Of a stretch of 64,000 bases of DNA, positions 1 through 64,000 are shown piece after piece. This stretch comes from an uncultured Verrucomicrobiae bacterium (GTDB lineage Bacteria > Verrucomicrobiota > Verrucomicrobiia > Limisphaerales > UBA11358). The notes under the pieces are model-generated. The model made no database searches and was not told the origin of the DNA. It saw nothing but the letters and a program-made list of their open reading frames with translations. The stretch spans positions 175,664 through 239,663 of the forward strand of contig CAVQGB010000005.1 in the NCBI GenBank assembly GCA_963711945.1, in the 5' to 3' direction. The position numbers were made by a program, and so were the translations under genes. The number at the start of each line of letters is the position of its first letter. Position 1 is the stretch's first letter.

Positions 1-658
1 GAACGTTCAATGGGTGGCCGCCGGATTCGATCCGCGCGCGTTGCCAAAGTTGACTTAAGGCAACCCACATCATCGTTACATCTGAGTAAGCTTTGCAGGT
101 TTCGGGATCCGCTTTCGCGAAAGCGAAAGCCAAATAGCGGTCTTGGTTGACGGTGATCAAAGCGCTTGTGCCAATTGGAAAGCTTTTGGTTTTTCCATCC
201 GTTTTTTTGACTTCAGTCCCGGCAACTCCCCGGAGCTGTTCGTCCACTTGCCGGTCAAACGATTCCACGCCACCTCCGAAGCAATTTGTCAGGAAAGCAC
301 CATGCAAGCTTTTGTCCGATACTGGTTTTCCAAGCTTGCTGTCGAAAAATTCACTGACCGCAATTGCTCGGATGCCGTCCTGCTTGAAAAGATCGCCAAA
401 TATGACTTCGATTGTCGTGTTTGTGGTGGCAATTTTGATTTCAATCTTGGACGGCTTCCACACCTGTTTTAGTCCGTAGCAAAGGCTCACGATGATGACA
501 ACGGTGAGCGGAAGCATGCCCTCGATCTTAACGCCAGGCATAAAATGCGTCACACCCCGGATGATTGTGAACAGGACGCTGAAAGCCGTGAAGACATAAC
601 CTGCCGTCTTCCATGGGTGGCGAGTGATGCCGCGCAAAAGGTCTTTGAGGGATTGCAT
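1..658 (-). CDS. Hypothetical membrane-anchored (2-TM) protein, truncated by the window edge; cytosolic domain possibly Macro/SLOG-like
   Basis: Hand translation of the minus strand from ATG at 658: MQSLKDLLRGITRHPWKTAGYVFTAFSVLFTIIRGV...MLPLTVVIIVSLCYGL (two hydrophobic helices), then IEVIFGDLFKQDGIRAIAVSEFFDSKLGKPVSDKSLHGAF... The frame stays open to position 1. It is absent from the ORF track because it has no stop codon in the window. Confidence 0.5.
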   Translation of the reverse strand, partial: MQSLKDLLRGITRHPWKTAGYVFTAFSVLFTIIRGVTHFMPGVKIEGMLPLTVVIIVSLCYGLKQVWKPSKIEIKIATTNTTIEVIFGDLFKQDGIRAIAVSEFFDSKLGKPVSDKSLHGAFLTNCFGGGVESFDRQVDEQLRGVAGTEVKKTDGKTKSFPIGTSALITVNQDRYLAFAFAKADPETCKAYSDVTMMWVALSQLWQRARIESGGHPLNV

Positions 659-669
659 AGTCATGATGA

Positions 670-2196
670 TTATCTATGTGGCACGCGCAACTCGCCCGAC
701 AGCAGCTTCGGCAGCAGCGCGTCGCGCAGCGCAGCGAGCGTGCGGGATTCGTGGAGATTGGCGATCCATTTTGCGAATAACGGATGCACCGTTTTATCGA
801 ACTTCGCCAGAGTCGCGTCATCAGGAATCATCGTCGGAAAATCAGCGACGATTTGCTGGCTCAAATTCTGTTGCGCTGAACCTCGTGTTTGTTGTTCCAA
901 TGCAGCCACAGATGAGGCCATGTGCAAATAGATGAAATACCGCATTTCCTTTTTGGGAATTAGTCCGCAGCAAGCTTGGTTCGAGCACATGCCGTCGCCA
1001 AGAAAACAAACTTGTCCGGCTGTCGCACCATAAAGAGCTACGACTGTCGTTGCGGCAGGCCACAGCTTGGCGCTGCTGTTCGCAAGCCCTTCTTCGGAAA
1101 TATAATTCTCCGCCTTTGTTACGATGGCTTGTCGAACTTCGCCGGATGTGAGCCAAGGAATTGTGGCTGGTGTCCAGTAACGAGGTTCGTCGCGCTTTGG
1201 CGTGCCGCCATTTTCAACGCGCTCACAGCAATCGCGTAACTTGCCTTCGTGCCAGCTTTTGGGGAGGGCGGATTGGGTGGCGTCCACGAACCAGGATTTG
1301 AACAGGCTCTGGGCCAGCGCCTCCAGCGTCTCGTTCATCCGCCGGTTCAACTCAATCTTGTCGTCCAGCGCACCCAACACCGACGCAATCGCTCGTTGTT
1401 CTTTAATGTCCGGCTTTGGCACGTCAAAACTTTCAATCATGCCTTTGGTGAGCGCATTGCGTGTTGCACCTGCGCCTGCCAATGTCAGCATTTGCTCCTG
1501 CATTTGTGGCGAGACCAGAAAATAACGCAGAAAAGTTGGATTAATTTCGTCGGGGTCAGGCCGAATGATAGCAACGTGCTGATTGACGCGGGCGGGCAAA
1601 ACTTCTTTCGGAGCTTGGCAACAGCGAGCAACCGAATCGCCAGTGATGTTTAGAAGCACATCGCCGGCGGAAACTTCCACGTTGCTTAAATCATCCGCCT
1701 GCTCTTTGCTAATGAACGCCAAGCCGTGATTGGTGAATCGGTTGTTGTGGACATTTTGGCTGCGGATTAGCGAGAACGGTCCAGATTTAAGGTAGGTTTC
1801 ACCTCCACCGCGCGGTGTCGCACCGCTGCCAATTTTCTTGCACACGTTTCCAAGACGGATTGTTGGCCACTCGCTCCCGCTGGCGACAGCGTTTTTCCTT
1901 TCATAAAACACCCGCCCATATTTCTGAATGTGCTTTTCCACATCCGAGTTGGTGATTTTGGCACGGATGACGAGGTCGGCTTCAAAGGGCAACTCCAAAC
2001 TACCAATCCGTGACCGGACGACGACTAAATCAGCGAGGTTGAGGTCGTCTCCTTCGAGGGCAAGGTCAAGGTCAGATGCTCCGCGAAAAGTGCCGATAGC
2101 TCGCGAACCAAACAGAACCGCGCGCCTTATCTTCGGGAATGCCTCCAGCACTGAGAGGATTCCCTGCCTGTCGCGTTCTGTTAGTCCATCGGTCAC
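670..2196 (-). CDS. hsdS: Fusion protein: N-terminal MNT-type nucleotidyltransferase domain plus a complete Type I R-M specificity subunit (two target-recognition domains)
   Basis: 508-aa ORF. Residues 30-46, GSRAIGTFRGASDLDLA, match the GSx(9-10)DxD minimal NTase motif. Residues ~110-508 have HsdS architecture (LGNVCKKIGSGATP..., central helix DIKEQRAIASVLGALDDKIELNRRMNETLEALAQSLFKSWF, C-terminal LRDALLPKLLSGEL). The GTG start overlaps the upstream stop (GTGA at 2193-2196). Confidence 0.85.
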   Translation of the reverse strand: MTDGLTERDRQGILSVLEAFPKIRRAVLFGSRAIGTFRGASDLDLALEGDDLNLADLVVVRSRIGSLELPFEADLVIRAKITNSDVEKHIQKYGRVFYERKNAVASGSEWPTIRLGNVCKKIGSGATPRGGGETYLKSGPFSLIRSQNVHNNRFTNHGLAFISKEQADDLSNVEVSAGDVLLNITGDSVARCCQAPKEVLPARVNQHVAIIRPDPDEINPTFLRYFLVSPQMQEQMLTLAGAGATRNALTKGMIESFDVPKPDIKEQRAIASVLGALDDKIELNRRMNETLEALAQSLFKSWFVDATQSALPKSWHEGKLRDCCERVENGGTPKRDEPRYWTPATIPWLTSGEVRQAIVTKAENYISEEGLANSSAKLWPAATTVVALYGATAGQVCFLGDGMCSNQACCGLIPKKEMRYFIYLHMASSVAALEQQTRGSAQQNLSQQIVADFPTMIPDDATLAKFDKTVHPLFAKWIANLHESRTLAALRDALLPKLLSGELRVPHR

Positions 2197-2597
2197 GCGC
2201 CCTTGGCAAGTTTATTCAGCTTTTCCACACAGGCCCGGAGCATGGGTTCGAGCTTTTCTTTGATCAGCGCAATTGCCTGTTGGGCAATGTCATGTTCATA
2301 CGTGTGGCTGAAAAGATTCCGGCTTTCCAGCGCCTCAAGCCATTCATCTACATCGGTCAGCAATTCCATCTCGAACGCCTTGTTGATGGTTTCTCGCGGA
2401 CTATTGACGGCATAACCCTCAAACGTGAGTTTGTCCTTCAAAGTCTTCCAGCAAAGCTCAAACGTGAATTCGTAGGTCTGAACCAGTCCGGCGACTTCAA
2501 GTTCGTTGTATTCGTCCTGATCGCAGGCATCTTCCAGCCGCTTGAACGCCTTGTTCAGATTTTGCAGTCGTTGTATCCAGCGGTTTTCGTTGCTCAT
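2193..2597 (-). CDS. HEPN-domain protein (HI0074-like nucleotidyltransferase substrate-binding family), putative toxin partner of the MNT domain
   Basis: The internal ATG at 2597 of ORF 2193..2822 gives [24 protein letters not shown]...[12 protein letters not shown] (Rx4H HEPN motif). The ATGA overlap with the hsdM stop (2594-2597) supports this start. The upstream part of the tracked ORF is Arg-rich out-of-frame hsdM sequence. Confidence 0.8.
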
Positions 2598-4260
2598 GCT
2601 TTTCCTGGTTTGTTGTGCTCGCTGAGAGTAACCAAATTCTTCCGGATTGTCTTTTCCAGTTTCGCCGATTCCGCGAACTGTTCTTCCAGCGTCGCGGTGA
2701 GGCGTTTCATCTTTTGCTCGAACGGTTCGCCGTCGTCTTCCATGTCTGCCGCGCCCACATAACGACCGGGCGTGAGGACGTATCCATGCGTCTGGATTTC
2801 TTCGAGCTTCACAGATTTGCAAAAGCCGGGTTCGTCCTGGTAGGGCGCGTCACTCCGTGCGCGCCGCTCACTTGCTTGCCACCAGCGGCTGGCAGGACTG
2901 CCAGCCCTACCTGGTTTCCACGCATGGTAGCAGTCGGAAATTTTGGCAATTTCCTCGGCAGTCAGTTCCCGGTGGATGCGGTCAACCAGCACGCCCATTT
3001 TCCGCGCATCAATGAAAAGGGTTTCACCGCGCCGGTCGCGGCGTTTGTGGTTCTTTTTGTCGCGGGCCAGAAACCAGAGGCAGACGGGAATTTGCGTGGT
3101 GAAAAACAACTGGCCGGGCAGCGCGACCATGCAATCCACGAGGTCGGCTTCAATCAAGGCTTTGCGAATCTCGCCTTCGTTCGAGGTCTGCGTGGACATT
3201 GAACCGTTCGCCATGACGAATCCCGCCACGCCCACGGGCGAGAGGTGATGGATGAAATGTTGAATCCAGGCGTAGTTGGCGTTGTTCACCGGCGGCATCC
3301 CGAATTTCCAGCGCACGTCCTGCCGCAGGTTTTCGCCGCCCCAATCGCTCATGTTGAACGGCGGGTTGGCGAGAATGAAATCGGCCTTGAGGTCGGGATG
3401 CAAATCCGCCCGGAAGCTGTCGGCGTTGCGCGGGCCGAGATTGGCGTCAATGCCGCGAATGGCGAGGTTCATCCGCGCCAGTTTCCAGGTGGTGTAGTTG
3501 GATTCCTGCCCGTAAACCGCGATGTCGCCCACGCGTCCGCCGTGTTCTTCCACGAATTTTTCCGATTGACACGAACATGCCGCCCGAACCGCAGCACGGA
3601 TCGAACACGCGGCCTTTGTAGGGTTCAAGCATGGCGACGAGCACCTGCACGACGCATTGCGGGGTGTAGAACTCGCCGCCGCCCTTGCCTTCCGCGCTGG
3701 CGAACTTGCCGAGAAAGTATTCATAGACGCGCCCGAGCACGTCCTTGGATTTCGCCGCCGATTCGTTGAAGCCGATGTTGCTGATGATGTCCACGAGTCC
3801 GCCGAGCCGGACTTTGTCGAGGCTGGGCCGGGCGTAATCGCGCGGCAGCACGCCTTTGAGCGTGGGATTCTCGCGCTCAATCGCGCCCATCGCGTCGTCA
3901 ATGACCTTGCCAATCTCCGGCGACTTGGCCTTGGCCTTGATGGTGTGCCAGCGGGCTTCGGGCGGCAGCCAGAAGACATTCGCGGCCATGATATTCGTCG
4001 CGGTTCTCGGCGGCTTCGGCGCGTTGCGGTTCGTCTTTGATGAACCATTCGCTCTTGGGATCGGAGAAGCCGAACAGCAGTTGCTCGCGTTTTTCCTCGA
4101 AGGCGTCGGAGATGTATTTCAGGAAGATGAGGCCGAGGCAGACGTGCTTGTATTCCGAGGCGTCCATGTGCCCGCGCATCTTGTCGGCGGCGGCCCAAAG
4201 CTGGGCTTCAAAGTCGAGAGCGGAGCCGTTGGCGGTTTTCTGACTATTTCCCTTAGCCAT
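2594..4260 (-). pseudogene. hsdM: Type I R-M DNA methyltransferase subunit HsdM, interrupted by two frameshifts (near 3990 and near 3571)
   Basis: Three frame pieces join into one Hsd[57 protein letters not shown]... comes from ORF 3898..4260. [13 protein letters not shown]...[34 protein letters not shown] comes from ORF 3447..3989. [11 protein letters not shown]...[11 protein letters not shown]... comes from ORF 2594..4198. The SAM motif DPCCGSGG and catalytic NPPF are present. Confidence 0.85.
2839..2911. repeat. GC-rich palindromic repeat element inside the hsdM 3' region (GGTAGGG...CCCTACC termini)
   Basis: GGTAGGGCGCGTCACTCCGTGCGCGCCG ... GGCTGGCAGGACTGCCAGCCCTACC. The first 28 nt are identical to 10394-10421 in lpdA. 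There are two internal hairpins. It is translated in frame as ...[10 protein letters not shown]... Confidence 0.8.
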
Positions 4261-4353
4261 GATGGAAAGGGAGTGTGCGCCTGAAGGTCGTTCGCGTCAA
4301 TTCCTGCCTGTAGTTGGACAGCGGTTGTCCATGCACCGGAGTAAAATGCCGGG

Positions 4354-4575
4354 ATGAATGCCGCACGATGGTTCCAGCGCCGGGAAGATTATCAGCCGCC
4401 CCAAACGCCGGCAGACAGCCAGTTTCGGCGGTTCAAGGTGTCCTGTCTCAAATGCGGCAGTTTCAAGCTGCGGGTGATCGGCGAATTTGATTCGGATGCG
4501 GGCGAATTGAAGATTTACCTTTTCTGCCCGTCGTGTCGCGAGCGCGAACAAGTCCTTGCGGACTGCCACCATTAA
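4354..4575 (+). CDS. Small zinc-ribbon-like hypothetical protein
   Basis: 73-aa ORF with two CxxC pairs (CLKCGS...CPSCRE). No recognisable family. Confidence 0.4.
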   Translation: MNAARWFQRREDYQPPQTPADSQFRRFKVSCLKCGSFKLRVIGEFDSDAGELKIYLFCPSCREREQVLADCHH

Positions 4576-4598
4576 CAAAGTTCGGCCTGTTTGCCGCT

Positions 4599-4841
4599 TC
4601 AACGGTGAAGCGTCTGCGGACTTATGAAGGCACCGACAAGGATCACCACAAATCCAGCCAGTTGGAGAAAAAATGGTTTCTTGGCCTCGGACCAATGCAC
4701 GATCAGAAAAAATAGAGAGACAATGGGAAGGAACAGGCAGGCTAGCCCCCACCAGATACTTGTCCGGAAAGCGGCAACCAAGAACAACAAGCCACCAATA
4801 AGACAAATGATGACTCCCAAAAGAATAATCGCGGTTCCCAT
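4599..4841 (-). CDS. Small integral membrane protein (3 predicted helices)
   Basis: 80-aa ORF, MGTAIILLGVIICLIGGLLFLVAAFRTSIWWGLACLFLPIVSLFFLIVHW... The hydrophobic pattern is typical of small membrane proteins. Confidence 0.5.
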   Translation of the reverse strand: MGTAIILLGVIICLIGGLLFLVAAFRTSIWWGLACLFLPIVSLFFLIVHWSEAKKPFFLQLAGFVVILVGAFISPQTLHR

Positions 4842-5198
4842 ATTTTTAGTAGCCGTTTTTTGCAGGTTGAAGATTCAGGCCTTCGGTGTCAACGGGGAAT
4901 TCTATATTGGGGAATTCGGCGGAGTGACGAAACTTGGCTGCCGGAATGGAGCGGCAACCCGGGCGGAGTGAAGCGGTGTGCCGTTCGGTCGCGTGGGGGT
5001 CTTGGGGCAAGCCAGTCTTTCGGCTTACGGAGCCTTTTCCGTTAGCTGAAAGTCTGGCGCGGGGGCGGGTGCAAATTCATCGCGACGGAACGGGCACACA
5101 AGCGGAACGGAGGCCGGATTGACGCGGAATGCAGGCTGCCAAGTATGGTCACGACTTCGGGCGGGAAACGAAATTGCGCGTGCGGTGTTGAAATTATC

Positions 5199-6008
5199 AT
5201 GTCGGAAGAAGCGGAGAAAAAGTTAGCTGCCATAAGACCGGGTCGCAAGGAAACCGCGGCTCATCTAAAAAACGTAGAAGAAATTCAAATTGATACAGCA
5301 AAGCGTCGGCAAGATTGGTTAAAACGGTTGGCGAGCGAATATATCAAGCTTGAAACCAAGATGCCGGTAACAAATTTTCTACCCGACGAGTGTTGCCCGA
5401 AATGGGTTGAAAATATTGAACGAGAAGTGGGGGCGACCATGTTTCCAGTCGCGAAGCTCAAGGAAGAATTGAAACTCACCCCGCGACGCCTGGCAGCCAT
5501 TATCGGACATCAATGCGCGATAGCTGTTTGGCTGATGGAATGGGTTGAAAACCTTCTTGAAAAACCGCAACCCGTGGGGAATGCAAAATTAACGCCGGAG
5601 CAAATCAAACAAGGCGAAGAATTTTTGATTATGCTGGTTGATGGTTGGTATCCGGCTCTGCGACGGCTTGCAAAAAGGGCTTTGTGCTCGTGCATTGATC
5701 AGCCCTACGACGTTATGAAAGATTTTTTGCTGGCGTATGCAGATGCCTTTGCTCAAAAACCCACCGGGCGCGGCTTGGGCAGTTTTGGCAGTTCGGCCAT
5801 AGAGATTTACCACTTTATGCTGTTCCACTGGCGGATTGTTGAACGGCTAAATTCGGTTCACCATCTCCATGAGGTGCTGGTCAAGGTTTTTGGTCCATAT
5901 CGGACTGGCGACTTGAAACGAACGGAAAAAATTTGTCAAAGAATCGGTCTTCATTATCGTAAGCCGGGGCGTCCTCCGAAAATCGAAACAATTCAGACAC
6001 CCACCTAG
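5199..6008 (+). CDS. Hypothetical protein (element cargo), C-terminal basic HTH-like tail
   Basis: ORF 5145..6008; the likely start is MSEEAEKKLAAIRPG at 5199. It ends ...KICQRIGLHYRKPGRPPKIETIQTPT. GC is lower than the flanks. Confidence 0.5.
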   Translation: MSEEAEKKLAAIRPGRKETAAHLKNVEEIQIDTAKRRQDWLKRLASEYIKLETKMPVTNFLPDECCPKWVENIEREVGATMFPVAKLKEELKLTPRRLAAIIGHQCAIAVWLMEWVENLLEKPQPVGNAKLTPEQIKQGEEFLIMLVDGWYPALRRLAKRALCSCIDQPYDVMKDFLLAYADAFAQKPTGRGLGSFGSSAIEIYHFMLFHWRIVERLNSVHHLHEVLVKVFGPYRTGDLKRTEKICQRIGLHYRKPGRPPKIETIQTPT

Positions 6009-6192
6009 ACTGGCTGTCGGTATTACTACAGTTCGCGTTGTGGTTTATTCATGACGTGTGCGCAATTCTTCATCTGAATAATTCGTTGAACGTCGCAAGA
6101 CGTTTCAGCGGGCTTCGCCACGTTCATTTCCGCACGGTGCTCTGCCGGTCGCGCGGAATCGATCAACCGGCAGAATCGAAAGGACAACCAAA

Positions 6193-6480
6193 ATGGTAGT
6201 CAAACTGGAAGTATTCAAGACCGTCCACAACACGTGGCCGGCCAAAAACGGAATGGCAGCGGGCGAATCATACGACCTGCTGTGCATTGATGTCAGCAAT
6301 CCACCGGAACACCGGATGGAAGAGATGCTGTTCTACCGGACAAAACCGGAAGAACGCGAAGCCCACTACGTCAACGGCACGGGCAAAGTCATCACGGTTG
6401 GCGTTGCCAAGATTCGGCACGCGGACAAGGGCGGCAAAGCTACCATCATCGGGAGCATCATCCCGGAAGCCAAAAAGTAA
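6193..6480 (+). CDS. Hypothetical protein (element cargo)
   Basis: 95-aa ORF lying 7 nt upstream of the Rep gene on the same strand. No motif recognised. Confidence 0.4.
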   Translation: MVVKLEVFKTVHNTWPAKNGMAAGESYDLLCIDVSNPPEHRMEEMLFYRTKPEEREAHYVNGTGKVITVGVAKIRHADKGGKATIIGSIIPEAKK

Positions 6481-6486
6481 AAACTT

Positions 6487-7140
6487 ATGGCTAAAAATCC
6501 TCGGATAGACAGAGACTGGCGTGATCCGATCCGCAAATCCGAGGTCGCCACAGACTTTGGCATCACACTGGCAAGAATCCAGTGGGACCTTTTTGCAACG
6601 CCGACTTTTAAGGGCAACGTCCCTCGAACAAATATTTGTTACGGCATGGCGTTTCGCTGGTTGCAAGAATTGGCCAAAGTCTGTGGCGTGCCCTATAAGC
6701 GCCTTCTCATAGCACTGCGCGGTGAAGAAGGCGAAAAGAATGGGCGTTTCCACTTCCACTGTCTGGTGGGGGGAACTGCTACGCGCAACTATCACACGCT
6801 GCAACACCAGGCTGAACATCTGTGGAAGCATCAGACAGGTGGGGCGCGTGTAGATGTTCGACAATATGACCGCTCACTGGCCGGAGCGGAATACGTTGCG
6901 AAGTGCCTTGGGGCAAACGCATACGAGCTGAACAAATACAGCTTTGCGAACACGGTGACGCTGTCTGCATCTGTTATCCGGTTGATAGCGGGTATTGATG
7001 CGAGTGGAGACAGACGCTGCGGACAGGACACATGGAGAAACGGGCTGGTGACGAAAGCGACGGGGTTTAACCAGGTGGTTCCCGCTGTGAGTAAGCTTTG
7101 CGATGAGACAGCCTCCCAGATTGCGGGCATGGCGCATTGA
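6487..7140 (+). CDS. HUH-superfamily rolling-circle replication initiator (Rep)-like protein
   Basis: Three motifs appear in the canonical order: LFATPTFKG (motif I-like), GRFHFHCLVGG (HUH motif) and AEYVAKCLG (catalytic Tyr YxxK-like motif). Confidence 0.6.
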   Translation: MAKNPRIDRDWRDPIRKSEVATDFGITLARIQWDLFATPTFKGNVPRTNICYGMAFRWLQELAKVCGVPYKRLLIALRGEEGEKNGRFHFHCLVGGTATRNYHTLQHQAEHLWKHQTGGARVDVRQYDRSLAGAEYVAKCLGANAYELNKYSFANTVTLSASVIRLIAGIDASGDRRCGQDTWRNGLVTKATGFNQVVPAVSKLCDETASQIAGMAH

Positions 7141-7395
7141 TGCTGCTGGTTTACGGGGACAAGTTCCCTGCGGTGGCTAAAAGACAATTCGCCGACAATC
7201 CGCCTTGGATGCTGGGATAAAACGCCAAAGCTACTGTGGCGTGTGTCAAATGAACGGGATTCCTTTGACGGTGGAGCGGTGGGCGGGCGCGCCAGCGCCC
7301 GCCCGCCGCCCGCCGGCAAAGGCTCCTTGTAGAAATCCTATGCCCAGATGTGATGGCGAATTAACCCAAAACACTGGACGGATGCAGGCGAAGTT

Positions 7396-7737
7396 TTGAT
7401 GAGAGACGACCAACATCGGTTTTTGATGCTGCTGGGCCAGTTGCCGGCCCGCCTGACGGCGGAGCAGGCGGCTTGGGTGCTCAACTGCCAGCCGCATGAC
7501 GTGCCGGTGCTGGTCGCGGCGCGGCTGCTCAAGCCGTTGGGCAATCCTCAAGCCAATAGCACCAAGTTTTTCGCGACGACTGATTTGCTTGAACAAATCA
7601 AAGACCGCAATTGGCTGGTGCGGGTCTCCACCGCCATTTATCAGCACTGGCACAAACAAAATGCCCGCAAGAAAAGCCGTTTCCCGAACGGAACGGGAAA
7701 CGGCCAAACCGCGCTGCCGATGGCATCGGTTGGTTAA
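7396..7737 (+). CDS. Putative excisionase / HTH DNA-binding protein
   Basis: 113-aa ORF containing LTAEQAAWVLNCQPHDVPVLVAARLLKPLG (HTH-like). It converges on and overlaps the integrase 3' end by 4 nt. Confidence 0.45.
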   Translation: MMRDDQHRFLMLLGQLPARLTAEQAAWVLNCQPHDVPVLVAARLLKPLGNPQANSTKFFATTDLLEQIKDRNWLVRVSTAIYQHWHKQNARKKSRFPNGTGNGQTALPMASVG

Positions 7738-8768
7738 GCGGCGGAGAATTGCATCGGCACGACGTTGGAAGCCGTCGCCATTTTGCTTTCAAAATCTTCA
7801 AGGGCTGGAATCAACACCTTTGCCTTCCGCGCATAAGCCCGATGCACCGCTTTGCTATTGTGGCCCAGCGCCTCCTGCGCGAAGCGTTCGGGATAGCCGC
7901 AAGTCTTGGCGCGTTCCGCCCACGCGTAGCGGTAGGAGTGAAGCGAAACCCCGGAGACGCCGACGAGACGGCAGCGTCGGATGAACGCCTTGGCCCGGTC
8001 GGATTCCTTCCACTGGACGACTTGCGGGAACAAGCAGCCCGTCGTCGGACGCCGCTCAAGAATCTTCACGACGGCCTCGCCAATGCGGATTATGGCTTGT
8101 GTGCCTGTTTTCATACGGGCATAGGAGATTGTCCGGTCGGTCCAATCTACATCCTCGGCGCGCAACGAAGCCATGTCGGTCTGCGAGCCGCCCAAGTGCC
8201 AGAGCAGTTCGTAGAAGTCGCGCACTTCGAGGTTTCGCTCGCCGGCCATAATTTTCTGGTGTTCCTCCCAAGTGATGCCGCGCTTGTCTTTGAAGTGGAT
8301 GGCGGGCCAGCGCTTCCGGGCCAGCACCGGCCACGGCAGCCACGACATGTCGAGGGCGAAGTTTTGCACCCGGCGCAAAAAGATGTTGCTGCAAACCGTG
8401 CCAGTCTCCAGCACGCGCATGAAGTGTTCTGGGCGGGTTTCCAAGACGGGTAAACCGCGAATCGCATCGAATGCCTTGTCGCGCATGGCTGTCCGCCAGC
8501 GAATCAGGGTCGGCCCCTGTTTCAGTGTGGCCGCCTCCTCCATGACGTGCTGCCAGGTGCGGGCGGCGATCTGCGGGTCGCTGGCTGCGAGATAGGCGCG
8601 GGCGATTTGCAGGTTGATGGCGGGCTGCCTTTCCGCCTCGTTCTTGGCGTTAAGGAATCGCCCAGCCTCTGCCCGGTCACGGGTGTGGAGGCTGGATTGC
8701 TTGCCGGTGGTCGTGTCTTCGCAATAGAAGATTTCACCGCGTTTAAACAGGATGAACCGTTGTCTCAT
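7734..8768 (-). CDS. int: Tyrosine recombinase / phage-type integrase
   Basis: 344 aa. The C-terminal catalytic region is ...LHSYRYAWAERAK...ALGHNSKAVHRAYAR (H-x-x-R ... Y). It lies adjacent to the tRNA 3' end. Confidence 0.9.
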   Translation of the reverse strand: MRQRFILFKRGEIFYCEDTTTGKQSSLHTRDRAEAGRFLNAKNEAERQPAINLQIARAYLAASDPQIAARTWQHVMEEAATLKQGPTLIRWRTAMRDKAFDAIRGLPVLETRPEHFMRVLETGTVCSNIFLRRVQNFALDMSWLPWPVLARKRWPAIHFKDKRGITWEEHQKIMAGERNLEVRDFYELLWHLGGSQTDMASLRAEDVDWTDRTISYARMKTGTQAIIRIGEAVVKILERRPTTGCLFPQVVQWKESDRAKAFIRRCRLVGVSGVSLHSYRYAWAERAKTCGYPERFAQEALGHNSKAVHRAYARKAKVLIPALEDFESKMATASNVVPMQFSAA

Positions 8769-8883
8769 GTTGATGCCTTTCGGTTCTGAATGGTGAACCT
8801 GTGCGGCATCGTCGCGTTAGCCAGTAGTGGGCAAGTATCAGCAAATTCTAACGAATGGTGGCCGGTAGCTTTGGCGGTCACGG

Positions 8884-8906
8884 TTTCACTGACACTTTCA
8901 CTGACA
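8884..8906. repeat. Tandem direct repeat TTTCACTGACA x2 between int and the tRNA (candidate arm-type recombinase site)
   Basis: gTTTCACTGACAcTTTCACTGACAg is read directly. It lies about 50 nt from the tRNA 3' end. Confidence 0.5.
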
Positions 8907-8954
8907 GTTGGCCTTCGCGTTCCCGTAACCTGTTGGAAAATCCCCACTTGGAAA

Positions 8955-9029
8955 TGGAGCCAATGGCCGGGATTGAACCGGCGACCGACGGTTTACGAAA
9001 CCGTTGCTCTACCGCTGAGCTACATTGGC
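8955..9029 (-). tRNA. tRNA-Thr (anticodon CGU)
   Basis: Minus strand folded by hand: GCCAATG TA GCTC AGCGGTA GAGC A ACGGT TTCGTAA ACCGT CGGTC GCCGG TTCAATC CCGGC CATTGGC T CCA. All four stems pair, the CCA is encoded, and the anticodon loop is TT-CGT-AA. Confidence 0.9.
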
Positions 9030-9334
9030 TTGACCCGCCGTTACTCCGGCGTTTTCATGGTTGGCTGGATTTTATTGTCTGCAATTGCATTCGTGCAACA
9101 TTCCGCAAAACCGCGCGAAATCATGACAACTCAAACGCCAACCGCGCCAGTGTGTATAGCCGCACACAGCGCGCCGGTCAAGTCAACTGTGACCGATGCT
9201 TTTCGGCTTCTATTGTTGATCCTGTAAACCGACGCGCGAAGTTCGCGGTCGAATCGGAGTGTTGCGCCACCACGAACGACTCTGGCCCGCCATCGTCGAA
9301 CGCCAGCCCGTATGAGCTTTCAACCCATTTGCGG

Positions 9335-10849
9335 TTATTTTCGTTTTGGCGGGGCGTGGATGCATTCGCCGTGCAAGGCGTGCGCGGCTTCCATCCAGGC
9401 TTCGCTGAAGGTCGGGTGGGCGTGAATTGTCCGGCCCAGCTCTCGCGTGGTCAGTTCGGCGCGAATTACAGCGGCAGCCTCCGCGATGAGTTCCGTCGCG
9501 TGCGGGCCGACAGCGGCGGCACCGAGCAGTTGGTCGGTCGTGGCGTCGGCAATCCATTTCACAAACCCGGCGGTCTCGCCGGTCGCGATACCCTTGCCGA
9601 GGCCGGCAAAACGGAACTTGCCGGTCTTCACGGCGCGATTCTGCTTCTTCGCGTCGTCCTCGCTCATGCCGGCGGTGCCGACTTCCGGCGACGTGAAAAT
9701 CACATTCGGCACAATTGTGTCGTGCCGCCGCAATTTAGCGGGGCAGGCATCTTGCCTGCCATCAGACAGGCTGGAAGCCTGTCCCACTAACGCATTTTCG
9801 GCGGCGGCGATGCCCTGCGTGGTGGCGTAATGCGCGAGCTGGATTTTGCCGGTCACGTCGCCGATGGCGAATATGTTCGCGACCTGCGTGCGGCAATAAT
9901 CGTCCGCCTCGATGATCCCGCGTTCGTTCGTTTTCAACCCGGCGTTTTCCAGTTTCAAACCGTCGGTCACGGGTTTGCGGCCCACGGCGCAGAGCAGCAA
10001 TTCCGCCGTCAAAGTTTCATCTCCGAATTTGCCGCTAATGACAGTGGCGCCATCACCACCGGCGGAGATATTTTCCAGCGCCTTGCCCGTCAGCACGCGG
10101 ATGCCGAGGTTTTTCTCCAGGTGCGCGCGGACTTCGCGGCGCACGTCGGCGTCGAGCAGCAGCAGAATGTCCTTCAGCAATTCGACGATGGTGACCTTGA
10201 CGCCGAGCATCGCGGCCATGCAGGCGAGTTCGCAGCCGATGAAGCCGCCGCCGAGAACAATCATCGTGGCGGGCAATTTCTGGATGTCGAGAAACGCGCG
10301 GCTTTCCACGACGCGCTCGTGCTTCGGCAAAAAGCCGGGCATGGCCGAGGTGGAGCCGGTGGCGATGATGATTTTCTTCGCGCTGATGCGCTCGGTAGGG
10401 CGCGTCACTCCGTGCGCGCCGTTTTCCGGTGGGGCGAGGCTACCGACGAGCCGGCTCGCGGGGACGCTCGCCCCACCGCTGATTTCGATGGTATTGCGGT
10501 CAACAAAACTCGCCGTGCCTGTAAATTGTTTCACGCCGTTGGCGGTGAGCAGCGAGCCGATGCCGCCGCGCAATTGCTGGACGGCCTTGTCCTTGTTGCC
10601 AATCATTTTCGCGTAATCCACCGAGGCGTTCCTGACGGTAATGCCGAATTTTTCCGCGTGTTTGATTTTCTCGAAGGTCTCGGCGGCGGCGATGAGCGCC
10701 TTGGTGGGGATGCAGCCCCAATTCAGGCAGGCGCCACCGAGCCTTTCCTTTTCGATGATGGCGACCCTTGCACCGAGTTGAGCGGCGCGGATGGCCGCCG
10801 GGTAACCGCCGGGACCGGCGCCGATGACTGCAATATCAAATGTTTCCAT
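9335..10849 (-). CDS. lpdA: Dihydrolipoyl dehydrogenase (E3), carrying two in-frame repeat insertions
   Basis: METFDIAVIGAGPGGYPAAIRAA... (FAD motif), redox-active CLNWGCIPTK, C-terminal HAHPTFSEA. At 504 aa it is roughly 40 aa longer than a typical E3. Confidence 0.95.
   Translation of the reverse strand: METFDIAVIGAGPGGYPAAIRAAQLGARVAIIEKERLGGACLNWGCIPTKALIAAAETFEKIKHAEKFGITVRNASVDYAKMIGNKDKAVQQLRGGIGSLLTANGVKQFTGTASFVDRNTIEISGGASVPASRLVGSLAPPENGAHGVTRPTERISAKKIIIATGSTSAMPGFLPKHERVVESRAFLDIQKLPATMIVLGGGFIGCELACMAAMLGVKVTIVELLKDILLLLDADVRREVRAHLEKNLGIRVLTGKALENISAGGDGATVISGKFGDETLTAELLLCAVGRKPVTDGLKLENAGLKTNERGIIEADDYCRTQVANIFAIGDVTGKIQLAHYATTQGIAAAENALVGQASSLSDGRQDACPAKLRRHDTIVPNVIFTSPEVGTAGMSEDDAKKQNRAVKTGKFRFAGLGKGIATGETAGFVKWIADATTDQLLGAAAVGPHATELIAEAAAVIRAELTTRELGRTIHAHPTFSEAWMEAAHALHGECIHAPPKRK
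9738..9787. repeat. Palindromic repeat (two hairpins) inside lpdA
   Basis: GCGGGGCAGGCATCTTGCCTGCCATCAGACAGGCTGGAAGCCTGTCCCAC, with hairpins GGCAGGCA/TGCCTGCC and ACAGGCT/AGCCTGT. It is translated as ...VGQASSLSDGRQDACPAKL... Same family as 14358-14404. Confidence 0.8.
10394..10476. repeat. Composite palindromic repeat inside lpdA
   Basis: GGTAGGGCGCGTCACTCCGTGCGCGCCG (identical to 2839-2866) followed by GGTGGGGCGAGGCTACCGACGAGCCGGCTCGCGGGGACGCTCGCCCCACC (same family as 38738-38805). It is translated as [28 protein letters not shown]. Confidence 0.85.
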
Positions 10850-10895
10850 AAATTATACTTGTTGAAGTTCGTGCTTTATTGCAGTTCAAGAAAAA

Positions 10896-11086
10896 CTGTA
10901 GCCGTGGCGCCGCAAAACGTGACTGGGAGCGCACGCGCCTCGCGTGCCGTGGTTGACACCCCGTCAACCACCTTGGCGCGCCATCGCGCCTGTTTCAACG
11001 CGCGGTGGCGCGCGTTGCCCCGGCCGCGAAGGCGCGGTCGGATGCACGCGAGGCGCGTGCGCTCCCTATTCAGTTTGCGGCCACGG
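10896..11086. repeat. Long (~190 nt) imperfect palindromic element in the E2-E3 intergenic region
   Basis: The left arm ...CCGTGGCGCCGCAAAACGTGACTGGGAGCGCACGCGCCTCGCGTG pairs with the right arm CACGCGAGGCGCGTGCGCTCCCTATTCAGTTTGCGGCCACGG. Internal hairpins include GGTTGACACCCCGTCAACC and CAACGCGCGGTGGCGCGCGTTG. Confidence 0.8.
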
Positions 11087-11103
11087 TTTTTACTGAAATG
11101 CTC

Positions 11104-11148
11104 TAGCGTGCTTCGCGGAGAACAACCTGAAGGTTGAACTCCAACGAA
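11104..11148 (-). repeat. 45-nt conserved intergenic motif, copy 1 (immediately downstream of the E2 stop)
   Basis: TAGCGTGCTTCGCGGAGAACAACCTGAAGGTTGAACTCCAACGAA. 40/45 positions are identical to 14898-14942. It contains the perfect palindrome CAACCT-GA-AGGTTG. Confidence 0.75.
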
Positions 11149-11149
11149 C

Positions 11150-12478
11150 CTACGCCGTCAGTTTTTTCCAGAGTTCAATGTCCTCGAGTTTTTGTTTAAT
11201 GGCATTGACGAACTTAGCGCCGAGCGCGCCGTCCACGATGCGATGGTCGCACGAAAGCGTGAGTTTCATCATGTGTCGCACGACGATTTTGTCACCGCGC
11301 ACGACCGGTTGCGGCTTGATGCTCGCGACGCCCAGGACGGCACTTCCGCCGGGATTGATGATGGGGCCGAAGCTTTCCACATCCATCATGCCCAGGTTGG
11401 AGATGGTGAACGTGCCGCCGCTCAATTCGTCCGGAGTGGCCTTGCCGGTGCGCGCCTTTTCAATCAGCGTCTTCGATTGCCGGCAGAGTTCCATCAACGG
11501 CAGTTGCTCCGCCGCGCGGATGACGGGCACAACCACGCCCTGGTCCACCGTCACGGCGATGCCGAGGTTGACGTGGCTGTTCCAACGCATGACCCGGCCG
11601 TCGGTCGAGCTGTTCAGCTCGGGAAATTCCTGCAATTTCATCACCACCGCCTGGGCGATGAAATCGGTGACGGTGTAGGGCGCGCCCGCGGCCTTCAACT
11701 GGTTGCGGTAGCCGAGCAACTCCGTCATGTCCACGGAAATGGTGACATAGAAATGCGGCGTGTCGCGGAAACTCTGCGTGAGCCGTTGCGCGATGACTTG
11801 GCGCATATTGCTCATCAGCTTCGGTCGCTCGGCAATGGCGCGCTCGACGTTGGCCACGGTGATGCGACCGGAATTTTCCACCGCTTGAATCGCCAGCACG
11901 TCGAGTTTTTCCATGGCCGCGAGTTTCTTGGCGGCAGACGAGATGCGTAACTGGTCGTAGCCGTGCTGCTGCAAATAATTCCGCACGTCCTTTTCCACGA
12001 TGCGGCCTTCGGGACCTGTGCCTTGAATGCGCGCGGCGTCAATGACGGAATGTTTCGCCAGCGCCGCCGCGCGCGGACTGATGCGGAACACTGCCGGAGC
12101 TGCCGGAGCGACCGGCGCGGCAACGGGCGCCGCACCTGGGGCGGGAACCGCCGCCTGTATGATCGCTGCGCGCGCCGCTGACGCAACCGCGGATTTGGGC
12201 GCGGCGGGCGCCGGCACGGTGATGGCCGGAATCGGTTCGCCCGGTTGGCCGAGAAAACCGACCGTGCTTTGCACCGGCACGCTGACGCCCGGCGGCACGG
12301 CGATTTTCAGCAACGTGCCTTCCTCGAAACTTTCCACCTCCATGACTGATTTGTCAGTCACGACGGTGAAAAGGATGTCGCCTTTGACAACTTGCTCCCC
12401 TTCCATCTTGAGCCATTCAACGATGGCGCTTTCCTCGGTCATCTGACCGAACTTCGGCATGATGATTGGTGTGGCCAT
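11150..12478 (-). CDS. Dihydrolipoamide acyltransferase (E2) of a 2-oxoacid dehydrogenase complex
   Basis: N-terminal lipoyl domain (MATPIIMPKFGQMTEE...VVTDKSVMEVESF), Ala/Pro linker, E3-binding segment, and the catalytic motif LSCDHRIVDGA. Confidence 0.95.
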   Translation of the reverse strand: MATPIIMPKFGQMTEESAIVEWLKMEGEQVVKGDILFTVVTDKSVMEVESFEEGTLLKIAVPPGVSVPVQSTVGFLGQPGEPIPAITVPAPAAPKSAVASAARAAIIQAAVPAPGAAPVAAPVAPAAPAVFRISPRAAALAKHSVIDAARIQGTGPEGRIVEKDVRNYLQQHGYDQLRISSAAKKLAAMEKLDVLAIQAVENSGRITVANVERAIAERPKLMSNMRQVIAQRLTQSFRDTPHFYVTISVDMTELLGYRNQLKAAGAPYTVTDFIAQAVVMKLQEFPELNSSTDGRVMRWNSHVNLGIAVTVDQGVVVPVIRAAEQLPLMELCRQSKTLIEKARTGKATPDELSGGTFTISNLGMMDVESFGPIINPGGSAVLGVASIKPQPVVRGDKIVVRHMMKLTLSCDHRIVDGALGAKFVNAIKQKLEDIELWKKLTA

Positions 12479-12487
12479 GACGTTCCG

Positions 12488-14893
12488 TTAAAGGATTTTG
12501 CAGGCGGCGGCCATGAGGTCGTTGACGTTCGGGAGGAACGCTGCCTCGAGAATGTGCGATTGTGGCGCGATGCCGTTTTTGGCCCCGACGCGTTTCACGG
12601 GGGCGTCGAGATAGTCGAACACCGCGTCCGAAATCGTCGAGGCGATTTCGCCGGTGTAACTGCCGATGTGAATCGCCTGGCTGGCGACAACGCACCGGCC
12701 GGTCTTTTGCACCGAGCGCAAAATCGTGTCGAGGTCGAGCGGCACGAGCGAGCGCAGATCAATCACCTCGGCGCTGACGTTTTTCTCCGCCTTCAATTTG
12801 TCCGCCGCCTTCAGGCAGTCGTGGACGAGCGGACCCCACGTCACGAACGTGATGTCCGAGCCTTCACGTTTTACGTCGGCCACGCCGAGCGGCACGAGAT
12901 AATCTTCCGCCGGCACCGGGCCTTTCATGCCATACAAACCCTGCGATTCGATGAACATCACGGGATTGTTGTCACGAATAGCGGATTTCAACATGCCCTT
13001 CGCGTCATACGGCGTTGCGGGATAAACCACGTAGAGGCCGGGGATGTGGCAGAACATGGATTCGAGCGTCTGCGAATGCTGGCCACCGTAGCCCTTGCCC
13101 GCGCCGGCGGAAACGCGCAGCACGAGCGGCACCTCGGTCTGTGCGCCGCTCATGTAATGCCATTTCGCGGCCTGGTTGCTGATCTGGTCGGACGACATCA
13201 ACGCGAAATCGAAATACATCAACTCCATGACCGGACGCAGGCCAATCATCGCCAGGCCAACGCCCGTGCCGCAGATGCACGCCTCGGAAATCGGCGTGTT
13301 GAACACACGGTCGCGCCCGAAGGATTCCATCAATCCCTTCGTCGCCTTGAACGCGCCGCCGTAATCGGCCACGTCCTCTCCGTAAAACAGGACGCGCTGA
13401 TCGCGCTTCATTTCCTCCATCATCGCCTCGCGAATGGCGTCCTTGTAGGTGATTTCGCCGTTGACACGCTTGATTTCCGGAAGCGCATCAATGATTTCAA
13501 CGTTCGCGAATTCCGCCGGCACGGTCTCGCCCTTCGTGTCGGTGAACATGTATTTGATGACGTCCCCGGCAACCGGGTCGGCGGCGGCGGCGGCGCGCCT
13601 GGCGGCTCGGGCGTTGCGGTCGCGGACGGCAGCTTCGAGCGCGGCGAGTTCCTTCGCGGTCGAAACCTTGTTCTCCAGAATCTGCGCTTTGAATGTTTCG
13701 ATGGGATCAACGGACTTCCACGCGGCTTCCTCTTCCTTTGTGCGATATTCATTGCGCGGGTCGCTCAACGAGTGGCCCCAATAACGGTAGGTGTCGCAAT
13801 CGAGCAGCACCGGGCCTTCGCCCTTCCGGCAAATTTCCGTGGCGCGATTCACGGCATCGCGAACGGCGAGCGGGTCCATGCCGTTGACGATTTCGGCGTG
13901 CATGTTGTTGTCGGCAAAACCGGCGGCGCGGCGCGCGATGCGGCTCACGCCCATCACTTCATCGTCGGTGCGGTGCGTCATGCCGTAATGATTGTTGGTG
14001 ATGAGGAAGATCATCGGCACGCCGAACTTGCGATCGGCCAGATGGTTCGTGAATTGCGCCTGCGTGGCGTAGTTCAATGACTCCAAAACCACGCCGTTGG
14101 CGAAGGCGCCGTCGCCGGCGAAACAGCAAACCACCGCGTCCTTTTTCTGATAACGCAGCCCAACCGCTGCGCCCGTGGCAATCGGCACGCCGCCGCCGAC
14201 GATCGCGTTCGCGCCGAGATGTCCAACGGAGAAATCCGCAATGTGCATCGAGCCGCCGCGGCCTTTGCAATAGCCGTCCTCTTTTCCGAACAATTCGCAA
14301 ATCATGCGATAAACGTGTTGTTCGAGCGCGGCTTCCAGCAGTTCCTCTCTCGATACTGTGGCGGGCATCTTGCCTGCCAACAGCAGGCTGGAATCCTGCT
14401 CCACCAATCGTTTTCTCAATTGTTCGTCGCTCATTTCGCGGATGGCGACCGTGCCCTTGGCAAGGCTTTCGCCGTGGCCGCGGTGCGTGCTGGTAATTTT
14501 GTCGGCGATGTGCAGCACGGAGCACGCGCCCGCCGCCGTGCCTTCCTGCCCGACCGAGACGTGCGTCGGCCCGCGATAATTGAATTCGCGGATCGGCTCA
14601 TACGCGCCGGAGCGGAGTTTGACGATCATTTCCTCCAGTTCGCGGATCATCAGCATGTCCTCGAACAGATTCACCGCCTCCTCTCTGGTGATTTTGTTTG
14701 CGGCCAGCTCCTGTTTTAGACTGCGCTGGAAGCAGTAGGCTGAAATCTTGCCGCAGTTGATTTCGAACGGCTCGAACTTGGGCCGCATATTGCTCAAATA
14801 CGTCGCCGACTTTCTCTTATTCGGCTTTCCACCCCTCTTCTCGTCCGGCTTTTCCAGTATTGCAGTTGTCATAATATTCAAGTTGGAGATCAC
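12488..14893 (-). CDS. 2-oxoacid (pyruvate/acetoin/branched-chain type) dehydrogenase E1 component, fused alpha and beta subunits
   Basis: 801 aa. The alpha part carries the TPP motif GDGAFANGVVLESLN. The beta part reads ...YGEDVADYGGAFKATKGL...PISEACICGTGVGLA... The tracked start is GTG at 14893; ATG at 14872 (MTTAILEK) is an alternative. Confidence 0.9.
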   Translation of the reverse strand: MISNLNIMTTAILEKPDEKRGGKPNKRKSATYLSNMRPKFEPFEINCGKISAYCFQRSLKQELAANKITREEAVNLFEDMLMIRELEEMIVKLRSGAYEPIREFNYRGPTHVSVGQEGTAAGACSVLHIADKITSTHRGHGESLAKGTVAIREMSDEQLRKRLVEQDSSLLLAGKMPATVSREELLEAALEQHVYRMICELFGKEDGYCKGRGGSMHIADFSVGHLGANAIVGGGVPIATGAAVGLRYQKKDAVVCCFAGDGAFANGVVLESLNYATQAQFTNHLADRKFGVPMIFLITNNHYGMTHRTDDEVMGVSRIARRAAGFADNNMHAEIVNGMDPLAVRDAVNRATEICRKGEGPVLLDCDTYRYWGHSLSDPRNEYRTKEEEAAWKSVDPIETFKAQILENKVSTAKELAALEAAVRDRNARAARRAAAAADPVAGDVIKYMFTDTKGETVPAEFANVEIIDALPEIKRVNGEITYKDAIREAMMEEMKRDQRVLFYGEDVADYGGAFKATKGLMESFGRDRVFNTPISEACICGTGVGLAMIGLRPVMELMYFDFALMSSDQISNQAAKWHYMSGAQTEVPLVLRVSAGAGKGYGGQHSQTLESMFCHIPGLYVVYPATPYDAKGMLKSAIRDNNPVMFIESQGLYGMKGPVPAEDYLVPLGVADVKREGSDITFVTWGPLVHDCLKAADKLKAEKNVSAEVIDLRSLVPLDLDTILRSVQKTGRCVVASQAIHIGSYTGEIASTISDAVFDYLDAPVKRVGAKNGIAPQSHILEAAFLPNVNDLMAAACKIL
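14358..14404. repeat. Palindromic repeat inside the E1 gene
   Basis: GTGGCGGGCATCTTGCCTGCCAACAGCAGGCTGGAATCCTGCTCCAC. Same family as 9738-9787. It is translated in frame as VEQDSSLLLAGKMPAT. Confidence 0.8.
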
Positions 14894-14897
14894 GCTT

Positions 14898-14942
14898 TAG
14901 CGTGCTTCGCCACAGACAACCTGAAGGTTGAACTCCAACGAA
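14898..14942 (-). repeat. 45-nt conserved intergenic motif, copy 2 (immediately upstream of the E1 start)
   Basis: TAGCGTGCTTCGCCACAGACAACCTGAAGGTTGAACTCCAACGAA, 40/45 identical to copy 1. The minus-strand reading contains GGAG and the CAACCT/AGGTTG hairpin just 5' of the E1 start. Confidence 0.75.
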
Positions 14943-14958
14943 GCGCCGCGAAAATAAT

Positions 14959-15738
14959 TCACACTCTCACCACCTTGATTCCTTTCCTTGCCAGTTCCTT
15001 TGCGAACGTTTTGTCGATGAACTTGTCGGTGACGATCGCGTGGATGTGTTCCAGCCCGCCGGCACGCGCGAAGGCCACCTTGCCGGCCTTGCCGGAATCG
15101 GCGAGCAGAATCACCTGCCGCGCCTGGCTCGTCACCAGTTCCTTCGTGTAAGCCTCGCTGGGATCCGTCGTCGTGAGTCCTTCATTAAGCGTCAGCCCGA
15201 TGGTGCCCATGAACGCTTTGTCCACGTGCAGTTCCTGCAGGACAAAGCGCGTCAGCGGCCCGACCATCGTCTGGCTCAAGCGGCGCAATTCACCGCCGAT
15301 TAAAATCAACCGCGGCCCGCGCCCGGCCAGTTCGTGCGCCGCGCGCAGGGAATTGGTCACCACCGTCAAGTTCGTGCGGTCATGCAACAGCCGGGCGAGC
15401 TCCAGCACCGTGCTGCCGCCGTCCAGGTAAATCGTGTCGCCCGGCTCGACAAATTGGAGCGCCGCCCCGGCGATATGATGTTTTTCGCGAGCGGCAATCG
15501 AGGTCTTGTCGTCAAACAGCGGTTCTTCCAGCCGGCTTTCGATGCTGACCGCGCCGCCGTGGACGCGCCGGATGGCGCCGGCCTGTTCGAGCTGATCCAG
15601 GTCCCGGCGGACCGTGGCCGGGGACACCCGGAGCTGCCGGCAGATTTCCTCGATGCGCATCACGCCCTGGCCGCGAATCAATTCGCGGATGTTGTCGTGG
15701 CGCCGGTGCGCCAGATCTTTATGTCGGCCGTTCAGCAT
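14959..15738 (-). CDS. DeoR-family transcriptional regulator
   Basis: N-terminal HTH (RHDNIRELIRGQGVMRIEEICRQLRVSPATVRRDLDQLEQAGAIRRVHGGA) and a C-terminal DeoR sugar-binding domain (IYLDGGSTV...VVTNS...DKAFMG). Confidence 0.9.
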   Translation of the reverse strand: MLNGRHKDLAHRRHDNIRELIRGQGVMRIEEICRQLRVSPATVRRDLDQLEQAGAIRRVHGGAVSIESRLEEPLFDDKTSIAAREKHHIAGAALQFVEPGDTIYLDGGSTVLELARLLHDRTNLTVVTNSLRAAHELAGRGPRLILIGGELRRLSQTMVGPLTRFVLQELHVDKAFMGTIGLTLNEGLTTTDPSEAYTKELVTSQARQVILLADSGKAGKVAFARAGGLEHIHAIVTDKFIDKTFAKELARKGIKVVRV

Positions 15739-15742
15739 GGGC

Positions 15743-15795
15743 TGATTGTAATTGATTGAATATAATCAAAACAAGATTGAAATCAATCATAATCG
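15743..15795 (-). promoter_or_regulatory. AT-rich promoter/operator region upstream of deoR with two palindromes
   Basis: TTGATT-gaatat-AATCAA at 15752-15769 and GATTGA-aa-TCAATC at 15775-15788. The minus strand reads TTGATT-16 nt-TATATT, a sigma70-like promoter overlapping the palindromes. Confidence 0.4.
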
Positions 15796-15842
15796 CTCAA
15801 TGCCAAAAAACAACGGCATCCGGCGGATTCGGGGAAGGAGAC

Positions 15843-16955
15843 TCAATGCTCCGACCCGCCCGGAGCTTCGGGAATGCCGGGGTTGTCCAGGATCTGCACG
15901 GCGGTCGCCGGGCCGAGGTCATTCCAATCCTGGAGGACCCATACGGCCTTTTTGTCCGGCGAGACTTCGACCAGTTGTGCGCCTTTGCCGTCGCCGCCGC
16001 GGGAGCAGACAACGGTGTCGCCATTGGCCAGACGGGTGCAGGTTTGCGTGTCGAGGTAGCGGTAAGGCTCGGGCAAATCCTTCGGCGTGAGGCTCCAGAC
16101 GACCTGCTTGTCCGGGGTGACCTCCAGTTGCGATTTTCCGGATTCGTTCGTGATGAGCGTGCGGCCGTTCTTGAGCCGGATGGCGGCCCACGGCGAGAAT
16201 CTCGTTCCCGCCGGCAGATCATTCGTGCCAAAAGTCCAAATCGCGTTGAAATGTTCATCATACTCGATCACCTGCTGCATCGTGAGGAACGCGCAGAGAT
16301 AAGTTCCCTGCGCCGTGTAGCGCACACGGCGGAATTCCCCATGCACGTTCCTGCGGTCGGGCGGCTGGATGAACGGCAAATCGTGTTGCACGACAATGTC
16401 CCCGGTCGCGATGTTGACCACCTTCAACACCGGCGGCAAACCGTTCTCAATGAACAGGACCTTGTTCGTGCCGATGGGCTGGCAGCTATGAATTTCCGTT
16501 CCCGCGGGGGCATCGTAACGCCAGACGACCTTTTTCTCCGGGGTGACTTCGGCGGCGTATTGCATCCGGCTGAAGAGGACGTTGCCGTTGGAAAGCATCC
16601 AGACATCGTCATATTCGCCGCCACTGCCGGTCTGATAGGTCCAGATGACCCTGCCGTTGTTGACGACGAACAGCTTGTTGTAACCCTCGCCGGCATAAAG
16701 CATCGGATGTTGCGCCAATCCCCGGCCGGGAAGATCGGCGGGCGGGGCATTGGTGTAGGCCTTGCGCGGCCTGACTTCGGTTTCACCCGGACCGAGCGCC
16801 GGCACATCGGGGGCGGTGAATTTGTAAAGGACATCCAGGCAAGGCGTCGCGGAATGAGATTGTATCACTGGCGCCAGTTGTGCCGACGCAGTGCCGGCGA
16901 ACCACGCCGTGGCTGCGGCAAGGGCAAAAATCTGAATGGTCAGTTTATCGCGCAT
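15843..16955 (-). CDS. Secreted beta-propeller-like repeat protein (function unknown)
   Basis: Signal peptide MRDKLTIQIFALAAATAWFAGTASAQ. Repeated ...VVW/VIW... strand motifs are typical of propeller blades. No catalytic motif recognised. Confidence 0.6.
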   Translation of the reverse strand: MRDKLTIQIFALAAATAWFAGTASAQLAPVIQSHSATPCLDVLYKFTAPDVPALGPGETEVRPRKAYTNAPPADLPGRGLAQHPMLYAGEGYNKLFVVNNGRVIWTYQTGSGGEYDDVWMLSNGNVLFSRMQYAAEVTPEKKVVWRYDAPAGTEIHSCQPIGTNKVLFIENGLPPVLKVVNIATGDIVVQHDLPFIQPPDRRNVHGEFRRVRYTAQGTYLCAFLTMQQVIEYDEHFNAIWTFGTNDLPAGTRFSPWAAIRLKNGRTLITNESGKSQLEVTPDKQVVWSLTPKDLPEPYRYLDTQTCTRLANGDTVVCSRGGDGKGAQLVEVSPDKKAVWVLQDWNDLGPATAVQILDNPGIPEAPGGSEH

Positions 16956-17100
16956 AGTATTTCACAGATTCGGAGTCTGTCGTCTGATAACGCAATGCCG
17001 CCGTGCGCACAATAAAATTCAATCGCACAATTGACCGCCGGTCGGATTGAACATTGCGCCAGGATGCCGCCCGCGAAATTTCGTGCCGCGGTTCGCGGCT

Positions 17101-17128
17101 TTGATTTTTGACCGTGATTTTCTATAGT
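17101..17128 (+). promoter_or_regulatory. Candidate sigma70-type promoter for the AEC transporter gene
   Basis: TTGATT (17101-17106), a 16-nt spacer, then TATAGT (17123-17128). The ATG at 17140 implies a very short leader. Confidence 0.3.
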
Positions 17129-17139
17129 ATGGTCAAGCG

Positions 17140-18126
17140 ATGACTCACGTGGTCTTTCTCAAAATCGCGGCGATGTTCCTCGTGATCATCGCCGGCTGGC
17201 TGGCGCGCCGGCGCGGATTTCTGGCGGCGGAGTTCACGGCCACATTGAGCCGGTTGGTGGTGGATGTCGCGTTTCCCGCCCTGGTGTTCACGCAAATGCT
17301 GCGGACGGTGAACGCGTCGGCGCTGCGCGAAGGCTGGCAGGGACCGCTGCTTTGCGGACTGCTCATTTTCATCGCGTATTTCACCGGGCTGCTGCTCGCG
17401 CCGGCGTTCAGCGGCAAGGCGCAGCGCAACACCTTCATTTTTCTCGTGGCCATTCCCAACTGGCTTTTCCTGCCGCTGCCGATTGTGCAGGCGCTTTACG
17501 GCGACACCGGTGTCCGCACCGTGCTGCTCTGCAATGTCGGCGCGCAAGTGGTCCTCTGGTCATTCGGCGTCTGGATTCTGCATGGCCAGATGCGTCAGGC
17601 GGCGAAAAATCTTTACACGAACATGGGCTTGTGGGCGACGGCACTGGGAATTGTCATCGCGCTGCTGGTTCCCGCCGCGCGCGATTTGGAATCCATCAAT
17701 CCCGCGGACGCGCCGCTGGGGATGCTGCTGCCCGCCGCGCTGGTGCAGGCGCTGGCGCTGGTCGGCAGCCTGACCATTCCGATGTCGCTGCTGGCCATCG
17801 GCGCGCAACTGGGCGAACTGACCATCGCCATCCACCGTTTTCCGCGCGTGCTGTGGGGCGTGTTGCTGGCGCGGTTGGTGATCGCGCCGCTGGTAACGGT
17901 GGCCATTGGTTTTGCCCTGATGAAAATGGGCGCAACAATTCCCACCGAGACGCGAATGATCATTTATTTGATCGCGGCGATGCCGGTGGCGATCAGTTGC
18001 AGCGTGATGACCGAGCGGCTCAGCGGCGACACCCCGCTCGCCGCCGAGGGGATTTTTTACAGCACGTTCTTCAGCCTGCTGACCGTGCCGGCAATTTTTT
18101 TCCTGATTCAACAGTATGGGTTGTGA
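17140..18126 (+). CDS. AEC (auxin efflux carrier) family transporter
   Basis: 328 aa with about 10 hydrophobic segments. The N-terminus, MTHVVFLKIAAMFLVIIAGWLARRRGFL, is typical of the family. Confidence 0.8.
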   Translation: MTHVVFLKIAAMFLVIIAGWLARRRGFLAAEFTATLSRLVVDVAFPALVFTQMLRTVNASALREGWQGPLLCGLLIFIAYFTGLLLAPAFSGKAQRNTFIFLVAIPNWLFLPLPIVQALYGDTGVRTVLLCNVGAQVVLWSFGVWILHGQMRQAAKNLYTNMGLWATALGIVIALLVPAARDLESINPADAPLGMLLPAALVQALALVGSLTIPMSLLAIGAQLGELTIAIHRFPRVLWGVLLARLVIAPLVTVAIGFALMKMGATIPTETRMIIYLIAAMPVAISCSVMTERLSGDTPLAAEGIFYSTFFSLLTVPAIFFLIQQYGL

Positions 18127-18163
18127 TGATTCGGCGCTTGATGCCACTTCATGGTGAAATAAA

Positions 18164-18706
18164 ATGAGCGCCATGAATCCGGGCGAACATCCAGCTTCCA
18201 CGTCTGGCGCGGAAACGAAGACGCCTCCGAACACGGCTTTTCGGTCCGGGGCGAAAGTGATTCCGCCGTTGATTTACGCCATCCTGTTCGGAATCGGCAT
18301 CCTCATGCAACACTTCCTTCCGTTGGCACGGACGGCGTTGACGGGAACGATCGCCCGGTTTATGGGGACGCTGTTCATGAGTGCCTCAGCAATCCTGGCG
18401 GGATGGAGCTTTGCCAGTTTTTGGCACGCCCGCACCAGTCTGCTGCCGGTTCAACCGAGCAGGGCGCTGGTAACGACCGGTCCTTACCGTATTATTCGCA
18501 ATCCAATGTATGCCAGCCTTGCCTGCCTGCACGCCGGGCTGGCGATCTGGCTTGACGTTTTTTGGGCGCTGCTCTTTTTGCCCGCCGTAATCGTGCTGGT
18601 CCAGCGCCTTGTCATTGCAGGCGAAGAGCGTTACCTGGAGCAGAAATTCGGAGACGAATACCGCCGCTACAAAACGCGCGTGCCCCGCTGGATTCCGCGC
18701 ATCTGA
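18164..18706 (+). CDS. Isoprenylcysteine carboxyl methyltransferase (ICMT)-family / phospholipid methyltransferase-like membrane protein
   Basis: Multi-TM protein with C-terminal TTGPYRIIRNPMYASL...GEERYLEQKFGDEYRRYKTRVPRWIP. Confidence 0.8.
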   Translation: MSAMNPGEHPASTSGAETKTPPNTAFRSGAKVIPPLIYAILFGIGILMQHFLPLARTALTGTIARFMGTLFMSASAILAGWSFASFWHARTSLLPVQPSRALVTTGPYRIIRNPMYASLACLHAGLAIWLDVFWALLFLPAVIVLVQRLVIAGEERYLEQKFGDEYRRYKTRVPRWIPRI

Positions 18707-18773
18707 CAAAGCAACCGTTCCCGCCGCCAAATTGGCTGTTCAAAATCGCGCCGACAAATTATCCTGCCGCATC

Positions 18774-19890
18774 ATGGCTGACAAAGTTCCCTATCTTGAT
18801 CTGCCCGCGCAAATCCGCGGCATCCGCAAGGAAATTGACGCCGCCATCGCGCGGACGATTGACCACTGCTCGTTCTGCCTCGGGCCGGACGTAGCGCAAT
18901 TTGAAAAAGACTTCGCCCGGTTCATCGGCGCGGAACATTGCGTCGCCTTCAACAGCGGCACGTCCGCGCTGCACGTCGCCCTGCTGCTGCTCGGCGTCGG
19001 GCCGGGCGACGAAGTCGTCACCACGCCTTTCACCTTTGTGGCGACGAGCTGGGCGATTTCCTACGTTGGCGCGAAACCGGTCTACGTGGACGTGGACGAC
19101 GCCACGATGAATCTCGACCCGAAGCTGCTTGAACGCGCCATCACCCCGCGCACCAAGGCAGTCCTGCCGGTGCATCTTTACGGCCATCCGTTTGATCTCG
19201 ATCCGATTCTGGCCATTTGCAGGAAACACAAACTGCCGCTCGTCGAAGACGCCTGCCAGGCGCACGGCGCGAAATACAAGGGCAAAACCGTCGGCGCTGC
19301 CGGCGACATTTCCTGCTTCAGCTTTTATCCCGGCAAAAATCTCGGCGCATGCGGCGAAGGCGGCGCGCTGGTGACGAACAACGCCTCGTTTGCCGCGCGC
19401 GCCCGCTCGTTGCGCGAACACGGCTCGACCGTGCGCTATTACCACGACGAAGTCGGATTCAATTACCGGATGGAGGGCATTCAAGGCGCGGTGCTGGGCG
19501 TGAAGCTGCCGCACCTGCAAAAATGGACGGACGCGCGCCGCCGCGTGGCGCATCGCTACAACGAACTGCTGCGCGACACGCCGCTGCAACTGCCGCAGCG
19601 AAGCCGGTTACGCGGAAAGCGCCTGCCATCTTTACGTCGTGCGCCATCCGCGCCGCGACGAACTCAAAAAACATCTGGACGACAACGGCGTCGGCTGCGC
19701 GCTGCATTATCCGCTGCCGCTGCACCTGCAAAAGTGCTACGCGAACCTCGGCCACAAGCCGGGCGATTTTCCGGTCGCCGAAAAGGCCGCGCGCGAATGT
19801 TTGAGCCTGCCGATTTATCCCGAATTGACCGACGCGCAAATCCGGCGCGTGGCGGAGGTCATCAAGGGCTTTTTTGCCGCAGTCGGCTGA
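18774..19890 (+). pseudogene. DegT/DnrJ/EryC1/StrS-family PLP aminotransferase with one frameshift near 19599
   Basis: MADKVPYLDLPAQIRGIRKEIDAAI...FSFYPGKNLGACGEGGALV... (ORF 18609..19991, ATG at 18774) continues in ORF 19639..19890 as EAGYAESACHLYVVRHPRRDELKKHL...IYPELTD. One extra base lies in CCGCAG-C-GAAGCC. Confidence 0.85.
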
Positions 19891-20035
19891 TCGTCCTGAT
19901 GCGTCGAGAGCAAAGGCGGACAGTTCGCTTCGCACTCAACTGTCTCTTCAGGTTGAAACCGAATTGCCGCCACTTGAAGCTTGCCATGTGAATCACGCCA
20001 GTGGCAACTTGCCTGTTTTCAACCCATAAATCCGC

Positions 20036-21958
20036 ATGGAAACGAACCGGCAGCCTGAATCGGACGAAGCCAAATTGCGCGAGCAGTTGGAGGAGTTCCT
20101 CCGTTACGCCCGCCTGCTGGAGGACGTCACGCGCGCGCCGGCCAACCTGCCGCGCCTCAAGGAAATCCGCCCCATTGTGCCGGTGCATGAAACCTTCCTG
20201 CCCGGTTCAATTCTCACCACGCTGTTCCGTAATCCAAAAAACGGCCGCACGGCGGCGTTCAAGAGCGAGGAACTGGCGCAGTTGGACGGCATGACGACCG
20301 ATTACCTGCTGGATTATTATCTCGCGCAATCGGTGTTCACGGCGGACGACATGACGCGACTGCGCAGCAGCATCGAGTCGCACACGCGGCGGCTGTATCA
20401 ATTGATGCGCAACAGCGACTGGCGGGCGTCGGTGTTCAAATACGAAGTCGCCAAGGAGAAAGCCATCCTGCGCAGCCTGCTGCAACTGCGGCTGCTGATT
20501 GAATGTGTGCAAATCCTCACGCCGCCACTGATGACCGTGAAACGGATCGGCGACGGGGAATTCGATTTGATTGACAATCTACATGGACTGGTGCGGTTGC
20601 TGGCACTGACGTTGTGGCAGCGGCTGGCCACCGACGGCTCGGAATTGCAGGCTTATGGCGCGCTGTCACTTTGCATCGCCGGTCTCGCGGCGAAATCGGA
20701 CGACGCGCTGGCGTTGATTGAATCCGGCTACGCCGCCGCCAACGGCGACGAAGCCGCGTTCAAGAAATGGTTCGAGAAAAGCGGGCGCAAGGCGATGGAG
20801 CGCGTCGAAACCATGTTGCAGCCGGTGGAGAAGCGCGGCTTGGACGAAATCTTTGGTTTGTTCACGCGCCATTCGCTGGATCTGGGCCTGCAACCTGTGA
20901 CGATCGAATTTGTCCGGCAAACGTTGCAAACACTGGTGATGACGCTGGCGAACATGGACCACGAAATGTCCGACGCCTGCCGCCGCCGTTCCACCGTCAT
21001 TTCATCGCAGTTCACCGAGGTGTCGCGACAATACGTCGTGGATTTCAACGCGCGCGCCGCCGATCCCGGCGTGAGCGAGGAAGACCTGAACGCCATTTTC
21101 AAGGAACTGGACGCGCTCGTGGGCCTTTACCCGGTGAAGAACGAGGTCCATCGCGCTACAAATTTTGCGCGGATGCAGGTGATCCGCCGGCAACAAAGCC
21201 TGCCCGTGGTAAAGGCCAATTTGCACAGCGTTTTCTTCGGCAATCCCGGCACCGGCAAGACCACCGTCGCGCGGCTGATGGGCCGCATCTACAAATCGCT
21301 CGGCCTGCTCCGGCGCGGCCACGTGGTCGAATGCGACCGCGCCCGGCTCGTGGCCGAATACGTCGGCCAGACCGCGGTGCGAACCAACGCCGTCATTGAT
21401 TCGGCGCTCGACGGGATTTTGTTCATTGACGAAGCCTATTCGCTCGCCGGGCGCGGCGCGGAGGATTTCGGCAGCGAAGCCGTCGAAACGCTGCTCAAGC
21501 GGATGGAAGACGACCGCGACCGGCTGGTCGTCATTGTGGCCGGCTACAACGAGCCGATGAAGCAGTTCATCGCGTCGAATCCCGGCCTCGAATCGCGCTT
21601 TACGAACTATCTGAACTTTCCCGATTATTCGCCGGAGGAACTGGTGGAAATCTTCCACCGCATGGCGGCGGTCAGCGGGTTGGTGTGCTCGCCGGATACG
21701 GAGAAAAAGGTTTTGGCCACCTGCAAGAACCTGCACACCGGGCGCAATGACCAATTTGGCAACGCGCGCGAGGTGCGGAACCTGTTCGAGTCCGCCGTGC
21801 GCAATCAAAGCACGCGCCTGGTGAACAGCGGCCAATGCGACCGCGACGCGCTGACGACGCTGTCGCCGGAGGATTTGCCCGCCGATTTTGCGTCCGGCAT
21901 GCCTGCGCCATCGGAAACCAAGCCGGCCACATCACGAATTGCGCCGAGGGCGGGTTGA
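20036..21958 (+). CDS. AAA+ ATPase (CbbX/SpoVK-like module) with a ~380-aa N-terminal domain of unknown function
   Basis: Walker A FFGNPGTGKTTVARLMG, Walker B ILFIDEAYSL, then VIVAGY...NPGLESRF. The N-terminal part has no recognisable motif. Confidence 0.85.
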   Translation: METNRQPESDEAKLREQLEEFLRYARLLEDVTRAPANLPRLKEIRPIVPVHETFLPGSILTTLFRNPKNGRTAAFKSEELAQLDGMTTDYLLDYYLAQSVFTADDMTRLRSSIESHTRRLYQLMRNSDWRASVFKYEVAKEKAILRSLLQLRLLIECVQILTPPLMTVKRIGDGEFDLIDNLHGLVRLLALTLWQRLATDGSELQAYGALSLCIAGLAAKSDDALALIESGYAAANGDEAAFKKWFEKSGRKAMERVETMLQPVEKRGLDEIFGLFTRHSLDLGLQPVTIEFVRQTLQTLVMTLANMDHEMSDACRRRSTVISSQFTEVSRQYVVDFNARAADPGVSEEDLNAIFKELDALVGLYPVKNEVHRATNFARMQVIRRQQSLPVVKANLHSVFFGNPGTGKTTVARLMGRIYKSLGLLRRGHVVECDRARLVAEYVGQTAVRTNAVIDSALDGILFIDEAYSLAGRGAEDFGSEAVETLLKRMEDDRDRLVVIVAGYNEPMKQFIASNPGLESRFTNYLNFPDYSPEELVEIFHRMAAVSGLVCSPDTEKKVLATCKNLHTGRNDQFGNAREVRNLFESAVRNQSTRLVNSGQCDRDALTTLSPEDLPADFASGMPAPSETKPATSRIAPRAG

Positions 21959-21987
21959 AGAATTACAAAATCGGCTTGGCAAGCAAA

Positions 21988-23304
21988 TCAATAACCGATT
22001 GTCCGATAAAAACGATTCGGCATTGATGAATTGGTGTCGGTAAAATTTACCGTGCCGACGAATACCGCGTTGGTGGCAAGGGAATACCAGTCGTTTAAAT
22101 TTGTAGAAGATTGGAGAACGCACTGGGTGTTGGTTGTCCCCAACAAATCTATCAGCATTCCTCCGGTGCCAGCTCTCGGGCTGGTAAGCAGCGGCGTTTG
22201 TGATTGATATTGGCTGTTGCCGGTGGCGAAGCTGATGACAGTATCTGGTGGCAATAAATTTTGATTTGCATCTGCGAAAGCCAATGCTGAATCGAGCGGA
22301 TTCAAAATGAAGGCATATGTTTGGTTGCCCGAAAAGTTTGTTGAAGGCATGAATGCCAATCGCGTTTTTGACTGATTCCAGCTCCCGTTATAAATTCGTG
22401 GATCGACTACAGCAGTTCTGAAGCTCCAACCGCCATTCATCCCCTTGTTGAATGAAAACACGACCGGAACGTTTGTTGGAACGGCAACGGAACCGTTCGC
22501 CGGAATGCTTGATAAAAATATTGGCGGTGTCGCGTCGCCCGAACCTTGAGTCTTGACATAAAAATCAGTCTGGGCCGTATACAGTGTGGCGCCGAAGGCG
22601 CCTGGAATTTGATTGGTAACGGTGGATTGCACCTTCGCGAAGACCAGCCGGCCAAAATACGAACGGCCCGGCGATAAAGTTTTGGCTGGAATCAGAATCG
22701 AATTAGGAGTGCCGTTGAGTGCATTCGTCGCACCCGGAATAATGGAGGTTTGGAAGGTTGTTCCGAGTCCTGATTGCAGGGAACAAATAATCAAATCATT
22801 TGTTGATCCGCCGGTAAATGAATTCCAAGTCAGGGCAAAATCGTTTGACGGATTAATGGATTGGGCATCTGTCAAGTTAGCGATGGCTGGCGCAGGAGGA
22901 AGTGAGCCGCCGGCCATTACATTGCTCCCGGTCAATAGATGACCGCTGATGAAGAACTGAAATTTGTAAACACCATTCGTGAAGTTTGAATCCAAATTTG
23001 GTTGCGTATTCGTTCTCTCAAAATGCGTCGATGCCTTGTCCGGCACAATCGAAGGTGTCAGGTAATCAGTTTGCAAATTTGGCAGAATAACACTGGCAGA
23101 GATGAAATAGTCAGGATTGTTGTCGAATACAGCTTGCGCCTTAAAAAACCACGGTGCGTAAGGTCGCACCGCCGGTGAGCCACCGGGGTCTTGGTGATAA
23201 AAAGTTCCTTTGGCAACACTGTAAAATAATAATGTGGTTGCGGGCAAAGCCGTTGGTGTCAGCCACAACAAAGCCAGTGCGGCGGCTTGTATCGAATATT
23301 GCAT
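21988..23304 (-). CDS. Secreted hypothetical protein with Ig-like/SbsA-type repeat features, in a low-GC region
   Basis: The internal ATG at 23304 gives MQYSIQAAALALLWLTPTALPATTLL (signal peptide). Composition is Ser/Thr/Asn-rich. The region is visibly more AT-rich than its flanks. Confidence 0.6.
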   Translation of the reverse strand: MQYSIQAAALALLWLTPTALPATTLLFYSVAKGTFYHQDPGGSPAVRPYAPWFFKAQAVFDNNPDYFISASVILPNLQTDYLTPSIVPDKASTHFERTNTQPNLDSNFTNGVYKFQFFISGHLLTGSNVMAGGSLPPAPAIANLTDAQSINPSNDFALTWNSFTGGSTNDLIICSLQSGLGTTFQTSIIPGATNALNGTPNSILIPAKTLSPGRSYFGRLVFAKVQSTVTNQIPGAFGATLYTAQTDFYVKTQGSGDATPPIFLSSIPANGSVAVPTNVPVVFSFNKGMNGGWSFRTAVVDPRIYNGSWNQSKTRLAFMPSTNFSGNQTYAFILNPLDSALAFADANQNLLPPDTVISFATGNSQYQSQTPLLTSPRAGTGGMLIDLLGTTNTQCVLQSSTNLNDWYSLATNAVFVGTVNFTDTNSSMPNRFYRTIGY

Positions 23305-23590
23305 CTTAAAGTTCTTATTTGAAGATTTTCTAAAAATTGCCTTTGCCAACGATTGGAGATTACGAAATGATTTGGAAGCAATGCTTCTCATTTTTTGGCG
23401 GAAATTAGCTGTAAATTGTGCATCCTATGCCGGTTAGAAACCCCCAATATGCTGCTTGGCAAGCTCAACGGAATACTTGGTAATTTCTTGCAGCGTCCGA
23501 ACGACAACTTCTGACGACTTGATGAAATCTTTTGGCGGTTGGATGACGATTGTCGCCGCCGATGATGGCTTGAGTGGGGTTCTAAACCGC

Positions 23591-25387
23591 TTAAGCCATC
23601 AGGTCGTAGTCAGTGTGGCCGATGATTTTGACTTTGGCGAATTCGCCAATGGGCAATCTGCCGCGCCCGCCTTCGCCTTGCTTCGACGCGGCAAGAATGT
23701 AAATCCGGCCGTCAATGTCCGGCGCGTCGGCTTCACCGCGGGCGATTAACGTAGGGCAGGCGTCCCGCCTGCCCAATTCCCCCTGTTCGATGCTTTCTCT
23801 TTTGCCCGGCGCAGGCGGGACGCCTGCGCTACTTTCCGCCCGAATCTGTCCATGTTCCCACGATGAAACTTTCGCCTGTTGAAGCTGCTTCGCGTCAGCC
23901 CTGCCTTCGACAAGGACTTTGATTTCGCGGCCGACAAAACTTTCGGAGACAGACACGGCGACCTTGTGTTGCTCGGCCATCGCCAGTTCGCGGCGTTTTT
24001 GCTTCACCTTGTCGGGTATCTGCCCGCCCATCGCGCCGGCGCGGGTGCCGTCCTCCTTGGAATAGGCGAACACACCGAGCCGCTCGAATTTCGTCTCGCG
24101 GATGAAATCGAGCAGCGTGTTGAAGCTCGCCTCCGTCTCGCCGGGAAAACCGACGATGAACGTTGTCCGCAGCGCGATGCCCGGCACGCCGGCGCGGATT
24201 TTGCGGATGAGGTCCACGATATACTGCTGCGAGGTTTCGCGGCGCATCCGCTCGAGCATGTTCTCGTGAATGTGCTGGAGCGGCATATCCACGTAACGCG
24301 CCACCTTCTGGCAACTCGCAATCGTTTCAATCAACTCATCCGTCCAATGCGCCGGATGGGTGTAGAGCAGGCGGATCCAGAAATCGCCTTTCAACGAATT
24401 GAGTTCGCGGAGCAGCGTGCATATGGTCGTGGCATCGGCGGCCAGCGATTGGGCGGCGGCGGAAAATTTCTCCGGCGACGAAATGGCGCGCGAGTGATTG
24501 GGCCGCAAATCCAATCCGTAGTAGGTCGAGTCCTGCGAGATGAGATTGATTTCTTTCACGCCGTCGGCGATGAGCGCCTTGGCCTCGGCAACGATGTCTG
24601 CCTGCTGCCGGCTGCGATGCGAACCGCGCATCCGCGGAATGATGCAGAAGCTGCACGGATGGTTGCAGCCCTCGGCGATTTTAACATAGGCGAAATGTCG
24701 CGGCGTGAGCCGGAAGCGCGGCGTGGCGAAGTCGGGAATAAAGACGGGCCGTTGCGTGACATCGAGAATGGCGGCGCTCTGCCGAGACGCCGCTACGACG
24801 GTCTTGGTTTTGCCGAATTTACCTGTGCCCCGGATGGCATTCCCTGTTTCGTGATCGGAAATGGCACGATTATTTTCCAATTCATTCAGTCGCGCGGAGA
24901 TTTTTCCCTTCGATGTTGGGTGTTCAATGTTCGATGTTCGATGTTTTCCGCCGGTTTTTTCCGCTCGATTGGCAATGGCCTTGCCGACGATTTCACCAAC
25001 CTGCGCGACTTGATCAATGCCCATGAACGCGTCCACTTCCGGGAGCAGTTTGGGCAGCTCCTCGCGAAACCGCTGCGGCAGGCATCCGGAAACGATGACG
25101 GCCTGGCCGCGATTGGCCGCCTCGCGCAATTCAACCGATTCCAAAATCGTGTCCACGCTCTCCTCCTGCGCGGAGTCAATGAAGGAGCAGGTGTTGACGA
25201 TGACGGCGTCAGCCTGCGCGGCGTCGTTGGTGATTTCGACGCCGGATTTCAGGAGGGTGCCGAGCATGATTTCGGCGTCCACGAGGTTTTTGGCGCAGCC
25301 GAGCGAAATCAAGCCGACGCGCAAGTGATCCTGCCCTCCGGTCGTTGGCCCGGCGGGCGGGCGTTCATTGGATTTTTTCCCTGTCAT
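23591..25387 (-). CDS. rimO: Ribosomal protein S12 methylthiotransferase RimO, with two internal repeat-derived insertions
   Basis: MTTase N-domain LISLGCAKNLVDAE...VNTCSFI, radical-SAM motif EGCNHPCSFCIIP, and a C-terminal TRAM region. The start is chosen at MTGKKSNE (25387). Confidence 0.9.
   Translation of the reverse strand: MTGKKSNERPPAGPTTGGQDHLRVGLISLGCAKNLVDAEIMLGTLLKSGVEITNDAAQADAVIVNTCSFIDSAQEESVDTILESVELREAANRGQAVIVSGCLPQRFREELPKLLPEVDAFMGIDQVAQVGEIVGKAIANRAEKTGGKHRTSNIEHPTSKGKISARLNELENNRAISDHETGNAIRGTGKFGKTKTVVAASRQSAAILDVTQRPVFIPDFATPRFRLTPRHFAYVKIAEGCNHPCSFCIIPRMRGSHRSRQQADIVAEAKALIADGVKEINLISQDSTYYGLDLRPNHSRAISSPEKFSAAAQSLAADATTICTLLRELNSLKGDFWIRLLYTHPAHWTDELIETIASCQKVARYVDMPLQHIHENMLERMRRETSQQYIVDLIRKIRAGVPGIALRTTFIVGFPGETEASFNTLLDFIRETKFERLGVFAYSKEDGTRAGAMGGQIPDKVKQKRRELAMAEQHKVAVSVSESFVGREIKVLVEGRADAKQLQQAKVSSWEHGQIRAESSAGVPPAPGKRESIEQGELGRRDACPTLIARGEADAPDIDGRIYILAASKQGEGGRGRLPIGEFAKVKIIGHTDYDLMA
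23751..23832. repeat. Inverted pair of ~24-nt hairpin repeats inside the rimO 3' region
   Basis: GTAGGGCAGGCGTCCCGCCTGCCC ...34 nt... GGCGCAGGCGGGACGCCTGCGCTAC. It is translated as ...SAGVPPAPGKRESIEQGELGRRDACPT... Confidence 0.8.
24909..24943. repeat. Heptanucleotide tandem repeat (TTCGATG-like, 5 units) inside rimO
   Basis: TTCGATG TTGGGTG TTCAATG TTCGATG TTCGATG. It is translated (minus strand) as ...HRTSNIEHPTSKG... Confidence 0.8.
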
Positions 25388-25497
25388 AGGCGGGAAATGG
25401 TAACGAGGATTTGAACTGAAGCAATCTTGTGGATGGGGGGATGGCGTGCCGAGTTCCAAAGGCATGGGCCGCCGACACGGCGCCCTTCCCCCAAGGT

Positions 25498-27060
25498 CTA
25501 TTGGCCGGCTGAATTGCCGGCGGGCGCGTTTGTGGGCGAAGGTAAAGATGCGGGAGCCATGATGTTCGTAGAAATAGCCGGCGCGTTGGTTTCCGCCGAC
25601 ATTCCAAACCGGGTGCGAATCACCGCGCGCGCGGCGAAGGGCAGTTCATTTTGTGGGTCGAGGAGCCGTTCCAACACCTCGCGCTTAAGATTGTCCATCG
25701 TTGGCAGCCGCGCGCGTTGGATGTTGTCAGTTCGCTTGATATAGCTGTCATAAATTTTTTGGGCGAGCAATTGGTAGCCGGCGGCGCGGTCGTCCTGCCC
25801 GTTGGCCAGATCCAGATACGCGTGCATCAACAACCCCTGAACACCCGATGTGACGCTCTCCTGCGAGCCTTCGCCAATGTCAATCTGCGTGACGGCAACG
25901 GCGTATTCGTCGAGCGTCAAATTTTTCGCGAACGAATTTGTCCGGCCATCAACGAGCGGCACGTCGGGATATTTTTCGCCGAGATATTTGAACCATCTGG
26001 CCGCCTCGGCCATGCGGTCGTTTTGGTAAAGGTATTTGACGGCATCCCGCAGAAAATTCCGATGCCCCAGCAGGATGCTGGCTTTTTGTCCCGGGTCCTG
26101 TTCCTCGTCATACATTTTCAGATAGGAATCGTTGGCCTTGGGAATCAAATCGAGGTCCGGCGCCAGTTCAATCATGCGCATGAACGGGTTGACGATCATG
26201 TGCCCGTGCCGGAACGCCTGCTGTTCTGTTTGGAAGATGCCGCGGCGGAGTTGCATCAAATCTATGTCGTTTGGCTTGATCTTGTCGGGATTATTCGATG
26301 CCTTTTCCAGGCCCAGCGAATACCAGTAAATCGCATGCGCCTCCGGCAGCCGCCAGTCGAAAGGACCATACTCTTCGTTCACTTTTTGCGCGAACACCGG
26401 ATCCAGCTTGTATTTCTCGCGCAGCACGAGCGCGTTCGTCCGTTCCCCGGCGGTCTGTGGATGAATCAAATCCTCAATATTCGTTCCATTCGGGCCAAAA
26501 AATGGCGTCATGTCCCGCACCCACACCTGCTTGTAATACAAATTCCCGTCGTCTGCATTTTGCCCGATCTTATGCTGGAAGAACTGGCCGAGCTGAAAAT
26601 AGATCAACGGGTCGTTTGGATTGTAGACCAGCCCCTTGTCGCGAAGCAGTTCGATGCCGTTGTTGACCCAGCGCCAGCGGTCGGCATAGACACCGGCCTC
26701 GTTTTCCTTGAACTTGATCGAGATGTTGTAGGCCATGTTCCACGACTGAAAGACCCAAACCACCGGGAGGTGCGGCTCAAGGTCGGTGATCCAGGAGGCG
26801 AGTTGCGCCGCCTCGAAATACTTGTCCTGTTGCTGCAAATCGTCCGCCCGTATCCAAAGGTAATTTGAAATCAGCCCGCGAAAACCGCCCAGCGCCACCG
26901 TGGTGAAGGCCAGCATCGGCGGCGCGTCCTGCAACGTCGAAGCGTGCGTCAGGCCAAGCCGGTCGCGATCGCGGTTCAACGATATTTGCATCCGGCCGGC
27001 GCCGAATACCAGCGCCGCGGCCAGCAGCAGCAGCAGAATTTTTTTGACGCGCGAATTCAT
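25498..27060 (-). CDS. Membrane-anchored/periplasmic hypothetical protein, translationally coupled to the ABC-2 permease
   Basis: 520 aa with N-terminal anchor MNSRVKKILLLLLAAALVFGAG. The start overlaps the upstream permease stop (27057-27060). No motif recognised. Confidence 0.6.
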   Translation of the reverse strand: MNSRVKKILLLLLAAALVFGAGRMQISLNRDRDRLGLTHASTLQDAPPMLAFTTVALGGFRGLISNYLWIRADDLQQQDKYFEAAQLASWITDLEPHLPVVWVFQSWNMAYNISIKFKENEAGVYADRWRWVNNGIELLRDKGLVYNPNDPLIYFQLGQFFQHKIGQNADDGNLYYKQVWVRDMTPFFGPNGTNIEDLIHPQTAGERTNALVLREKYKLDPVFAQKVNEEYGPFDWRLPEAHAIYWYSLGLEKASNNPDKIKPNDIDLMQLRRGIFQTEQQAFRHGHMIVNPFMRMIELAPDLDLIPKANDSYLKMYDEEQDPGQKASILLGHRNFLRDAVKYLYQNDRMAEAARWFKYLGEKYPDVPLVDGRTNSFAKNLTLDEYAVAVTQIDIGEGSQESVTSGVQGLLMHAYLDLANGQDDRAAGYQLLAQKIYDSYIKRTDNIQRARLPTMDNLKREVLERLLDPQNELPFAARAVIRTRFGMSAETNAPAISTNIMAPASLPSPTNAPAGNSAGQ

Positions 27061-28448
27061 TGCGTTCCCTGCGCCGTGGCCAGCTCACGCCGGCTGAACA
27101 ACGCAATGCCGATGAGGCTGATGATGCCGCCTGGCAGCAGGACGATCTGCGCAAACGCCAGGCCAAGCTCGCGCCAGGTGATGGCGCGACCGGTGCTCAA
27201 CGAATCCACCGGCGAAAAATTTTTCACGAGATCCACAACGGCCAGCAGCGCCTTGAACGCCGGAATCAGCACGATATCGGCTCCGGTATGTCCCACCTCT
27301 CCGGTCTCCTCGTTGCTTCCCGCGATGGAGCCGGTTCCCACCGCCTCCGCCAGCGTGCCGCTGGACAACACGACCACCAGCATTGCCAGCGAAAAAAACG
27401 CCGCCACGGGAAACGAGAGGAAGCTCGCCGCCGCCAGCCCCAGCGCCGCCAGCAGCGCCATCCAGCAAAAAACGATCCCCAGCCCGCGCGCGAAATTCAT
27501 CGCGAATCCGCCCTGCGGATACAGCACCTCGATGCCGTCGCCGATCGGGAACAGCATCACGGCGTTGTCGTTCACATTCCGGAACGCGATGGTCAACACG
27601 CCCTTGTCATCCAGCAAGTCCGCCGGGATTTGGAATTCATGGAACGTGTCCGGCGACAGGCTCATCGGCTCGCTCTCCCAAGGGCGCTTTTGTGGATCGC
27701 CGACCAGCCACAAGCCTTTGAGCGTTTCACCCGCGCCCTGCTGCGACGCGTTGAATTTGATCCTCAATTGCAGCGGCTTGCCGCGGAGAGATTCCTTTTC
27801 CGGCCCCAGATCAACCTCCCAAACGCGTATGTAGTCCGGCGGCACGAGCTGGTATGTCGCCTTGATCTGCTCGACGATCTGTCGTTTCACCTCCGGCAAA
27901 TCCGGCGACTTGGCCAGCTCCGGCTTGGATTTCAATTGTTCCCGCAATTTGCTTTCCGCCGCCGTGTCAATTTGCGCGATGGGATTTTGCGGCTTCGCCG
28001 AGCCGCGCGCGACGAGAATCTGTTCGCGCAAATTTTTCTGCTCGCCCGGCGGCAGCTTCGTGGCGCGCCATTGCAGCAGCCCGAAAACGCACGCGCCCGA
28101 CAGAGCCAGCAGCGCCGCATTCAGCGACAGTATGCCCAGCCACTTGCCCAGCCAGATTTGCCAGCGCGCGACGGGCTTGGTCACGAGGACTTGAATCTGA
28201 CACTCCTCGATGTCGCGCGCCAGCGTGCCGCAGGCAAGCCAGAGAGTGGAAAAACCGAGCAGCGCCGTGATGGCGCTCAACGTGTAGGTCAGCAAAATCT
28301 GCGTGAACCCGCGCGCCGTGCCGTCGTCCTTGATGACCAGCGGCAATCCCACCACCGCCGCCAGCAACAGCCCGGCCAGCACGACGAACAGCCGGAAACG
28401 GAACGCGGCCTTCCACGTCAATCCGGCAATGGCGAAAATCTTTTGCAT
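27057..28448 (-). CDS. ABC-2-type transporter permease-like membrane protein with a large extracytoplasmic loop
   Basis: 463 aa. It has N-terminal TM helices (MQKIFAIAGLTWKAAFRFRLFVVLAGLLLAAVVG), a ~170-aa hydrophilic insert, and C-terminal TM helices. It follows an ABC ATPase gene. Confidence 0.7.
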   Translation of the reverse strand: MQKIFAIAGLTWKAAFRFRLFVVLAGLLLAAVVGLPLVIKDDGTARGFTQILLTYTLSAITALLGFSTLWLACGTLARDIEECQIQVLVTKPVARWQIWLGKWLGILSLNAALLALSGACVFGLLQWRATKLPPGEQKNLREQILVARGSAKPQNPIAQIDTAAESKLREQLKSKPELAKSPDLPEVKRQIVEQIKATYQLVPPDYIRVWEVDLGPEKESLRGKPLQLRIKFNASQQGAGETLKGLWLVGDPQKRPWESEPMSLSPDTFHEFQIPADLLDDKGVLTIAFRNVNDNAVMLFPIGDGIEVLYPQGGFAMNFARGLGIVFCWMALLAALGLAAASFLSFPVAAFFSLAMLVVVLSSGTLAEAVGTGSIAGSNEETGEVGHTGADIVLIPAFKALLAVVDLVKNFSPVDSLSTGRAITWRELGLAFAQIVLLPGGIISLIGIALFSRRELATAQGTQ

Positions 28449-28496
28449 CAGGAAATCATCCTCGTCCTCGTTCTCGTCCTCGTCCTCGTCCTCGAA
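28449..28496 (-). repeat. Hexanucleotide tandem repeat (GAGGAC-like) filling the ATPase-permease intergenic gap
   Basis: The minus strand reads TTC GAG GAC GAG GAC GAG GAC GAG AAC GAG GAC GAG GAT GAT TTC CTG. That is 16 stop-free codons in the same frame as both flanking genes. Confidence 0.85.
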
Positions 28497-29717
28497 TTAT
28501 TTTTTCCCTCCCAGCAGCGACGACAATTTTTCATCCGCCTTTGACAAATCCGCCGGCTTTTCCGGCGCAGACGGCTTTACGGGCGATGGAGCCGGCGCGC
28601 CGACCCTGGCCATCGCATCCAGTTTGTTCACATCCACTTTCTGTGCCGCATCCGGCGCCGGCGCGGACGGCATGGCTTTGGCCGCCGGCTCCGCCTTTTG
28701 CGGCAATGAAAGTTTTTCCAGGACGTTTTCGGCCGGCGGACGTTCCTCCGCCGCGCCGGCGCGCAAATACGCCGCCACGCGCGCGCCGGATTGCGCGCCG
28801 CTGGTTTCCTGCGCCGCGCGCTTCGCCTTTTCCACCACGTCGAGAAAATAGCTTTCCAGATTCTGCGTCGGATTGTCCACGCGCACTTCGCCGGTCGAAA
28901 TATCCCTGCGGATGATTTCCAGGACTTTTTCCAGGGTTTCGCGCGGCAACACCGGCGTGGTGATGCGCAGCGTGTCCGGCTTGGCGAGCAGTTCCTGGAG
29001 CGTGCCCTCCGCCTGGATTTTGCCGCCGTAATAAATCAACACGCGGTTGCAAACGTCCTCGACATCCGATAGCAGGTGGCTGCTCAAAATCACCGTCTTG
29101 CCGCGCCGCGCGAGCGCGATGATCAAATCCTTCACCTCACGGCACCCGATGGGGTCGAGGCCGGCGGTCGGCTCGTCGAGAATGACGAGGTCGGGATCGT
29201 TGATGAGCGCCTGCGCCAGCCCGATGCGCCGCTGCATGCCCTTTGAAAATTCGCCGACGGCGCGCGTGTGGACCTGGCTCAAGCCGACCATTTCCAGCAG
29301 TTGCTCCGTGCGGTTTTTGCGCTCGCCTTTCGCGAGCTGGAAAAGGTTCCCGAAAAAATCCAGCGTCTCGCGCGAGTTCAGGTAGCGATACAAATACGAT
29401 TCCTCCGGCAGATAGCCGATGCGCGATTTCGTCTGGACGTGGCGCGGCGAATGGCCGAAGACCTCGATGTGGCCCTTCGTGGGGTTCAGCAGGCCGAGCA
29501 GCAGCTTGACGGTGGTGGATTTGCCGGAACCGTTCGGGCCGAGCAGGCCGAAGACCTCGCCGCGCCGGACCTCAAAATCCACGTTGTCCACCGCGCGCGC
29601 CTTCGGGCGGTTCCAGAAATCCTTGAACACCTTCGTCAAACCGCGGACGGAAACGACGACCTCGTCGGATTTACGATTTGCGATTTCCGATTGCGGAATT
29701 AATTCGGCGACGGGCAT
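28497..29717 (-). CDS. ABC transporter ATP-binding protein with an Ala/Pro-rich C-terminal extension
   Basis: Walker A LLGPNGSGKSTT, signature FSKGMQRRIGLA, Walker B LVILDEPTAGLD, and H-loop SSHLL. The start is chosen at MPVAELIPQ (29717), just after the upstream gene ends. Confidence 0.9.
   Translation of the reverse strand: MPVAELIPQSEIANRKSDEVVVSVRGLTKVFKDFWNRPKARAVDNVDFEVRRGEVFGLLGPNGSGKSTTVKLLLGLLNPTKGHIEVFGHSPRHVQTKSRIGYLPEESYLYRYLNSRETLDFFGNLFQLAKGERKNRTEQLLEMVGLSQVHTRAVGEFSKGMQRRIGLAQALINDPDLVILDEPTAGLDPIGCREVKDLIIALARRGKTVILSSHLLSDVEDVCNRVLIYYGGKIQAEGTLQELLAKPDTLRITTPVLPRETLEKVLEIIRRDISTGEVRVDNPTQNLESYFLDVVEKAKRAAQETSGAQSGARVAAYLRAGAAEERPPAENVLEKLSLPQKAEPAAKAMPSAPAPDAAQKVDVNKLDAMARVGAPAPSPVKPSAPEKPADLSKADEKLSSLLGGKK
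29668..29695. repeat. Heptanucleotide tandem repeat (GATTTNC, 4 units) inside the 5' end of the ABC ATPase gene
   Basis: GATTTAC GATTTGC GATTTCC GATTGCG. The minus strand, ...ATCGCAAATCGTAAATC, matches the repeat at 50387-50414. Confidence 0.75.
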
Positions 29718-29733
29718 AAAATGGCAGCGATAA

Positions 29734-29973
29734 TTATTTAGCTGAAGCCTTGCTTTCCTTTGCCTCGTATTCGGCGAGTTTTTTGAAAAGTCCTTCGTTG
29801 TCAGTGAAAACTTTGTCAACGGTCGTTTCAAATTCCTCGTCCATCGGAATGTAATGCGTTGATTCTCGACGATGGCGAACTTCAGCTTCGTATTCTTTGA
29901 TCAAAATAAACGGCTTTTCGATTTCTGTTGTTTCAAGTGACTGAATCAACTTGATAACTTCTTCGGCTTTCAT
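29734..29973 (-). CDS. Small acidic hypothetical protein (low GC), third gene of the toxin-antitoxin islet
   Basis: 79-aa ORF, MKAEEVIKLIQSLETTEIEK...; AT-rich codons. It lies 24 nt downstream of the antitoxin gene. Confidence 0.45.
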   Translation of the reverse strand: MKAEEVIKLIQSLETTEIEKPFILIKEYEAEVRHRRESTHYIPMDEEFETTVDKVFTDNEGLFKKLAEYEAKESKASAK

Positions 29974-29996
29974 GTGTTTACGCCTCTACCGCAGAA

Positions 29997-30233
29997 TTAC
30001 AACTCGTCTCCCGGCAATGGCCGGACGTTTGGCACTTGCGCCAGCGCGGCGTCATATTTTTTACGGCTCGCGCGACGGGCGCGCTTATCCAGGTCGTCCT
30101 CCGTAAGCCAGCCGGAAACTTTCTCCGCCACGGCGGCGCTGACAAACTGGTCAAACGACACTCCATCCTTGGCGGCCAGTTCACCGGCCTTCTTTTTGAT
30201 GGAGTCTGGCAGCTTGACGTTTATCGCGGTCAT
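29997..30233 (-). CDS. Putative antitoxin (RHH/HicB-like DNA-binding fold)
   Basis: MTAINVKLPDSIKKKAGELAAKDGVSFDQFVSAAVAEKVSG..., the beta-strand/helix/helix pattern of RHH antitoxins. There is a 4-nt overlap with the PIN gene. Confidence 0.65.
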   Translation of the reverse strand: MTAINVKLPDSIKKKAGELAAKDGVSFDQFVSAAVAEKVSGWLTEDDLDKRARRASRKKYDAALAQVPNVRPLPGDEL

Positions 30234-30658
30234 ATTGTTGTCTCCAATTTTCGCAGAAATCCAGCCGGGGTCAATACGCCGACACCAAACCGTTCCGCGC
30301 CGGCAAAATCGCGGACATTATGCGTCACGATGAAATTCGCGCGGGCGGCAACGGCCAACTCGAAAATCATGTCGTCGTCCGCGTCGCGCAAAAAGGGCCG
30401 CCATGAATAGGAGATTCTTGGGCGGTTTGCATTTGCGATGAGAAAGCCCAGCAAGTCGCCCAGGCGTTCGGTCTCAGGCCAGAACTTTTTCACATGGATC
30501 GCGGCGACCTCCTCATATTCAAACAACAGCGCAGGCGACAGGTTCAATTCCCAGCGCGGATCGCCGACCAGTTGCAAAATCCGAAACGAAGCGCCCTGCG
30601 ATGAACGAACCGCCGCGACGAGCACGCTCGTGTCGAGGACAATCTGAAACGGTTTCAT
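30230..30658 (-). CDS. PIN-domain toxin (VapC-like ribonuclease)
   Basis: MKPFQIVLDTSVLVAAV... (first acidic residue), ...EYEEV..., ...DADDDMIFELAVAARANFIVTHNVRDF. The spacing is typical of a PIN domain. Confidence 0.8.
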   Translation of the reverse strand: MKPFQIVLDTSVLVAAVRSSQGASFRILQLVGDPRWELNLSPALLFEYEEVAAIHVKKFWPETERLGDLLGFLIANANRPRISYSWRPFLRDADDDMIFELAVAARANFIVTHNVRDFAGAERFGVGVLTPAGFLRKLETTI

Positions 30659-30662
30659 TAAT

Positions 30663-32672
30663 TCACGCCAGCTTTGGCGTCAGTTCTCCAGTCGGCTTCG
30701 GATGCGAGTCGTGGTCGTGTTTGTCGGCGACAGCGTCGGGAAGGAAATGTTCCAGCTCTTCGCCCTTGCGCACGAGCCGCGCGCTATTGAAAATCACGAT
30801 GAGCGAGCCGACGTTGTGCAAAATCGCCGCCGGAATCGGGGTGAGATAGCCCAACGATGTGGCCGTCAAACCGACGATGATGAACAGCACGCCGAAGGCG
30901 AAATTCTGGTTGATGACCGAACGCGTGCCGCGCGAGAGCTTCACCAAAAACGGCAACCGTTGCAGGTCGTTGTTCATCAGCGCAATCGTGGCGGTGTGGA
31001 TGGCCACTTCGCTGCCCGCCGCGCCCATCGCGATGCCGAGGTCTCCCGCCGCCAGCGCCGGCGCGTCGTTCACGCCGTCGCCAACCACCGCCACGCGGTA
31101 GCCTTTGGCCTTCATGGCGCGCACGAACTCGACCTTGTTTTGCGGCAGGCAATCGCCCTTGGCCTCTTCGCAGCCGATTTCCATCGCGACGCGCGCGGCC
31201 ACCGCCTGCCGGTCGCCGGAAATCATCGCGATGCGCCGCACGCCCGCCAATTTCAAATCCGCCAAAGCTTCGCCGGCTCCGGCACGGGTCTTATCCTGCA
31301 AACCAATCCACCCAACGCAGCGATTCCCGTGCGCCACAAAAATCAGGCTCCAGCCCTCCGCCTCGCTCAAGTCCACGGACTTCTCGAATCCGGGGTCAAC
31401 GCCGTTGTCCTTGAGCCATTGCGCGCGGCCCACCAGGATTTTTGCGCCGTTGATCTGCGCCTTCACGCCGCGGCCGGCTGTTTCGGCAAAATCCTTCGGC
31501 TCGGCCAGCGGCACGCCGGCTTCGCCCGCGAGCGCCGCGAGGGCCTTGGCCGTCGGATGGTTGCTGTATTTTTCGGCGGACGCGGCGAGCAGCAGCAATT
31601 CGGCGGGCTTTGTTTCGCCGATGGGCGCGAGACGGCTGACGGCGAGCTGGCCGGTCGTGAGCGTGCCGGTCTTGTCGAAAACGAAGGCGTTGATCCTCGC
31701 GGCAAGTTCGATGTCGGCGACGTTCTTGATCAAAATACCCAGGCGCGCGGCGGCGGAGAGCGCCGCAACCATTGCCGTCGGCGTCGCGAGAATGAACGCA
31801 CAGGGGCAGGACACCACAAACACGGCGATGACGCGGTTCAAATCGTGGGTGAACGCCCAGACAAGCGCGCCGACGACCAGCACGAGCGGTGTGTAAAAGC
31901 TCATGTATTGGTCCACGATTTTCATGATGGGCAACTTGGTCTTTTCGGCGGCCAGAATGAGTTCGCGCACGCGGCCCAGCGTGGTGTCGGTGCCGGCGCG
32001 GCTGACTTTGATTTCCAGAACGCCGGTGAGATTTTGCGTTCCGGCGAAAACTTCGTCGCCGGCCTTCTTGTCGGCGGGCAGAGATTCGCCGGTGATGGTG
32101 GCCTGGTTGAACGAACCCTGGCCGCTGACGATGACGCCGTCCGCCGCGACATTGTCGCCGGGGCGGATGCGGATCACGTCGCCGATGGCGAGTTCGCTGG
32201 CGGCCACTTCCTCCTCGCCGCCGTCCTTCGTGATGCGCCGCGCCTTCGTCGGCGTGAGTTTGATGAGCGATTCAATCGAGGCCCGCGCGCCCTCGGCGGT
32301 GCGGCTTTCGATGATTTCGCCGGTGAGCATGAAAAAGGCGACGATGCCGGCGACCTTGTAATTGCCGGACGCGAACGCGGCGAGCACGGCAATGGCGACG
32401 AGTTCGTTGATGCTCAAGCGGCCGACGCGCAAATCCTTGATGGCCGTGACCACGATGGGATAAATGAGGATGAGCGCGCCGATGCACGCGCTGGCGCTGG
32501 ACACAACGCCGCCCTGTTCAAAAAACCAGTCCACCAGGTAGGCGTTGATGACAAGAACAACGCCGGCGATGGCCTGCCACATATGCACCACCGAATGTTC
32601 GTGGTCGTGGCCGCAGCCGCACTCCGGTCCGTGCTCATGCTCGTGATGGCTTAATAGTGATGTAACCTGCAT
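30663..32672 (-). CDS. Heavy-metal-translocating P1B-type ATPase (Zn/Cd/Co-type)
   Basis: His-rich N-terminus HHEHEHGPECGCGHDHEHS, TGES (ITGESLP), CPC (VSCPCAFILATP), DKTGTLT, GDGVNDAPALA, and a His-rich C-terminus DKHDHDSHPKP. Confidence 0.95.
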   Translation of the reverse strand: MQVTSLLSHHEHEHGPECGCGHDHEHSVVHMWQAIAGVVLVINAYLVDWFFEQGGVVSSASACIGALILIYPIVVTAIKDLRVGRLSINELVAIAVLAAFASGNYKVAGIVAFFMLTGEIIESRTAEGARASIESLIKLTPTKARRITKDGGEEEVAASELAIGDVIRIRPGDNVAADGVIVSGQGSFNQATITGESLPADKKAGDEVFAGTQNLTGVLEIKVSRAGTDTTLGRVRELILAAEKTKLPIMKIVDQYMSFYTPLVLVVGALVWAFTHDLNRVIAVFVVSCPCAFILATPTAMVAALSAAARLGILIKNVADIELAARINAFVFDKTGTLTTGQLAVSRLAPIGETKPAELLLLAASAEKYSNHPTAKALAALAGEAGVPLAEPKDFAETAGRGVKAQINGAKILVGRAQWLKDNGVDPGFEKSVDLSEAEGWSLIFVAHGNRCVGWIGLQDKTRAGAGEALADLKLAGVRRIAMISGDRQAVAARVAMEIGCEEAKGDCLPQNKVEFVRAMKAKGYRVAVVGDGVNDAPALAAGDLGIAMGAAGSEVAIHTATIALMNNDLQRLPFLVKLSRGTRSVINQNFAFGVLFIIVGLTATSLGYLTPIPAAILHNVGSLIVIFNSARLVRKGEELEHFLPDAVADKHDHDSHPKPTGELTPKLA

Positions 32673-32709
32673 GGAATTTTATGATTTACGATTCATGTCC
32701 ATTTTCATT

Positions 32710-33864
32710 TTACAGCCCCGCCGCGCCGTTGTTCGGCCCTGGCGGCTCACGATTCAACTGTAGCCTCAATTCCGTCGGCTCGCCACTGGCCGAAGTCGGA
32801 AGAAACGCCTTGAAAACCGCGTTGGTCATTACTTGACCCATCGTTTGAACCAACTGTTCCTGCTCAAACAGTCCCGGATTGATCAGGTAATTCGGCAGCA
32901 GGTCGCTGAACGCCTTCGCATCGGCCTGGACATTTTGGACGTAGCGGACGCTGGCGCTTTTCGCCCCGTTGATGATGGACGAGGCCTGCGCGTTGGCGCT
33001 GTTGGTGACCTGGTTTTCATAGGCGTGCGCACCGTAGAGGAATTTGGTCTGGTTTTGGCGCGCCGCGGCGACCTGTTCGAAAATGCCCTGCAACTGCCGC
33101 GGCGGAATGCTTTTTACATCACATTGCTGGATGGTAATGCCGAGACCCTGCTGGTCGGCCAGTTGAATGACGCGCTGCCACACGGCATCCTGAAATCCAT
33201 ACGGGTCGCTCGAAAGCACCGCGTCCACACCGAAATGCGCGGCGGTATAGAGCAGGGCGTTGTTCAGGGCATTTTGCACAATGTTGGAAACACCGGCCAG
33301 ACTCAATACCGGGTCGGTGCCGGCGGAAAAATGGAACACGGCGCTGATCGGATCGTTTATCTGATAATAAATCCTGGCGCGCGCGTGAATGATGTTGCGG
33401 TCCGCGGTAATCGCGTAGCCGTCCACGGCCGGATTCAACTGCCCAAGGCCGCGCGGCAGTTCGCCGTTCATATCATAGGCTGTCCATTGTGCCGGGGTCA
33501 TGTAAAACCAGCCGACTGTGGACTCGACGCTCTGGATTTCCTTGTATGGAATTTTCACCACCTCATCAATTGGATACGGAAACGACCAGTGCAATCCGGG
33601 GCCGAGCAGGGCCTGCTGTCCGGTTCCAACTGTCCTTCCGAAGCGCAGGACCACCGCCTTTTCCTGCGGTCCCACCTGAAAAACGCCCGAGACGAGAAAC
33701 ACGACCACCAACGCGACCATGACGAATTTGACAATCGAGAAGCTGCTGCGCAGCGCCTCGGCCAACGCCTGCGAACCGGAGTCGTCCGGCGTCATCGGCT
33801 CTCCGTGCCCGGGGTCGTGCGCGTGGGCGGAATGGTTGTGTTCGTGTTCGTCGCTCATGGTCAA
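32710..33864 (-). CDS. SPFH/band-7 protein (HflK-like) with a His-rich N-terminus
   Basis: MTMSDEHEHNHSAHAHDPGHGEP..., then one TM helix (FVMVALVVVFLVSGVF), then an SPFH domain (GPQEKAVVLRFGR...). The start overlaps the upstream stop. Confidence 0.8.
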   Translation of the reverse strand: MTMSDEHEHNHSAHAHDPGHGEPMTPDDSGSQALAEALRSSFSIVKFVMVALVVVFLVSGVFQVGPQEKAVVLRFGRTVGTGQQALLGPGLHWSFPYPIDEVVKIPYKEIQSVESTVGWFYMTPAQWTAYDMNGELPRGLGQLNPAVDGYAITADRNIIHARARIYYQINDPISAVFHFSAGTDPVLSLAGVSNIVQNALNNALLYTAAHFGVDAVLSSDPYGFQDAVWQRVIQLADQQGLGITIQQCDVKSIPPRQLQGIFEQVAAARQNQTKFLYGAHAYENQVTNSANAQASSIINGAKSASVRYVQNVQADAKAFSDLLPNYLINPGLFEQEQLVQTMGQVMTNAVFKAFLPTSASGEPTELRLQLNREPPGPNNGAAGL

Positions 33865-34763
33865 TGGCTTGGCGAATTGGTGGGCAGTCCCTGGAACAAA
33901 TCGAACGGCGGCGTGTGCTGGTCGAGAATCAAAGTCGCTTTCTGATTGAGCGCCGACTTCAGGGCGTCAATGCGAAGCAGGAAGACGGCCAGATCGGGAT
34001 TTTGTTGGAGGATGGGCAGCGTCCTGGCGGCTTCAGCAACGCCTTCGCCTTCAATCCGCGTGGCCTGGGCCTGGGCGTTGGCAAGGGTTTCGTTTGCCTG
34101 GCGGTCGGCATTGGCCTTGATCTTGATGGCATCGGCCAGGCCTTCATTATTCGCCTTGCTGATGAGGATGTTGCGTTCCGTCGTCATGCGATCAAACACC
34201 GCCTGGGTGACACTCTCCGGCAGCTCGATCCGTTTCAGGCCCAGAAATTCTATGTGAATGCCGTAGCTGTTGGTTCGCAACTCGTCCTCGACCATCTGTT
34301 CAATTTCATGCTGAATCACGTCGAACTCCAGCAGCTTCGGGTCCGCATTCACGAAATCAGAGAGTTGATGTTTGCTCACCACGGTCATGTTGGCGCTGCG
34401 CAACAGGCTTTCGAGCTGGTTTTGGGCGGTGGCCACCGAGCCGCCTTTAAAGCTTTTCAGAAAATCCGGAGCGGATGAAATCCGCCAGCCGACATAGACG
34501 CTGGTGATGAGGTTGATTTGATCCGCCGTGAGGGTTTCGCTGAATTTGTCTTCGAAGTTCTGGATGCGTTGGTCAAATTTATAAACTTGCTGGATCGGCC
34601 AAGGCCAGCGCAGATGCAGTCCGGGATCGCAGGTTCCCGCCACCTTGCCGAAGGTCGTGACGACGGCCTCCTCGGACTGGCGGACCTGAAAGGTGAACAG
34701 CAGCAGCGCGAAAATAACGGCCAGCACCGCCGCGGTAATGAGGGTGATTAAATTCCGTTTCAT
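33861..34763 (-). CDS. SPFH/band-7 protein (HflC-like)
   Basis: N-terminal anchor MKRNLITLITAAVLAVIFALLLF, SPFH core ...VRQSEEAVVTTFGK...GIHIEFLGLKRIELPESV..., and a coiled-coil tail. It is translationally coupled on both sides. Confidence 0.85.
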   Translation of the reverse strand: MKRNLITLITAAVLAVIFALLLFTFQVRQSEEAVVTTFGKVAGTCDPGLHLRWPWPIQQVYKFDQRIQNFEDKFSETLTADQINLITSVYVGWRISSAPDFLKSFKGGSVATAQNQLESLLRSANMTVVSKHQLSDFVNADPKLLEFDVIQHEIEQMVEDELRTNSYGIHIEFLGLKRIELPESVTQAVFDRMTTERNILISKANNEGLADAIKIKANADRQANETLANAQAQATRIEGEGVAEAARTLPILQQNPDLAVFLLRIDALKSALNQKATLILDQHTPPFDLFQGLPTNSPSH

Positions 34764-36685
34764 GGCGAATTGGTGGGATTGGGATTCAAGTTCAAAAGGT
34801 CGGCGCGAATGGTGTCCTCGAGATTGAATATAACCACGTCGTGCGTGTTCGTCACGAGCAGGATGTATTTGCGCGCGTTGGCGGTGGCGCCGGGAAACAT
34901 CTGGAAATACGCGCGCTGTTTATAGACCGACGGCGCGGCGTTGTAGGCCGCAATCTGGTTGGTGAACAGCGCCGCGCGCGACCATGCGGAGACTTCCGTG
35001 TTCGTCCGCGACGCCTCGGCCTGGCTCACGTCGGCAAACGCCTGCGCGCCGGCCAGGGCGTTGGTCTGGATGGCGTCGGCCACCGCGTTGTTGGTCTCCG
35101 CAATCTGATGCTGGGCGGCGGCGACGACTTGTTCGTAATCACCCGCCACCTTTGCCGGCGGGTGGATATCCTGAACGCCGACAAAAAGGATTTTCACGCC
35201 GAGCCCGCGCTGGTTGGCGTCTTCCTGGATCCGGGTTTTGAGTTGTTGGGCGGCCTCGGCGCGCAGTTGCGAGAGGACTGCGTTCAAATCCACGCCCGAC
35301 AGGTATTGCACCAGGTCGCGCGTGGCAAGATCCTGGAGCAGGTTGCTCTGGCCGGCGTTTTTGTAGGCCCAATCCACCACGTTGGTGATTTGAAACTGCA
35401 CCGGCAGGCTCACGTCAATCAAACCCACCGCGCCCACCTTGTTGATTTCAGCGGGGCTGCCACCCGTGCCGGCGGCGGCGGCGGCCAGGTTGTTGGTGAT
35501 GGTCGCCGGTTCCACATTGCCGACGAGAAAGTTGACCTCCTTGATGCCGGCGTGTGGCGTGCTCCATAAAATCGTCTGGCTCATCTGGCTTTGCGGATCG
35601 GGCGTGAATCCGACGTCAAACGTCTGAATCTGGCCGGTGCGGTAGCGATAAACATGATCCACCGGCCACGGCCAGATCAAGTGCCCGCCGGGATTCAAAA
35701 CCGATCGCTCGGGGTTCTTCAAGTCCACTTGTCCGAAACGTTCCAAGACGCCCTGTTCGCCCGGTTCAATGAACACCACGCAGGTGGACAACAGCAACAC
35801 CACCAGTTGCGCCAGTAACAGCACGGGCAGGCTCTTGCGCATCAACTGGAAAAACCACGTCTCCGAAACCTTGAAGCCAAACTGGTAATCGAGCGTTTGC
35901 GCCGCCGTCGTGACCAAGCTCTCGGGCTGGGCAAGCAGCCCCGCAATCCGGCTGTCGTAAAGCGGTCGCGCCACCTTGCCCTTCAGGCGCGGACGGTAGA
36001 TTTCCAGCAGCAGCGTGACGAGCGTTTCCGCCGCCATCACGCCGAGCAGCACGCAAAAGGCGCGTGCAATCCAGAAATCGGCCCCGGAAAATCCGGTCCT
36101 GACGCCGGCGATGCCCGCCGCCGTGGCAGCGCACACATAAGCGCCCGCCAGCAAATAACTCGCGCCGGGCCGCAGCAGCCGGTGGTCTTCCAGCCGCGCA
36201 ATGGTCACTGAAAACCGGCCCACCAAGAACAGCAGCAGCGCGAAAATGGCGAAGAGCGACAGCGACGCCATCGCCCGGTCCGGCACGATGCCCGCCATCA
36301 ACTTGCCGGTCCAGCGCCAGAGCAGCCACGCGCCGCCGGACTCAAGGACGAACAGCAGCACGGCGAAGCCCGGCACAAAAAATTTCTCAAACTGCTCCCT
36401 GGCGCGGCGCGCCGGGAACACATCCGATTCCTTCGACTCAAACAGCGCCGCTCCGCCGCGGGACCGGGCAAATTCAGCGACCTCCAGCTTTTCCAGCCGC
36501 TCATTTTCCTCCAGCCGCATCTGGAACCAGCTTGCAAACGCCACGAGCACGCCGAGGCCGAGAAAGACCGAGGCGGCCTGGCCGGCCAGCGTATTGGCAT
36601 AAACGGTGGCGGCAAACGCCGCGATGAACACCGCCGCCGCCGCGACCAGATTGACCAGACCGTTTTGTTGGACGTTGCGTTCCAT
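34760..36685 (-). CDS. Polytopic membrane protein fused to a C-terminal SPFH-like domain
   Basis: 641 aa. The first ~300 aa have about 8 hydrophobic helices. Then comes VFIEPGEQGVLERFGQ... (SPFH start) and a coiled-coil-like Ala/Gln-rich tail. Confidence 0.7.
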   Translation of the reverse strand: MERNVQQNGLVNLVAAAAVFIAAFAATVYANTLAGQAASVFLGLGVLVAFASWFQMRLEENERLEKLEVAEFARSRGGAALFESKESDVFPARRAREQFEKFFVPGFAVLLFVLESGGAWLLWRWTGKLMAGIVPDRAMASLSLFAIFALLLFLVGRFSVTIARLEDHRLLRPGASYLLAGAYVCAATAAGIAGVRTGFSGADFWIARAFCVLLGVMAAETLVTLLLEIYRPRLKGKVARPLYDSRIAGLLAQPESLVTTAAQTLDYQFGFKVSETWFFQLMRKSLPVLLLAQLVVLLLSTCVVFIEPGEQGVLERFGQVDLKNPERSVLNPGGHLIWPWPVDHVYRYRTGQIQTFDVGFTPDPQSQMSQTILWSTPHAGIKEVNFLVGNVEPATITNNLAAAAAGTGGSPAEINKVGAVGLIDVSLPVQFQITNVVDWAYKNAGQSNLLQDLATRDLVQYLSGVDLNAVLSQLRAEAAQQLKTRIQEDANQRGLGVKILFVGVQDIHPPAKVAGDYEQVVAAAQHQIAETNNAVADAIQTNALAGAQAFADVSQAEASRTNTEVSAWSRAALFTNQIAAYNAAPSVYKQRAYFQMFPGATANARKYILLVTNTHDVVIFNLEDTIRADLLNLNPNPTNSP

Positions 36686-36693
36686 CGAAATTA

Positions 36694-36721
36694 AAAATGA
36701 AAGATGAAAGATGAAAAACGA
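36694..36721. repeat. Heptanucleotide tandem repeat (AAGATGA, ~4 units) just upstream of the 641-aa SPFH gene
   Basis: AAAATGA AAGATGA AAGATGA AAAACGA is read directly. It lies 9 nt from the start codon at 36685. Confidence 0.75.
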
Positions 36722-36784
36722 AGAAACGGCGCGCGCGGCGGAGCGTTCAACATTTTAATCTTCGATTTTGGATTTTGCATTGAT

Positions 36785-37723
36785 TCAACCCAATTCCCGT
36801 TCCTCAAAAAGCGCCGTGCCGGCGGCCAGCGCCGCGCCCGCGTAACAAACCGCGTAGGCGAACGCCTTGCCGACATAATCCCACTGAAACGTGTTCTTGC
36901 CCGATTCAATGGCGTCGGCAAGCCAGAAAAGCTGCCAGTTTGGAATGACAGTGTAAAGCGTCGAAGCCCACCACGGCCCGCCGCCCCCGATCGTCCCGCC
37001 CGCCTTCGAGTAAAAGTAATCCGACATCAGTCCGACCAGAAAAAATGCCGTGCAGACCGCCAGCGTCGGTATCGTGTCCAGCCGCGTCGAACACGCCAGC
37101 GCCAGCGCCGCCAGAACCAGCAGCGCAAACAGGATCAAAATGCCCGCCGGCAGGAGGTTCCAGTTCACGTGCGCCACCGCGTTTATGCTTTCCCTCTGCT
37201 CGGTGAACCGGAAAATGACGAATGCCGCGAGCGTCGTGAAAAAAAGCATCGCAAAAACCGCGTCGCTCACGAATGGACGGCGCAGGAAGAAATTGCTGAA
37301 ACCCGCCAGCCCGTAGGCCAGCGCGACGCCCCCCGCGAAAATGCCCACGGCGGCCATGTCGGTGCTGCCATAGGCGTCGAACGCCATGCGGCTGGCCAGC
37401 AGCACGCCGAGCATGTTGACGTAAGTCAGCACCACCAGCGCCGCGGCCACGCCGGCGTATTTCGCCAGCAAAAACTGCGCGCGTCCGACCGGCTTGGATA
37501 ACACGGCCAGCGCCGTGCCGGTGCGGATTTCCCGCGCGAGCGACGCCGACGCGCTCAAGACCGCGCCGAACAACCCGGACAGCAGCATCACCGCCAGCAC
37601 GGAATTTTCCACCAGCTTCGGCTCGTCGCCGAACGCGAAATAATACGGCACGGCAAGAAAGAGCTCGAACAGCACGGAGCCGGTCAGCAGCAGCAGAAAA
37701 ACCGGCTGCCGGATCAATTCCAT
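36785..37723 (-). CDS. ABC-2-like permease / polytopic membrane protein (no cognate ATPase adjacent)
   Basis: The internal ATG at 37723 gives MELIRQPVFLLLLTGSVLFELFLAV...AREIRTGTALAVLSKPVGRAQFLLAKYAG... (ABC-2 permease-like signature). There are 6-7 helices. Confidence 0.6.
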   Translation of the reverse strand: MELIRQPVFLLLLTGSVLFELFLAVPYYFAFGDEPKLVENSVLAVMLLSGLFGAVLSASASLAREIRTGTALAVLSKPVGRAQFLLAKYAGVAAALVVLTYVNMLGVLLASRMAFDAYGSTDMAAVGIFAGGVALAYGLAGFSNFFLRRPFVSDAVFAMLFFTTLAAFVIFRFTEQRESINAVAHVNWNLLPAGILILFALLVLAALALACSTRLDTIPTLAVCTAFFLVGLMSDYFYSKAGGTIGGGGPWWASTLYTVIPNWQLFWLADAIESGKNTFQWDYVGKAFAYAVCYAGAALAAGTALFEERELG

Positions 37724-37892
37724 GAACGCGTTGACCGCAATGTTGCCAAAATTGTCGCATGAACAGGCCGGATAGTTTAGGCGCCGGAATAAAAATTGCC
37801 AGCCGTTATTCCTTCCAGGCGTCAACGTCCAAATGGATTTCCCATGAATTGAGCGTGGGAACGGCGATTTCGTTCAAAATCAGGCTGAAATT

Positions 37893-38498
37893 TCAACGGT
37901 CCGGGGTGCCTTTGATTTTGGCCCAAAGATTCTGATGCCACCTCTGAAGCACCTTTACAAAGGCTGAATCCAGTCGCGAACTGATGATCTCGACAAACCA
38001 ATAACCTCTTTTCACGGCCAGCCACAGTGCAGCCATGAAGATGACAATGAAAATCGTTTGGTTTTGCCAGCCGTCCAGCTTCCATTGATGCTTCCAAAAC
38101 CAGATGGGATGGCGGAAAAGCGGCTCGGAATAACAAATCGGCCACAAATCGCCCGGCGCCGGTCCGCGCGAACCGACGAGATCGCACAGCAGATGCAAAT
38201 GAAAGGTGAGCAAGCAAAGCAGCAACACTCGCTGTCGCTGTTCGGCATAAAGCGCAAACAAAATTGAAACCACAACTGCTGCCGGCCAGCCGTGCAGCAG
38301 CAGGTGATGATACGTCTGATAATAATGGAACGTGCATTCCTTGCCTGAAATCCACGAACCGACGACATCAGGAATGATGCCGAGGCCGTCGGCATCGGGC
38401 AAAACTCCGGCCAACGTCACCAGCTTGCGATCCCGCGGATTGTTGGTTGTTGCCGACGCCACCAGCCAGCTTCCAATCAAATGGACTACTGGCGACAT
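37893..38498 (-). CDS. Membrane-bound metal-dependent hydrolase (YdjM/DUF457-like)
   Basis: MSPVVHLIGSWLVA...HHLLLHGW...LTFHLHLLCDLVG. His-rich TM helices are typical of this family. Confidence 0.65.
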   Translation of the reverse strand: MSPVVHLIGSWLVASATTNNPRDRKLVTLAGVLPDADGLGIIPDVVGSWISGKECTFHYYQTYHHLLLHGWPAAVVVSILFALYAEQRQRVLLLCLLTFHLHLLCDLVGSRGPAPGDLWPICYSEPLFRHPIWFWKHQWKLDGWQNQTIFIVIFMAALWLAVKRGYWFVEIISSRLDSAFVKVLQRWHQNLWAKIKGTPDR

Positions 38499-38737
38499 GG
38501 CTTACTTCATCGCCCGGGCGATGCTGTTCCACCAGGCGTCGTGCAAGTTCGGTGAGCGGAGCGGAGAATTCGCCTGCTGGCGGTTTTCACCGTCAGCTTG
38601 TCGCCGCCGACCTTGCCGATTTGCACCGCCGGCACGCCCATCAGTTTGGCGCGTTCCACGACTTTCACCGCGTCGAGCGGCTTTGCAACTGATGACGATG
38701 CGCGATTGCGTTTCGCCGAACAGCAGCGCATCCAATC

Positions 38738-38805
38738 GGTGGGGCGAGGCTCCTGACGAGCCGTCGTCCGCCTGCCCATCGGATCGCGAGGACGCTCGCC
38801 CCACC
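38738..38805. repeat. Palindromic repeat (GGTGGGGCGAGGCT...GACGCTCGCCCCACC family) inside purL
   Basis: GGTGGGGCGAGGCTCCTGACGAGCCGTCGTCCGCCTGCCCATCGGATCGCGAGGACGCTCGCCCCACC. Its termini are identical to the copy at 10428-10476. It is translated as SVGRASSRSDGQADDGSSGASPHR. Confidence 0.8.
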
Positions 38806-40457
38806 GATGACAAATCAATCGTCGCGCCAATCAGCCGCGGCGTCTCGCGGGCGACGAGCTGGCTGATGCAGCTTTCGGCCAGGCACACCGCCAGGCCGCC
38901 TTCGCTGCAATCATGCGCGCTTTTCACCACAGCCGGATTGAATCAAGCCGAGCAGCGTCGTGTGCAAGGTTCTTCGCCTGTTTCCAGATCGCAGCGCGGC
39001 GGCGTGCCGGTTTTCTTTCCGTGAATCGCCTGCAAATACGCCGAGCCGCCCAGACCGAGAATCGGGTCGGCTTTGTCCACGATTTCGCCGAGCAAAATGA
39101 TCGCGTCGCCCTCGTCCTTGAACCATTGCGTCGTGACGTGCTCCGGTTTTTCAATCAGGCCCACCACCACCACCGTCGGCGTCGGGTCAATCGGGCCGTT
39201 CGGGCTTTGGTTGTAGAGCGAGCAATTGCCGCCGGTGACCGGCGCGTTGAACGCCCGGCAAGCCTCGGCCAGTCCGCGCACGGATTCCTTGATTTGCCAG
39301 AACAACTCCGGCTTCATCGGGCTGGGCATGTTGAGATTGTCGGTCGTGCCCAGCGGCACCGCGCCGGAACAGGCCAGGTTGCGGCACGCCTCGGCCACCA
39401 CAATCTTCGCGCCTTCGTAGGGATCGAGATAAACGTAAGTGCCGTTGCCGTCCGACGTGAGGGCGATGAGTTTTTCGGGCGTGGATTTTGCCGCCGGCTA
39501 ATTCGGGCAGCGAATCGGTCTTGATGCGCAGCACCGCCGCGTCGCTGCCGGGACAAACCACCGAGCCGTCGCGCACCATGTGGTCGTATTGGCGGTAAAC
39601 CCAGTTCTTCGACGCGATGGTCGGCCACGCGAGCAGCTTCTTCAAATCGCCAGCGGCGATCTTGCGTGTCGGCGATTCCATCCAGCCGGAACGCGCGGAC
39701 TTCCTTCAAATACTCCGGCTCGCTGCGCCTCGCGCTGGTAAATCGGCGATTCGTCGGCAATTTTCTTCGCCGGAATGTCGGCGACAATTTTTCCGCCGTG
39801 GCGCACGACCATCCGGCCCGTGTCGGTGACGAATGCCGATTTCCGACCACGGCAAATCCCATTTGTCGAAAATCCGCTTCACTTCCTCCTCGCGGCCTTT
39901 GTGGACGATGATGAGCATGCGCTCCTGCGATTCGCTCAGCATGATTTCGTAGCTGGTCATGTTCGGCGCGCGCTGCGGCACCTTGTCCAGTTCGATTTCG
40001 ATGCCCGTGCCGGCGCGCGCGGCCGTTTCGCAGGTGGAGCAGGTCAAGCCCGCCGCGCCCATGTCCTGAATGCCCGCGACCGCGCCGGTGGCGAGCAATT
40101 CGAGGCAGGCTTCGCAGACGAGTTTTTCCATGAACGGATCGCCCACCTGCACCGCGCCGCGCTGTTGCTCGGCGGATTCCTCGGTCAAATCCTGCGACGC
40201 AAACGCCGCGCCCGCCAGGCCGTCGCGACCCGTGGCCGGGCCGACGTAGAAAACCGGATTGCCGATGCCCTTGGCCGCGCCGCGCGCGATTTGTTCGTGG
40301 CGCAGCACGCCGAGGCAGAAGGCGTTCACGAGCGGATTGCCTTCGTAGGATTTGTCGAAATAAACCTCGCCCGCGATGGTCGGGATGCCGAAGCAATTGC
40401 CGTAATGCGCGATGCCCGCCACGACGCCGGCAAACAGGCGGCGGTTGTTCTGAATCT

Positions 40458-40591
40458 GGGGAGCACACGCGCCCTCGCGTGTGGCCGACAACGCCCCGTC
40501 GTCGGCACAATGCCGCCACCGCGCGTTGCGTCTCGCGCGTGGGCGCGCTCGGCGCGGTTGATGAGGCGTCAACCGCCACAGCCGGGTCGGC
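40458..40591. repeat. ~134-nt palindromic element inside purL (related to the 10896-11086 element)
   Basis: GGGGAGCACACGCGCCCTCGCGTG...GGCTGTGCTCCCC. Compare GGGAGCGCACGCGCCTCGCGTG in the intergenic element. It lies between the conserved PurL segments SLRFGPI and [13 protein letters not shown], and the reading frame changes across it. Confidence 0.7.
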
Positions 40592-41059
40592 TGTGCTCCC
40601 CATTCCATTTCCGCATTCCGTGATCGGCCCAAACCGCAGCGAGTTCACCGCGCAAATCGGCCGCGCGCCCATCGTGAAAATGTCGCGCACGATGCCGCCG
40701 ACGCCGGTGGCCGCGCCTTGAAACGGCTCGACCGCGCTGGGATGATTGTGCGACTCGATCTTGAACGCGATGGCCATGCCGTCGCCGATGTCAATGATGC
40801 CGGCGTTTTCCTCGCCCGCGCCGACGAGGATTTTCGGCGACTTGGTGGGAAAGGTCTTGAGCAGCGGGCGCGTGTTTTTGTAGCTGCAATGCTCGCTCCA
40901 CATGACGGAGAAAATGCCCAGCTCGGTGTAGCTCGGCGTGCGGCCGAGGACTTCCTTGACATGGGTGTATTCCTCCGGCGTGAGGTTGTGCTTCGCGACG
41001 AGTTCGGGGGTGATGGCGGGTTCGGTCATGGCAAAACTTTTGGTTCTGAGTGAAATGAT

Positions 41060-41680
41060 TTACGCCCAGAAGGGAACGTATTCCGTAAATTTCTTGGACT
41101 TATTATCTGGGTTGGCTGGCTTGATTCTCTTAAGAGAAATCGCCTCCTGAATCAGATTAGAAACCATTGAGCGTTGCTTTTCGGGCATTTTCAATCGTTC
41201 TCGAAGTGATTTGTTTGTCATTGCACTGTGCAACATCAATGTTCCAATCTCCTGTCGTGACGCTTGCCGTGTTGTGCCACCAGAACGGATAAAGGCAGTC
41301 TCCAAACTTTTCCCACGAATATGAACCGGCTTGACCGAAGCTTCTGGAACATGAACGAACAACAGCGAAACGGATTCATAATCTTCCACTGCGTGATCCA
41401 GTGAAACAGATGGCTCAACGCCCTGCCGCCCAATATTCGCAAGTTGATTGATGGTTGTCTGAACTACTTCTTCTGATATTGCGTGCGGAATCCCTGAAGC
41501 ATCGACGCCATTTACCAAAAAGCCTCCACCGGGATAATTGGCGAGCGCAGACAAATGTTCTGCCAGCCGATTCTTGTCAGGCGACAATGCGGCCTTCCAG
41601 TCCAGTTCGTTCAACTCGTGCTTCGGTTGTTCGAGGCTGGCCTTCAGCAAACCCATCGCTCGGCTTACCCAGTTCTTCAT
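41060..41680 (-). CDS. AlbA_2/Schlafen-like putative DNA-binding protein (short form), low-GC insertion between purQ and purL
   Basis: LEQPKHELNELDWKAALSPDKNRLAEHLSALANYPGGGFLVNGVD...LLFVHVPEA...PVHIRG resembles the AlbA_2 domain. The C-terminal SLRERLKMPEKQRSMVSNLIQEAISLKRIK...YVPFWA is wHTH-like. The flanks are AT-rich. Confidence 0.5.
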   Translation of the reverse strand: MKNWVSRAMGLLKASLEQPKHELNELDWKAALSPDKNRLAEHLSALANYPGGGFLVNGVDASGIPHAISEEVVQTTINQLANIGRQGVEPSVSLDHAVEDYESVSLLFVHVPEASVKPVHIRGKSLETAFIRSGGTTRQASRQEIGTLMLHSAMTNKSLRERLKMPEKQRSMVSNLIQEAISLKRIKPANPDNKSKKFTEYVPFWA

Positions 41681-41773
41681 TGTGACGTTTTCAACTCAAA
41701 TAACAACAATCTTAAAATCAACAACTTAAGCGCGACATGCATTTTTAATTTAATTAAAAATTCCTGCTATAGC

Positions 41774-42484
41774 TCACGCCGCTTTCGCCGCGGTTTTCTT
41801 TTTCAGCGCGGCGAAGATGCTTTCGAAAATCCATTTGCCGTCGTCGCTGCCGAGCGCGAGTTCGCTGGCGCGTTCGGGATGCGGCATCAGGCCGGCCACG
41901 TTGCGGCGTTCGTTGCAGATGCCGGCGATGTTCTGCACCGCGCCGTTGGGATTCGCGGTGTCGGTCAGGTTTCCGCTGGCGTCGCAGTATTGCCAGAGGA
42001 TTTGGTTGTTGGCCTTGAGCTTCGCCAGCGTTTCTTCGTCGGCAAAATAGCAGCCTTCGCCGTGGGCGATGGGCACGCGGAGGATTTTTCCCGCCGGAAT
42101 CTGGTTCGTGAACGGCGAGTCGGGCGTGGCGGTTTTCAGGAAAATGTGTTCGCAGTGGAATTGCAAATCGCGGTTGCGGATGAGCGCGCCGGGCAGCAGG
42201 CCGGCTTCGGTGAGAACTTGAAAGCCGTTGCAGATGCCGAGGACGAGGCCGCCGTTGTCGGCGAATTGTTTCACGGCCTGCATCACCGGGCTGAACCGCG
42301 CGATCGCGCCGCAGCGCAGATAATCGCCGTAGCTGAAGCCGCCGGGCACGATGACGCAGTCGGCGTCGCCGAGGGAATTTTCCTTGTGCCAGACGTAGCG
42401 CGCGGAATGGCCGAGCAGCCGGACGGCGTGGATGGCGTCCTGGTCGCAGTTGCTGGCGGGAAATTGGAGAACGGCAAAGTTCAT
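41774..42484 (-). CDS. purQ: Phosphoribosylformylglycinamidine synthase glutamine amidotransferase subunit PurQ
   Basis: MNFAVLQFPASNCDQD...VPGGFSYGDYLR...GICNGFQVLTEAGLLPG...MPHPER (Cys-His-Glu triad context). Confidence 0.95.
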   Translation of the reverse strand: MNFAVLQFPASNCDQDAIHAVRLLGHSARYVWHKENSLGDADCVIVPGGFSYGDYLRCGAIARFSPVMQAVKQFADNGGLVLGICNGFQVLTEAGLLPGALIRNRDLQFHCEHIFLKTATPDSPFTNQIPAGKILRVPIAHGEGCYFADEETLAKLKANNQILWQYCDASGNLTDTANPNGAVQNIAGICNERRNVAGLMPHPERASELALGSDDGKWIFESIFAALKKKTAAKAA

Positions 42485-42577
42485 AGCGTTACATGTTACG
42501 ATCGAGTGACCGAAGACAGCAGAAGATGACGATCGACAATTCCATCTCTGCGCCTCTGCGCCATCTGCGGCTCAAGT

Positions 42578-42820
42578 TCATTCGATTTCCAGTTTGTAAT
42601 CTTCGATCACCGGGTTGCTCAAAAACTTGTGCGCCGCGTCGTTCAACGCCTGCTGCGCGGCGGCCTTGTCCGCGCCGGGCGCGAGGTCAATCTCGATGTA
42701 TTTGCCGATGTGGACGCCGGTGACGCCGCGTGTAGCCCATTTGTTCGAGGGCGTTCTGGACGGTTTTGCCCTGCGGATCAAGCACGGCCTTCTTGGGGTG
42801 ATGATAATTTTTGCTTTCAT
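42578..42820 (-). pseudogene. purS: PurS (FGAM synthase small subunit) with an apparent compensating frameshift pair
   Basis: The ORF is open (80 aa), but residues ~9-33 (PRRPCLIRRAKPSRTPSNKWATRGV) do not look like PurS. The adjacent frame reads PKKAVLDPQGKTVQNALEQMGYT, the conserved PurS segment. The ends MKAKIIIT and GVHIGKYIEIDL...NPVIEDYKLEIE fit PurS. Confidence 0.75.
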
Positions 42821-42927
42821 TCGCGCGCACGGAAGATTGCAAAAAATTCCGCCGCCGGGCGAGCAATTTTTGATTTTCCGCGCAACGAGCGTTGAATTTG
42901 CCCGCCGCTTGCGCCATTGTTCTGGTC

Positions 42928-44485
42928 ATGGCTGACACCAAACAAGCCGAGGAAACACCGGGCAACGGCATCGGCGCGGAACGCAAGGCGCCGGAACCCT
43001 GCACCATCGTCATCTTCGGCGCGAGCGGCGATCTGACGGCGCGCAAGCTGATTCCCGCGCTTTACCATCTGTTCAAGGACAAGCAGATGCCGCCGGCATT
43101 CCGCATCGTCGGCTTTGCGCGGCGCGAAAAGACCGACGAATCGTGGCGGCAGGAATTGCGCGCGGCGCTCGACCAGTTTTCCCGCACCAAACCCGTGGAC
43201 GAAAAGGTCTGGAAGGAATTCGCCGCGAACATGTTTTATTGCCAGGGCGACCTCACCGACGCCGCGGCCTACAAAAAACTGGAGGAACTGCTGACCTCGT
43301 TCGGCAGCGGGCCGTTGCGGGAAAACCTGCTGTTTTATCTCGCCACGCAGCCGAGCCAGTTCGGCCAGGTCGTCGAGGAACTGCATCGCGCCGGCGCTGC
43401 TGCACAAGGAGGGCGCCGGCTGGCAGCGCATCGTCGTCGAGAAACCGTTCGGCCACGACCTCGCCTCCGCGCACGCGCTGAACAACGAACTGACCCGCTA
43501 CGCCCACGAAAGCCAGGTCTGCCGCATTGACCATTATCTCGGCAAGGAAACGGTGCAGAACATTTTGATGTTCCGCTTTTCCAATTCGATTTTCGAGCGG
43601 CTCTGGAACCGCGAATCCGTGGACCACGTCCAGATCACCGTCAGCGAAAAACTCGGCGTCGGCGAGCGCGGCGGTTATTACGAGGAGGCCGGCGCGCTGC
43701 GCGACATGGTGCAAAACCACATGCTGCAGGTGCTTTCGCTCATCGCCATGGAACCGCCCGTGTCGCTCGAAGCCGAATCCGTCCGCGACGAAAAGGTGAA
43801 GCTGCTCAAATCCATCCGCCCGCTCACGCCGGACGATGTCGCCAAACAGGTCGTGCGCGGACAATACTTCGCCGGCGTCGTGAACGGCCAGCCGCGCCCC
43901 GGCTACCGGCAGGAGACCAAGGTGAAACCGGATTCCAACGTCGAAACCTACGTCGCGCTGAAGCTCTTCATTGACAACTGGCGCTGGAGCGGCGTGCCGT
44001 TTTATTTGCGCACCGGCAAAAATCTGCCGATGAGCGCCAGCGAAGTGCGGATTCAATTCCGTCCCACGCCGAACGTCCTGTTCGCCGCGCAATGCGGACA
44101 ACACCTTGACGCCAACGCGCTCACGCTGCGCCTGCAGCCGAACGAAGGCATTTCCCTGCGCTTCAACGGCAAGGTTCCCGGCATGAGCCTCGGCGTGCGG
44201 CCCGTGCGGATGCACTTCAGCTACGACGCCGAGTTCGGCGCCTACACGCCGGAAGCCTACGAACGCCTGCTGCTCGAAGCCATCGCCGGCGACGCGACGC
44301 TCTTCATCCGCCGCGACGAAGTGGAAACCGCGTGGCAGATCGTGGACTCCATCCGCGCCGGCTGGGACGGCAAGCCGCTGACGAACCGCGAATTTTACGC
44401 CGCCGGAACGTGGGGGCCGATTGCCGCCGACGATTTGCTCGCGCAACTCGGCCACGCCTGGCACGAGCCGCAGGTGATAAAATAA
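42928..44485 (+). pseudogene. zwf: Glucose-6-phosphate 1-dehydrogenase with one frameshift near 43396
   Basis: VIFGASGDLTARKLIPALY (NADP motif) lies in ORF 42892..43530. LLHKEGAGWQRIVVEKPFGHDL...RIDHYLGKE...EPP... continues in the frame of ORF 43553..44485. One extra G lies in GCCGGC-G-CTGCTG. Confidence 0.9.
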
Positions 44486-44498
44486 TTGCCGATCGCAA

Positions 44499-45243
44499 AT
44501 GAACAAATTTTGAACTGATTTCCTTCGCCAGCGCCGACGAACTGGCCCGCGCCGCCGCCGGCGCGTGGCTGGACGAAATCGAATCGGCCAATCGCGCGGG
44601 CAAAACGCATTGCGTCGCGCTTTCCGGCGGGCGCATCACGCAAAAATTCTTCGCCGCGACCGTCGAGCAGGCCAAATCGCGAAAACTGGGACGCGCACGC
44701 CTTCGCTCCGGCAAACGTCCATTTTTTCTGGGCGGACGAGCGCTGCGTGCCGCCGACCGACCCGGAAAGCAATTTCAAACTGGCGAACGAACTTTTGTTC
44801 GCGCCGCTGAAAATCCCGGCCAACCAGATTCACCGCATTCGCGGCGAAGATTCGCCTCAAGTCGCCGCGAAAATTGCCGAAGCAGAATTGCGCCGCGTTG
44901 TGCCACTCGAACAGACAATCCAGCCGGTTCTGGATTTGATTTTTCTCGGCATGGGCGAGGACGGCCATGTCGCTTCACTGTTTCCAGAATCGCCGCCGAA
45001 ATTTTGGACAGCGCTGTCCCGTTTCTGGCCGTCGAAAATTCGCCCAAGCCGCCGCCGAACCGGATTTCGTTGAGTTACGCCGCCATTGCCGCCGCGAAAC
45101 AGGTCTGGGTTCTGGTTTCCGGCGCTGGCAAGGAAACGGCGTTGCGCGAATCGCTGTCAGCCGGACGGCCAGACGCCGCTGGCGCGCGTCATCCGGTCGC
45201 GTTCCAGGACAAAATTTTCACGCGACATCCGACCATTGATTAA
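44499..45243 (+). pseudogene. pgl: 6-phosphogluconolactonase with several frameshifts
   Basis: Reading ATG AAC AAA TTT(T) GAA CTG... gives MNKFELISFASADELARAAAGAWLDEI if the T4 run at 44507-44510 is really T3. Later pieces are ...HFFWADERCVPPTDPESNF... and LIFLGMGEDGHVASLFP (ORF 44747..45073), then ...PPNRISLSYAAIAAAKQVWVLVSGAGK (ORF 45004..45243). Confidence 0.75.
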
Positions 45244-45376
45244 CGTGTAATCGCCAATTGGTTAAGTTGTGTCCAAATGGCTGATTTTGTTGGAAATGCG
45301 GCATTTGGCCAGGTAAAACGCCCATTGGCATCTGAAAAATTTTGTGAAATTTTTTTGAAAATGTTTGAACCTTTTC

Positions 45377-45567
45377 GGCGGCGATGCGTCTGATATAGTC
45401 GAGTGAAGATTTCGCTGTCCGTTTAGGGTTGGCATAGAGGTTTTGCTCGCGGCGCGGCTCGGACAGCGACCCCAAGTTGGTCGCGTCGCCCTTCTGAGCG
45501 CCTGGGTGAAGGCGTATAAACCTCGTCACCAAGAGAGGCCGGACGCAAGTCCGGCCTTTCGCTTTTC
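45377..45567 (+). ncRNA. Candidate structured small RNA or 3'UTR element ending in an intrinsic terminator (unidentified family)
   Basis: Long-range helices were paired by hand: GGCGAUGCG (45380-45388) with CGCGUCGCC (45482-45490), and CGCUGUCCG (45413-45421) with CGGACAGCG (45460-45468). There are further hairpins and a terminal terminator. No credible ORF covers the region. Confidence 0.3.
45537..45567 (+). terminator. Rho-independent terminator
   Basis: GGCCGGAC-GCAA-GTCCGGCC followed by TTTCGCTTTTC. Confidence 0.65.
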
Positions 45568-45621
45568 TGCGAATTCAGCATTGAATTGAAGCCGGCAGAA
45601 AAGGTTTAACATTTCCCACGC

Positions 45622-46631
45622 ATGAAACATCAGCTCGATTTCGAGAAGCCGATCATCGAACTGCAAAACAAGCTGGATGAACTGCGCGAGCACCCGGAAA
45701 AACATTCGCTGGGCATCAGCTTCGAGGAGGAAATCCAGCTCATCGAAAAAAAACTGGAGGAAACCCGGCGGCAGATTTTCTCGAACCTCACCGCCTGGCA
45801 GCGCGTCCAGCTCGCGCGCCATCCCAAACGGCCTTACACGCTGGATTACTTCAAGCAGGCCTTCACGGATTTTCAGGAATTGCACGGCGACCGGCTGTTT
45901 GCCGAGGACCGCGCGATGGTCGGCGGTTTTGCCAAACTGGGCGAACACCGCGTCATGGTCATCGGCACGCAAAAAGGCCGCGACACCAAGGAAAACATTT
46001 TGCGCAATTTCGGCTCCGCGCATCCCGAAGGCTACCGCAAGGCGCTGCGCCTGATGCGGCTCGCGAACAAATTCGGCCTGCCCATCATCACGCTCATTGA
46101 CACGGCGGGCGCGTATCCCGGCGTCGGCGCGGAGGAACGCCACATCGCCGAGGCCATCGCCGTCAATCTGCGCGAAATGACGCTGCTCGAAGTGCCCATC
46201 ATCGCCGCCGTCATCGGCGAAGGCGGTTCCGGCGGCGCGCTCGGCATCGGCGTGGCCGACCGCGTTTTGATTTTGGAGAACGCCTATTATTCCGTCATCA
46301 GCCCGGAAGGCTGCGCGGCGATTTTGTGGAAAGACCGCGCCAACGCCGCCAAGGCCGCCGCCGCGCTGAAAATCACCGCCAAGGATTTGCTCGAACTCAA
46401 ACTCGTGGACGAAATCGTGCCCGAACCGCTCGGCGGCGCGCACACCGATCCCGACGGCGACCGCCGCGAATTTGAAAACGCATCTGCTCAAGCATCTCGA
46501 AGAAATCCTCGCGCTGCCGGTCGCCGAACGGTTGAAACAGCGTTACGAAAAATTCCGCGCGCACGGGCATTTCATCGAAAAAGTCGAGCCGGCCGGAAAC
46601 GACCGCCGTTCCGCACGCCGCCGCCGCCTGA
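45622..46631 (+). pseudogene. accA: Acetyl-CoA carboxylase carboxyltransferase alpha subunit, frameshifted near 46456 (3' end uncertain)
   Basis: [21 protein letters not shown]...[12 protein letters not shown]...[20 protein letters not shown]...GGAHTDPD. The sequence then continues in another frame as [39 protein letters not shown]. Confidence 0.9.
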
Positions 46632-46636
46632 TCCAC

Positions 46637-47667
46637 GTGCTTTATCCGCTCACTTTTCAGCCGATTTTCAAGGAACGCGTCTGGGGCGGACGCGAACTGG
46701 AACGGCTTTACGGCAAAAAAATTGCCGCCCGGCAAGCCCATCGGCGAATCGTGGGAAATTTCCGACCGGCCCGGCGACGCCAGCGTCATCGCCAACGGCC
46801 CGCTCGCCGGAAAAAACCTGCGCTGGCTCATGGAAAATCACGCGGCGGAAATTCTCGGCGGCGCGAAACCGGCGGCGGCAGGACGCTTTCCGCTGCTCTG
46901 CAAAATTCTCGACGCGCGGGAAAAACTTTCGCTGCAAGTCCATCCGCCGGCGGGCAAAGCCGCCGAACTGAAAGGCGAACCGAAAACCGAAATGTGGTTC
47001 ATCGCCGACGCCGCGCCGGGCGCGAGCTTGTATGTCGGCCTCAAACGCGGCGTGACGCGCGCGGAGTTTGAGAAAAAAATTTCCGACGGCAGCGTGGCGG
47101 ATTGTTTTCATCGCATTCCGGTGCGCGCGGGCGACGCGATGTTTCTGCCCAGCGGCCGCGTCCACGCCATCGGCGACGGCCTGGTGATTTTTGAAATCCA
47201 GCAAAATTCGGACACGACCTACCGCGTGTTCGACTGGAACCGCGTCGGCCTCGACGGCAAGCCGCGCGAACTGCACGTCGCGCAATCGCTGGCGAGCATT
47301 GATTTCAACGACTTCGAGCCGAAGCTGGTCGGAAACCAAATTTGTCGCCGACGGAAAAATCCAAAAGCGTCCGCTGGTGAACGATCCGTTGTTCAACGTC
47401 GAAGCGTGGAAATTGAATTCCGGCGCGAGCGGTTTGTTGAAGCCGAAAAAATTGCAAATCGTCGCGGTGACGGCGGGCGAAATTGAAATCAAGAGTGGTT
47501 TGGAGCGGGGACGGCTCGTTCGCGCGATGCAGAGCTTGGAACTCGCGGGCGAGCCGCCCGCGCTCCTTTTGAATGCCGGGCAATTTTGTTTGATTCCGGC
47601 CAGTCTGGAGCGGACGGAAGTTCTGGCGCAATCAGATGCGGCATTGCTGCGCGTCGAGGTGAAATGA
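46637..47667 (+). pseudogene. manA: Type I mannose-6-phosphate isomerase with two frameshifts
   Basis: [30 protein letters not shown] | [16 protein letters not shown]...LSLQVHP...EMWFI...VHAIG... | ...KFVADGKIQKRPLV... The first shift sits in the A7 run at 46715-46721; the second is near 47330. Confidence 0.8.
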
Positions 47668-47757
47668 TTTATCCGTGAATGAACGCGAATTTGCTGAAAG
47701 TCTTTTCGCAACAATCAGCGCAATTCGCGGATTTAAATTCAATTCAGCGACAAATCA

Positions 47758-47785
47758 CCCGCCACTTGGCGGGCGCGGATTTTTT
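47758..47785 (+). terminator. Candidate rho-independent terminator after manA
   Basis: CCCGCC-ACTT-GGCGGG, then CGCGGA and TTTTTT. Confidence 0.5.
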
Positions 47786-47895
47786 GCCGTGTTCAAAAAA
47801 TGGCATTGCCCTGAAAATGCCGGCTACAATTCGCAGACTCGCGCTCCGGCGATGCAGTTGTTGGACTTGTGGCGCGTTCGCCGAATTGATTTACT

Positions 47896-48474
47896 TTGCC
47901 GACCATTATGAAGAGCAATAAAAAGGAGTTGCCACCAGCACAACGGGAAGCGCTGCTCAACGCATTGAAGGCCCGGTTTGAGAAAAACTTGAACCGCCAT
48001 AAAGGTCTGGATTGGGCCGGGGTGCAGACCCGGCTGGAAGCCAACCCTGAAAAGCTGTGGTCACTCAATGAAATGGAACGCACCGGCGGCGAACCGGATG
48101 TGGTGGTGCAGGACAAAAAGACGGGCGAATACGTTTTCTTCGATTGTTCCGAGCAAACGCCGTCAGGCCGCGTCAGCCTTTGCTACGACCGCGATGCGTT
48201 GGATTCCCGAAAGGAACATAAACCCAAGAGCAGCGTCATGGATATGGCCGCGGAAATGCGTGTGGAGGTTTTGACGGAGGAACAGTATCTCGAACTGCAA
48301 AAGCTGGGCGAATTCGACACCAAGCGGTCGAGTTGGGTGAAAACGCCGGCGGACATCCGAAGACTCGGTGGCGCGCTTTACTGTGATCGCCGCTACGGCC
48401 GCGTCTTCGTGGGCCACAACGGCGCGGATTCTTACTATAGCGGCCGGGGGTTCCGCGGTTCGCTAAAAGTGTAA
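47896..48474 (+). CDS. DUF4256-like protein
   Basis: ...LNEMERTGGEPDVVVQDKKTGEYVFFDCSEQTPSGRVSLCYD...KRSSWVKTPADIRRLGGALYCDRRYGRVFVGHNGADSYYSGRGFRGSLKV matches my recollection of the DUF4256 consensus. The ORF is intact. Confidence 0.7.
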   Translation: MPTIMKSNKKELPPAQREALLNALKARFEKNLNRHKGLDWAGVQTRLEANPEKLWSLNEMERTGGEPDVVVQDKKTGEYVFFDCSEQTPSGRVSLCYDRDALDSRKEHKPKSSVMDMAAEMRVEVLTEEQYLELQKLGEFDTKRSSWVKTPADIRRLGGALYCDRRYGRVFVGHNGADSYYSGRGFRGSLKV

Positions 48475-48810
48475 CGTTTCGTCCATGAAAACGTTTCAAG
48501 GATATCGGCTCGTCGCACCGGATGATTTGCACTGGCGGCTGTCCAACCTGATGAAAATTCCGAACGCGGATTATCTGATCCACGCAATCCTCCGCCCTGC
48601 CACCATCTCATCCCGCCGAACGGCCCGCCCAGTCCTCGGAATCGGAAAATTGCCTATTGATCCGCCGGATCGTCCTCTGGTAAGGTCGCGCCATGTTAGG
48701 TGAGCTAGAAAATCCATTTTCCCTCACCCTCGCGGCGCTGAAAACGCAGGGCGGGCAAAACACGCGCATCCAACCGTTCTTCAAACCACAGAAATCGAAA
48801 CATCGTCCCT

Positions 48811-50327
48811 ATGAATAAGCGAAGCCTTCTACTCACTTGCCTGATTCTCTCCGGCCTGATCCCGGGGAATTTAAGGTCGGAGCAAACGGCGGTCATCAAG
48901 ATTGATCTGAACCGGAAAATCGCGAAAGTGGACCCCAACATCTACGGCGGCTTTGTTGAGCCTATCCGCACCGTGGTCTATGGCAGCATTTACGATCCCG
49001 AATCTCCCCTGGCTGACACGAACGGGTTCAGGAAAGATTTTATCCAGCTCGTCAAGGACCTTCACATTCCCGTGGTGAGGTGGCCCGGCGGAAATTATGT
49101 TTCCGGCTACAACTGGGAGGATGGGATTGGCCCGAAAAACCAGCGTCCGGTCCGGCTCGACCTGGCGTGGCATCAGATTGACCACAATCAGATGGGCACG
49201 GATGAATATGCCAAACTTTGCGGCCTGATCGGGGCGGAGAATTTCGTCTGCATCAACGCCGGCTTGGGGACGCTGGATCAGGCGCAGACATTGGATTGAA
49301 TACTGCAATTATCCGAAAGGAACCTATTATTCGGACCTCCGGCGGAAGTATGGCAATGACACAACCCTTCAACGTCAAATACTGGTCGCTGGGCAACGAA
49401 ATTGACGGCCCGTGGCAGACTCGGGCAAAAGAATGCCGAAGACTACTGCAAATTTGCGCTGGAAGCCGCCGAAGATTATGCGGTTGGTGGACGGGAACGT
49501 GAAATTCATCGCCGACGGCGCGTCCAATTACAAGCCCGATAACAAGTGGATGGATTGGAACGATTATGTGTTGCAGCACATGGCGGGCAGCATTGATTAC
49601 CTCTCCGTTCATCGCTACTGCCAAAAGGTGCTGAACGGGCGACACGAAGCTTCCCCGGCATGATGTTCTGGGTCTGGACATTGATCAAAAGATCAACATG
49701 ATCAAAGCCCAGATCGAGAAGGCGATGATGAAATCCGGTTCAAAGAGCCCGGTGTATATCTCCTTCGACGAATGGTCCGGTTTCGGCCGAGGCGCCAATT
49801 TGACAGGATCCCTCATGCTGGCTCAGCACCTGAACTCCTTTATCCGCCATGCCGATATCGTCAAAATGGCGAATATCACGATGCTTTCCAGCCTGGTGGG
49901 AAATTCGCCCGATGGCGATTACAAGAACGCGCTGTATCAGGCCTTTTATCTGTATTCCAAAAACGCGCGGGGCACCGCCCTGGATGTGAATGTCGCCAGC
50001 CAAAAATACAGCAATAAATCATTTAATGACATCCCCTATCTGGATGTTACCGCTGTATTCAACGACTCCTCCAAGTCCCTGGTGGTCAATGTGGTCAACC
50101 GGCAGTGAAACAAATGCCATCGGCTTCCGAGATCGTGTTGCAGAGCGGGGAATTCACCGGTCGCGCCACGGTGAATGAGATCAACGGTGAATCCGTCACC
50201 TCAACGAATACGAAGACCCAGGAAGGCGTCGTCCATCGTCACCAAAGAAGTTCAATTTAGCGGAAACAATATCAAATGCAGCTTTCCGGCACATTCATTT
50301 ACACAGATGCTGATCCCCGTCAAATAG
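48811..50327 (+). pseudogene. GH51 alpha-L-arabinofuranosidase-like glycoside hydrolase, multiple frameshifts
   Basis: Signal peptide, then ...NIYGGFVEPIRTVVYGSIYDP...VVRWPGGNYVSGYNWEDGIGP...; then [13 protein letters not shown] (catalytic GNE), ...ISFDEWS..., and a C-terminal beta-sandwich piece. The pieces are spread over ORFs 48811..49299, 49218..49502, 49412..49663 and 49698..50108, with a tail to 50327. Confidence 0.8.
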
Positions 50328-50386
50328 GCCAACTGACGCAAACCGCGGACGTGATGGATCAACCGTGGTGATTTTTTTCTGGCGCG

Positions 50387-50414
50387 CCAATCGCAAATCG
50401 TAAATCGTAAATCC
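50387..50414. repeat. Heptanucleotide tandem repeat (NAAATCG, 4 units) immediately upstream of the zinc-ribbon gene
   Basis: CCAATCG CAAATCG TAAATCG TAAATCC, ending 5 nt before the ATG at 50419. Confidence 0.75.
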
Positions 50415-50418
50415 CGGT

Positions 50419-50923
50419 ATGCCGATTTACGAATTTGCCTGTCCGAAGTGCCGCCGGATTTTCAGCTTCCTCTCGAAGCGCGTGAATCCCGACCGCACTG
50501 CCCGTCTGTCCCAAATGCGGCAGCAAGAAATTGTCCAAGCAGGTCAGCCGATTTGCAATGAGCAGGGGATTGAAGGAGCCGGCTGCCAAAACCGACGCCG
50601 ACACTGGAGACGAACCGCCCATGCCGGATTTGGACGACCCGCGCGTCGAACGCGCCATGATGGAAATGGAGCGCGACATGGAGCACTGGATGAAAACAAT
50701 CCGAAGCACATGGCGCACATGATGAAGAAAATGAAGGATCTCATGCCGCCGGCGCACGATGCCCAAGGAACTGGACGTGGCCATCAAGCGCCTCGAAGCC
50801 GGCGAAGACCCGGAAAAAATCGAGGCCGACATGGGCGACGTGCTCGGCGATTTCATGGGCGGCCCGGAAGGCGGTGCGGGCGGCGGCGGTTACACGAAGG
50901 ACAGCGGGTTGTATGATTATTGA
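50419..50923 (+). pseudogene. FmdB-family zinc-ribbon protein, frameshifted
   Basis: MPIYEFACPKCRRIFSFLSKRVNPDRT..., then in another frame CPKCGSKKLSKQVSRFAMS... (second CxxC), and an acidic tail ...GDVLGDFMGGPEGGAGGGGYTKDSGLYDY in a third frame. Confidence 0.7.
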
Positions 50924-51001
50924 GCGGCGTAGCGGCGTCTCGGCAGAGCGTCCGCAAATCATAAAAATGCGTGCACTCTGCCGAGACTGCCGCTACGAAT
51001 C

Positions 51002-51489
51002 ATGGCCCACATCCACGAAAAAATTGATTTCACCGTCGCGATCTTTGTCGTTCACGACGAGAAAGATTCTGCTCATCCACCATCGCAAGCTGGACAAATG
51101 GCTGCCGCTGGGCGGCCACATCGAACTGGACGAAGACCCGGAGCAGGCCGCATTGCGCGAGGCGAAGGAGGAAAGCGGCCTCGACGTGGAACTGCTCGGC
51201 GAACGTCCGCCCACGACTTCGCCCGGCACCCGCGCGCTCATCGCGCCGCGCTTTCTCGACATCCATCGCATCAGCGACACGCACGAGCACATCGGCATGA
51301 TTTACTGGGCGCGGCCGCAAAGCGTGGCCGGCGGCGCCCGTCGACCGCACGCATCCAACTCTCGCCGCCGCGGAGCATCACGACATTCGCTGGTGCACCG
51401 CCGCAGAATTGGACAAACTCGTTCCGCCGATGACCGACGCGGTAAAATGGTATTGCCGCAGGGCCATCGAGGAAATTTCCGCCCGGTGA
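51002..51489 (+). pseudogene. Nudix hydrolase, frameshifted
   Basis: MAHIHEKIDFTVAIFVVHDEK | ILLIHHRKLDKWLPLGGHIELDEDPEQAALREAKEESGL (Nudix box GX5EX7REUXEEXGU) | ...IRWCTAAELDKL... Confidence 0.75.
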
Positions 51490-52726
51490 CCTGCGCCTCA
51501 AAAATTCCGCGCCGCCTGCTACACCATCGAGGGCATCAATTCCTTCGCGGTGGTGATTTATTTCAATTACCTCTATTTTTTCTTTCGCGACCGGTTTGGC
51601 TTCAGCGACAGCCAAAACCTCGCTGCTCGCCGCGCTGATCGGCTTGATTTACACGTTGGCCTCGTGGCAGGCCGGCAAATTCGCGCGGCGTTTCGGCTAT
51701 TTCACCGCGCTGAAAATCGGCTTCGGCCTGATGGCCGCCGGGCTGGCCGCCGGCTCGCAGCTGCACTCCGCGTCGGCGCCAGAATCGTCACCGCCTGCGT
51801 CGACCAACATCGGCATGTGCTTCATCTGGCCGACGCTCGAGGCGCTGGTCAGCGAAGGCGACACGCCCGAGCGCGTCCCGCATGCCGTCGGCATTTACAA
51901 CATCACCTGGGCGGCGACCAACGCCGCGGCGTTTTTCATCGGCGGCACGCTCATCGAAAAATTCGGCTTCAAAGCATTTTTTATCTGCCGCTCGCGTTCG
52001 TCGTCGGGCAATTCGGCCTGGTGTTCTGGCTGGAAAAAATCCATGCACGACCTGCCGCCGGCGCCAGCGGAGACATAAACCGCCGCCGCCCGATCCGAAC
52101 CGGCCGTCGCCCGCCCGGGCGAAAACATTTTTGCGCATGGCATGGCTGGCGAATCCGTTCGCCTACATCGCCATCAACACGTTCATCGCCGTGATGCCGG
52201 GCATCGCCGCACAAATTTCAGCTTTCGCCGATGTTCGCCGGATTTGTCTGCTCGCTCTGGTGTTTCGTGCGGCTGGGCGCGTTCGTCGTCCTCGTGGCGC
52301 TGGACCGGCTGGCATTACCGTTTCCGCTGGCTGGCGACGTCGTTCGCGCTGCTCATCATTGTCGTTCGCGGCCATTCTCATCTGTCGCCGAACCTGGCCG
52401 TGCTGATCGTGGCGCAAATCTTTTTCGGCGGCGCCATCGGCCTGATTTATTACTCGTCGCTGTTTTACTCGATGGACGCGAGCGAGACCAAGAGCGAGCA
52501 CGGCGGCATCCACGAGGCGGCCATCGGCGTGGGCAACTGCGTCGGCCCGGCGGTCGGCGCGGCGTCGCTGCAATTCTTGCCGCAATACACGAACAGCGGC
52601 GCGATTGCCGTGAGCGTGCTGTTGCTGTGCGGATTCGGCGGGTTGCTGGCGATCTGGAAGACCGGCGAAGTGATTTTGACACAAAGGCGCAGAGGACACC
52701 GAGATACTGGCGCTGCGCCACTATAG
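51447..52726 (+). pseudogene. MFS-type transporter, multiple frameshifts (5' end approximate)
   Basis: Hydrophobic pieces lie in three frames: ...CYTIEGINSFAVVIYFNYLYFFFRDRFGFS, ...LAALIGLIYTLASWQAGKFARRFGYFTALKIGFGLMAAGL..., and ...VAQIFFGGAIGLIYYSSLFYSMD... Confidence 0.55.
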
Positions 52727-52757
52727 TTTTCTCTGTGCCCTCTGTGGCTCTGTGGCT
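52689..52757. repeat. Nested hairpin repeat overlapping the MFS stop codon
   Basis: GCAGAGGACACCGAGA ... TGGCGC-T-GCGCCA ... TCTCTGTGCCCTCTGT (13/15 complementary), followed by CTCTGTGG repeats. Confidence 0.6.
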
Positions 52758-52870
52758 AAACTGATTTTATGTCCGCTGAACAACAATTGACAATGCTGGA
52801 ATTGACTTAATTGCGCTGCGTATTAGCGAATGCCGAACCCGAACGCAAAACTCTCGACGACCGCGCCAAG

Positions 52871-54876
52871 ATGACCGAACTGGAGCGCATCCGGCATTCC
52901 GCCGCGCACGTCATGGCCACCGCCATTCTGCGCCTGTGGCCGGACGCGCAATTCGCCGCCGGGCCGCCGGTCGAGAACGGCTTTTACTACGACGTGGACT
53001 TGCAGCACCGCATCTCGCCGGAGGATTTCCCGACCATCGAGGCCGAGATGAAAAAGGAGATCAAGGCGAACCACACCTTCGAGAAAATCGTCGTCACGCG
53101 CGAGCAGGCGCTGAAGGATTCGCGAGAGCGGACGGCTCGGCGGCCTGACCGAGCGGCCGGGCAATCCGAGCAAGTTCAAGATCGGCAACCTCGAAGCCAT
53201 TCCCGAAGGCGAGCCGATCACCTATTTCAAGAACGGCGATTTCATTGACCTCTGCGCCGGGCCGCACGTGATGCGCACCGGCAACATCGGCGCGTTCAAG
53301 CTCACCAGCGTGGCCAGCGCGTATTACAAGGGCGACGAGAACAACCCGCAGCTCCAGCGCATCTACGGCACGGCGTTCAAGAACAAGACCGAGCTGGACG
53401 AGTATTTCAAGATGCTCGAGGAGGCCAAGCGCCGCGACCATCGCAAGATCGGCCAGGAGATGGGGCTGTTCGCGATTGACACCGAATACATCGGGCCGGG
53501 CCTGCCGCTGTGGCTGCCCAAAGGCACGGCCATCGTCGAGGAACTGGAAAAGCTGGCGAAGGAAACGGAATTCGCCGCCGGCTACGTGCGCGTGAAAACG
53601 CCGCACATCGCGCAAGGAGAAAATGTATCTAACGTCCGGCCATCTGCCGATTCTTTACGCGGAATCAATGTTTCCGCCGATGAGGCTACAGTTTGAAGGA
53701 AAGGACAAAGCCGAGAGACAATGCGCTTGAAACTGGCCAAAGACGAATACGAAAAGAATTGGATATCAGGTTACTTAGATTCCGCGACAACTGATGACCG
53801 AACGATTTTCAGAATCAAGAAGCTTGCTAACAACGCGAAGTCATACAAGACAGCAGCTTGCCCGAGACGAAGTCTTGGCAAGGCCGAGAAAGATCTCGAG
53901 GCAGAGCGCTATTACCTCAAAGCCATGAACTGCCCGCATCATCACCGCATTTTTGCGGCGGAGCCGCGCAGTTACCGCGATCTGCCGTTGCGGCTGGCCG
54001 AATACGGCACCTGCTACCGCTACGAGCAGTCGGGCGAATTGTTCGGCCTCATGCGCGTCCGCTCGCTCAACATGAACGACGCGCACATCTATTGCACGCC
54101 GGAGCAGTTCGCCGCCGAGTTCAACGCCGTCAACGAAATGTATCTGAAGTATTTCAAGATTTTCGGCATCGAGAAATACGTGATGCGCTTCAGCACGCAC
54201 GACCCGTCGCGCCTGACCGGCGACAAGCAAATTCGTCAACGAACCGGAATTGTGGAAGCAGACGGAGGACATGGTCCGCAAGGTTTTGATTGATTCGAAG
54301 ATTCCCTACGTCGAGGTGCCGAACGAGGCGGCGTTTTACGGGCCGAAGATTGACGTGCAGGTCTGGAGCGTCATCGGCCGCGAATTCACGCTGGCGACGA
54401 ACCAGGTGGACTTCGCCGTGCCGCGAAAATTCGGCCTGGTCTATCGCGACAAGGACAACACGGACAAGACGCCGCTGTGCATCCATCGCGCGCCGCTGGG
54501 CACGCACGAGCGGTTCATCGGCTTCCTCATCGAGCATTACGCCGGCAATTTCCCGCTCTGGCTCGCGCCGGAGCAGGTGCGCGTGCTGACCATCGGCGAG
54601 GAGGAGCCGCTGGTGAATTACGCCAAGGCCATCGTGCAGCGAACTGCGCGCCAACATGGTCCGCTGCCGAAGCGATTTCACGCACGAACAAGATCAACGG
54701 CAAGATTCAGGAAGCCGAGCAGGCGAAAGTCCACACCATGCTGGTCATCGGCGGCCGCGACATGGACGCCGGGAACGTTTCCGTGCGTCTGCACGGCAAA
54801 GGCAACCTCGGCGCGAAGCCGAAGGGCGAAGTCGTGGCGGACATTCTGGCGAGCGATCAAAGAGCGAAGAAAATGA
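52871..54876 (+). pseudogene. thrS: Threonyl-tRNA synthetase (no TGS domain), with about 5 single-base frameshifts plus a 173-nt insertion
   Basis: MTELERIRHSAAHVMATAILRLWP...GFYYD (editing domain), ...DLCAGPHV..., ...DHRKIGQEMGLF..., MNCPHHHRIFAAEPRSYRDLPLRLAEYGTCYRYEQSGELFGLMRVRS (class II motifs), and ...HRAPLGTHERFIGFLIEHYAGNFPLWLAP... The pieces are spread over ORFs 52811..53248, 53268..53696, 53721..54293, 54250..54876 and 54477..54905. Confidence 0.9.
53707..53889 (+). mobile_element. 173-nt low-GC insertion in thrS bounded by a 10-nt direct repeat (AAAGCCGAGA / AAGGCCGAGA)
   Basis: The direct repeats lie at 53707-53716 and 53880-53889. Deleting 53707-53879 joins ...GGA AAG GAC | AAG GCC GAG AAA... 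and restores MFPPMRLQFEGKDKAEKDLEAERYYLKAMNCPHHH in one frame. Confidence 0.45.
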
Positions 54877-54901
54877 CAGGAACCAGCCTTAAAGCAGCCT
54901 T

Positions 54902-56488
54902 ATGAAAACCGACGGGGGTGAGGCAATTCGGATAAGGGTGATTTGGAAGGCTTGCTTGTATTTGGGGGTTTCGGCGTTTGTTTTCTTTCTGGTCTTTTGC
55001 AATCTGGACGGGCGTTTGTTTTGGGGCGACGAGGCGGAGACGGCGGTTCTTGCAAAAAACGTCTTGAAGTTCGGCATCCCAAAAGTTGACGACGGGGTCA
55101 ATCTTGTCACGTTCAACGGAGGCCAGCTCGATGCGAGCGCGGGCGGCATCTGGACGTGGTCGCCTTGGTTGCAGGAATACATCACCGCCGGGTCGTTCGC
55201 CATTTTCGGCCCGACGACGTGGGCGGGCCGCGCGCCATTTGCCCTGATCGGATGGTTGGATGTGGTTTTGCTCGGCGTCGTGGCGTGGAAAATCCACCGG
55301 AGCCATCGCGTGGCGCTTGCGAGCATGATCTTGATGGGCACCTCGGAAATTTTTCTGCTGCACACCCGGCAATGCCGCTACTACTGGATATCAGTCCTTG
55401 GGGAAATTCTGTTCGTCTGCGGCATCCATCAACTTTTCACGCAAAAGCGGCGGGGCATCTGGATCGCGGCAGCGGCCCTGATTCTGCAATTTTACAGCAA
55501 CTACATCATCGCGGCGGCCAACATCCCGGCGCTGATCGTTCTGGCCTGGATGTTGCGCACACGGGGCAAACGCGCCGTGTTGGACGTGGCCGTGATTCCG
55601 GGTGTCTTGCTGGCCGCAGCGCTGCCCTGGCTGGTTTATGCGCATCCGTGGGTTCAGGCACACGCGGTTGGCGGGGAAAATATTTTCACGAAGGCGTGGT
55701 ATTATTTGAGGGAGTTCAATTTTCATTTTCTGCCACTATGTTTTCTGTTGTTGCCGCTTCTTGGCTGGATTCCGGTTCGCGGGGGCGGGCAAAAAAACGG
55801 GCTGGAGGTTGTGCCGCCGTGGGAAAGATTTGCGCTGGTCCTGCTCCCGTTGTATCTGGCCGTCATTGTGATGGTTCCGGGCGTTTTTCTGCGTTATCTG
55901 CTGCCCCTGTTGCCGGTTGCGTGCCTATTGGCGGCCGGGTGGGTGTTTCGCCATGTCAGATGGCGCGCGCTGGCGTTCGCGGTGCTGGCCGTTCAGTGCA
56001 TAACCAATGCGTTTCCCATCGCAACCGCCTATCCCTTTAGGGAATTTCACCAGCTTCGCAGCCCCTTGCTGGGATATGTGGCCGGCATCACCGAACCTTA
56101 CGAGGACCGTTTCACCGACGTGCTGAAGTTCTTGAATGAGCAAAGCCATCCTAGCGAGACCATTTTGACATGGGATCCGGAACTTCCCATTGTCTTCTAC
56201 ACCCAGCTCAAGGTCATTGACGCCCGCTTCACTGGCACGGCGGCGATGTCCCGGTTGCCGGACTGGATTTTGCCTGAAAGCGCTTCGAGCGTCCTGAAAG
56301 TGATGCCCGTCACACTGCCGGATTATTGTGAATCACATTATGCGCCCATTGCTCTGGATGTTCACGATTCGGCCAGGGGCGACAATTATCCCGAACCCGA
56401 TTACCACCGAGGCCAGAGCACCCCGAAACGCGCGGCCTTTGTCATTTACAAGTTGAAAACCGGCGCGCAGGAAAAGACGGCAGATTAA
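54902..56488 (+). CDS. GT39/ArnT-like membrane glycosyltransferase
   Basis: 528 aa with about 11 TM helices. The N-terminal GRLFWGDEAETAVLAKNVLKFGIP... resembles the acidic motif of GT-C glycosyltransferases. The C-terminal domain is soluble. Confidence 0.7.
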   Translation: MKTDGGEAIRIRVIWKACLYLGVSAFVFFLVFCNLDGRLFWGDEAETAVLAKNVLKFGIPKVDDGVNLVTFNGGQLDASAGGIWTWSPWLQEYITAGSFAIFGPTTWAGRAPFALIGWLDVVLLGVVAWKIHRSHRVALASMILMGTSEIFLLHTRQCRYYWISVLGEILFVCGIHQLFTQKRRGIWIAAAALILQFYSNYIIAAANIPALIVLAWMLRTRGKRAVLDVAVIPGVLLAAALPWLVYAHPWVQAHAVGGENIFTKAWYYLREFNFHFLPLCFLLLPLLGWIPVRGGGQKNGLEVVPPWERFALVLLPLYLAVIVMVPGVFLRYLLPLLPVACLLAAGWVFRHVRWRALAFAVLAVQCITNAFPIATAYPFREFHQLRSPLLGYVAGITEPYEDRFTDVLKFLNEQSHPSETILTWDPELPIVFYTQLKVIDARFTGTAAMSRLPDWILPESASSVLKVMPVTLPDYCESHYAPIALDVHDSARGDNYPEPDYHRGQSTPKRAAFVIYKLKTGAQEKTAD

Positions 56489-56503
56489 TATGATTGGCGC
56501 CGC

Positions 56504-56587
56504 GTCCGTCTGCGCGGCAAAGGCAACATCGGCGCGAAGCCGAAGGGCGAAGTGGTGGTGGCAATCACAAAGCGGCGGGCATGGTGA
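56504..56587 (+). other. Remnant duplicate of the thrS 3' end
   Basis: 56504-56561 matches 54784-54841 at 53/58 positions by hand alignment. It reads VRLRGKGNIGAKPKGEVVVAITKRRAW-stop, against thrS VRLHGKGNLGAKPKGEVVADIL... Confidence 0.7.
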
Positions 56588-56608
56588 AAAACGAGGCCGG
56601 CTGGCGTC

Positions 56609-56776
56609 CTACTTTTTCTCCGTCTTGCCGCATTTTCGTTTGGCCACAGCCTGGCGCAAGACATATTCGATCTGGCCGTTAATGCTGCGCAATTCATCCG
56701 CCGCCCATTTCTCCAGTTCCTTCCGCAAATCCGGCTGAATCCGCAGCAGAAACGGTTTGCGTTCCTCGCTTGGCAT
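56609..56776 (-). CDS. Arc/MetJ-type ribbon-helix-helix DNA-binding protein (55 aa, below the ORF-track cutoff)
   Basis: Hand translation: [55 protein letters not shown]. This is the Arc-like pattern FLLRIP..L...L...A....RS.N..IE..L. The start lies 7 nt after the SPFH gene stop. Confidence 0.6.
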
Positions 56777-56782
56777 GACGCT

Positions 56783-57805
56783 TTATTGATACAGTGTGCC
56801 GGTGTTGATCACCGGCTTCGTCTCGGATTCGCCACACAGGACCACGAGCAGGTTGCTGACCATGGACGCCTTCCGCTCCTCGTCGAGCGTCACGACTTTT
56901 TTCTCCGACAACTCGCGCAACGCCATGTCCACCATGCTGACAGCGCCATGCACGATCATCCGGCGCGCGGCGATGACCGCTTCCGCCTGTTGCCGGCGAA
57001 GCATCGTCTGGGCGATTTCAGCCGCGTATGCGAGGTGAGTCAACCGGGCCTCCTCAATAATCACACCCGCCTTGTCGAGCCGCTCCTCCAGCTCTTTTTT
57101 CAAAGCCCCGGCGACTTCGTCGGCGCTCTCGCGCAGCGTCAGTTCATGCTCCTCGCCGCAGTCGTAGTCGTAGAGGCTGGCGATGTGGCGGATGGCCGCC
57201 TCGCTCTGGATGTGGACGTAGCTCTCGAAATCGTCCACATCAAACGCCGCCTTCGCGGTGTCCTCGACGCGCCAGACCACGACAGCGGCGATCTCCACCG
57301 GGTTGCCGCGCTTGTCGTTCACCTTGAGTTTCTCGCTGTTGAAGTTGCGCGTTCGCAGCGAAATCTTGGCGCTAAGGCTGCGATAAAGGAGGCTGTTGGA
57401 TGATATGCCTTTGGCCGCGGCCGCCTTCACCGCCTCCGGCGAGACGCTGCCCGGAGGCAACAGGATGCGTCCGCGCGCCCGGGAATAGAACGGGTTCGCC
57501 CACCAAAAACCGCTCGTGCGCACCGTGCCTTTGTAAGCGCCGAACAGAATCAGGACGCGCGCCTCGTTCGGCTGGAGGGTAAAATGGCCGCAAAGTGAAA
57601 TGATCGCCGATACTTCGAGCAGAATTGCCGGGATGAGCCACCAGAGGGCCGCGGGTTCGTGCTCGCTCGCTGCGTGGACAATCGCCACAACCATCAACGC
57701 TGCCGCGCCAATTAGCAGCGCCAGATGGATGAACAGCATCACCCCGCCGGGAACCGCATTGGTTTGATTTTCAATGCTCGCCGATTTTAGAGTGTTTGTA
57801 TTCAT
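56783..57805 (-). CDS. SPFH/band-7 (stomatin-like) membrane protein
   Basis: Two N-terminal TM helices, then [20 protein letters not shown]...[19 protein letters not shown]...[20 protein letters not shown]. Confidence 0.85.
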
Positions 57806-58284
57806 AAATGATTTCTTCTGTTATCGTTATGATATCATATTGCTATCTCAAGTCAAGTTTTTTGTTTTTTGTATTCAATGGACTGTGAGAATGTTACGGA
57901 GTGACCGCGGAAATATTGGCAAGCATCAATGTTCTGCGGAATTGATTTTATTCATTCGGAGGGTCGCTGGGGTTGCCAAATGAAGGAAGCATGCTTTTAT
58001 TTCGGAGAATTCGCGCGGAATAAATTTGAACTTCCGGGAGAACGTGATAGGTTTTTGCACGGTTTCCAATGCAAATGCTTCCTTCAAGGACTGGAAGCAA
58101 GGGTTTTGACGCCGGGTTGGCCCTTTAGGTTGCGGGAAACGTAGCATTTTATTAAATCCAATTGCGATCACGAGCTGGTCGGCGCGGGACAGGTTTTTCG
58201 GCAAACCCACTTCCTCGTGTTTTCGTGTCGCCATTTCCCAATTCTTGATCCATCAATCTGCCGAACCAAGAAAGGCCACCGCTT

Positions 58285-59934
58285 ATGAAAATATTCCTCA
58301 TTTGGGTGAATGATGAGAATTTCTACCGGCTGCTGCCGGAGGATTTGGGCGGCTCCAAGCCGGGCGACGCGCGCGTCAAGGTGATGGGCTTCCCGCCGCT
58401 GGGCATCGAGACGCTCGCGCCCGTCCTGCGCCAGCACGGCCATCAGGTGCGGATGTTCGACACCTGCCACCCGGAGATGAAGGAGCCGGACATCGCGCAG
58501 GCGTTGCGGGACGACCCGCCGGACGTCGTGGCGCTCTCATTTTTGTCCACGACGACTTATCCCGGCGTGAAAAGCATGGCGCAGGTGGTCAAGGACGTGT
58601 TGCCGGACGTGCCGGTCATCTGCGGCGGCGTTTTTGCCACGATGAACCAGGAACGGATTCTGAAGGATTGTCCCTTCATTGACGCCGTGGGCGTGGGCGA
58701 AGGCGAGGAACTGCTGCCGGATTATCTTGACCACCTGAACAATCCGGCCAGCGTCGCCGGCCTGGTCTGGCGCGACGGCGAGAAAATCGTCAAGAACATT
58801 CCCCGCCCGATCATCAAGGATTTGAACAAGTTTCCGTATCCCGACCGGACGACGCTGCCGATTGATTACATCGAATCGCTGCCGCTCGACGTGCCGGCGG
58901 TGCTGTCGCTGGAAAAATTCTGCACGATGCAAACGTCGCGCGGTTGTCCTTACACCTGCATTTACTGCGACATCCCGGCGCTGACCAACGGCAAATGGCG
59001 CTTCCGTTCGCCGGAGCATGTCCTGGGCGAAATGAAGCAGCTCCACGACCAGGGCTACCGCTCGATTTATCTCACCGACGATCATTTCCTGCTGAAACGG
59101 GACCGCATCAGCACGATTTGCCAGAACATCATTGACCACAAGCTCGCGTTCAAGTGGGGCTGCGAAGGCCGGGTGGATTCCGTCGCGGTGGACCAACTGC
59201 CCATCATGGGCCGGGCGAACTGCAACTTCCTCGCGTTCGGCGTGGAGGCGGGCACGCAAAAAATCCTGGATCGGCTCGACAAGCGGCAGACGCTGGAGCA
59301 AATCGAAAAAGCGGTCAGCGAAGCCAAGCGTTGCGGCATCGAGCGGGCGCACGGATTTTTCCTGGTCGGCTCGCCCGGCGAAACCGAGGAGGACATCCTG
59401 GAGAGTTTCCGTTTCTGCGCGCGGCTCAAGCTGGACACGTTCGGCTTCAACCGGCTGTGCGTCTATCGCGGCACGCCGCTGTGGCACGAGTATCTCGAAC
59501 GCGGCATCCTCGACGACGAGCGCGACTGGGCCAAATGGTTCAAGTGTTCGGACATTGACCCGACCGTGCTGCCCAGCGAGGTCGTCAACCGCGCGCGGCA
59601 GAAAGGCTACGCGCTGCTGTTCGCCCGGCGGATTTTCTTCCGTCCCATCCAGACCTTCAAGCTGATCCGCACGCTGGGCCGGCACATGAAATACAGCGAC
59701 ATCCTCCGGCTGTTGAGCAGTCCGTTCCGGCGGCGCAAGCTGAACCGGACGCCGGAACTGCCGGCCAAGATGATCGAACTGGGACTGACCGCGCCCATCC
59801 GCGACCGTCGCGCCCGTGGACGCCCCGGCGGTTTCCGCATAAGTGGCCGTGCCAACGTGTGTCGTGTGTCCGGTGAAAACAGGCGACAGCAACGGTTTGA
59901 AACCCGCAGTGCTGCAAGTCTTGTGCGTGGATGA
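58285..59934 (+). CDS. B12-binding-domain radical SAM enzyme
   Basis: N-terminal cobalamin-binding-like Rossmann region (PLGIETLAPVLRQHGHQVRMFD...VVALSF...VICGGVFAT), then TSRGCPYTCIYCDIP (CxxxCxxC). The last ~50 aa are Arg-rich and may be out of frame. Confidence 0.85.
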   Translation: MKIFLIWVNDENFYRLLPEDLGGSKPGDARVKVMGFPPLGIETLAPVLRQHGHQVRMFDTCHPEMKEPDIAQALRDDPPDVVALSFLSTTTYPGVKSMAQVVKDVLPDVPVICGGVFATMNQERILKDCPFIDAVGVGEGEELLPDYLDHLNNPASVAGLVWRDGEKIVKNIPRPIIKDLNKFPYPDRTTLPIDYIESLPLDVPAVLSLEKFCTMQTSRGCPYTCIYCDIPALTNGKWRFRSPEHVLGEMKQLHDQGYRSIYLTDDHFLLKRDRISTICQNIIDHKLAFKWGCEGRVDSVAVDQLPIMGRANCNFLAFGVEAGTQKILDRLDKRQTLEQIEKAVSEAKRCGIERAHGFFLVGSPGETEEDILESFRFCARLKLDTFGFNRLCVYRGTPLWHEYLERGILDDERDWAKWFKCSDIDPTVLPSEVVNRARQKGYALLFARRIFFRPIQTFKLIRTLGRHMKYSDILRLLSSPFRRRKLNRTPELPAKMIELGLTAPIRDRRARGRPGGFRISGRANVCRVSGENRRQQRFETRSAASLVRG

Positions 59935-60211
59935 CCGCCTTGTCGCGCATCCCGGCAACAAGATGAAGGACGGTATGCGGGTGACAACCCGATGAAAAGT
60001 CAGGGGCCTCCAGCACGGACAGCGGGTTTCAATGGCTGTGGGATTTCATACTAAGGCATGACTTGGATTGCAGGCATTGGAACTCAAAGGTTATATATGT
60101 ATTTTGCGGGAACGCACCTGTGTTTCAGGTGGACAAGTTCCCATCCTCCATTTCGAGGTGCGCTCATTAAAATCGAACGAATCCGCCTGTCGGCCCGTCA
60201 AAAATGCGCCT

Positions 60212-60475
60212 ATGCAAACAATCAAAGGATTGACGGTTTTACTGCTTGTGGCGGCGGGAGTATTCGCCGTTGCCGGAATGAACAACATCAAAGGCCAGTC
60301 CCGGTATGCCGCCCGATCGCACAGTCCTGCCCTGGCGGAAATGGCGGGCAGAGCCGGTGTTAATGTGACTGGCGGCGTGAAGTCCGGTGAAACGGCCGCG
60401 CACATCACCGGCAAGATCGCGAACATGGGAACCAAAACGGACAATCAAGCCCGGCGAAAAATCCCGGCGACATGA
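60212..60475 (+). CDS. Small secreted hypothetical protein
   Basis: An internal ATG gives MQTIKGLTVLLLVAAGVFAVAG (signal/anchor). 87 aa. No motif recognised. Confidence 0.4.
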   Translation: MQTIKGLTVLLLVAAGVFAVAGMNNIKGQSRYAARSHSPALAEMAGRAGVNVTGGVKSGETAAHITGKIANMGTKTDNQARRKIPAT

Positions 60476-60698
60476 GCAAAGCCTGAAAAGCGGCACGCGC
60501 TTCCGTCTGCGTTTGTGGCGCGGATGACAGATGCGTTCACTTCCTCCTTTTGTTCGCCACCGGATTCAGCATGGCGGTGGCGGATGCCAATCCCGTCATC
60601 CAACGGCGACGCCGGGTCGCGCCGTTCGCCCCGGCAAAATCCGAATTTTTCATTTCCTGTTTGACGGCGGGGGCGGAAAGCGCGAAAAGAAGGCAGCC

Positions 60699-61352
60699 AT
60701 GAAATTAAAAGACGTGTTTCAGGGATTGTGCGTCGCGGCATTGCTGGTCGCCGGGGTTTTGCTTTTTTCGGCCAACAACAAAAAAACAGCGGCGGAAACA
60801 GCGGCGCGCGAGGCACAGCATCAGGTGGACGATTTGACCGCACAAGTGGCCCAACTCAAGGCCGACAACGCGGCGGCCCAGGGCACGGACATTGTCAGCA
60901 TGCGGGCGGAGAACAAGAATTTGACCCAGAAATTCTCCCAGTTGCAGGGTGATTACACCCGGCTGGACAGCACAAACAAGTTGCTCGTGCGTCAATTGAG
61001 CAGCTATTACGAGACGGCGGTGCAGCAGCAGAAGCAGTTGAGCGCGTTGGAAGCCGCCAGCCAGCAGGCCAGCCAGCAGGCGACCGTGGCGGCGCAGGAG
61101 CAAACACAGGCGCAGAAAAAGGCGGCACAGGAACGTGACGCCTGCATCCGAAATTTGAAGGAAATTGACGCCGCAAAGCAGAAATGGGCGCTCGTGAACG
61201 ACAAGACCGACGTGGACATTCCAACCACCCAGGAATTGTTGCCGTATTTCTCCAGCGGCGTCATGCCGGTCTGCCCCTCCGGCGGCACTTACAGCATCAA
61301 TGCCGTCGGCCTGCCGCCAACCTGCTCGGTTGCCGGCCACGCGATTCAATAA
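60699..61352 (+). CDS. Membrane-anchored coiled-coil protein with a Cys-containing C-terminal domain
   Basis: MKLKDVFQGLCVAALLVAGVLLF, then Gln/Ala-rich heptad-like sequence, then C-terminal ...CIRNLKEIDAAKQKWAL...PVCPSGGTYSINAVGLPPTCSVAGH. Confidence 0.6.
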   Translation: MKLKDVFQGLCVAALLVAGVLLFSANNKKTAAETAAREAQHQVDDLTAQVAQLKADNAAAQGTDIVSMRAENKNLTQKFSQLQGDYTRLDSTNKLLVRQLSSYYETAVQQQKQLSALEAASQQASQQATVAAQEQTQAQKKAAQERDACIRNLKEIDAAKQKWALVNDKTDVDIPTTQELLPYFSSGVMPVCPSGGTYSINAVGLPPTCSVAGHAIQ

Positions 61353-61356
61353 TGGT

Positions 61357-61385
61357 TTGAATGGTTGAAAAGTTGAATCATTGAA
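61357..61385. repeat. Four TTGAA motifs at an exact 8-nt period
   Basis: gTTTGAATgGTTGAAAaGTTGAATcATTGAAC, with TTGAA at 61357, 61365, 61373 and 61381. Confidence 0.7.
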
Positions 61386-61453
61386 CGTCCGGGCGGCGGG
61401 ACCGATTTAACGATTTAACAAATCACCTTCCAACAATTTCACAATTTTCATTC

Positions 61454-61481
61454 TTGGCTTTCGCCGTTGTTCGCATAAAAT
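61454..61481 (+). promoter_or_regulatory. Candidate sigma70-type promoter for tkt
   Basis: TTGGCT (61454-61459), a 16-nt spacer, then TAAAAT (61476-61481). The ATG lies at 61491. Confidence 0.35.
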
Positions 61482-61490
61482 GCGCGCTCC

Positions 61491-63320
61491 ATGATTGACA
61501 CTGATATCGAACTTTTGAAGGGCATCGCAAACCAGTTGCGCATCCACTCCATCACGTCCACCACCGCGGCGGCCAGCGGTCATCCGACTTCCTGCTGCTC
61601 CGCGGCGGATATTGTGGCCACGCTGTTCTTCGGCCACATGCGCTACGACGCGAAGAATCCTCACTTTCACAACAACGACCGTTTTATTTTGTCGAAGGGT
61701 CATGCCGCACCGCTGCTTTATGCCGCGTGGGCGGAAACGGGTTTGTTCCCCGTGGGTGAATTGCTGACGCTGCGCCAGTTCACGTCCAATTTTGAGGGCC
61801 ATCCCACGCTGCGGCTGCCGTTCGTGGACGTGGCCACCGGTTCGCTCGGCCAGGGCTTGAGCGTCGGCGCCGGCATGGCGCTCGCCGCGCGGCTCGACAA
61901 ACTCGATTACAACACCTACGTCCTCCTCGGCGACGGCGAAATTGCCGAAGGCTCGGTCTGGGAAGCCGCGAACATCGCGGGCATTTACAAGCTCAACAAT
62001 CTCATCGCCATCGTGGACGCCAACCGCCTCGGCCAGAGCCAGGCGACCGCGTTCGGCCACGACATCGGCGTCTATGCCAAACGCTTTGAAGCCTTCGGCT
62101 GGCGCGTGGAAGTCATTGACGGTCACGACCTCGAGGAAATTGCCGAAGTGCTGGGCGGCGTCGGTCTGGACGACAAACCGCTCGCCATCATCGCCAAGAC
62201 TTACAAGGGCGCGGGCGTTTCATTTTTGCAGGACAAGGACGGCTGGCATGGAAAACCATTGAACAAGGAAGAAGCCGCGAAAGCCATTGCGGAGCTTCAA
62301 CCCAGCACGAAATCCGGCATTGGCGTTCCGATTCCCTCGCCGAATCCGCTGCCCGCGCCCGACAATTCCGCGCCAGCGGGCTACCCACCGCTCGCCTACA
62401 AGGTTGGCGACAAGGTTGCCACCCGCGAGGCCTACGGCAACGCGCTGGCGCGCATCGGCGAAGTGGATCGCCGCATCGTCGCCATGGACGGCGACACGAA
62501 AAATTCCACCTACTCGGAAAAATTCTTCAAAAAATTCCCGGACCGTTTCACCGAATGTTTCATCGCCGAGCAGAATCTTGTCGGCGTGGCCGCGGGTTTC
62601 GGCGCGCGCGGCAAGGTGCCGTTCGCCTCGACGTTCGCGACATTTTTCACCCGCGCCGCCGACCAGATCCGCGTCGCCGGCATCTCGCAGGCGAACCTGA
62701 AGCTCGCCGGCTCGCACGTCGGCGTGAGCATCGGCGAGGACGGTCCCACGCAAATGGCGCTGGAAGACATGGCGCTGATGCGCGCGGTTGTGGGCAGTGT
62801 GGTGTTGTATCCGAGCGACGCGGTCAGCACGGAAAAATTGGTGGAACAAATGGCGCTGACGAAGGGCATTTGCTTCCTGCGCACGTCGCGCCCGAAAACG
62901 CCTGTGATTTACGGCAACGACGAGCAGTTCCCCATCGGCGGCGCGAAAGTGCTGCGCGAAGGCGCCAAGGCCACCATCGTCAGCGCCGGCGTGACGCTGT
63001 TCGAGGCGCTCAAGGCCGCAGACCAACTCAAGGCTGAAGGCATCACCGTCACGGTGATTGACGCCTACAGCGTGAAGCCGCTCGCGAAGGATGTCATTCT
63101 GGCCGCCGCGAAAAAGACTGGCAACACAGTCATTACGGTGGAAGACCATTATTCCGAAGGCGGCCTGGGCGACGCCGTCGCGGGCGAATTGAGCGTGAAC
63201 GGCATCAAGGTCCACAAATTGGCGGTGAACGGCCTGCCGCGTTCCGGCAAGGCCGAGGAACTGTTGGCGCACTTTGGCATTGATGCCGCGGCGATTGTGA
63301 AGAAGGTCAAATCGCTGTAA
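61491..63320 (+). CDS. tkt: Transketolase
   Basis: ...ASGHPTSCCSAADIVATLFF...SKGHAAPLLYAAWA...GSLGQGL...LLGDGEIAEGSVWEA (TPP motif)..., followed by the pyrimidine-binding and C-terminal domains. 609 aa. Confidence 0.95.
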   Translation: MIDTDIELLKGIANQLRIHSITSTTAAASGHPTSCCSAADIVATLFFGHMRYDAKNPHFHNNDRFILSKGHAAPLLYAAWAETGLFPVGELLTLRQFTSNFEGHPTLRLPFVDVATGSLGQGLSVGAGMALAARLDKLDYNTYVLLGDGEIAEGSVWEAANIAGIYKLNNLIAIVDANRLGQSQATAFGHDIGVYAKRFEAFGWRVEVIDGHDLEEIAEVLGGVGLDDKPLAIIAKTYKGAGVSFLQDKDGWHGKPLNKEEAAKAIAELQPSTKSGIGVPIPSPNPLPAPDNSAPAGYPPLAYKVGDKVATREAYGNALARIGEVDRRIVAMDGDTKNSTYSEKFFKKFPDRFTECFIAEQNLVGVAAGFGARGKVPFASTFATFFTRAADQIRVAGISQANLKLAGSHVGVSIGEDGPTQMALEDMALMRAVVGSVVLYPSDAVSTEKLVEQMALTKGICFLRTSRPKTPVIYGNDEQFPIGGAKVLREGAKATIVSAGVTLFEALKAADQLKAEGITVTVIDAYSVKPLAKDVILAAAKKTGNTVITVEDHYSEGGLGDAVAGELSVNGIKVHKLAVNGLPRSGKAEELLAHFGIDAAAIVKKVKSL

Positions 63321-63343
63321 TTCAACCCTGGCATTCCAGAACG

Positions 63344-63380
63344 GGCGCGGGGGAAAATCTTCCCGCGCCTTTTCCTTTTT
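63344..63380 (+). terminator. Rho-independent terminator after tkt
   Basis: GGCGCGGG-ggaaaatctt-CCCGCGCC followed by TTTTCCTTTTT. Confidence 0.7.
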
Positions 63381-63398
63381 GCCAGACGGGCATTTCTG

Positions 63399-63980
63399 GT
63401 GCAAATTGCCACGGAAATGAGCGAGCCTGGAAAATTTCTGAAAGGCAGATTGCTGCTGGACGGCGGCGGTTTGAGCGGCTCATTTTTCCACCGCTCGGTC
63501 GTTCTGATCTGCGAGCACAATGCCGAGGGCGCCTTCGGCCTCGTGCTGAACCGGTCCGCCGGCAACAAGGTCGGCGAGGTGCTGGTGGCCGACCTGCCCA
63601 TTGCGCTCAAGGACTCGCCGTTGTTTCTTGGCGGGCCGGTGCAGCCGACGGCGTTGAGTTATTTGCATTCCGGCGGTTTCCTGCCCGACGCGAACGTATT
63701 TCCAAATCTCGCGCTCGGCCATTCGCTCGATGATTTGCTGGAAATCAGCGAATCGTTTTCCCCGGTGAAGAAAGTCAAGCTGTTCGCGGGCTACGCCGGC
63801 TGGTCGCCCGGCCAGCTTGAAATGGAAATGAAACGCAAATCGTGGCTGACGTTCCCCGGGTCCCTTGAACTCATCTTCGACACGCCGCCCGAACAACTGT
63901 GGCAGACCATCGTGAAAAGCAAGGGCGGCTGGAAAAACAGGCTTCTTGCCCAAATGCCGGAAAATTTGTCATGGAATTGA
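63399..63980 (+). CDS. YqgE/AlgH-family (UPF0301) protein
   Basis: ...FHRSVVLICEHNAEGAFGLVLNR...FLGGPVQP...LFAGYAGWSPGQLEMEM. The start may be at 63417 (MSEPGKF). Confidence 0.85.
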   Translation: MQIATEMSEPGKFLKGRLLLDGGGLSGSFFHRSVVLICEHNAEGAFGLVLNRSAGNKVGEVLVADLPIALKDSPLFLGGPVQPTALSYLHSGGFLPDANVFPNLALGHSLDDLLEISESFSPVKKVKLFAGYAGWSPGQLEMEMKRKSWLTFPGSLELIFDTPPEQLWQTIVKSKGGWKNRLLAQMPENLSWN

Positions 63981-64000
63981 AACGGCCATGAAGAACGAAA

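Follow-up and report, generated by a model that had tools for sequence, protein, structure and literature searches.

A predicted HEPN/MNT toxin-antitoxin pair in a Type I restriction-modification operon with the MNT domain fused to HsdS

The restriction-modification (R-M) locus at the left end of a 64,000-nucleotide stretch of DNA from an uncultured Verrucomicrobiae bacterium (the whole of this stretch is referred to here as the window) encodes, in this order on the minus strand, hsdM, a HEPN gene and a gene in which a minimal nucleotidyltransferase (MNT) is joined to HsdS (Table 1). Sequence comparisons make it reasonably probable that the HEPN and MNT parts constitute a type VII toxin-antitoxin module of the L. 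pneumophila lpg2920/lpg2921 kind that has become integrated in a Type I R-M operon, for which we propose the general plan hsdM-HEPN-MNT::hsdS-(cargo)-hsdR. The MNT::HsdS fusion itself is genuine, and examples occur in at least eight bacterial phyla. The initial annotation of this DNA had placed a toxin-antitoxin-type HEPN/MNT pair between hsdM and hsdS and had described the MNT as covalently attached to a complete HsdS with two target-recognition domains (TRDs) in a tightly overlapping set of three genes; the domain scans and structure searches bore out the pair and the fusion, and the ATGA and GTGA overlaps can be read directly from the sequence.

Table 1. Features of the operon and its neighbour in the window
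Feature	Position	Strand	Evidence
hsdM, Type I methyltransferase subunit	4260→2594	-	three reading frames; HsdM_N + N6_Mtase matches
ATGA overlap, hsdM stop/HEPN start	2597-2594	-	sequence reading
HEPN gene, 134 aa, HI0074/NTase_sub_bind family, predicted RNase toxin	2597→2193	-	PF08780, TIGR01987
GTGA overlap, HEPN stop/MNT::HsdS start	2196-2193	-	sequence reading
MNT::HsdS gene, 508 aa, GTG start	2196→670	-	ORF
MNT domain, fusion aa 1-101	1894..2196	-	PF18765, 8xeh_E/8xeo, Foldseek
Linker KNAVASGS, aa 101-108, between MNT and HsdS	1873..1896	-	AF2 low-confidence segment
HsdS part, aa 109-508: TRD1, central helix, TRD2, C-terminal helix	670..1872	-	Methylase_S, PADLOC, Foldseek
ThsA-like protein with Macro domain, truncated at window edge	1..664	-	PF20016, PADLOC

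In domain scans the HEPN protein matched NTase_sub_bind (PF08780, 5.7e-33) and TIGR01987 (HI0074 family, 1.4e-25), and it aligned with the L. pneumophila HEPN toxin (PDB 8xdj, 1.3e-18). The Rx4H motif RNLFSH that had been noted initially spans R93-H98 and is followed by T-Y100 to give RX4HXY; in the alignment Y100 falls on Y105 of 8xdj, the AMPylated tyrosine, and Q40/E43 fall on Q44/E47. The authors who studied the L. pneumophila pair argued that RX4HXY is non-catalytic and proposed a metal site formed by Q44/E47 in its place (PMC11586414). All 15 examined HEPN partners of fused proteins contain RX4HXY and conserve the tyrosine that is AMPylated as well as the RNase-type residues. The window HEPN sits in a cluster of 23 members (at least 90% identity). 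Since it consists of a single PF08780 domain and has no counterpart to the ABC-ATPase N-terminal domain of PrrC/RloC-type nucleases, it lies outside the PrrC/RloC family and could only be a functional analogue of these proteins. No model of PADLOC v2.0.0 matched the window HEPN protein, so that a toxin-antitoxin layer of this kind is probably missed by such defence-system annotation.

The first ~100 aa of the 508-aa protein score as a nucleotidyltransferase, as the initial annotation had supposed, with matches to Polbeta (PF18765, 1e-11, aa 13-101) and NTP_transf_2 (PF01909, 1.8e-6) that both exceed the gathering scores. The segment GSRAIGTFRGASDLD contains the GSX10DXD motif (G30, S31, D42 and D44), the third Asp is D74, and all five residues are invariant among 58 homologues. 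The domain matched the L. pneumophila MNT (PDB 8xeh_E/8xeo, 5.3e-16), and Foldseek superimposed it on 8xeo with a TM of 0.96 and an rmsd of ~1 Å. Against the NCBIfam MntA_antitoxin equivalog NF047752 it reached 34.9 bits, below the 60-bit cut-off; judged by these matches it falls within the shorter L. pneumophila-type clade and cannot be called an S. oneidensis-type MntA equivalog. It is not a free-standing small protein, occupying as it does the N-terminal end of the HsdS fusion. Distant homologues conserve the N-terminal 'MTDGL' (G4 invariant, L5 in at least 90%), which supports the GTG start of this gene.

The remainder of the protein displays the hallmark of Type I HsdS, two TRDs and two conserved helical regions. 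Methylase_S (PF01420, 5.3e-30) matched in two stretches, PADLOC assigned Specificity_I (3.4e-112), Foldseek retrieved 1yf2 (2e-28 over 420 columns), and the AlphaFold (AF2) model places long helices at 264-304 and 460-500. This part is 81-83% identical to three unfused HsdS proteins (P0002-P0004). The MNT::HsdS proteins are currently annotated merely as 'restriction endonuclease subunit S'. With a mean pLDDT of 95.3 and values below 50 in residues 103-107 only, the model consists of two confident domains that are separated by a flexible linker of five residues, and the junction coincides with the end of the free L. pneumophila MNT of 108 aa. Around the junction the window sequence has neither a stop codon nor a plausible start inside the gene with its own ribosome-binding site. 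A sequencing artefact can be dismissed as the source of the fusion, because an independent contig (P0005) encodes the same junction (ERKDAVASGREWPTIRLGNVCKKIGSGATPRGGGETYL) and the same architecture is found in short-read MEGAHIT assemblies (L093, L094) and in dozens of genomes.

Two frameshifts reported initially in hsdM were confirmed as single-base insertions relative to the intact homologue of locus L001 (96% nucleotide identity), an extra A at 3989 and an extra T at 3569. All domains are nevertheless present, with HsdM_N and N6_Mtase spread over the three frame pieces, and the closest solved structure to the near-identical intact hsdM product of L091 is 3khk (9.4e-148). The suggestion that the locus is decaying was not sustained: four further window genes are frameshifted, namely accA, thrS, purS and a DegT-family aminotransferase gene, and hsdM is intact in close relatives. 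The genes accA, thrS and purS are normally essential. From the frameshifts in these other genes we estimate that the assembly has roughly one indel per 10 kb, and those in hsdM are therefore probably assembly errors as well. It was also correct that no hsdR lies within the window, but this absence had been read as a possible sign of decay and is an edge effect; the operon leaves the left end of the window 670 nt past hsdS, which renders the absence uninformative, and in relatives hsdR follows 0-5 kb downstream of hsdS, past variable cargo genes. The ThsA-like gene at the window edge (PF20016 ThsA_Macro, 1.6e-31; PADLOC ThsA1, 1.6e-93) is probably such cargo between hsdS and an hsdR beyond the window, and other cargo genes occupy its position ahead of hsdR in relatives. 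The window locus adjoins an integrase and tRNA-Thr element and its GC content is below that of the backbone.

Fusions of MNT and HsdS account for about a third (47) of the 150 representative clusters nearest to the window MNT domain and for 12 of 80 related genome loci, the latter in eight phyla. The initial annotation had regarded the fusion as unusual, a view that it would have given up if the architecture proved common and already characterised; the fusion is common, but no paper characterising it was found in the literature searched. A PF08780 HEPN gene lies directly upstream of and overlaps the fusion gene in all six fused homologues looked up, which include several MNT subtypes, and is directly upstream in 10 of the 12 fused genome loci. 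Upstream of these is hsdM in 12/12, and an hsdR match follows downstream in 10/12 (8/12 at a stricter E-value cut-off), the remaining loci lying on short contigs or having weak matches. In one fused locus (L023) there is no space for a HEPN gene and in another (L066) none can be recognised, so the fusion can persist without the toxin. Neither the HEPN-first order nor the tight overlaps, both thought peculiar at first, set the window apart. The HEPN gene is upstream in 65 of the 80 related loci, co-oriented and adjacent to the MNT as in the window, and downstream in two, with 4 nt of overlap as the most frequent layout (40 of the 65 HEPN-upstream loci), free-standing pairs included. The ATGA-type 4-nt overlap of hsdM and the HEPN gene is likewise present in the relatives L001, L090 and L091-L094.

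Under the type VII reading that we favour, the MNT of ~100 aa at the HsdS N-terminus would be the enzymatic antitoxin of the HEPN protein and would spend ATP to (poly)AMPylate Tyr100 in the RX4HXY loop, by which the toxin would be kept inactive. MNTs of this type lack the long helix that other MntA proteins have at the C-terminus and end exactly at the start of HsdS, so that the loss of a stop codon could yield a working fusion; this seems to have taken place many times, and the MNT tree described below likewise points to repeated fusion or fission. An unfused intermediate form with the same gene order (hsdM-HEPN-MNT-hsdS) exists in locus L008. The production rate of the antitoxin would be bound to that of the S subunit, and the antitoxin would ride on the M2S or R2M2S complex; the initial proposal that neutralisation of HEPN depends on how much S subunit is present or on its integrity is a reasonable inference. 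The module may give the restriction system a second layer, through abortive infection or addiction: should the S-containing complex no longer be made or stay intact, possibly on phage shut-off, under anti-restriction attack or when the operon is lost, or should the ATP supply drop, newly made HEPN would stay unmodified and cleave RNA. For the fused members the comparisons establish what the domains are, that catalytic residues and synteny are conserved and that the architecture recurs; AMPylation, toxicity, the biological trigger and the link to phage defence we infer.

A selfish origin is the alternative that survives best, although we consider it unlikely. The pair would be an addiction cassette that settled at the hsdM/hsdS junction, became fused (nearly) neutrally by stop-codon loss in overlapping genes, and stabilises the locus or an island with no cross-talk to restriction. 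This would be in line with the 62 of 80 related loci that are free-standing HEPN-MNT pairs with no R-M context, and with the integrase and tRNA-Thr element and low GC content noted above. It would also suit locus L008, in which the unfused MNT bears a duplicated HsdM C-terminal tail, the trace left by insertion of a cassette at the hsdM 3' end. In a neighbour-joining tree, built on about 100 residues and weakly resolved, fused and unfused MNTs interleave (39 state changes, compared with 53 for shuffled labels), which again fits a hitch-hiking cassette. However, the other 18 of the 80 loci of this one MNT clade are in Type I operons, where hsdM and hsdS always flank the insertion in the same way, MNTs of several different subtypes are fused alike, and the fusion was retained while TRDs were swapped (P0077, P0097 and P0127 compared with P0001), a pattern that looks selected rather than accidental.

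A stronger functional version of the type VII reading, in which the MNT tethered to HsdS turns the HEPN RNase into a guard that is built into the Type I complex, and hence into a PrrC-like 'restriction guardian', is put forward as a tentative and rather doubtful proposal. As long as an intact M2S or R2M2S complex is actively made, each new HEPN would be AMPylated on the complex; a phage that blocks or depletes the complex would cause unmodified HEPN to build up and the infection to be aborted. Candidate blocks are DNA-mimic anti-restriction proteins in the HsdS groove, Stp-like peptides and host shut-off. If true, this would amount to a restriction guardian derived from a type VII pair in at least eight phyla and to a direct physical case of coupling between immunity and suicide, with the antitoxin on the immunity protein itself.

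It is quite improbable that the two proteins are not a toxin-antitoxin pair and form a two-part nucleotidyltransferase that acts on another target (HsdM/HsdR, DNA or a small molecule) and regulates restriction. Such an activity would agree with how the HI0073/HI0074 family has been annotated historically (TIGR01987; 'nucleotidyltransferase substrate-binding subunit'), with a tether to HsdS that would put the enzyme beside HsdM, HsdR and DNA, and with the lack of HEPN at some fused loci such as L023, but the closest characterised homologues are a toxin and its AMPylating antitoxin (PMC11586414, PMC7641770), and the AMPylated tyrosine and RNase-type residues are kept in every partner examined. 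That an indel error joined separate MNT and hsdS genes, as an assembly with about one frameshift per 10 kb, essential genes included, might allow, is hardly credible in view of the independent contig, the short-read assemblies and further genomes, the confidence of AF2 over both domains and the uninterrupted junction.

The known clustering of toxin genes around restriction-modification, CRISPR and other immune loci has given rise to the hypothesis of a coupling between immunity and suicide or dormancy. According to a review of this coupling, toxin-bearing immune loci seem to be without antitoxins (PMC3632139). Here the antitoxin, as we read the MNT, is present as a covalent part of the subunit that recognises DNA, and the arrangement recurs across many phyla. 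The fusion offers a concrete connection, physical and open to test, that joins a DNA-targeting immune complex to a predicted RNA-targeting toxin.

Among known systems, both halves are matched best, in sequence and in structure, by L. pneumophila lpg2920 (HEPN)/lpg2921 (MNT; PDB 8xdj, 8xeh and 8xeo), in which HEPN Y105 is poly-AMPylated by an MNT of 108 aa that lacks α4, and the two genes share 8 bp (PMC11586414). The window pair shares with it RX4HXY with the position of the AMPylated Tyr, the Q/E metal site, a short MNT (~100-108 aa) with GSX10DXD and no C-terminal α4, and overlapping genes, whereas the MNT identity is only ~32-33% over the aligned domain and the window MNT is not free but the N-terminal domain of HsdS in a Type I operon; the word 'restriction' has no occurrence in the text of that paper. 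The HepT/MntA pair of Shewanella oneidensis and the HEPN/MNT pair of Aphanizomenon flos-aquae exhibit the chemistry proposed here, oligo-AMPylation by the MNT of a Tyr beside Rx4H of a HEPN RNase (PMC7641770, PMC4621449), but differ in their longer MNTs (139-150 aa), the requirement of α4 for neutralisation and the MNT-then-HEPN order. In PrrC/EcoprrI a HEPN-superfamily RNase, the anticodon nuclease of a Type IC R-M locus, is likewise encoded within a Type I operon, is kept latent by binding to the R-M complex and is freed by phage attack on that complex (PMC3632139, PMC12707154). Unlike the window protein, PrrC has an ABC-ATPase N-domain, has no MNT and is located between hsdS and hsdR, and its latency is due to protein binding as opposed to a covalently fused modifying enzyme; guard behaviour is hypothetical for the window. 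DarTG2 in the Type I R-M RptR island of EPEC (PMC12255303) and the 'guilt-by-embedding' cargo (bioRxiv 10.1101/2024.01.29.577857) are toxin-antitoxin or defence modules nested in Type I operons as here, but as separate genes between hsdS and hsdR, none of them fused to an R-M subunit. No description of an MNT::HsdS fusion was found in the literature searched. One precedent for an MNT antitoxin domain in a fusion is 'Cmr1-MntA' (PDB 9z7q), known from its molecule name alone and with no paper found in our literature search, in which the partner of the MNT is a subunit of another immune complex; the window MNT matched it weakly (E 0.004). FhepTA, a fused MNT-HEPN of Shewanella (PMC13000451), provides another precedent for an MNT antitoxin that works in a fusion, in that case to its own toxin and not to an immunity protein.

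The three genes studied here on the minus strand, hsdM, a HEPN gene (putative RNase toxin) and a gene fusing a minimal nucleotidyltransferase (MNT, putative antitoxin) to HsdS, are joined by short overlaps, with the hsdM stop and the ATG start of the HEPN gene sharing ATGA and the HEPN stop and the GTG start of the fusion sharing GTGA. This GTG start is supported by the first residues of the fusion, MTDGL, since they are conserved even in homologues just 36-44% identical. Domain scans assigned residues 13-101 of the fusion to Polbeta PF18765 (1e-11) and NTP_transf_2 PF01909, and the remainder to Methylase_S in two stretches as well as to the PADLOC 'Type I specificity subunit' (3.4e-112). AlphaFold2, run with 114 homologues, gave a model with a mean pLDDT of 95.3 that fell below 50 only at residues 103-107, within the KNAVASGS linker. 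When the two parts were searched with Foldseek, the C-terminal 400 residues matched HsdS structures (1yf2, 2e-28) and the N-terminal 100 residues the Legionella pneumophila MNT 8xeo (TM 0.96, rmsd ~1 Å). The gene layout and the MNT::HsdS fusion described in the initial annotation were therefore borne out in every structural detail by domain scans, model and structure search. An internal start giving free HsdS was rejected, as the sole in-frame start near the junction is a GTG at V96 without a properly spaced ribosome-binding site. A promoter and terminator scan of positions 1-5200 yielded matches at or near chance level.

Features of the window considered in this analysis
Feature	Coordinates	Strand	Evidence or remark
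ThsA-like protein gene, cut by window edge	1-664	minus	PF20016 ThsA-type Macro domain 1.6e-31; PADLOC ThsA1 1.6e-93
MNT::HsdS gene, 508 aa	2196-670	minus	GTG start; Polbeta/NTP_transf_2 + Methylase_S
HEPN gene, 134 aa	2597-2193	minus	PF08780 NTase_sub_bind 5.7e-33; TIGR01987 (HI0074 family) 1.4e-25
hsdM	4260-2594	minus	HsdM_N and N6_Mtase domains on its pieces
Rep-like gene	6487-7140		upstream of hsdM; weak REP_ORF2-G2P match
Tyrosine-integrase-like ORF	7734-8768	minus	named by sequence and position only
tRNA-Thr(CGT)	8955-9029	minus	
DegT-family aminotransferase, frame split	18591-19988		pieces 18591-19988 / 19504-19887
purS, frame split	42581-43061		pieces 42690-43061 / 42581-42925
accA, frame split	45622-46579		tblastn frame 1 to frame 2 at ~46450
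thrS, frame split	53115-54873		tRNA-synt_2b profile divided: 53697-54290 / 54217-54873

For both halves of the pair, the nearest relatives with a solved structure and known biochemistry are from L. pneumophila, the HEPN lpg2920 (8xdj, 1.3e-18) and the MNT lpg2921 (8xeh_E, 5.3e-16), whose genes overlap by 8 bp (PMC11586414). The Legionella MNT, just 108 aa long and lacking the α4 helix with which other MntA proteins end, poly-AMPylates Tyr105 of the HEPN with ATP and Mg2+ and thereby blocks the RNA-binding cleft (PMC11586414). Alignment of the window HEPN to this protein placed Y100 at Y105, R93 and H98 in the RX4HXY motif, and Q40 and E43 at the Q44/E47 metal site. The motif was kept in 15/15 examined HEPN partners of fused proteins, and the window MNT keeps GSX10DXD and D74, invariant over 58 homologues. 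The end of the free Legionella MNT (...GILFYTKE) coincides exactly with the transition from MNT to linker in the window (...GRVFYERK-NAVASGS), which accounts for the tolerance of C-terminal fusion by this type of MNT. The HEPN and MNT most likely form a putative type VII toxin-antitoxin module in which HsdS bears the enzymatic antitoxin. Antitoxin supply would then equal S-subunit supply, with the antitoxin seated on the methyltransferase/restriction complex, and HEPN would be released once production of this complex stops or the complex is put out of action, leading either to an abortive-infection layer behind restriction or to addiction of the host to the operon. A further reading, which we regard as rather unlikely and which would be of high interest if true, is that the module guards the Type I complex in the manner of PrrC, the guard being assembled from a type VII toxin-antitoxin pair.

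The initial annotation had presented the fusion as unusual, and its interpretation overall was partly supported. The fusion is genuine, and it is also common. An N-terminal MNT was present in 34 of the 120 best HsdS homologues, representing several sequence subtypes and including two proteins with two MNT domains, and a homologue from another metagenome (P0005) has the same junction as the window fusion (ERKDAVASGREWPTIRLGNVC...). The MNT domains of the homologues P0077, P0097 and P0127 are 79-95% identical, yet their target-recognition domains (TRDs) are quite different, and the HsdS bodies most similar to that of the window fusion (P0002-P0004, 81-83% identical) carry no MNT and lie in plain hsdM-hsdS operons; the MNT-HsdS junction has therefore been kept while TRDs were exchanged. 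A word-indexed homologue search with the MNT alone returned six proteins and was superseded by an exhaustive search of 1.84 billion cluster representatives with the same domain and by a scan of GTDB genomes, one for each species. Of the 150 best matches counted in the exhaustive search, 47 combined Polbeta with Methylase_S by Pfam (48 by our own HsdS profile) and 87 were free proteins of <=145 aa. The genome scan gave 80 loci of the window's MNT clade, comprising 12 HsdS-fused loci, six unfused within Type I operons and 62 free-standing pairs, with the fused loci distributed over Acidobacteriota, Thermodesulfobacteriota, Verrucomicrobiota, Latescibacterota, Chloroflexota, Patescibacteria, Pseudomonadota and Myxococcota. 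The window copy is thus an ordinary member of its class and the fusion is not unique to it. Fused and unfused forms were interleaved when 211 MNT domains were arranged by neighbour joining (39 state changes vs a mean of 53 for shuffled labels), which is consistent with repeated fusion and fission of MNT with HsdS, a tree on ~100 residues being weak. Tandem MNT domains of different subtypes precede HsdS in the related loci L040 (8001-9809) and L100 (7001-8980) and in the homologues P0069, P0163 and P0265, with a single HEPN gene upstream in 2/2 loci inspected. Among the close MNT representatives (P0127-P0275 set) one is fused to Abi_2 (AbiD/F-type HEPN) and one to DUF1016_N, and in P0233 the MNT is located C-terminally.

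A PF08780 HEPN gene lies directly upstream of the fusion, and hsdM further upstream, in all six fused homologues with retrieved contigs, which between them represent three or more MNT subtypes and include a protein with two MNT domains. Their HEPN/fusion junctions overlap by 4-17 nt or, as called for P0077, leave a gap of ~40 nt, and hsdR or its fragments follow downstream past variable cargo. A recognisable upstream HEPN gene was likewise present in 10 of the 12 GTDB fused loci; of the remaining two, one lacks the space for such a gene and the other shows an unassigned gap of 1.2 kb. The same order is retained in the unfused form at the related locus L008, hsdM-HEPN-MNT(125 aa)-hsdS-...-hsdR. 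Over the 80 MNT-clade loci, the HEPN gene preceded MNT in 65 and followed it in two, and a 4-nt overlap was the commonest arrangement (40/65). The HEPN-first order and the tight coupling, initially taken for peculiarities of this locus, are therefore family traits. At L008 (7150-7226) the free MNT ends in ...ESAKLEKAIKANLKGLGYGG, nearly duplicating the tail with which HsdM from the same locus ends (...ESAKLEKAIRTNLKGIGYAM); this resembles the trace that insertion of a HEPN-MNT cassette at the hsdM 3' end would leave. The tail lies in the C-terminal part of HsdM, which contacts HsdS in Type I structures.

Two frameshifts in hsdM had been read as possible decay of the locus. Relative to the intact, 96% identical hsdM of the related contig L001, the window copy contains two single-base additions, an A at 3989 and a T at 3569. 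Pseudogenisation was rejected as the preferred reading because accA, thrS, purS and the DegT-family gene are frame split likewise, and the first three, normally essential, cannot all be pseudogenes. The window assembly carries ~1 indel error per 10 kb, and with four backbone genes split, frameshift-based inference is unsafe anywhere in it. The sister contigs L089 and L090 are affected in the same way, with hsdR split at differing places, and hsdR is intact on L001. An in-frame segment of the window hsdM (2836-2914, minus strand) is 51 nt longer than in L001 (26 aa vs 9 aa) and is flanked by 11-bp inverted repeats, CCAGGTAGGGC...GCCCTACCAGG; the extra 51 nt fold no better than shuffles (z = -1.6) and have no second copy within the window.

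The lack of hsdR in the window, to which meaning had been attached, is uninformative, as the operon exits the window 670 nt past hsdS with a ThsA-like gene intervening, and in relatives hsdR comes after 0-5 kb of variable cargo. The ThsA-like protein combines a hydrophobic N-terminal segment with a Macro domain, and its gene may be part of a Thoeris-like system inserted in the hsdS-hsdR gap. This gap is a cargo hotspot in related loci (L001 3799-6453, L005 9630-12261, L098 8694-9554, L099 8676-11278 and L100 8977-11162), with contents including NOV_C with DUF3644 (HEPN family) and DUF3800, YopA, HicB/PIN, a trypsin-like protease, DUF2806, TPR proteins and transposases. On its other side, hsdM adjoins an integrative-element-like block (4300-9029) with several small ORFs and a GC content below the backbone, as is that of positions 1 to ~7000; an att-type direct repeat of the tRNA-Thr 3' end was not found within 1-9100. 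The hsdM-HEPN-MNT::hsdS block is evidently mobile, since in close relatives the same block lies beside unrelated genes (cytochrome oxidase genes or a BON-domain gene). By its AccA homologues, the organism belongs to Verrucomicrobiota (Verrucomicrobiia/Limisphaerales).

A search of open-access papers and bioRxiv gave no account of an HsdS with a fused MNT antitoxin domain, and MNT::HsdS proteins are labelled in databases merely as 'restriction endonuclease subunit S'; the fusion is apparently uncharacterised. A solved chain named 'Cmr1-MntA' (PDB 9z7q/9z7v/9z7x), for which a literature search found no paper, matches the MNT domain weakly (E 0.004), and an MNT fused to a CRISPR type III subunit would be a parallel instance of an immune complex bearing an antitoxin domain. 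The parts of the operon, Type I restriction-modification (R-M) and a type VII HEPN/MNT pair, are known, and toxins nested in R-M loci are a known theme, as in PrrC-EcoprrI, DarTG2 in a Type I system and 'guilt-by-embedding' (PMC3632139, PMC12707154, PMC12255303, bioRxiv 10.1101/2024.01.29.577857).

Follow-up and report, generated by a model that had tools for sequence, protein, structure and literature searches.

Intragenic GTAG-tagged REPs have already been described, most numerously in Opitutus terrae (Di Nocera, De Gregorio and Rocco 2013, BMC Genomics 14:522, PMC3733652). In such REPs, a GTAG or GTGG head is followed by a GC stem of 6–9 bp, several families coexist per genome, inverted dimers (including heterodimers) have variable spacers, RAYT genes are flanked by repeats, and genic copies are mostly dimers encoding 20–30 residues, at times two per gene. 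All of these features recur in the material analyzed here, with RAYT-like genes in related genomes, and the host genes are also similar (purL, 2-oxoacid dehydrogenase subunits, HrpA, and methyltransferases). Two further systems are comparable. REPIN–RAYT (Bertels and Rainey 2011, PMC3116915) and the BIME/TnpA-REP system of Escherichia coli (PDB 4er8) share with our repeats the inverted doublets with the potential to form a long hairpin and, in related genomes, a small RAYT-like HUH/Y1 gene that is bracketed by doublets and keeps the HUH and catalytic Tyr motifs. Rickettsia palindromic elements (RPEs; PMC10969869, PMC3733652) are likewise palindromes in frame in many unrelated housekeeping genes, and they lengthen proteins without inactivating them; short RPEs are CGTC-tagged, and elements with this tag are not known to have a dedicated transposase (PMC3733652). 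However, RPE-1 is about 100–150 bp long and Rickettsia-specific, whereas the elements reported here are 28–88 nt long, GTAG/GTGG-headed, and associated with RAYT-like genes, and the RPE families were not matched.

Since intragenic GTAG REPs have already been described (PMC3733652), the repeat reported here, REP-A, adds a new family to a recognized type of element. The O. terrae families GTAG-17 to -20, with peptides such as VGPALAAG, differ in sequence from REP-A and its partner REP-B, and the REP-A/B peptides were found neither in the tables of PMC3733652 nor in the searchable literature. Here, one and the same REP-A 26-mer is shared by at least 79 species, and no fewer than 22% of its copies are intragenic.

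The window, a 64-kb stretch of DNA from an uncultured member of Verrucomicrobiota, contains the 28-mer GGTAGGGCGCGTCACTCCGTGCGCGCCG twice on the plus strand, at 2839–2866 and 10394–10421, with 28/28 identity. The two host ORFs, of HsdM type and LpdA type, both lie on the minus strand, so the repeat is oriented alike in the two genes, and it is read in two frames, the 10-residue peptide of hsdM and the 11-residue peptide of lpdA both being present. On these points, the preliminary description of this DNA was accurate. No third copy with three or fewer mismatches was found in the 64-kb window (expectation from shuffled sequences, 0). In the 28-mer, a GTAG head precedes an imperfect GC-rich hairpin (stem of 6+3 bp; ΔG = −10.3 kcal/mol, z = −3.0); the size and stem-loop agree with those of GTAG-tagged REPs (20–40 bp), and the 28-mer is a GTAG-headed REP of the classical type. 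The GTAG head is also carried by REP-B and REP-D, and GTGG or GCGG heads occur on REP-C and on the types at a second site in lpdA. The repeat had been described as free of stop codons in several frames, and four of the six frames were indeed open in the 28-mer, as in the 73-nt unit that contains it in hsdM. An Rfam scan returned no family match at any repeat site.

We found that REP-A is widespread beyond the window. At least 79 species-level Verrucomicrobiota assemblies (MAGs) contributed at least 119 stretches with its exact 26-nt core, with up to 6 REP-A-bearing contigs per MAG among the matches listed, which favors the earlier proposal of a dispersed element. The closed Verrucomicrobiae chromosomes OY969763 and OY969416 also carry REP-A. 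An inverted REP-A or REP-B partner was located within 150 nt of 104 of the 124 exact copies. In the pairing census, we counted 61 A–B heterodimers and 43 REP-A copies in A–A pairs; the doublets are inverted, with the heads outward and a median spacer of 21 nt, and single REPs also occur. The doublets thus have the BIME/REPIN architecture. A–B was the commonest form; the common unit is a two-type heterodimer like the Y/Z BIMEs of E. coli, whereas REPINs are symmetric.

We found no RAYT motif or gene in the 64-kb window, and therefore the association between REP-A and RAYT rests on related genomes. Three loci of those genomes (L008, L061, and L098) each encode an HUH/Y1 RAYT-like protein of approximately 150 aa, with 63–75% identity among genomes, and in all three the gene is bracketed by REP-A doublets. 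The protein matched NCBIfam NF047646, “REP-associated tyrosine transposase”, over profile positions 7–142 of 146 (E = 1.3e-18); it scored below the curated cutoff (67 bits against 80), and its match to Pfam Y1_Tnp was weak (E = 0.003). Its best PDB match was 4er8, TnpArep (E = 8.6e-6), with which the HUH, WQxxFxxH, and YIxxNPV motifs align. These observations suggest that the mobility of REP-A is mediated by RAYT.

We consider it highly probable that the 28-mer is a mobile REP with a RAYT, which survives in genes by in-frame insertion into loops. The REP doublets would be non-autonomous and would be copied in trans by the RAYT, an HUH/Y1 enzyme expected to act on single-stranded hairpin DNA, and insertions could land anywhere in the genome. 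Those surviving within genes would have a length that is a multiple of three, would use one of the four frames without stops, and would occupy a surface loop or a linker between domains that accepts 6–30 extra residues rich in Gly, Ala, Arg, Pro, and Ser. On this reading, the hsdM and lpdA copies would belong independently to a repeat population that extends through the genome: they would be identical through family-wide conservation of the REP arm, with no tie between hsdM and lpdA, and the use of two frames would be a by-product. The inserts are probably translated in their host proteins and probably neutral for them.

The lpdA gene (9335–10849, minus strand) encodes the E3 component of an E1–E2–E3 2-oxoacid dehydrogenase operon, with Pyr_redox_2 and Pyr_redox_dim domains. 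Its ORF is intact and 504 aa long, and its orthologues have 459–485 aa. Here the REP-A copy at 10394–10421, an exact match read as GAHGVTRPT, lies outside any 73-nt unit; it adjoins a REP-C doublet (GTGGGGCGAGCGTCCCCGCGAGCC plus an inverted copy) at 10427–10480, a near-perfect palindrome (ΔG = −21.5 kcal/mol, z = −3.7), and together they form a composite insertion of 84 nt, or 28 codons, at 10394–10477 (site 1), which is missing in the empty-site orthologues of 459–460 aa. Among LpdA orthologues with 75–90% identity, site 1 was empty, or was filled with REP-C (+18 nt), REP-B/REP-A (+54 to +75 nt), or other REPs, and the length always changed by multiples of 3 nt at identical codon boundaries. 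In solved E3 structures, nothing corresponds to LpdA residues 126–152, and in the sequence of the Thermus thermophilus E3 structure, chain residues 127 and 128 are adjacent across this segment. The exposure of the loop is argued from this alignment, as an AF2 model built for LpdA from 17 aligned sequences was of poor quality (mean pLDDT of 51) and lends weak support. At site 2 (9738–9787), lpdA carries a doublet of two further GTGG/GCGG-headed REPs (peptide LVGQASSLSDGRQDACPA), a net insertion of 45 nt common to only the window and one orthologue, P0001.

The REP-A arm in lpdA was identical at 27/27 positions across four lineages that are 22–29% different at third codon positions, and the spacers and left arms vary across lineages where this arm is invariant. 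One old neutral insertion does not explain such invariance. It could instead reflect intragenic hairpins that are maintained for a role at the DNA or mRNA level and homogenized through gene conversion by copies elsewhere in the genome, with a RAYT or gyrase site, an RNase or mRNA-stability element, and a translational pause at domain boundaries as possible roles. Compensatory changes are in line with this: compensatory pairs were the sole stem differences between the window and P0001 in both hairpins of site 2, at which all 4 spacer bases differ, and the REP-A variant A13G/T19C is also a compensatory stem change. Many inserts, moreover, lie at domain boundaries (GlnRS, MoaE–MoeA, PrmC, XdhC, and GH57), but the tolerance filter predicts a linker location equally. 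In addition, the host genes are unrelated, site 1 of lpdA was empty at three places on the tree, the orthologue P0002 has a degenerate copy, and repeated fresh insertion at a preferred target would also yield identical arms. We therefore regard maintenance of the hairpin for such a role as rather unlikely.

More tentatively, a single REP/RAYT system may combine a nearly invariant 26-nt arm (at least 79 species, order-level) with a transposase that has diverged to 63–75% identity, unusually high genic colonization (one copy in five or more), repeated entry, exit, and overwriting at one codon boundary in a housekeeping gene, and hairpins actively maintained in ORFs, to which the compensatory changes and invariant arms would point; we consider this less likely than not. 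If so, REP-A would be live and site-preferring, steadily remodeling protein loops and linkers instead of persisting as a decaying passenger, and the target rule of REP insertion and excision could be read from filled versus empty orthologous sites. The lpdA loop provides a natural series for this purpose (empty, singly filled, doubly filled, and remodeled at identical codon boundaries), which could reveal RAYT-type target choice and whether excision is clean.

In hsdM (2594–4260, minus strand; type I methyltransferase), the REP-A copy at 2839–2866, assigned by exact match, hairpin, and family alignment, is accompanied by its inverted partner, a variant REP-B arm at 2886–2911 (GGTAGGGCTGGCAGTCCTGCCAGCC on the minus strand) that agrees with the common partner GGCGGGCAGAGGACTGCCCGCCCTACC save for a compensatory change in the stem. 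With the heads outward and a spacer of 19 nt, they constitute a heterodimer of 73 nt at 2839–2911, of the A–B type, which is in frame and contributes 24 residues. The inverted termini GGTAGGG...CCCTACC and the two internal hairpins reported for this unit were evident in both sequence and fold, the latter also having a terminal stem (ΔG = −20.4 kcal/mol, z = −2.5). The ORF at 2594–4198 on the minus strand was N6_Mtase/HsdM according to Pfam; however, the Pfam domains of hsdM are spread over three frames, with two single-base (+1) frameshifts near 3990 and 3566, both upstream of the repeat, and hsdM in the window is probably a pseudogene. The repeat had been described as tolerated within an open ORF; it does add no stop, but the gene was already frameshifted twice upstream, so this copy is uninformative as to tolerance by a working protein. 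HsdM homologues have 5–10 residues at the position where the hsdM of the window has about 25, and the 73-nt segment was absent from the homologues compared. Thus, empty-site LpdA orthologues, solved E3s, and HsdM homologues all lack the inserted segment, as anticipated for an insertion.

The 73-nt unit is small and dispersed and has inverted termini, and these properties would also suit a classical MITE, that is, an IS deletion derivative moved by a DDE transposase via terminal inverted repeats. This origin is very unlikely, and we rejected it: there was no target-site duplication at any copy examined (the hsdM and lpdA boundaries, and filled versus empty orthologous sites) and no parent IS in the window, the termini are inverted because the heads of two different REP hairpins face outward, REPs also occur singly, and the gene found with the repeats encodes a RAYT-like HUH/Y1 protein instead of a DDE transposase. 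Hence, of the previously proposed REP/MITE-like dispersed palindrome, the REP part stands, as a GTAG-headed repeat that is associated with RAYT-like genes in related genomes, whereas the likeness to a classical MITE does not.

We investigated in-frame copies in the genes of other genomes. A plain ORF-spanning test overcounts coding REP-A copies, and Pfam support was applied: of 30 ORF-spanning candidates, 22 were intragenic, 2 were upstream of the real start, 1 (L094) was uncertain, and 5 were unsupported. In these 22 host genes, REP-A is in frame, and Pfam domains lie on either side of the insert or extend across it. Overall, at least 27 of 125 copies (at least 22%) were in frame within Pfam-verified genes, a large share for a repeat resembling REPINs, which are described as extragenic; as with RPEs, the insertions are in unrelated protein-coding genes. 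The intragenic copies elsewhere use both orientations and all four open frames. The in-frame position and the recurrence of the peptide GAHGVTRPT across many proteins might suggest a peptide module or linker common to HsdM and LpdA and selected for its amino acid sequence, but this is improbable in the extreme and is contradicted by the frame usage, in which one DNA yields unrelated peptides; furthermore, the majority of REP-A copies were outside verified genes, conservation is at the level of nucleotides and the hairpin, and neither close orthologues nor the homologues with solved structures have the segment. An artefact of assembly or sequencing, with chimeric reads or adapter-like sequence in two genes, might be suspected from local damage in the window (the two frameshifts in hsdM and at least 7 frame changes in purL), but its probability is practically negligible and we rejected it, because at least 79 independent assemblies, produced by many projects on various platforms, contain the element, and they do so in frame at orthologous positions.

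For annotation, the REPs account for odd Gly/Ala/Arg/Pro-rich insertions in many verrucomicrobial proteins and for numerous spurious short ORFs; it would be wrong to take them for shared domains. For protein evolution, they would offer a bacterial case in which mobile DNA repeatedly lengthens the loops and linkers of essential enzymes by 6–30 residues.

A Hamming scan of the window detected about 8 more REP units in addition to the 2 REP-A copies, and 6 elements were intragenic. Apart from the sites of the 28-mer, four genic doublets were present, one of which is site 2 of lpdA. A doublet of the same type as site 2 lies in frame at 14356–14404 (peptide VEQDSSLLLAGKMPAT) in the E1 gene (12488–14893, minus strand). 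A purL fragment contains an in-frame REP-C doublet (SVGRASSRSDGQADDGSSGASPHR) at 38735–38808; a hammerhead ribozyme was considered for this segment, in which CTGACGAG is present, but was rejected, as the motif is not kept in the lpdA copy and Rfam gave no match. Between E2 and lpdA, an intergenic cluster of nested palindromes (10925–11066) forms an extragenic repeat of similar kind. Finally, a MiaB/RimO-like radical-SAM gene carries a REP-D doublet (GTAGGGCAGGCGTCCCGCCTGC plus an inverted copy) at 23748–23835, in frame and directly before the TRAM domain (ΔG = −28.8 kcal/mol, z = −6.0).

The 28-nt sequence GGTAGGGCGCGTCACTCCGTGCGCGCCG occurs in the window on the plus strand at 2839–2866, within hsdM, and at 10394–10421, within lpdA. 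The two copies match exactly, as the preliminary description held, and no third copy was found in the window at up to three mismatches, none being expected by chance. The element has the same orientation in both host genes, yet it is read in two frames, and both peptides assigned to it were recovered in the translations. A GTAG head is followed by a GC-rich, imperfect hairpin (ΔG −10.3 kcal/mol), which is the anatomy of a classical repetitive extragenic palindrome (REP); we call this type REP-A. In hsdM, the sequence belongs to a 73-nt unit (2839–2911) with inverted termini GGTAGGG/CCCTACC, and folding agreed with the two internal hairpins described earlier. Four of the six frames are stop-free in the 28-mer and in the complete unit alike, in line with the proposal that such elements persist in genes for lack of stops; the two closed frames carry TAG from the GTAG head and TGA on the opposite strand. 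The earlier REP/MITE-like label was apt in its REP part (head, hairpin, and, in related genomes, association with a transposase-like gene). The element is not a classical MITE, as no target-site duplication was found at the hsdM and lpdA copies or between filled and empty orthologous sites.

Scanning for its exact 26-nt core in one genome per species returned at least 119 stretches in at least 79 assemblies, so that further copies do exist outside the window; among the matches listed, almost all assemblies were labelled Verrucomicrobiota (Limisphaerales, Pedosphaera, and subdivision 3). The same REP-A was also present in metagenome-assembled genomes labelled Bifidobacterium, Klebsiella, Hyphomicrobiales, Sulfotelmatobacter, and Akkermansia muciniphila, on GC-rich contigs resembling Verrucomicrobiota (fetched loci L009, L010, L016, L024–L026, L034, L038, L053, and others), and these bins have probably been assigned to the wrong taxa. 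Alignment of the flanks showed that REP-A is separated from an inverted REP by a spacer of variable length (median 21 nt). In 61 cases this inverted REP was of a second type, REP-B (forward GTAGGGCGGGCAGTCCTCTGCCCGCC), and for 43 copies (approximately 22 dimers) it was REP-A itself; 12 further copies had another CCCTAC-ended partner, and 8 were single. Read on the minus strand, the hsdM unit's right arm (GGTAGGGCTGGCAGTCCTGCCAGCC) is a variant form of REP-B whose stem carries a compensatory change, and the 73-nt unit is thus an ordinary A–B heterodimer. In lpdA, a 7-nt link joins REP-A to a REP-C doublet (GTGGGGCGAGCGTCCCCGCGAGCC), REP-C being a third type; a related doublet lies at 38735–38808. 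Other head-plus-hairpin types are GTGGGACAGGCTTCCAGCCTGTC with GCGGGGCAGGCATCTTGCCTGCC (9738–9787 and 14356–14404) and GTAGGGCAGGCGTCCCGCCTGC (23748–23835). All types share a GTRG-type head, a TCC-like loop, and covarying stems, and none matched an Rfam family. Within the window, five genes contain six REP elements between them: two in lpdA and one each in hsdM, E1, a MiaB/RimO-like gene, and purL.

A protein of roughly 150 aa carrying the motifs LLMPDHLHAII, WQRDFFDH, and YILMNPVRKGL is encoded at three of the retrieved loci (L008, L061, and L098). It matched NCBIfam NF047646 "REP-associated tyrosine transposase" (RAYT) over nearly the full profile (E = 1.3e-18), at 67 bits, below the curated cutoff of 80, and Pfam Y1_Tnp weakly. 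Among solved structures, E. coli TnpA-REP (4er8) matched best (E = 8.6e-6), and the HUH, WQxxFxxH, and catalytic-tyrosine motifs were aligned. All three genes have inverted REP-A-containing doublets on both sides (A>..<B, gene, B>..<A in L061), and repeat doublets bracketing the gene are the defining arrangement of RAYT/REP systems. Pairwise identity among the three proteins is only 63–75%. No RAYT-like gene was found within the 64-kb window.

Evidence of insertion comes from lpdA (9335–10849, minus strand; Pyr_redox_2 and Pyr_redox_dim, dihydrolipoyl dehydrogenase type), the E3 gene in an operon with E1 (12488–14893) and E2 (11150–12478), all three of which are intact. LpdA has 504 aa in the window versus 459–485 aa in orthologues (75–90% identity). 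Site 1, between NTIEIxG and RISAKKIIIATGS, is empty in three orthologues (P0068, P0074, and P0110), carries a single REP-C (GGASVPAS, +18 nt) in P0001, P0014, and P0066, and holds a REP-B/REP-A doublet (GRAGSPLPA...GAHGVTRPT, +54 to +75 nt) in P0018, P0015, and P0081, with a degenerate form in P0002; P0064 and P0096 have other REP types, and the window has the REP-C doublet, 7 nt, and REP-A (84 nt). At the DNA level, all these elements start and end at identical codon boundaries and have lengths that are multiples of three. A second insertion at site 2 (net +45 nt, LVGQASSLSDGRQDACPA) is common only to the window and P0001. When LpdA was aligned with the sequence of the solved Thermus thermophilus E3 (2eq6), chain residues 127 and 128 were adjacent across query residues 126–152, and a gap covered the second insert. 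The AlphaFold2 model of LpdA was poor overall, with the lowest confidence precisely at 126–150 and 357–380.

In the hsdM ORF (2594–4198, minus strand; N-6 DNA methylase domain, HsdM type), homologues have 5–10 variable residues from YHAWR to YxDxPGFC, whereas the window has about 25. Judging from these sequence comparisons, the extra segments of LpdA and HsdM are insertions, missing from the empty-site LpdA orthologues and from the HsdM homologues, an outcome that favours the earlier interpretation. The frame downstream runs uninterrupted across the repeat, with YHAWK, the insert, and the flank continuous, and to that extent the repeat does leave the ORF open; the gene itself is not intact. 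It is broken over three minus-strand frames, with HsdM_N and N6_Mtase positions 1–66 in 3898–4260 and 3447–3989, by two single-base, non-homopolymer insertions (GAATAT-C-ATGGCC at about 3990 and TTCGTG-T-CAATCG at about 3566). It is probable that hsdM is a pseudogene or that the assembly is locally wrong there.

Across the 119 loci, 30% of REP-A copies lay in stretches free of stops for 100 codons or more on each side, versus 48% of random positions in these loci. When 30 such ORFs were checked with Pfam, 22 proved to be genuine genes whose domains lie on either side of the insert or run across it; among the remaining eight, two copies were upstream of the true start codon, one was uncertain, and five were unsupported. 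Verified hosts include GlnRS, LeuRS, MetH (two insertions), NuoM-like, PrmC, XdhC, PrpD, the MoaE–MoeA linker, the HrpA C-terminal region, DNA methyltransferases, peptidase U32, an AddB-like nuclease, HGD-D, an MqnC-like radical-SAM protein, a GH57 enzyme, and protoporphyrinogen-oxidase-like enzymes of two species with one common site. A paralogous Pyr_redox_2 enzyme (L013:4251–5843) carries the repeat in the LpdA-equivalent loop just before the IIATGS strand, and two paralogous Ser/Thr kinases (L083, 316–2355 and its paralogue) carry REP-A doublets in the activation loop, from DFG to APE; these coincidences indicate either a target preference or a shared structural tolerance. Copies in frame inside verified genes number at least 27 of 125, a minimum of 22%. 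These copies use all four open frames and both orientations, GAHGVTRPT being one of several peptides, which excludes selection for one particular peptide.

The best-supported reading is that a RAYT would copy REP doublets in trans and that a copy would survive within a gene only where it adds a multiple of three nucleotides, is read in a stop-free frame, and falls in a tolerant loop or linker; the mobility by RAYT, the neutrality for host proteins, and the translation of inserts are presumed here. The identity of the two 28-mers reflects family-wide conservation of the REP arm and carries no sign of a relationship between hsdM and lpdA. What resists this reading is the behaviour of site 1. Its REP-A arm is identical at 27 of 27 positions in the window, P0018, P0015, and P0081 and at 26 of 27 in P0002, in lpdA genes whose third codon positions differ by 22–29%; 27 sites would all stay unchanged with a probability of approximately 0.01 if they evolved at the gene-average rate and 2e-4 if they evolved at that of third positions. 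The empty, B–A, and C states are scattered over a quick unbootstrapped neighbor-joining tree (e.g., B–A P0081 is sister to empty P0110), and left arms and spacers vary among lineages. Compensatory changes recur in these elements: two of the site 1 REP-B/REP-A spacers are small hairpins (GGTGTCGCTGACACC in P0015/P0002 and GGTGCCTCTGGCACC in P0081) differing by a compensatory pair (L123, L124, and L125), each of the two site 2 hairpins differs between the window and P0001 by a double change that is compensatory, as do 4 of 4 spacer bases without such pairing, and the principal REP-A variant combines A13G with T19C, again a compensatory change. Recurrent site-specific insertion, clean excision, or conversion from other genomic copies could each produce this overall pattern, as could selection on the hairpin.

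The GTAG-tagged REP superfamily was defined by Di Nocera, De Gregorio and Rocco (2013; PMC3733652), who described inverted dimers including heterodimers, REP-flanked RAYT genes, and intragenic REPs. Those of Opitutus terrae are mostly dimers encoding 20–30 residues, at times two per gene, in hosts such as phosphoribosylformylglycinamidine synthase, 2-oxoacid dehydrogenase subunits, HrpA, and a methyltransferase (PMC3733652). The O. terrae families differ in sequence from REP-A/B, whose peptides and core are absent from the tables of that paper and from the searchable literature. Rickettsia palindromic elements, the classical example of in-frame palindromic insertion (PMC10969869), differ from REP-A elements in size, tag, and transposase association. 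REP-A and its companions are a new family or set of families whose kind and behaviour are already known; the 28-mer observation is confirmed, its interpretation is supported with these refinements, and existing knowledge essentially accounts for the finding. Possibly notable to specialists are one exact REP arm common to at least 79 species, the large share of REP-A copies that are intragenic, and the dynamic lpdA hot spot, with hairpin-preserving evolution within an ORF.

Other features were observed in the window. The E2–lpdA spacer (10850–11149) contains a perfect 23-nt inverted repeat (10925–10947/11044–11066) around a palindrome (10977–11036), an arrangement suggestive of REP-like units clustered outside genes. 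Two direct copies of a 56-nt repeat, 84% identical and containing a hairpin, occur at the E2 end of this spacer (11100–11155) and directly 5' of the E1 start (14894–14949); the repeat had no Rfam match, and it may serve the E1–E2–E3 operon as a common leader or regulatory element. purL (38500–41059, minus strand) has at least seven reading-frame changes in 2.6 kb and, in addition to its REP-C doublet, an inserted nested palindrome of about 140 nt (roughly 40457–40597; GGGGAGCACA...TGTGCTCCCC); its neighbours and the 20–37 kb gene run are intact, so this damage is local. The MiaB/RimO-like radical-SAM ORF (23591–25465) exceeds the usual length by about 150 aa and includes, alongside the doublet at 23748–23835 (REP-D), a heptamer-like run (AACATCGAACATCGAACATTGAACACCCAACATCGAA, peptide HRTSNIEHPTSKG) at about 24906–24944; a TSNIQHPTSN-like peptide also in MetH of L066 suggests a second kind of in-frame repeat. 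Between hsdM and hsdS (670–2822) is a HEPN-like/nucleotidyltransferase pair, where the ORF 670–2196 joins a Polbeta nucleotidyltransferase domain with HsdS specificity domains, an apparent fusion or lost stop codon. The sole Rfam match in the window was a tRNA gene (8958–9029, minus strand). In the region 53275–60808, 59-nt repeats (54782–54840/56503–56561, 92% identical) and a 20-mer in four copies spaced by about 1.5–1.7 kb suggest tandem paralogous genes.

Follow-up and report, generated by a model that had tools for sequence, protein, structure and literature searches.

Introduction

There is precedent for integrative elements that encode a tyrosine integrase alongside a protein resembling rolling-circle replication (RCR) initiators (PMC5704250). 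Of 144 streptococcal integrative mobilizable elements (IMEs), 118 encode integrases and putative relaxases related to RCR initiators, and IMEs with such relaxases often are found at the ends of tRNA or ribosomal-protein genes (PMC5704250). Firmicutes IMEs of the Rep_trans/MobT, Rep_2, and PHA00330 types (PMC5704250, PMC5357655) are small integrated elements with a tyrosine integrase, inserted at the 3' end of a tRNA or conserved gene. They encode a HUH protein related to rolling-circle initiators, lack mating-pore genes, and can occur in tandem arrays; restriction-modification systems are among their variable passenger genes. The replication module of ICEBs1 and Tn916 (NicK/Orf20, ssb, and sso1; PMC4595007) acts on an excised circle, which replicates as a rolling circle from a HUH nick with the aid of a structured single-strand origin (sso) and of functions that bind ssDNA; the sso of ICEBs1 is functional (PMC4595007). 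The pSAM2-type AICEs (PMC3429521, PMC3218068) are tRNA-integrated elements of 9 to 24 kb that combine Int, Xis, and a rolling-circle Rep (RepSA). The Ff phages (gII/gV), CTXphi/RS1 (rstA/rstB), and pDolos (PMC4439123; bioRxiv 10.1101/2023.11.28.569023) combine a G2P-like HUH Rep with a small ssDNA-binding protein of the OB-fold type; in these filamentous-phage modules and satellites, cis-acting hairpins are important and helper dependence occurs. Finally, P4-like satellites and hitcher elements (PMC9122126, PMC11389934) have a conserved core, an integrase at a tRNA, and a hotspot that holds different defense systems in each copy.

The locus described here lies in a 64,000-nt stretch of DNA from an uncultured Verrucomicrobiae bacterium (the window), and its family resembles, or is predicted to resemble, each of these groups in features listed above. 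It also differs from each. Unlike the Firmicutes IMEs, the family belongs to the Verrucomicrobia, its 182-aa Rep is not of the Rep_trans or Rep_2 type and falls below the Pfam cutoff for REP_ORF2-G2P, an OB-fold partner gene is obligatory, no TcpA-type coupling protein was seen, and the relaxase role is putative. ICEBs1 is much larger and has its own conjugation machinery; its sso has sequence similarity to those of plasmids, whereas the long hairpin of the present locus is a putative sso. AICEs carry an FtsK-like TraB for dsDNA transfer, of which none was seen here, and the Reps of the two groups show no sequence relationship. The likeness to the filamentous-phage modules is subthreshold for the Rep and fold-level for the OB-fold protein; moreover, those elements use XerCD at dif rather than a tyrosine integrase at a tRNA, and the order here is SSB-like gene followed by Rep, with no virion genes and no known helper. 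P4-like satellites have an unrelated replication protein (P4 alpha is a primase-helicase) and genes for capsid redirection, which are lacking here, where again no helper is known. The kind is one already known, that of IMEs with RCR-type Reps, but the Verrucomicrobial family itself is new.

Results

An intact tRNA-Thr(CGU) gene occupies positions 8955 to 9029 of the window on the minus strand (ARAGORN; Rfam RF00005, 71.1 bits) and marks the integration site and the right junction (the attL side) of the element. ARAGORN, Rfam, and the ORF calls bear out the statement of the first-pass annotation that 187 nt separate the tRNA 3' end from the start of an integrase gene. The integrase (344 aa; 7734 to 8768, minus strand) matched Pfam PF00589 (Phage_integrase) with an E value of 1.6e-11 and 44.7 bits against a cutoff of 27.1, and it also was matched by a PHROG integrase family. 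Alignment to XerA (4a8e) revealed that the HxxR motif, the His, and the Tyr are kept and that the first catalytic Arg position is S/Q.

The tandem direct repeat previously reported at 8884 to 8906 is real. On the minus strand it reads as a tandem 12-nt repeat, TGTCAGTGAAAG TGTCAGTGAAA, a pattern that would be expected 0.02 times per window by chance. The pattern was present in 9 of the first 21 loci, and its core was invariant in all nine loci that were aligned, although the integrases there are just 40 to 58% identical. In relatives, the att core has the TGTCAGTGAAA tandem repeat on either side: in loci L003, L032, and L064, the opposite element end carries another copy of the motif, and 10-nt direct repeats (TGTGTYCATC) lie just beyond the tandem motifs at both ends. 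The distance from the tRNA 3' end to the motif is 48 nt; it is identical in L088, which uses tRNA-Thr(UGU), and recurs at a tRNA-Thr 3' fragment in L002. In L042, which has a divergent integrase and an attP-like junction, a different tandem repeat (CTGCCAGCA twice) occupies the equivalent position. Judged by this pattern of conservation, the tandem TGTCAGTGAAA repeat probably is the arm-type binding site of the integrase.

The 217-aa ORF at 6487 to 7140 (plus strand) had been described as a rolling-circle Rep with the motifs FATPTF, HFHCLV, and EYVAKCL. These motifs are present, and residues T40, H89, H91, and Y136 are invariant in 50 homologs that reach down to 27% identity. In most relatives the protein ends at residue 182; the window copy has TGG at 7033 to 7035 in place of TGA and so extends to 217 aa. 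We identified 238 close homologs, and the wider family comprises 531 clusters at 50% identity. Profile analysis placed the family rather than this copy: 37 of 50 diverse members matched PF23343 (REP_ORF2-G2P) at an E value of <0.01, whereas the window Rep (23 bits) and that of L002 (25.2 bits) fell under the cutoff of 27.8. No PDB sequence match was obtained for the Rep. Its AlphaFold2 (AF2) model was of low confidence (pLDDT 49), and the order of secondary-structure elements fits the HUH fold.

Directly upstream of the Rep gene is a 95-aa ORF (6193 to 6480, plus strand). This gene always lies immediately 5' of Rep, and the two co-occur in nearly all of approximately 100 loci. The AF2 model of the protein (pLDDT 89.4) has the topology b1-b2-b3-a-b4-b5 and is confidently predicted to be an OB fold resembling the small ssDNA-binding proteins of filamentous phages. 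The best Foldseek matches were the RPA1 OB domain, Ff gene V protein, PriB, and SSB, and those in BFVD were an RstB-like protein and the SSB of Thermus phage OH3; all are fold-level matches only, with E values of >0.001. On this structural basis, the protein is a candidate ssDNA-binding protein.

The 287-aa ORF at 5145 to 6008 (plus strand; start probably at 5199) had no family match in Pfam, PHROGs, or NCBIfam. It is 49 to 77% identical to its counterparts in L012 and L010 and is the positional counterpart of an approximately 308-aa protein encoded 5' of the 95-aa gene in relatives. The similarity to the 308-aa protein of L003 is weak (E value of 0.018), and a C-terminal GRPPK is common to both; the two possibly are remote homologs. 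Both this and the 95-aa ORF lie in DNA of lower GC content, as had been noted (0.475 to 0.535 over 5200 to 7000, compared with approximately 0.60 in lpdA and beyond), and so do Rep and the 113-aa ORF.

A 113-aa ORF (7396 to 7737, plus strand) is kept between Rep and the integrase at 61 to 82% identity in most loci. It had been labeled an Xis-like helix-turn-helix (HTH) gene, a label for which we found no support: there was no family or structure match in Pfam, NCBIfam, PHROGs, or a PDB profile search, and hhalign comparison with AlpA and Tn916 Xis did not favor an HTH or excisionase. Its position suggests a candidate recombination directionality factor or regulator.

The intergenic region between Rep and the 113-aa ORF contains two hairpins. 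The smaller (AACGCCAAAGCTACTGTGGCG; 7221 to 7241, plus strand) has a 5-bp stem and a 9-nt loop. In 73 loci exactly one copy was found, on the plus strand and approximately 735 nt after the Rep start, in intergenic DNA that is approximately 90% conserved. Stem position 4 is C-G, G-C, or T-A, and position 5 is A-T or G-C; all variants retrieved through their flanking sequences had retained the pairing. With its compensatory stem changes and constant place after Rep, this hairpin is the best candidate for the Rep nick site (dso or oriT). The second hairpin (7263 to 7323, plus strand) is GC rich and variable in length. RNAalifold analysis of 22 loci showed compensatory changes in 11 of 26 predicted pairs for both hairpins together. 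Many metagenome contigs break at the 7263-to-7323 hairpin.

A third, imperfect rod-like hairpin of 232 nt spans 4924 to 5155. Its RNA minimum free energy is -124 kcal/mol (z of -5.7), and as DNA it folds better on the plus strand (-65.6; z of -6.6) than on the minus strand (-49.1; z of -4.1). Conservation begins sharply in 11 aligned copies, with compensatory changes in 17 of 63 pairs and many G.U pairs, and no Rfam family matched. The hairpin was found in only about 14 loci, most loci being without it. It could be a single-strand origin, with a packaging signal or leader RNA as alternatives. The tRNA-3'-like stretch at 4944 to 4980, formerly a tentative distal boundary, was rejected as attR because it lies inside this hairpin, which also is conserved in relatives integrated elsewhere than at a tRNA.

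The phage-like features raise the idea of an ssDNA satellite that depends on a filamentous (inovirus-like) helper phage, with Rep and the OB-fold protein as an inovirus-type replication module, the long hairpin as a packaging signal, and the plus strand exported in the helper's filament. For the Rep domain, the nearest matches are inovirus G2P and plectrovirus ORF2, the OB-fold matches include the three phage-type proteins named above, the hairpin is long and favors the plus strand, and packaging of an RCR plasmid by an inovirus is documented (bioRxiv 10.1101/2023.11.28.569023). We nevertheless consider this very unlikely. The structural matches are all fold-level, the 232-nt hairpin is missing from most loci, the cargo genes and integrase are on the opposite strand, and IMG/VR contained no match to the element or relative of it. 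No Zot/pI-type ATPase or coat genes were present in the loci examined, and thus no helper is known.

We found the family core at 19 loci in genomes and 80 in metagenomes. It runs from an approximately 300-aa protein through the 95-aa OB-fold protein, the small HUH Rep, the two-hairpin intergenic region, and the 113-aa ORF to a divergent tyrosine integrase and the tandem TGTCAGTGAAA sites. Across approximately 100 Verrucomicrobial loci, the 95-aa gene and Rep are found as a pair at differing chromosomal sites, among them sites beside tRNA-Ser(CGA), tRNA-Thr(UGU), and glmS and sites without a tRNA; one metagenome-assembled genome has two copies. In two relatives with an 85% identical LpdA, the pair is absent downstream of lpdA. 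The gene set therefore is not fixed among relatives, and the presence of the pair at different sites indicates that the element is or was mobile. None of the 101 loci was on a circular contig.

The first-pass annotation had proposed a nonprophage element of approximately 4 kb with a left limit at 4842. That this is an integrated element with a tyrosine integrase and a HUH Rep held up, as did the lack of capsid, terminase, and conjugation genes (no such family was hit in Pfam, PHROGs, or NCBIfam); the size and left boundary did not. In relatives the element is 9 to 13.5 kb long and comprises a 119-aa gene and the second tandem-motif copy, then variable cargo, then the core, so that cargo lies left of the core. 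The cargo includes restriction-modification genes of type I, MmeI-type, and other N6-methyltransferase systems, as well as PIN and kinase genes. Apparent type V-B CRISPR-Cas was observed as cargo in L009; together with restriction-modification and PIN genes, it recalls the P4-like hotspot.

In the window, probable type I restriction-modification cargo occupies positions 1 to 4260 on the minus strand, where GC content is 0.49 to 0.56 (over 1 to 2800). It comprises hsdM, split over three frames (2594 to 4260; Pfam N6_Mtase, 2.8e-75), an NTase_sub_bind gene (2193 to 2822), hsdS with an N-terminal nucleotidyltransferase domain (670 to 2196; Methylase_S and Polbeta), and a further ORF that runs off the left edge. 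Next to it, at 4354 to 4575 (plus strand), is a gene for a 73-aa zinc-ribbon protein (zn73) that accompanies methyltransferase cargo: it is 87% identical in L005 and L035, beside hsdM, and 51% identical in L003, beside a methyltransferase. The hsdM-zn73 block (2646 to 4551) shares 91% nucleotide identity with a block (6554 to 8470 in L005) that is part of the element in L005 and L035, and the loci are not otherwise syntenic. There, hsdRMS-zn73 has the 119-aa end gene on one side and the integrase on the other. By analogy, the window element most likely continues left through the restriction-modification genes and past position 1. Alignment of the tRNA 3' end gave no repeat of at least 12 nt at lower coordinates, and neither attR, a 119-aa gene, nor a second arm site was found in positions 1 to 8900, so the left end is placed by analogy only.

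Could the element instead be a self-contained integrative rolling-circle replicon of approximately 4 kb, as first proposed, that ends near 4842 to 4924, with the restriction-modification genes as unrelated neighbors? Conservation with L004, L019, and L009 does begin abruptly at 4924, and in L070 the hairpin directly abuts housekeeping-like genes (an RCC1-repeat protein, cytochromes, and sucC). An 80-aa small membrane protein gene at 4599 to 4841 (minus strand), whose membership in the element is uncertain, had no homolog among the fetched loci. The 8-nt sequence GGCCTTCG is shared by positions 4878 and 8910, but such a match is at chance level, and no tRNA 3' repeat lies near 4842 to 4924. In L041 to L043, moreover, MmeI-type restriction-modification cargo lies immediately left of the 232-nt hairpin, along with the 119-aa gene, and a bPH_2 gene left of the L088 hairpin has a counterpart inside the element of L002. 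Taken with the 91% identity of the hsdM-zn73 block, these observations make a 4-kb replicon unlikely.

The frameshifted hsdM indicates that this copy may be decaying, and a formerly mobile element, now fixed at tRNA-Thr as an immobilized remnant, is possible, if doubtful. The absence of a detectable attR in the window and read-through of the relatives' Rep stop codon agree with such a remnant, and L015, L070, and L091 are clearly truncated and without an integrase. In the window copy, however, the integrase, 113-aa, Rep, 95-aa, and 287-aa ORFs are full length and highly similar to those of relatives, and the arm sites are preserved, as are both hairpins.

Discussion

On balance, we favor the interpretation that a mobile genomic island has integrated at tRNA-Thr(CGU) and that the region covers its integrase-proximal part. 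From the integrase with its conserved sites, we propose that the protein would bind the tandem arm sites and recombine at or in the tRNA 3' end, resulting in excision or integration; both the binding and the site of crossover are inferred. Once the circle has been excised, Rep may nick the plus strand in the loop of the 7221-to-7241 hairpin and so start rolling-circle replication or transfer; this putative nick site follows from the HUH motifs and the strict linkage of hairpin and Rep. The displaced ssDNA would be coated by the 95-aa protein, a function suggested by its predicted OB fold. Where present, the 232-nt plus-strand hairpin might prime the complementary strand as a single-strand origin.

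An alternative is a strict IME, in which the HUH protein would act mainly as a relaxase at an oriT formed by the conserved hairpin. The nicked strand would be transferred by a conjugative system resident in the same cell, and replication of the circle would be secondary. The streptococcal IMEs offer a precedent in their pairing of RCR-initiator-related putative relaxases with integrases, MobT of Tn916 and ICEBs1 does both jobs (PMC5704250), and the present element is without transfer genes. Against this, no coupling protein (TcpA, FtsK, or VirD4) was found among the cargo proteins scanned, the Rep domain most resembles REP_ORF2-G2P, which is of phage type, rather than Rep_trans or Rep_2, and no helper conjugative system was identified in the loci examined. 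We regard a strict IME as a tentative and rather unlikely alternative.

Returning to the favored genomic island, the element does not encode transfer genes and therefore would need a helper for its spread. The island belongs to a hitherto undescribed family of integrative elements that is widespread in Verrucomicrobia, the members of which usually carry restriction or other defense genes as their load.

Gene content of the region beside tRNA-Thr

The only tRNA gene in the window is a tRNA-Thr(cgt) on the minus strand (8955-9029; 71 bits in Rfam). A 344-aa tyrosine integrase is encoded on the minus strand as well (7734-8768), its gene beginning 187 nt beyond the tRNA 3' end, on the downstream side. 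Four plus-strand ORFs are oriented toward the integrase and encode proteins of 287 aa (5145-6008), 95 aa (6193-6480), 217 aa (6487-7140; Rep-like), and 113 aa (7396-7737). GC content is 0.475 to 0.535 across 5200-7000, compared with approximately 0.60 to 0.64 in lpdA and beyond. The window ORFs gave no match to capsid, terminase, portal, or conjugation families in Pfam, PHROGs, or NCBIfam. Since the tRNA, the ORFs, the drop in GC, and the absence of phage and conjugation families all checked out, the coordinates and description in the first-pass annotation were accurate. It had correctly spotted a mobile element here, and the region is a real mobile element, although its size had probably been set too low and one gene had been over-labeled.

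Relatives of the element were recovered at 19 loci from GTDB species-representative genomes and at 80 metagenome loci from peat, bog, lake, and soil. At nearly all of these, the 95-aa gene lies immediately upstream of the Rep gene, and most continue with the 113-aa ORF, the opposite-strand integrase, and a tandem motif. Conservation is sharply uneven between components: amino acid identity to the window protein was mostly 76 to 92% for Rep, 64 to 99% for the 95-aa protein, 61 to 82% for the 113-aa protein, and 40 to 59% for the integrase. Integration sites also differ among the related loci (numbered with the prefix L) and comprise tRNA-Ser(CGA) in L001, tRNA-Thr(UGU) in L088, a tRNA-Thr 3' fragment beside glmS in L002, and non-tRNA sites in L003, L004, L005, L010, L012, and L019. 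One metagenome-assembled genome (MAG) holds two copies of the element (L013 and L014). Two loci with an LpdA 85% identical to that of the window (L102 and L103) are syntenic with it from lpdA rightwards, and neither the tRNA-Thr nor the element follows lpdA there. The varied sites, together with this absence, indicate that the gene set is not syntenic and fixed in all relatives, a possibility that the first-pass annotation had raised. No terminal overlap indicative of a circular form was found in any of 101 loci and contigs. The many contigs of approximately 4 kb were considered as circular forms and rejected; where checked, as for L001, they were chromosomal fragments.

Assignment of the 217-aa protein to the HUH Rep class

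The three HUH motifs that had been read in the 217-aa protein are present, and T40, H89, H91, and Y136 are invariant across 50 homologs. Motif I (FATPTF, residues 36 to 41) coincides with a strand at 33 to 41 in the AF2 model, with F36 and F41 conserved at 90% or more among homologs as distant as 27% identity. The H89-F-H91 motif is unchanged in both homolog alignments and lies on a strand at 87 to 95, while Y136, within EYVxKCL in diverse homologs, falls in a helix at 133 to 140. HUH Reps of the phiX174 type have a two-tyrosine motif, Y-x-x-x-Y. The catalytic motif here has a single Tyr, and in close homologs C140 stands at the place of the phiX174-type second Tyr. The AF2 model is poor (mean pLDDT of 49), and the order of its secondary-structure elements is that of an HUH nuclease. 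A Foldseek search with this low-confidence model returned RAYT (4er8) and IS200/IS608 TnpA among generic ferredoxin-like matches, all with E values of at least 0.013.

The nearest curated domain was REP_ORF2-G2P (PF23343), an HUH domain found in inovirus G2P and in plectrovirus ORF2, which has a gathering cutoff of 27.8 bits. The window Rep scored 23.0 bits (E of 1e-4), under this cutoff, and the L002 Rep scored 25.2 bits; 37 of 50 diverse relatives matched at an E value of <0.01, the best at 7.8e-7. On these profile scores, the window Rep is a remote relative of PF23343, outside its curated membership. A Rep profile found no meaningful match among PDB sequences, and the exact window sequence had no record in the assembly index. 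There are at least 238 close homologs (clusters at 90% identity), 70 to 95% identical, and the named ones are Verrucomicrobia MAG proteins. An exhaustive HMMER search extended the wider small-Rep family to 531 clusters at 50% identity, with proteins of 170 to 240 aa. We accept the 217-aa protein as an HUH Rep-class protein from a family that is uncurated and only a distant relation of REP_ORF2-G2P. Most of its relatives stop at residue 182, where they have TGA and the window has TGG (7033-7035); the last 35 residues of the window Rep therefore overlie DNA that is conserved as noncoding.

Partner proteins

The 95-aa protein was modeled with a pLDDT of 89.4 and shows canonical OB-fold topology, with a five-stranded barrel and a helix between strands 3 and 4 (strands at 2 to 15, 24 to 33, 46 to 49, 66 to 76, and 83 to 89; helix at 52 to 60). 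Foldseek matches to the RPA1 OB domain, Ff gene V protein, PriB, and SSB (E of 0.025 to 0.5) were at the level of the fold, as were those among viral models, to an RstB-like protein and to the SSB of Thermus phage OH3 (E of 0.002 to 0.01). Its profile had no match among PDB sequences. The model makes the 95-aa protein a putative single-stranded DNA (ssDNA)-binding protein with an OB fold.

The gene over-labeled in the first-pass annotation was the 113-aa ORF, for which an Xis-like HTH had been claimed. No HTH or excisionase domain was found in the window protein with Pfam, NCBIfam, or PHROGs or in 24 homologs with Pfam. A profile search of the PDB gave no match, and hhalign comparisons with AlpA and Tn916 Xis reached at most 2% probability. 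It is position only that suggests the 113-aa protein as a directionality factor. The 287-aa protein matched no family; a Replitron_HUH hit (E of 0.13) was taken as chance. Its homology with the corresponding proteins of L010 and L012 is clear, and any relationship with the ~308-aa protein that other relatives have is remote at best.

Conserved origin-like hairpins

The intergenic DNA that separates Rep from the 113-aa ORF is approximately 90% conserved, above most of the coding sequence. It contains a small plus-strand hairpin, AACGCCAAAGCTACTGTGGCG (7221-7241), found exactly once per locus in 73 loci, approximately 735 nt past the Rep start, and present also in loci without an integrase. Stem pair 4 occurs as C-G, G-C, or T-A and pair 5 as A-T or G-C, with pairing intact in every recovered variant, and the loop pattern AAG..A.TG is kept. 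This hairpin is the leading candidate for the site at which Rep nicks. It is followed by a GC-rich hairpin of variable length (7263-7323). Taken together, the two intergenic hairpins show compensatory changes at 11 of 26 predicted pairs. Many metagenome contigs (L024, L041 to L043, L048, L057, L074, and others) end 50 to 200 nt past Rep, at the GC-rich hairpin, which is consistent with assembly breaks at repeated, multivariant sequence.

A third, rod-like hairpin of 232 nt (4924-5155), the big hairpin, lies upstream of the 287-aa gene. Its RNA fold has an energy of -124 kcal/mol (z of -5.7 against shuffled sequence). It is kept in 11 aligned copies, with compensatory changes at 17 of 63 pairs and many G.U pairs. 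No Rfam family matched the big hairpin or the GC-rich one; a sub-threshold match to mir-3957 simply reflected the latter. Folded as DNA, the plus strand is the more stable (-65.6 kcal/mol, z of -6.6, versus -49.1 kcal/mol, z of -4.1, for the minus strand), and this is also the strand of Rep and the small hairpin. A single-strand origin acting on the displaced strand would need such an arrangement, and the big hairpin is a candidate for that function; it could conceivably instead be a packaging signal or a leader RNA.

Integrase and proposed attachment site layout

The integrase matched Phage_integrase (PF00589) with 44.7 bits, above the cutoff of 27.1, as well as a PHROG integrase family, and its N-terminal ~45 residues are well conserved. 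In an alignment with XerA (4a8e), the HSYR, GH, and Tyr (of HRAYARK) elements correspond, whereas the position of the first catalytic Arg reads S/Q (GGSQTD at residues ~190 to 200, versus GLRVSE in XerA). The substitution is kept in relatives, as in L004 (GAAQSD), with HxxR, H, and Tyr retained. IntDOT reportedly carries a similar first-Arg substitution.

Between the integrase and the tRNA lies a tandem repeat, TGTCAGTGAAAG TGTCAGTGAAA (8884-8906), with a chance expectation of 0.02 per window. Nine integrases that share only 40 to 58% identity all have the same core upstream. In L003, L032, and L064, a second tandem copy in the same orientation lies 9 to 13.5 kb off, just downstream of a conserved 119-aa gene at the far end of these elements, and in L032 and L064 10-nt direct repeats (TGTGTYCATC) stand just outside both copies. 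The layout in these two loci reads as a classical attP: arm site, ~120 nt, core, ~75 nt, arm site, int. A divergent integrase in L042 has another tandem repeat ahead of it, two copies of CTGCCAGCA, and the integrase end is joined to the 119-aa end through a junction resembling an attP, of the type of a tandem array. This sequence arrangement makes the repeat a candidate arm-type site of the integrase. The same attP-like joining of the integrase start to the 119-aa end is seen across L041 to L043 and suggests a tandem array there.

The tRNA end and the tandem motif stand 48 nt apart in the window, L088, and L002, and L002 has only the last ~30 nt or so of a tRNA-Thr. The equal spacing and this fragment suggest an attP that contains the tRNA 3' segment, with crossover inside the tRNA. 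A subgroup of integrases without tRNA sites (right flanks of L032, L064, L004, L012, and L019) seems to integrate beside short CATCTGTG / ATCCGTG repeat-like sequences, which are found repeatedly in those genomes and may be REP-like targets.

Probable extent of the element and its cargo

The first-pass annotation had proposed looking for attR as a direct repeat of the tRNA 3' end. None was found in 1-8700, where k-mers and alignment of the tRNA and its downstream spacer gave neither a repeat of at least 12 nt nor a significant local alignment. There is also no 119-aa gene or second arm site in 1-8900, and the left end of the element is probably outside the window. Several candidate boundaries were rejected. 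A 12-mer match at 50661 does not exceed chance and falls to the wrong side of the tRNA, and an 8-nt repeat, GGCCTTCG, at 4878 and 8910 is likewise at chance level as an att core and finds no support from relatives. The tRNA-3'-like stretch at 4944-4980, previously noted as a possible distal boundary, is not attR, because it is inside the big hairpin, which is also found in elements that do not target tRNAs. An empty-site comparison through LpdA homologs (the best 85 to 86% identical) was uninformative on boundaries: in L102 and L103, synteny stops at the lpdA stop codon, there is no tRNA-Thr, and the downstream genes are missing from the window.

Comparison with relatives indicated that the earlier size of approximately 4 kb is probably an underestimate. 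The window segment 2646-4551, which carries hsdM and the gene for a 73-aa zinc-ribbon protein (zn73), shares 91% DNA identity with L005 and L035, and synteny goes no further. The L005 element reads, in order, 119-aa gene, hsdR, 417-aa gene, hsdS, hsdM, zn73, ~308-aa gene, 95-aa gene, Rep, 113-aa gene, integrase, and motif. The slot of the hsd cargo is filled in L003 by a methyltransferase with PIN and ATPase genes, in L041 to L043 by an MmeI-type enzyme and a kinase, and in L032 and L036 by N6-methyltransferases; in L041 to L043, this restriction-modification cargo is directly left of the big hairpin. The window is also low in GC across 1-2800, and an ORF runs past its left edge. From this evidence, we consider it likely that the element reaches beyond window position 1. 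An element of only 4 kb appears rather doubtful in its light, although in L070 the big hairpin adjoins housekeeping-like genes, which counts against the larger element.

Several side observations concern the probable cargo and the related loci. The window hsdM (2594-4260, minus strand) is split over three frames, compared with an intact 585-aa HsdM in L005, and is either a pseudogene or affected by assembly indels. Within window 670-2822 (minus strand), hsdS has an N-terminal Polbeta/NTP_transf_2 nucleotidyltransferase domain, and an NTase_sub_bind (HEPN-like) gene lies between hsdM and hsdS, so that a nucleotidyltransferase/HEPN pair sits within the type I restriction-modification operon. In L009, a Cas4/Cas1 fusion and a C2c1/Cas12b gene (two ORFs) occupy 14209-20193, between the Rep module and a big-hairpin copy (20334-20565), with an IS1595 transposase nearby, an arrangement suggestive of a type V-B CRISPR-Cas cargo in a related element. 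The cargo of L041 to L043 (1-8300) comprises the MmeI-type enzyme, the kinase (Ser/Thr), and a 364-aa protein without an assigned function, and the 119-aa end gene has a RadC-like JAB gene downstream of it. L002 has a divergent ImmA-like M78 peptidase/HTH repressor pair and a Cro-like HTH gene (8400-9704) upstream of its 95-aa-Rep module, a phage-type regulatory switch that the window does not have. Finally, an exact 28-nt repeat, GGTAGGGCGCGTCACTCCGTGCGCGCCG, occurs at 2839-2866 and 10394-10421, inside the unrelated coding regions hsdM and lpdA. Its presence in both genes, together with a window LpdA (504 aa) that is 20 to 45 aa longer than its 85%-identical homologs (459 to 485 aa), suggests in-frame insertion of a small repeat element into genes.

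DISCUSSION

Most economically, the region is read as an integrative element that depends on a helper and that, once excised as a circle, would be nicked at the conserved hairpin by the HUH Rep. Handling of the displaced strand would fall to the OB-fold protein, and the big hairpin, where present, would serve second-strand priming. As read from its sequence, the Rep may be a replicase, a relaxase, or both.

The principle of an integrase combined with a rolling-circle replication (RCR)-type initiator is already known from Firmicutes and Actinobacteria. Integrative mobilizable elements (IMEs) of Firmicutes have RCR-initiator-like relaxases beside tyrosine integrases (PMC5704250), ICEBs1 undergoes rolling-circle replication with a functional sso (PMC4595007), and the actinomycete AICEs are comparable integrative elements (PMC3429521). 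The mechanism proposed here is in line with these systems. The Verrucomicrobial family differs in its phylum, in its Rep family, and in its obligatory OB-fold partner, and unlike those systems it has no coupling or transfer gene among the scanned proteins.

The pairing of Rep with an OB-fold protein also resembles the replication module of filamentous phages, and packaging of an RCR plasmid by an inovirus is documented (bioRxiv 10.1101/2023.11.28.569023). This leaves room for the family to be a helper-dependent integrative ssDNA satellite. Once the integrase had excised the element, Rep and the OB-fold protein would make plus-strand ssDNA circles, which a Verrucomicrobia filamentous phage (or other ssDNA export route) would package through the long plus-strand hairpin. 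We regard this as improbable: no pI/Zot morphogenesis ATPase, coat, capsid, or terminase gene was found in window positions 4354-8768 or among the scanned cargo proteins of relatives, and an IMG/VR search gave no match. If true, the satellite would ferry interchangeable defense cargo (restriction-modification, and type V-B CRISPR-Cas in L009) between hosts, making it a P4-like defense-hotspot satellite on an inovirus-type replication module.

As far as our searches show, the family, its conserved origin-like hairpins, and its defense-cargo slot are undescribed in the literature. The mobile elements of Verrucomicrobia are hardly characterized, and the present one abounds in metagenomes from peat, bog, lake, and soil. 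The family couples a compact, very strongly conserved replication/transfer module (the OB-fold protein, a 182-aa HUH Rep, and the origin-like hairpins) to fast-evolving integrases and a slot with varied defense systems. The family is therefore a tractable candidate vehicle for the horizontal spread of defense genes in a poorly studied phylum. Its minimal HUH Rep, with a predicted cognate hairpin, is directly testable in vitro, and the integrase with its att site and the putative RCR origin are possible parts for Verrucomicrobia genetic tools.
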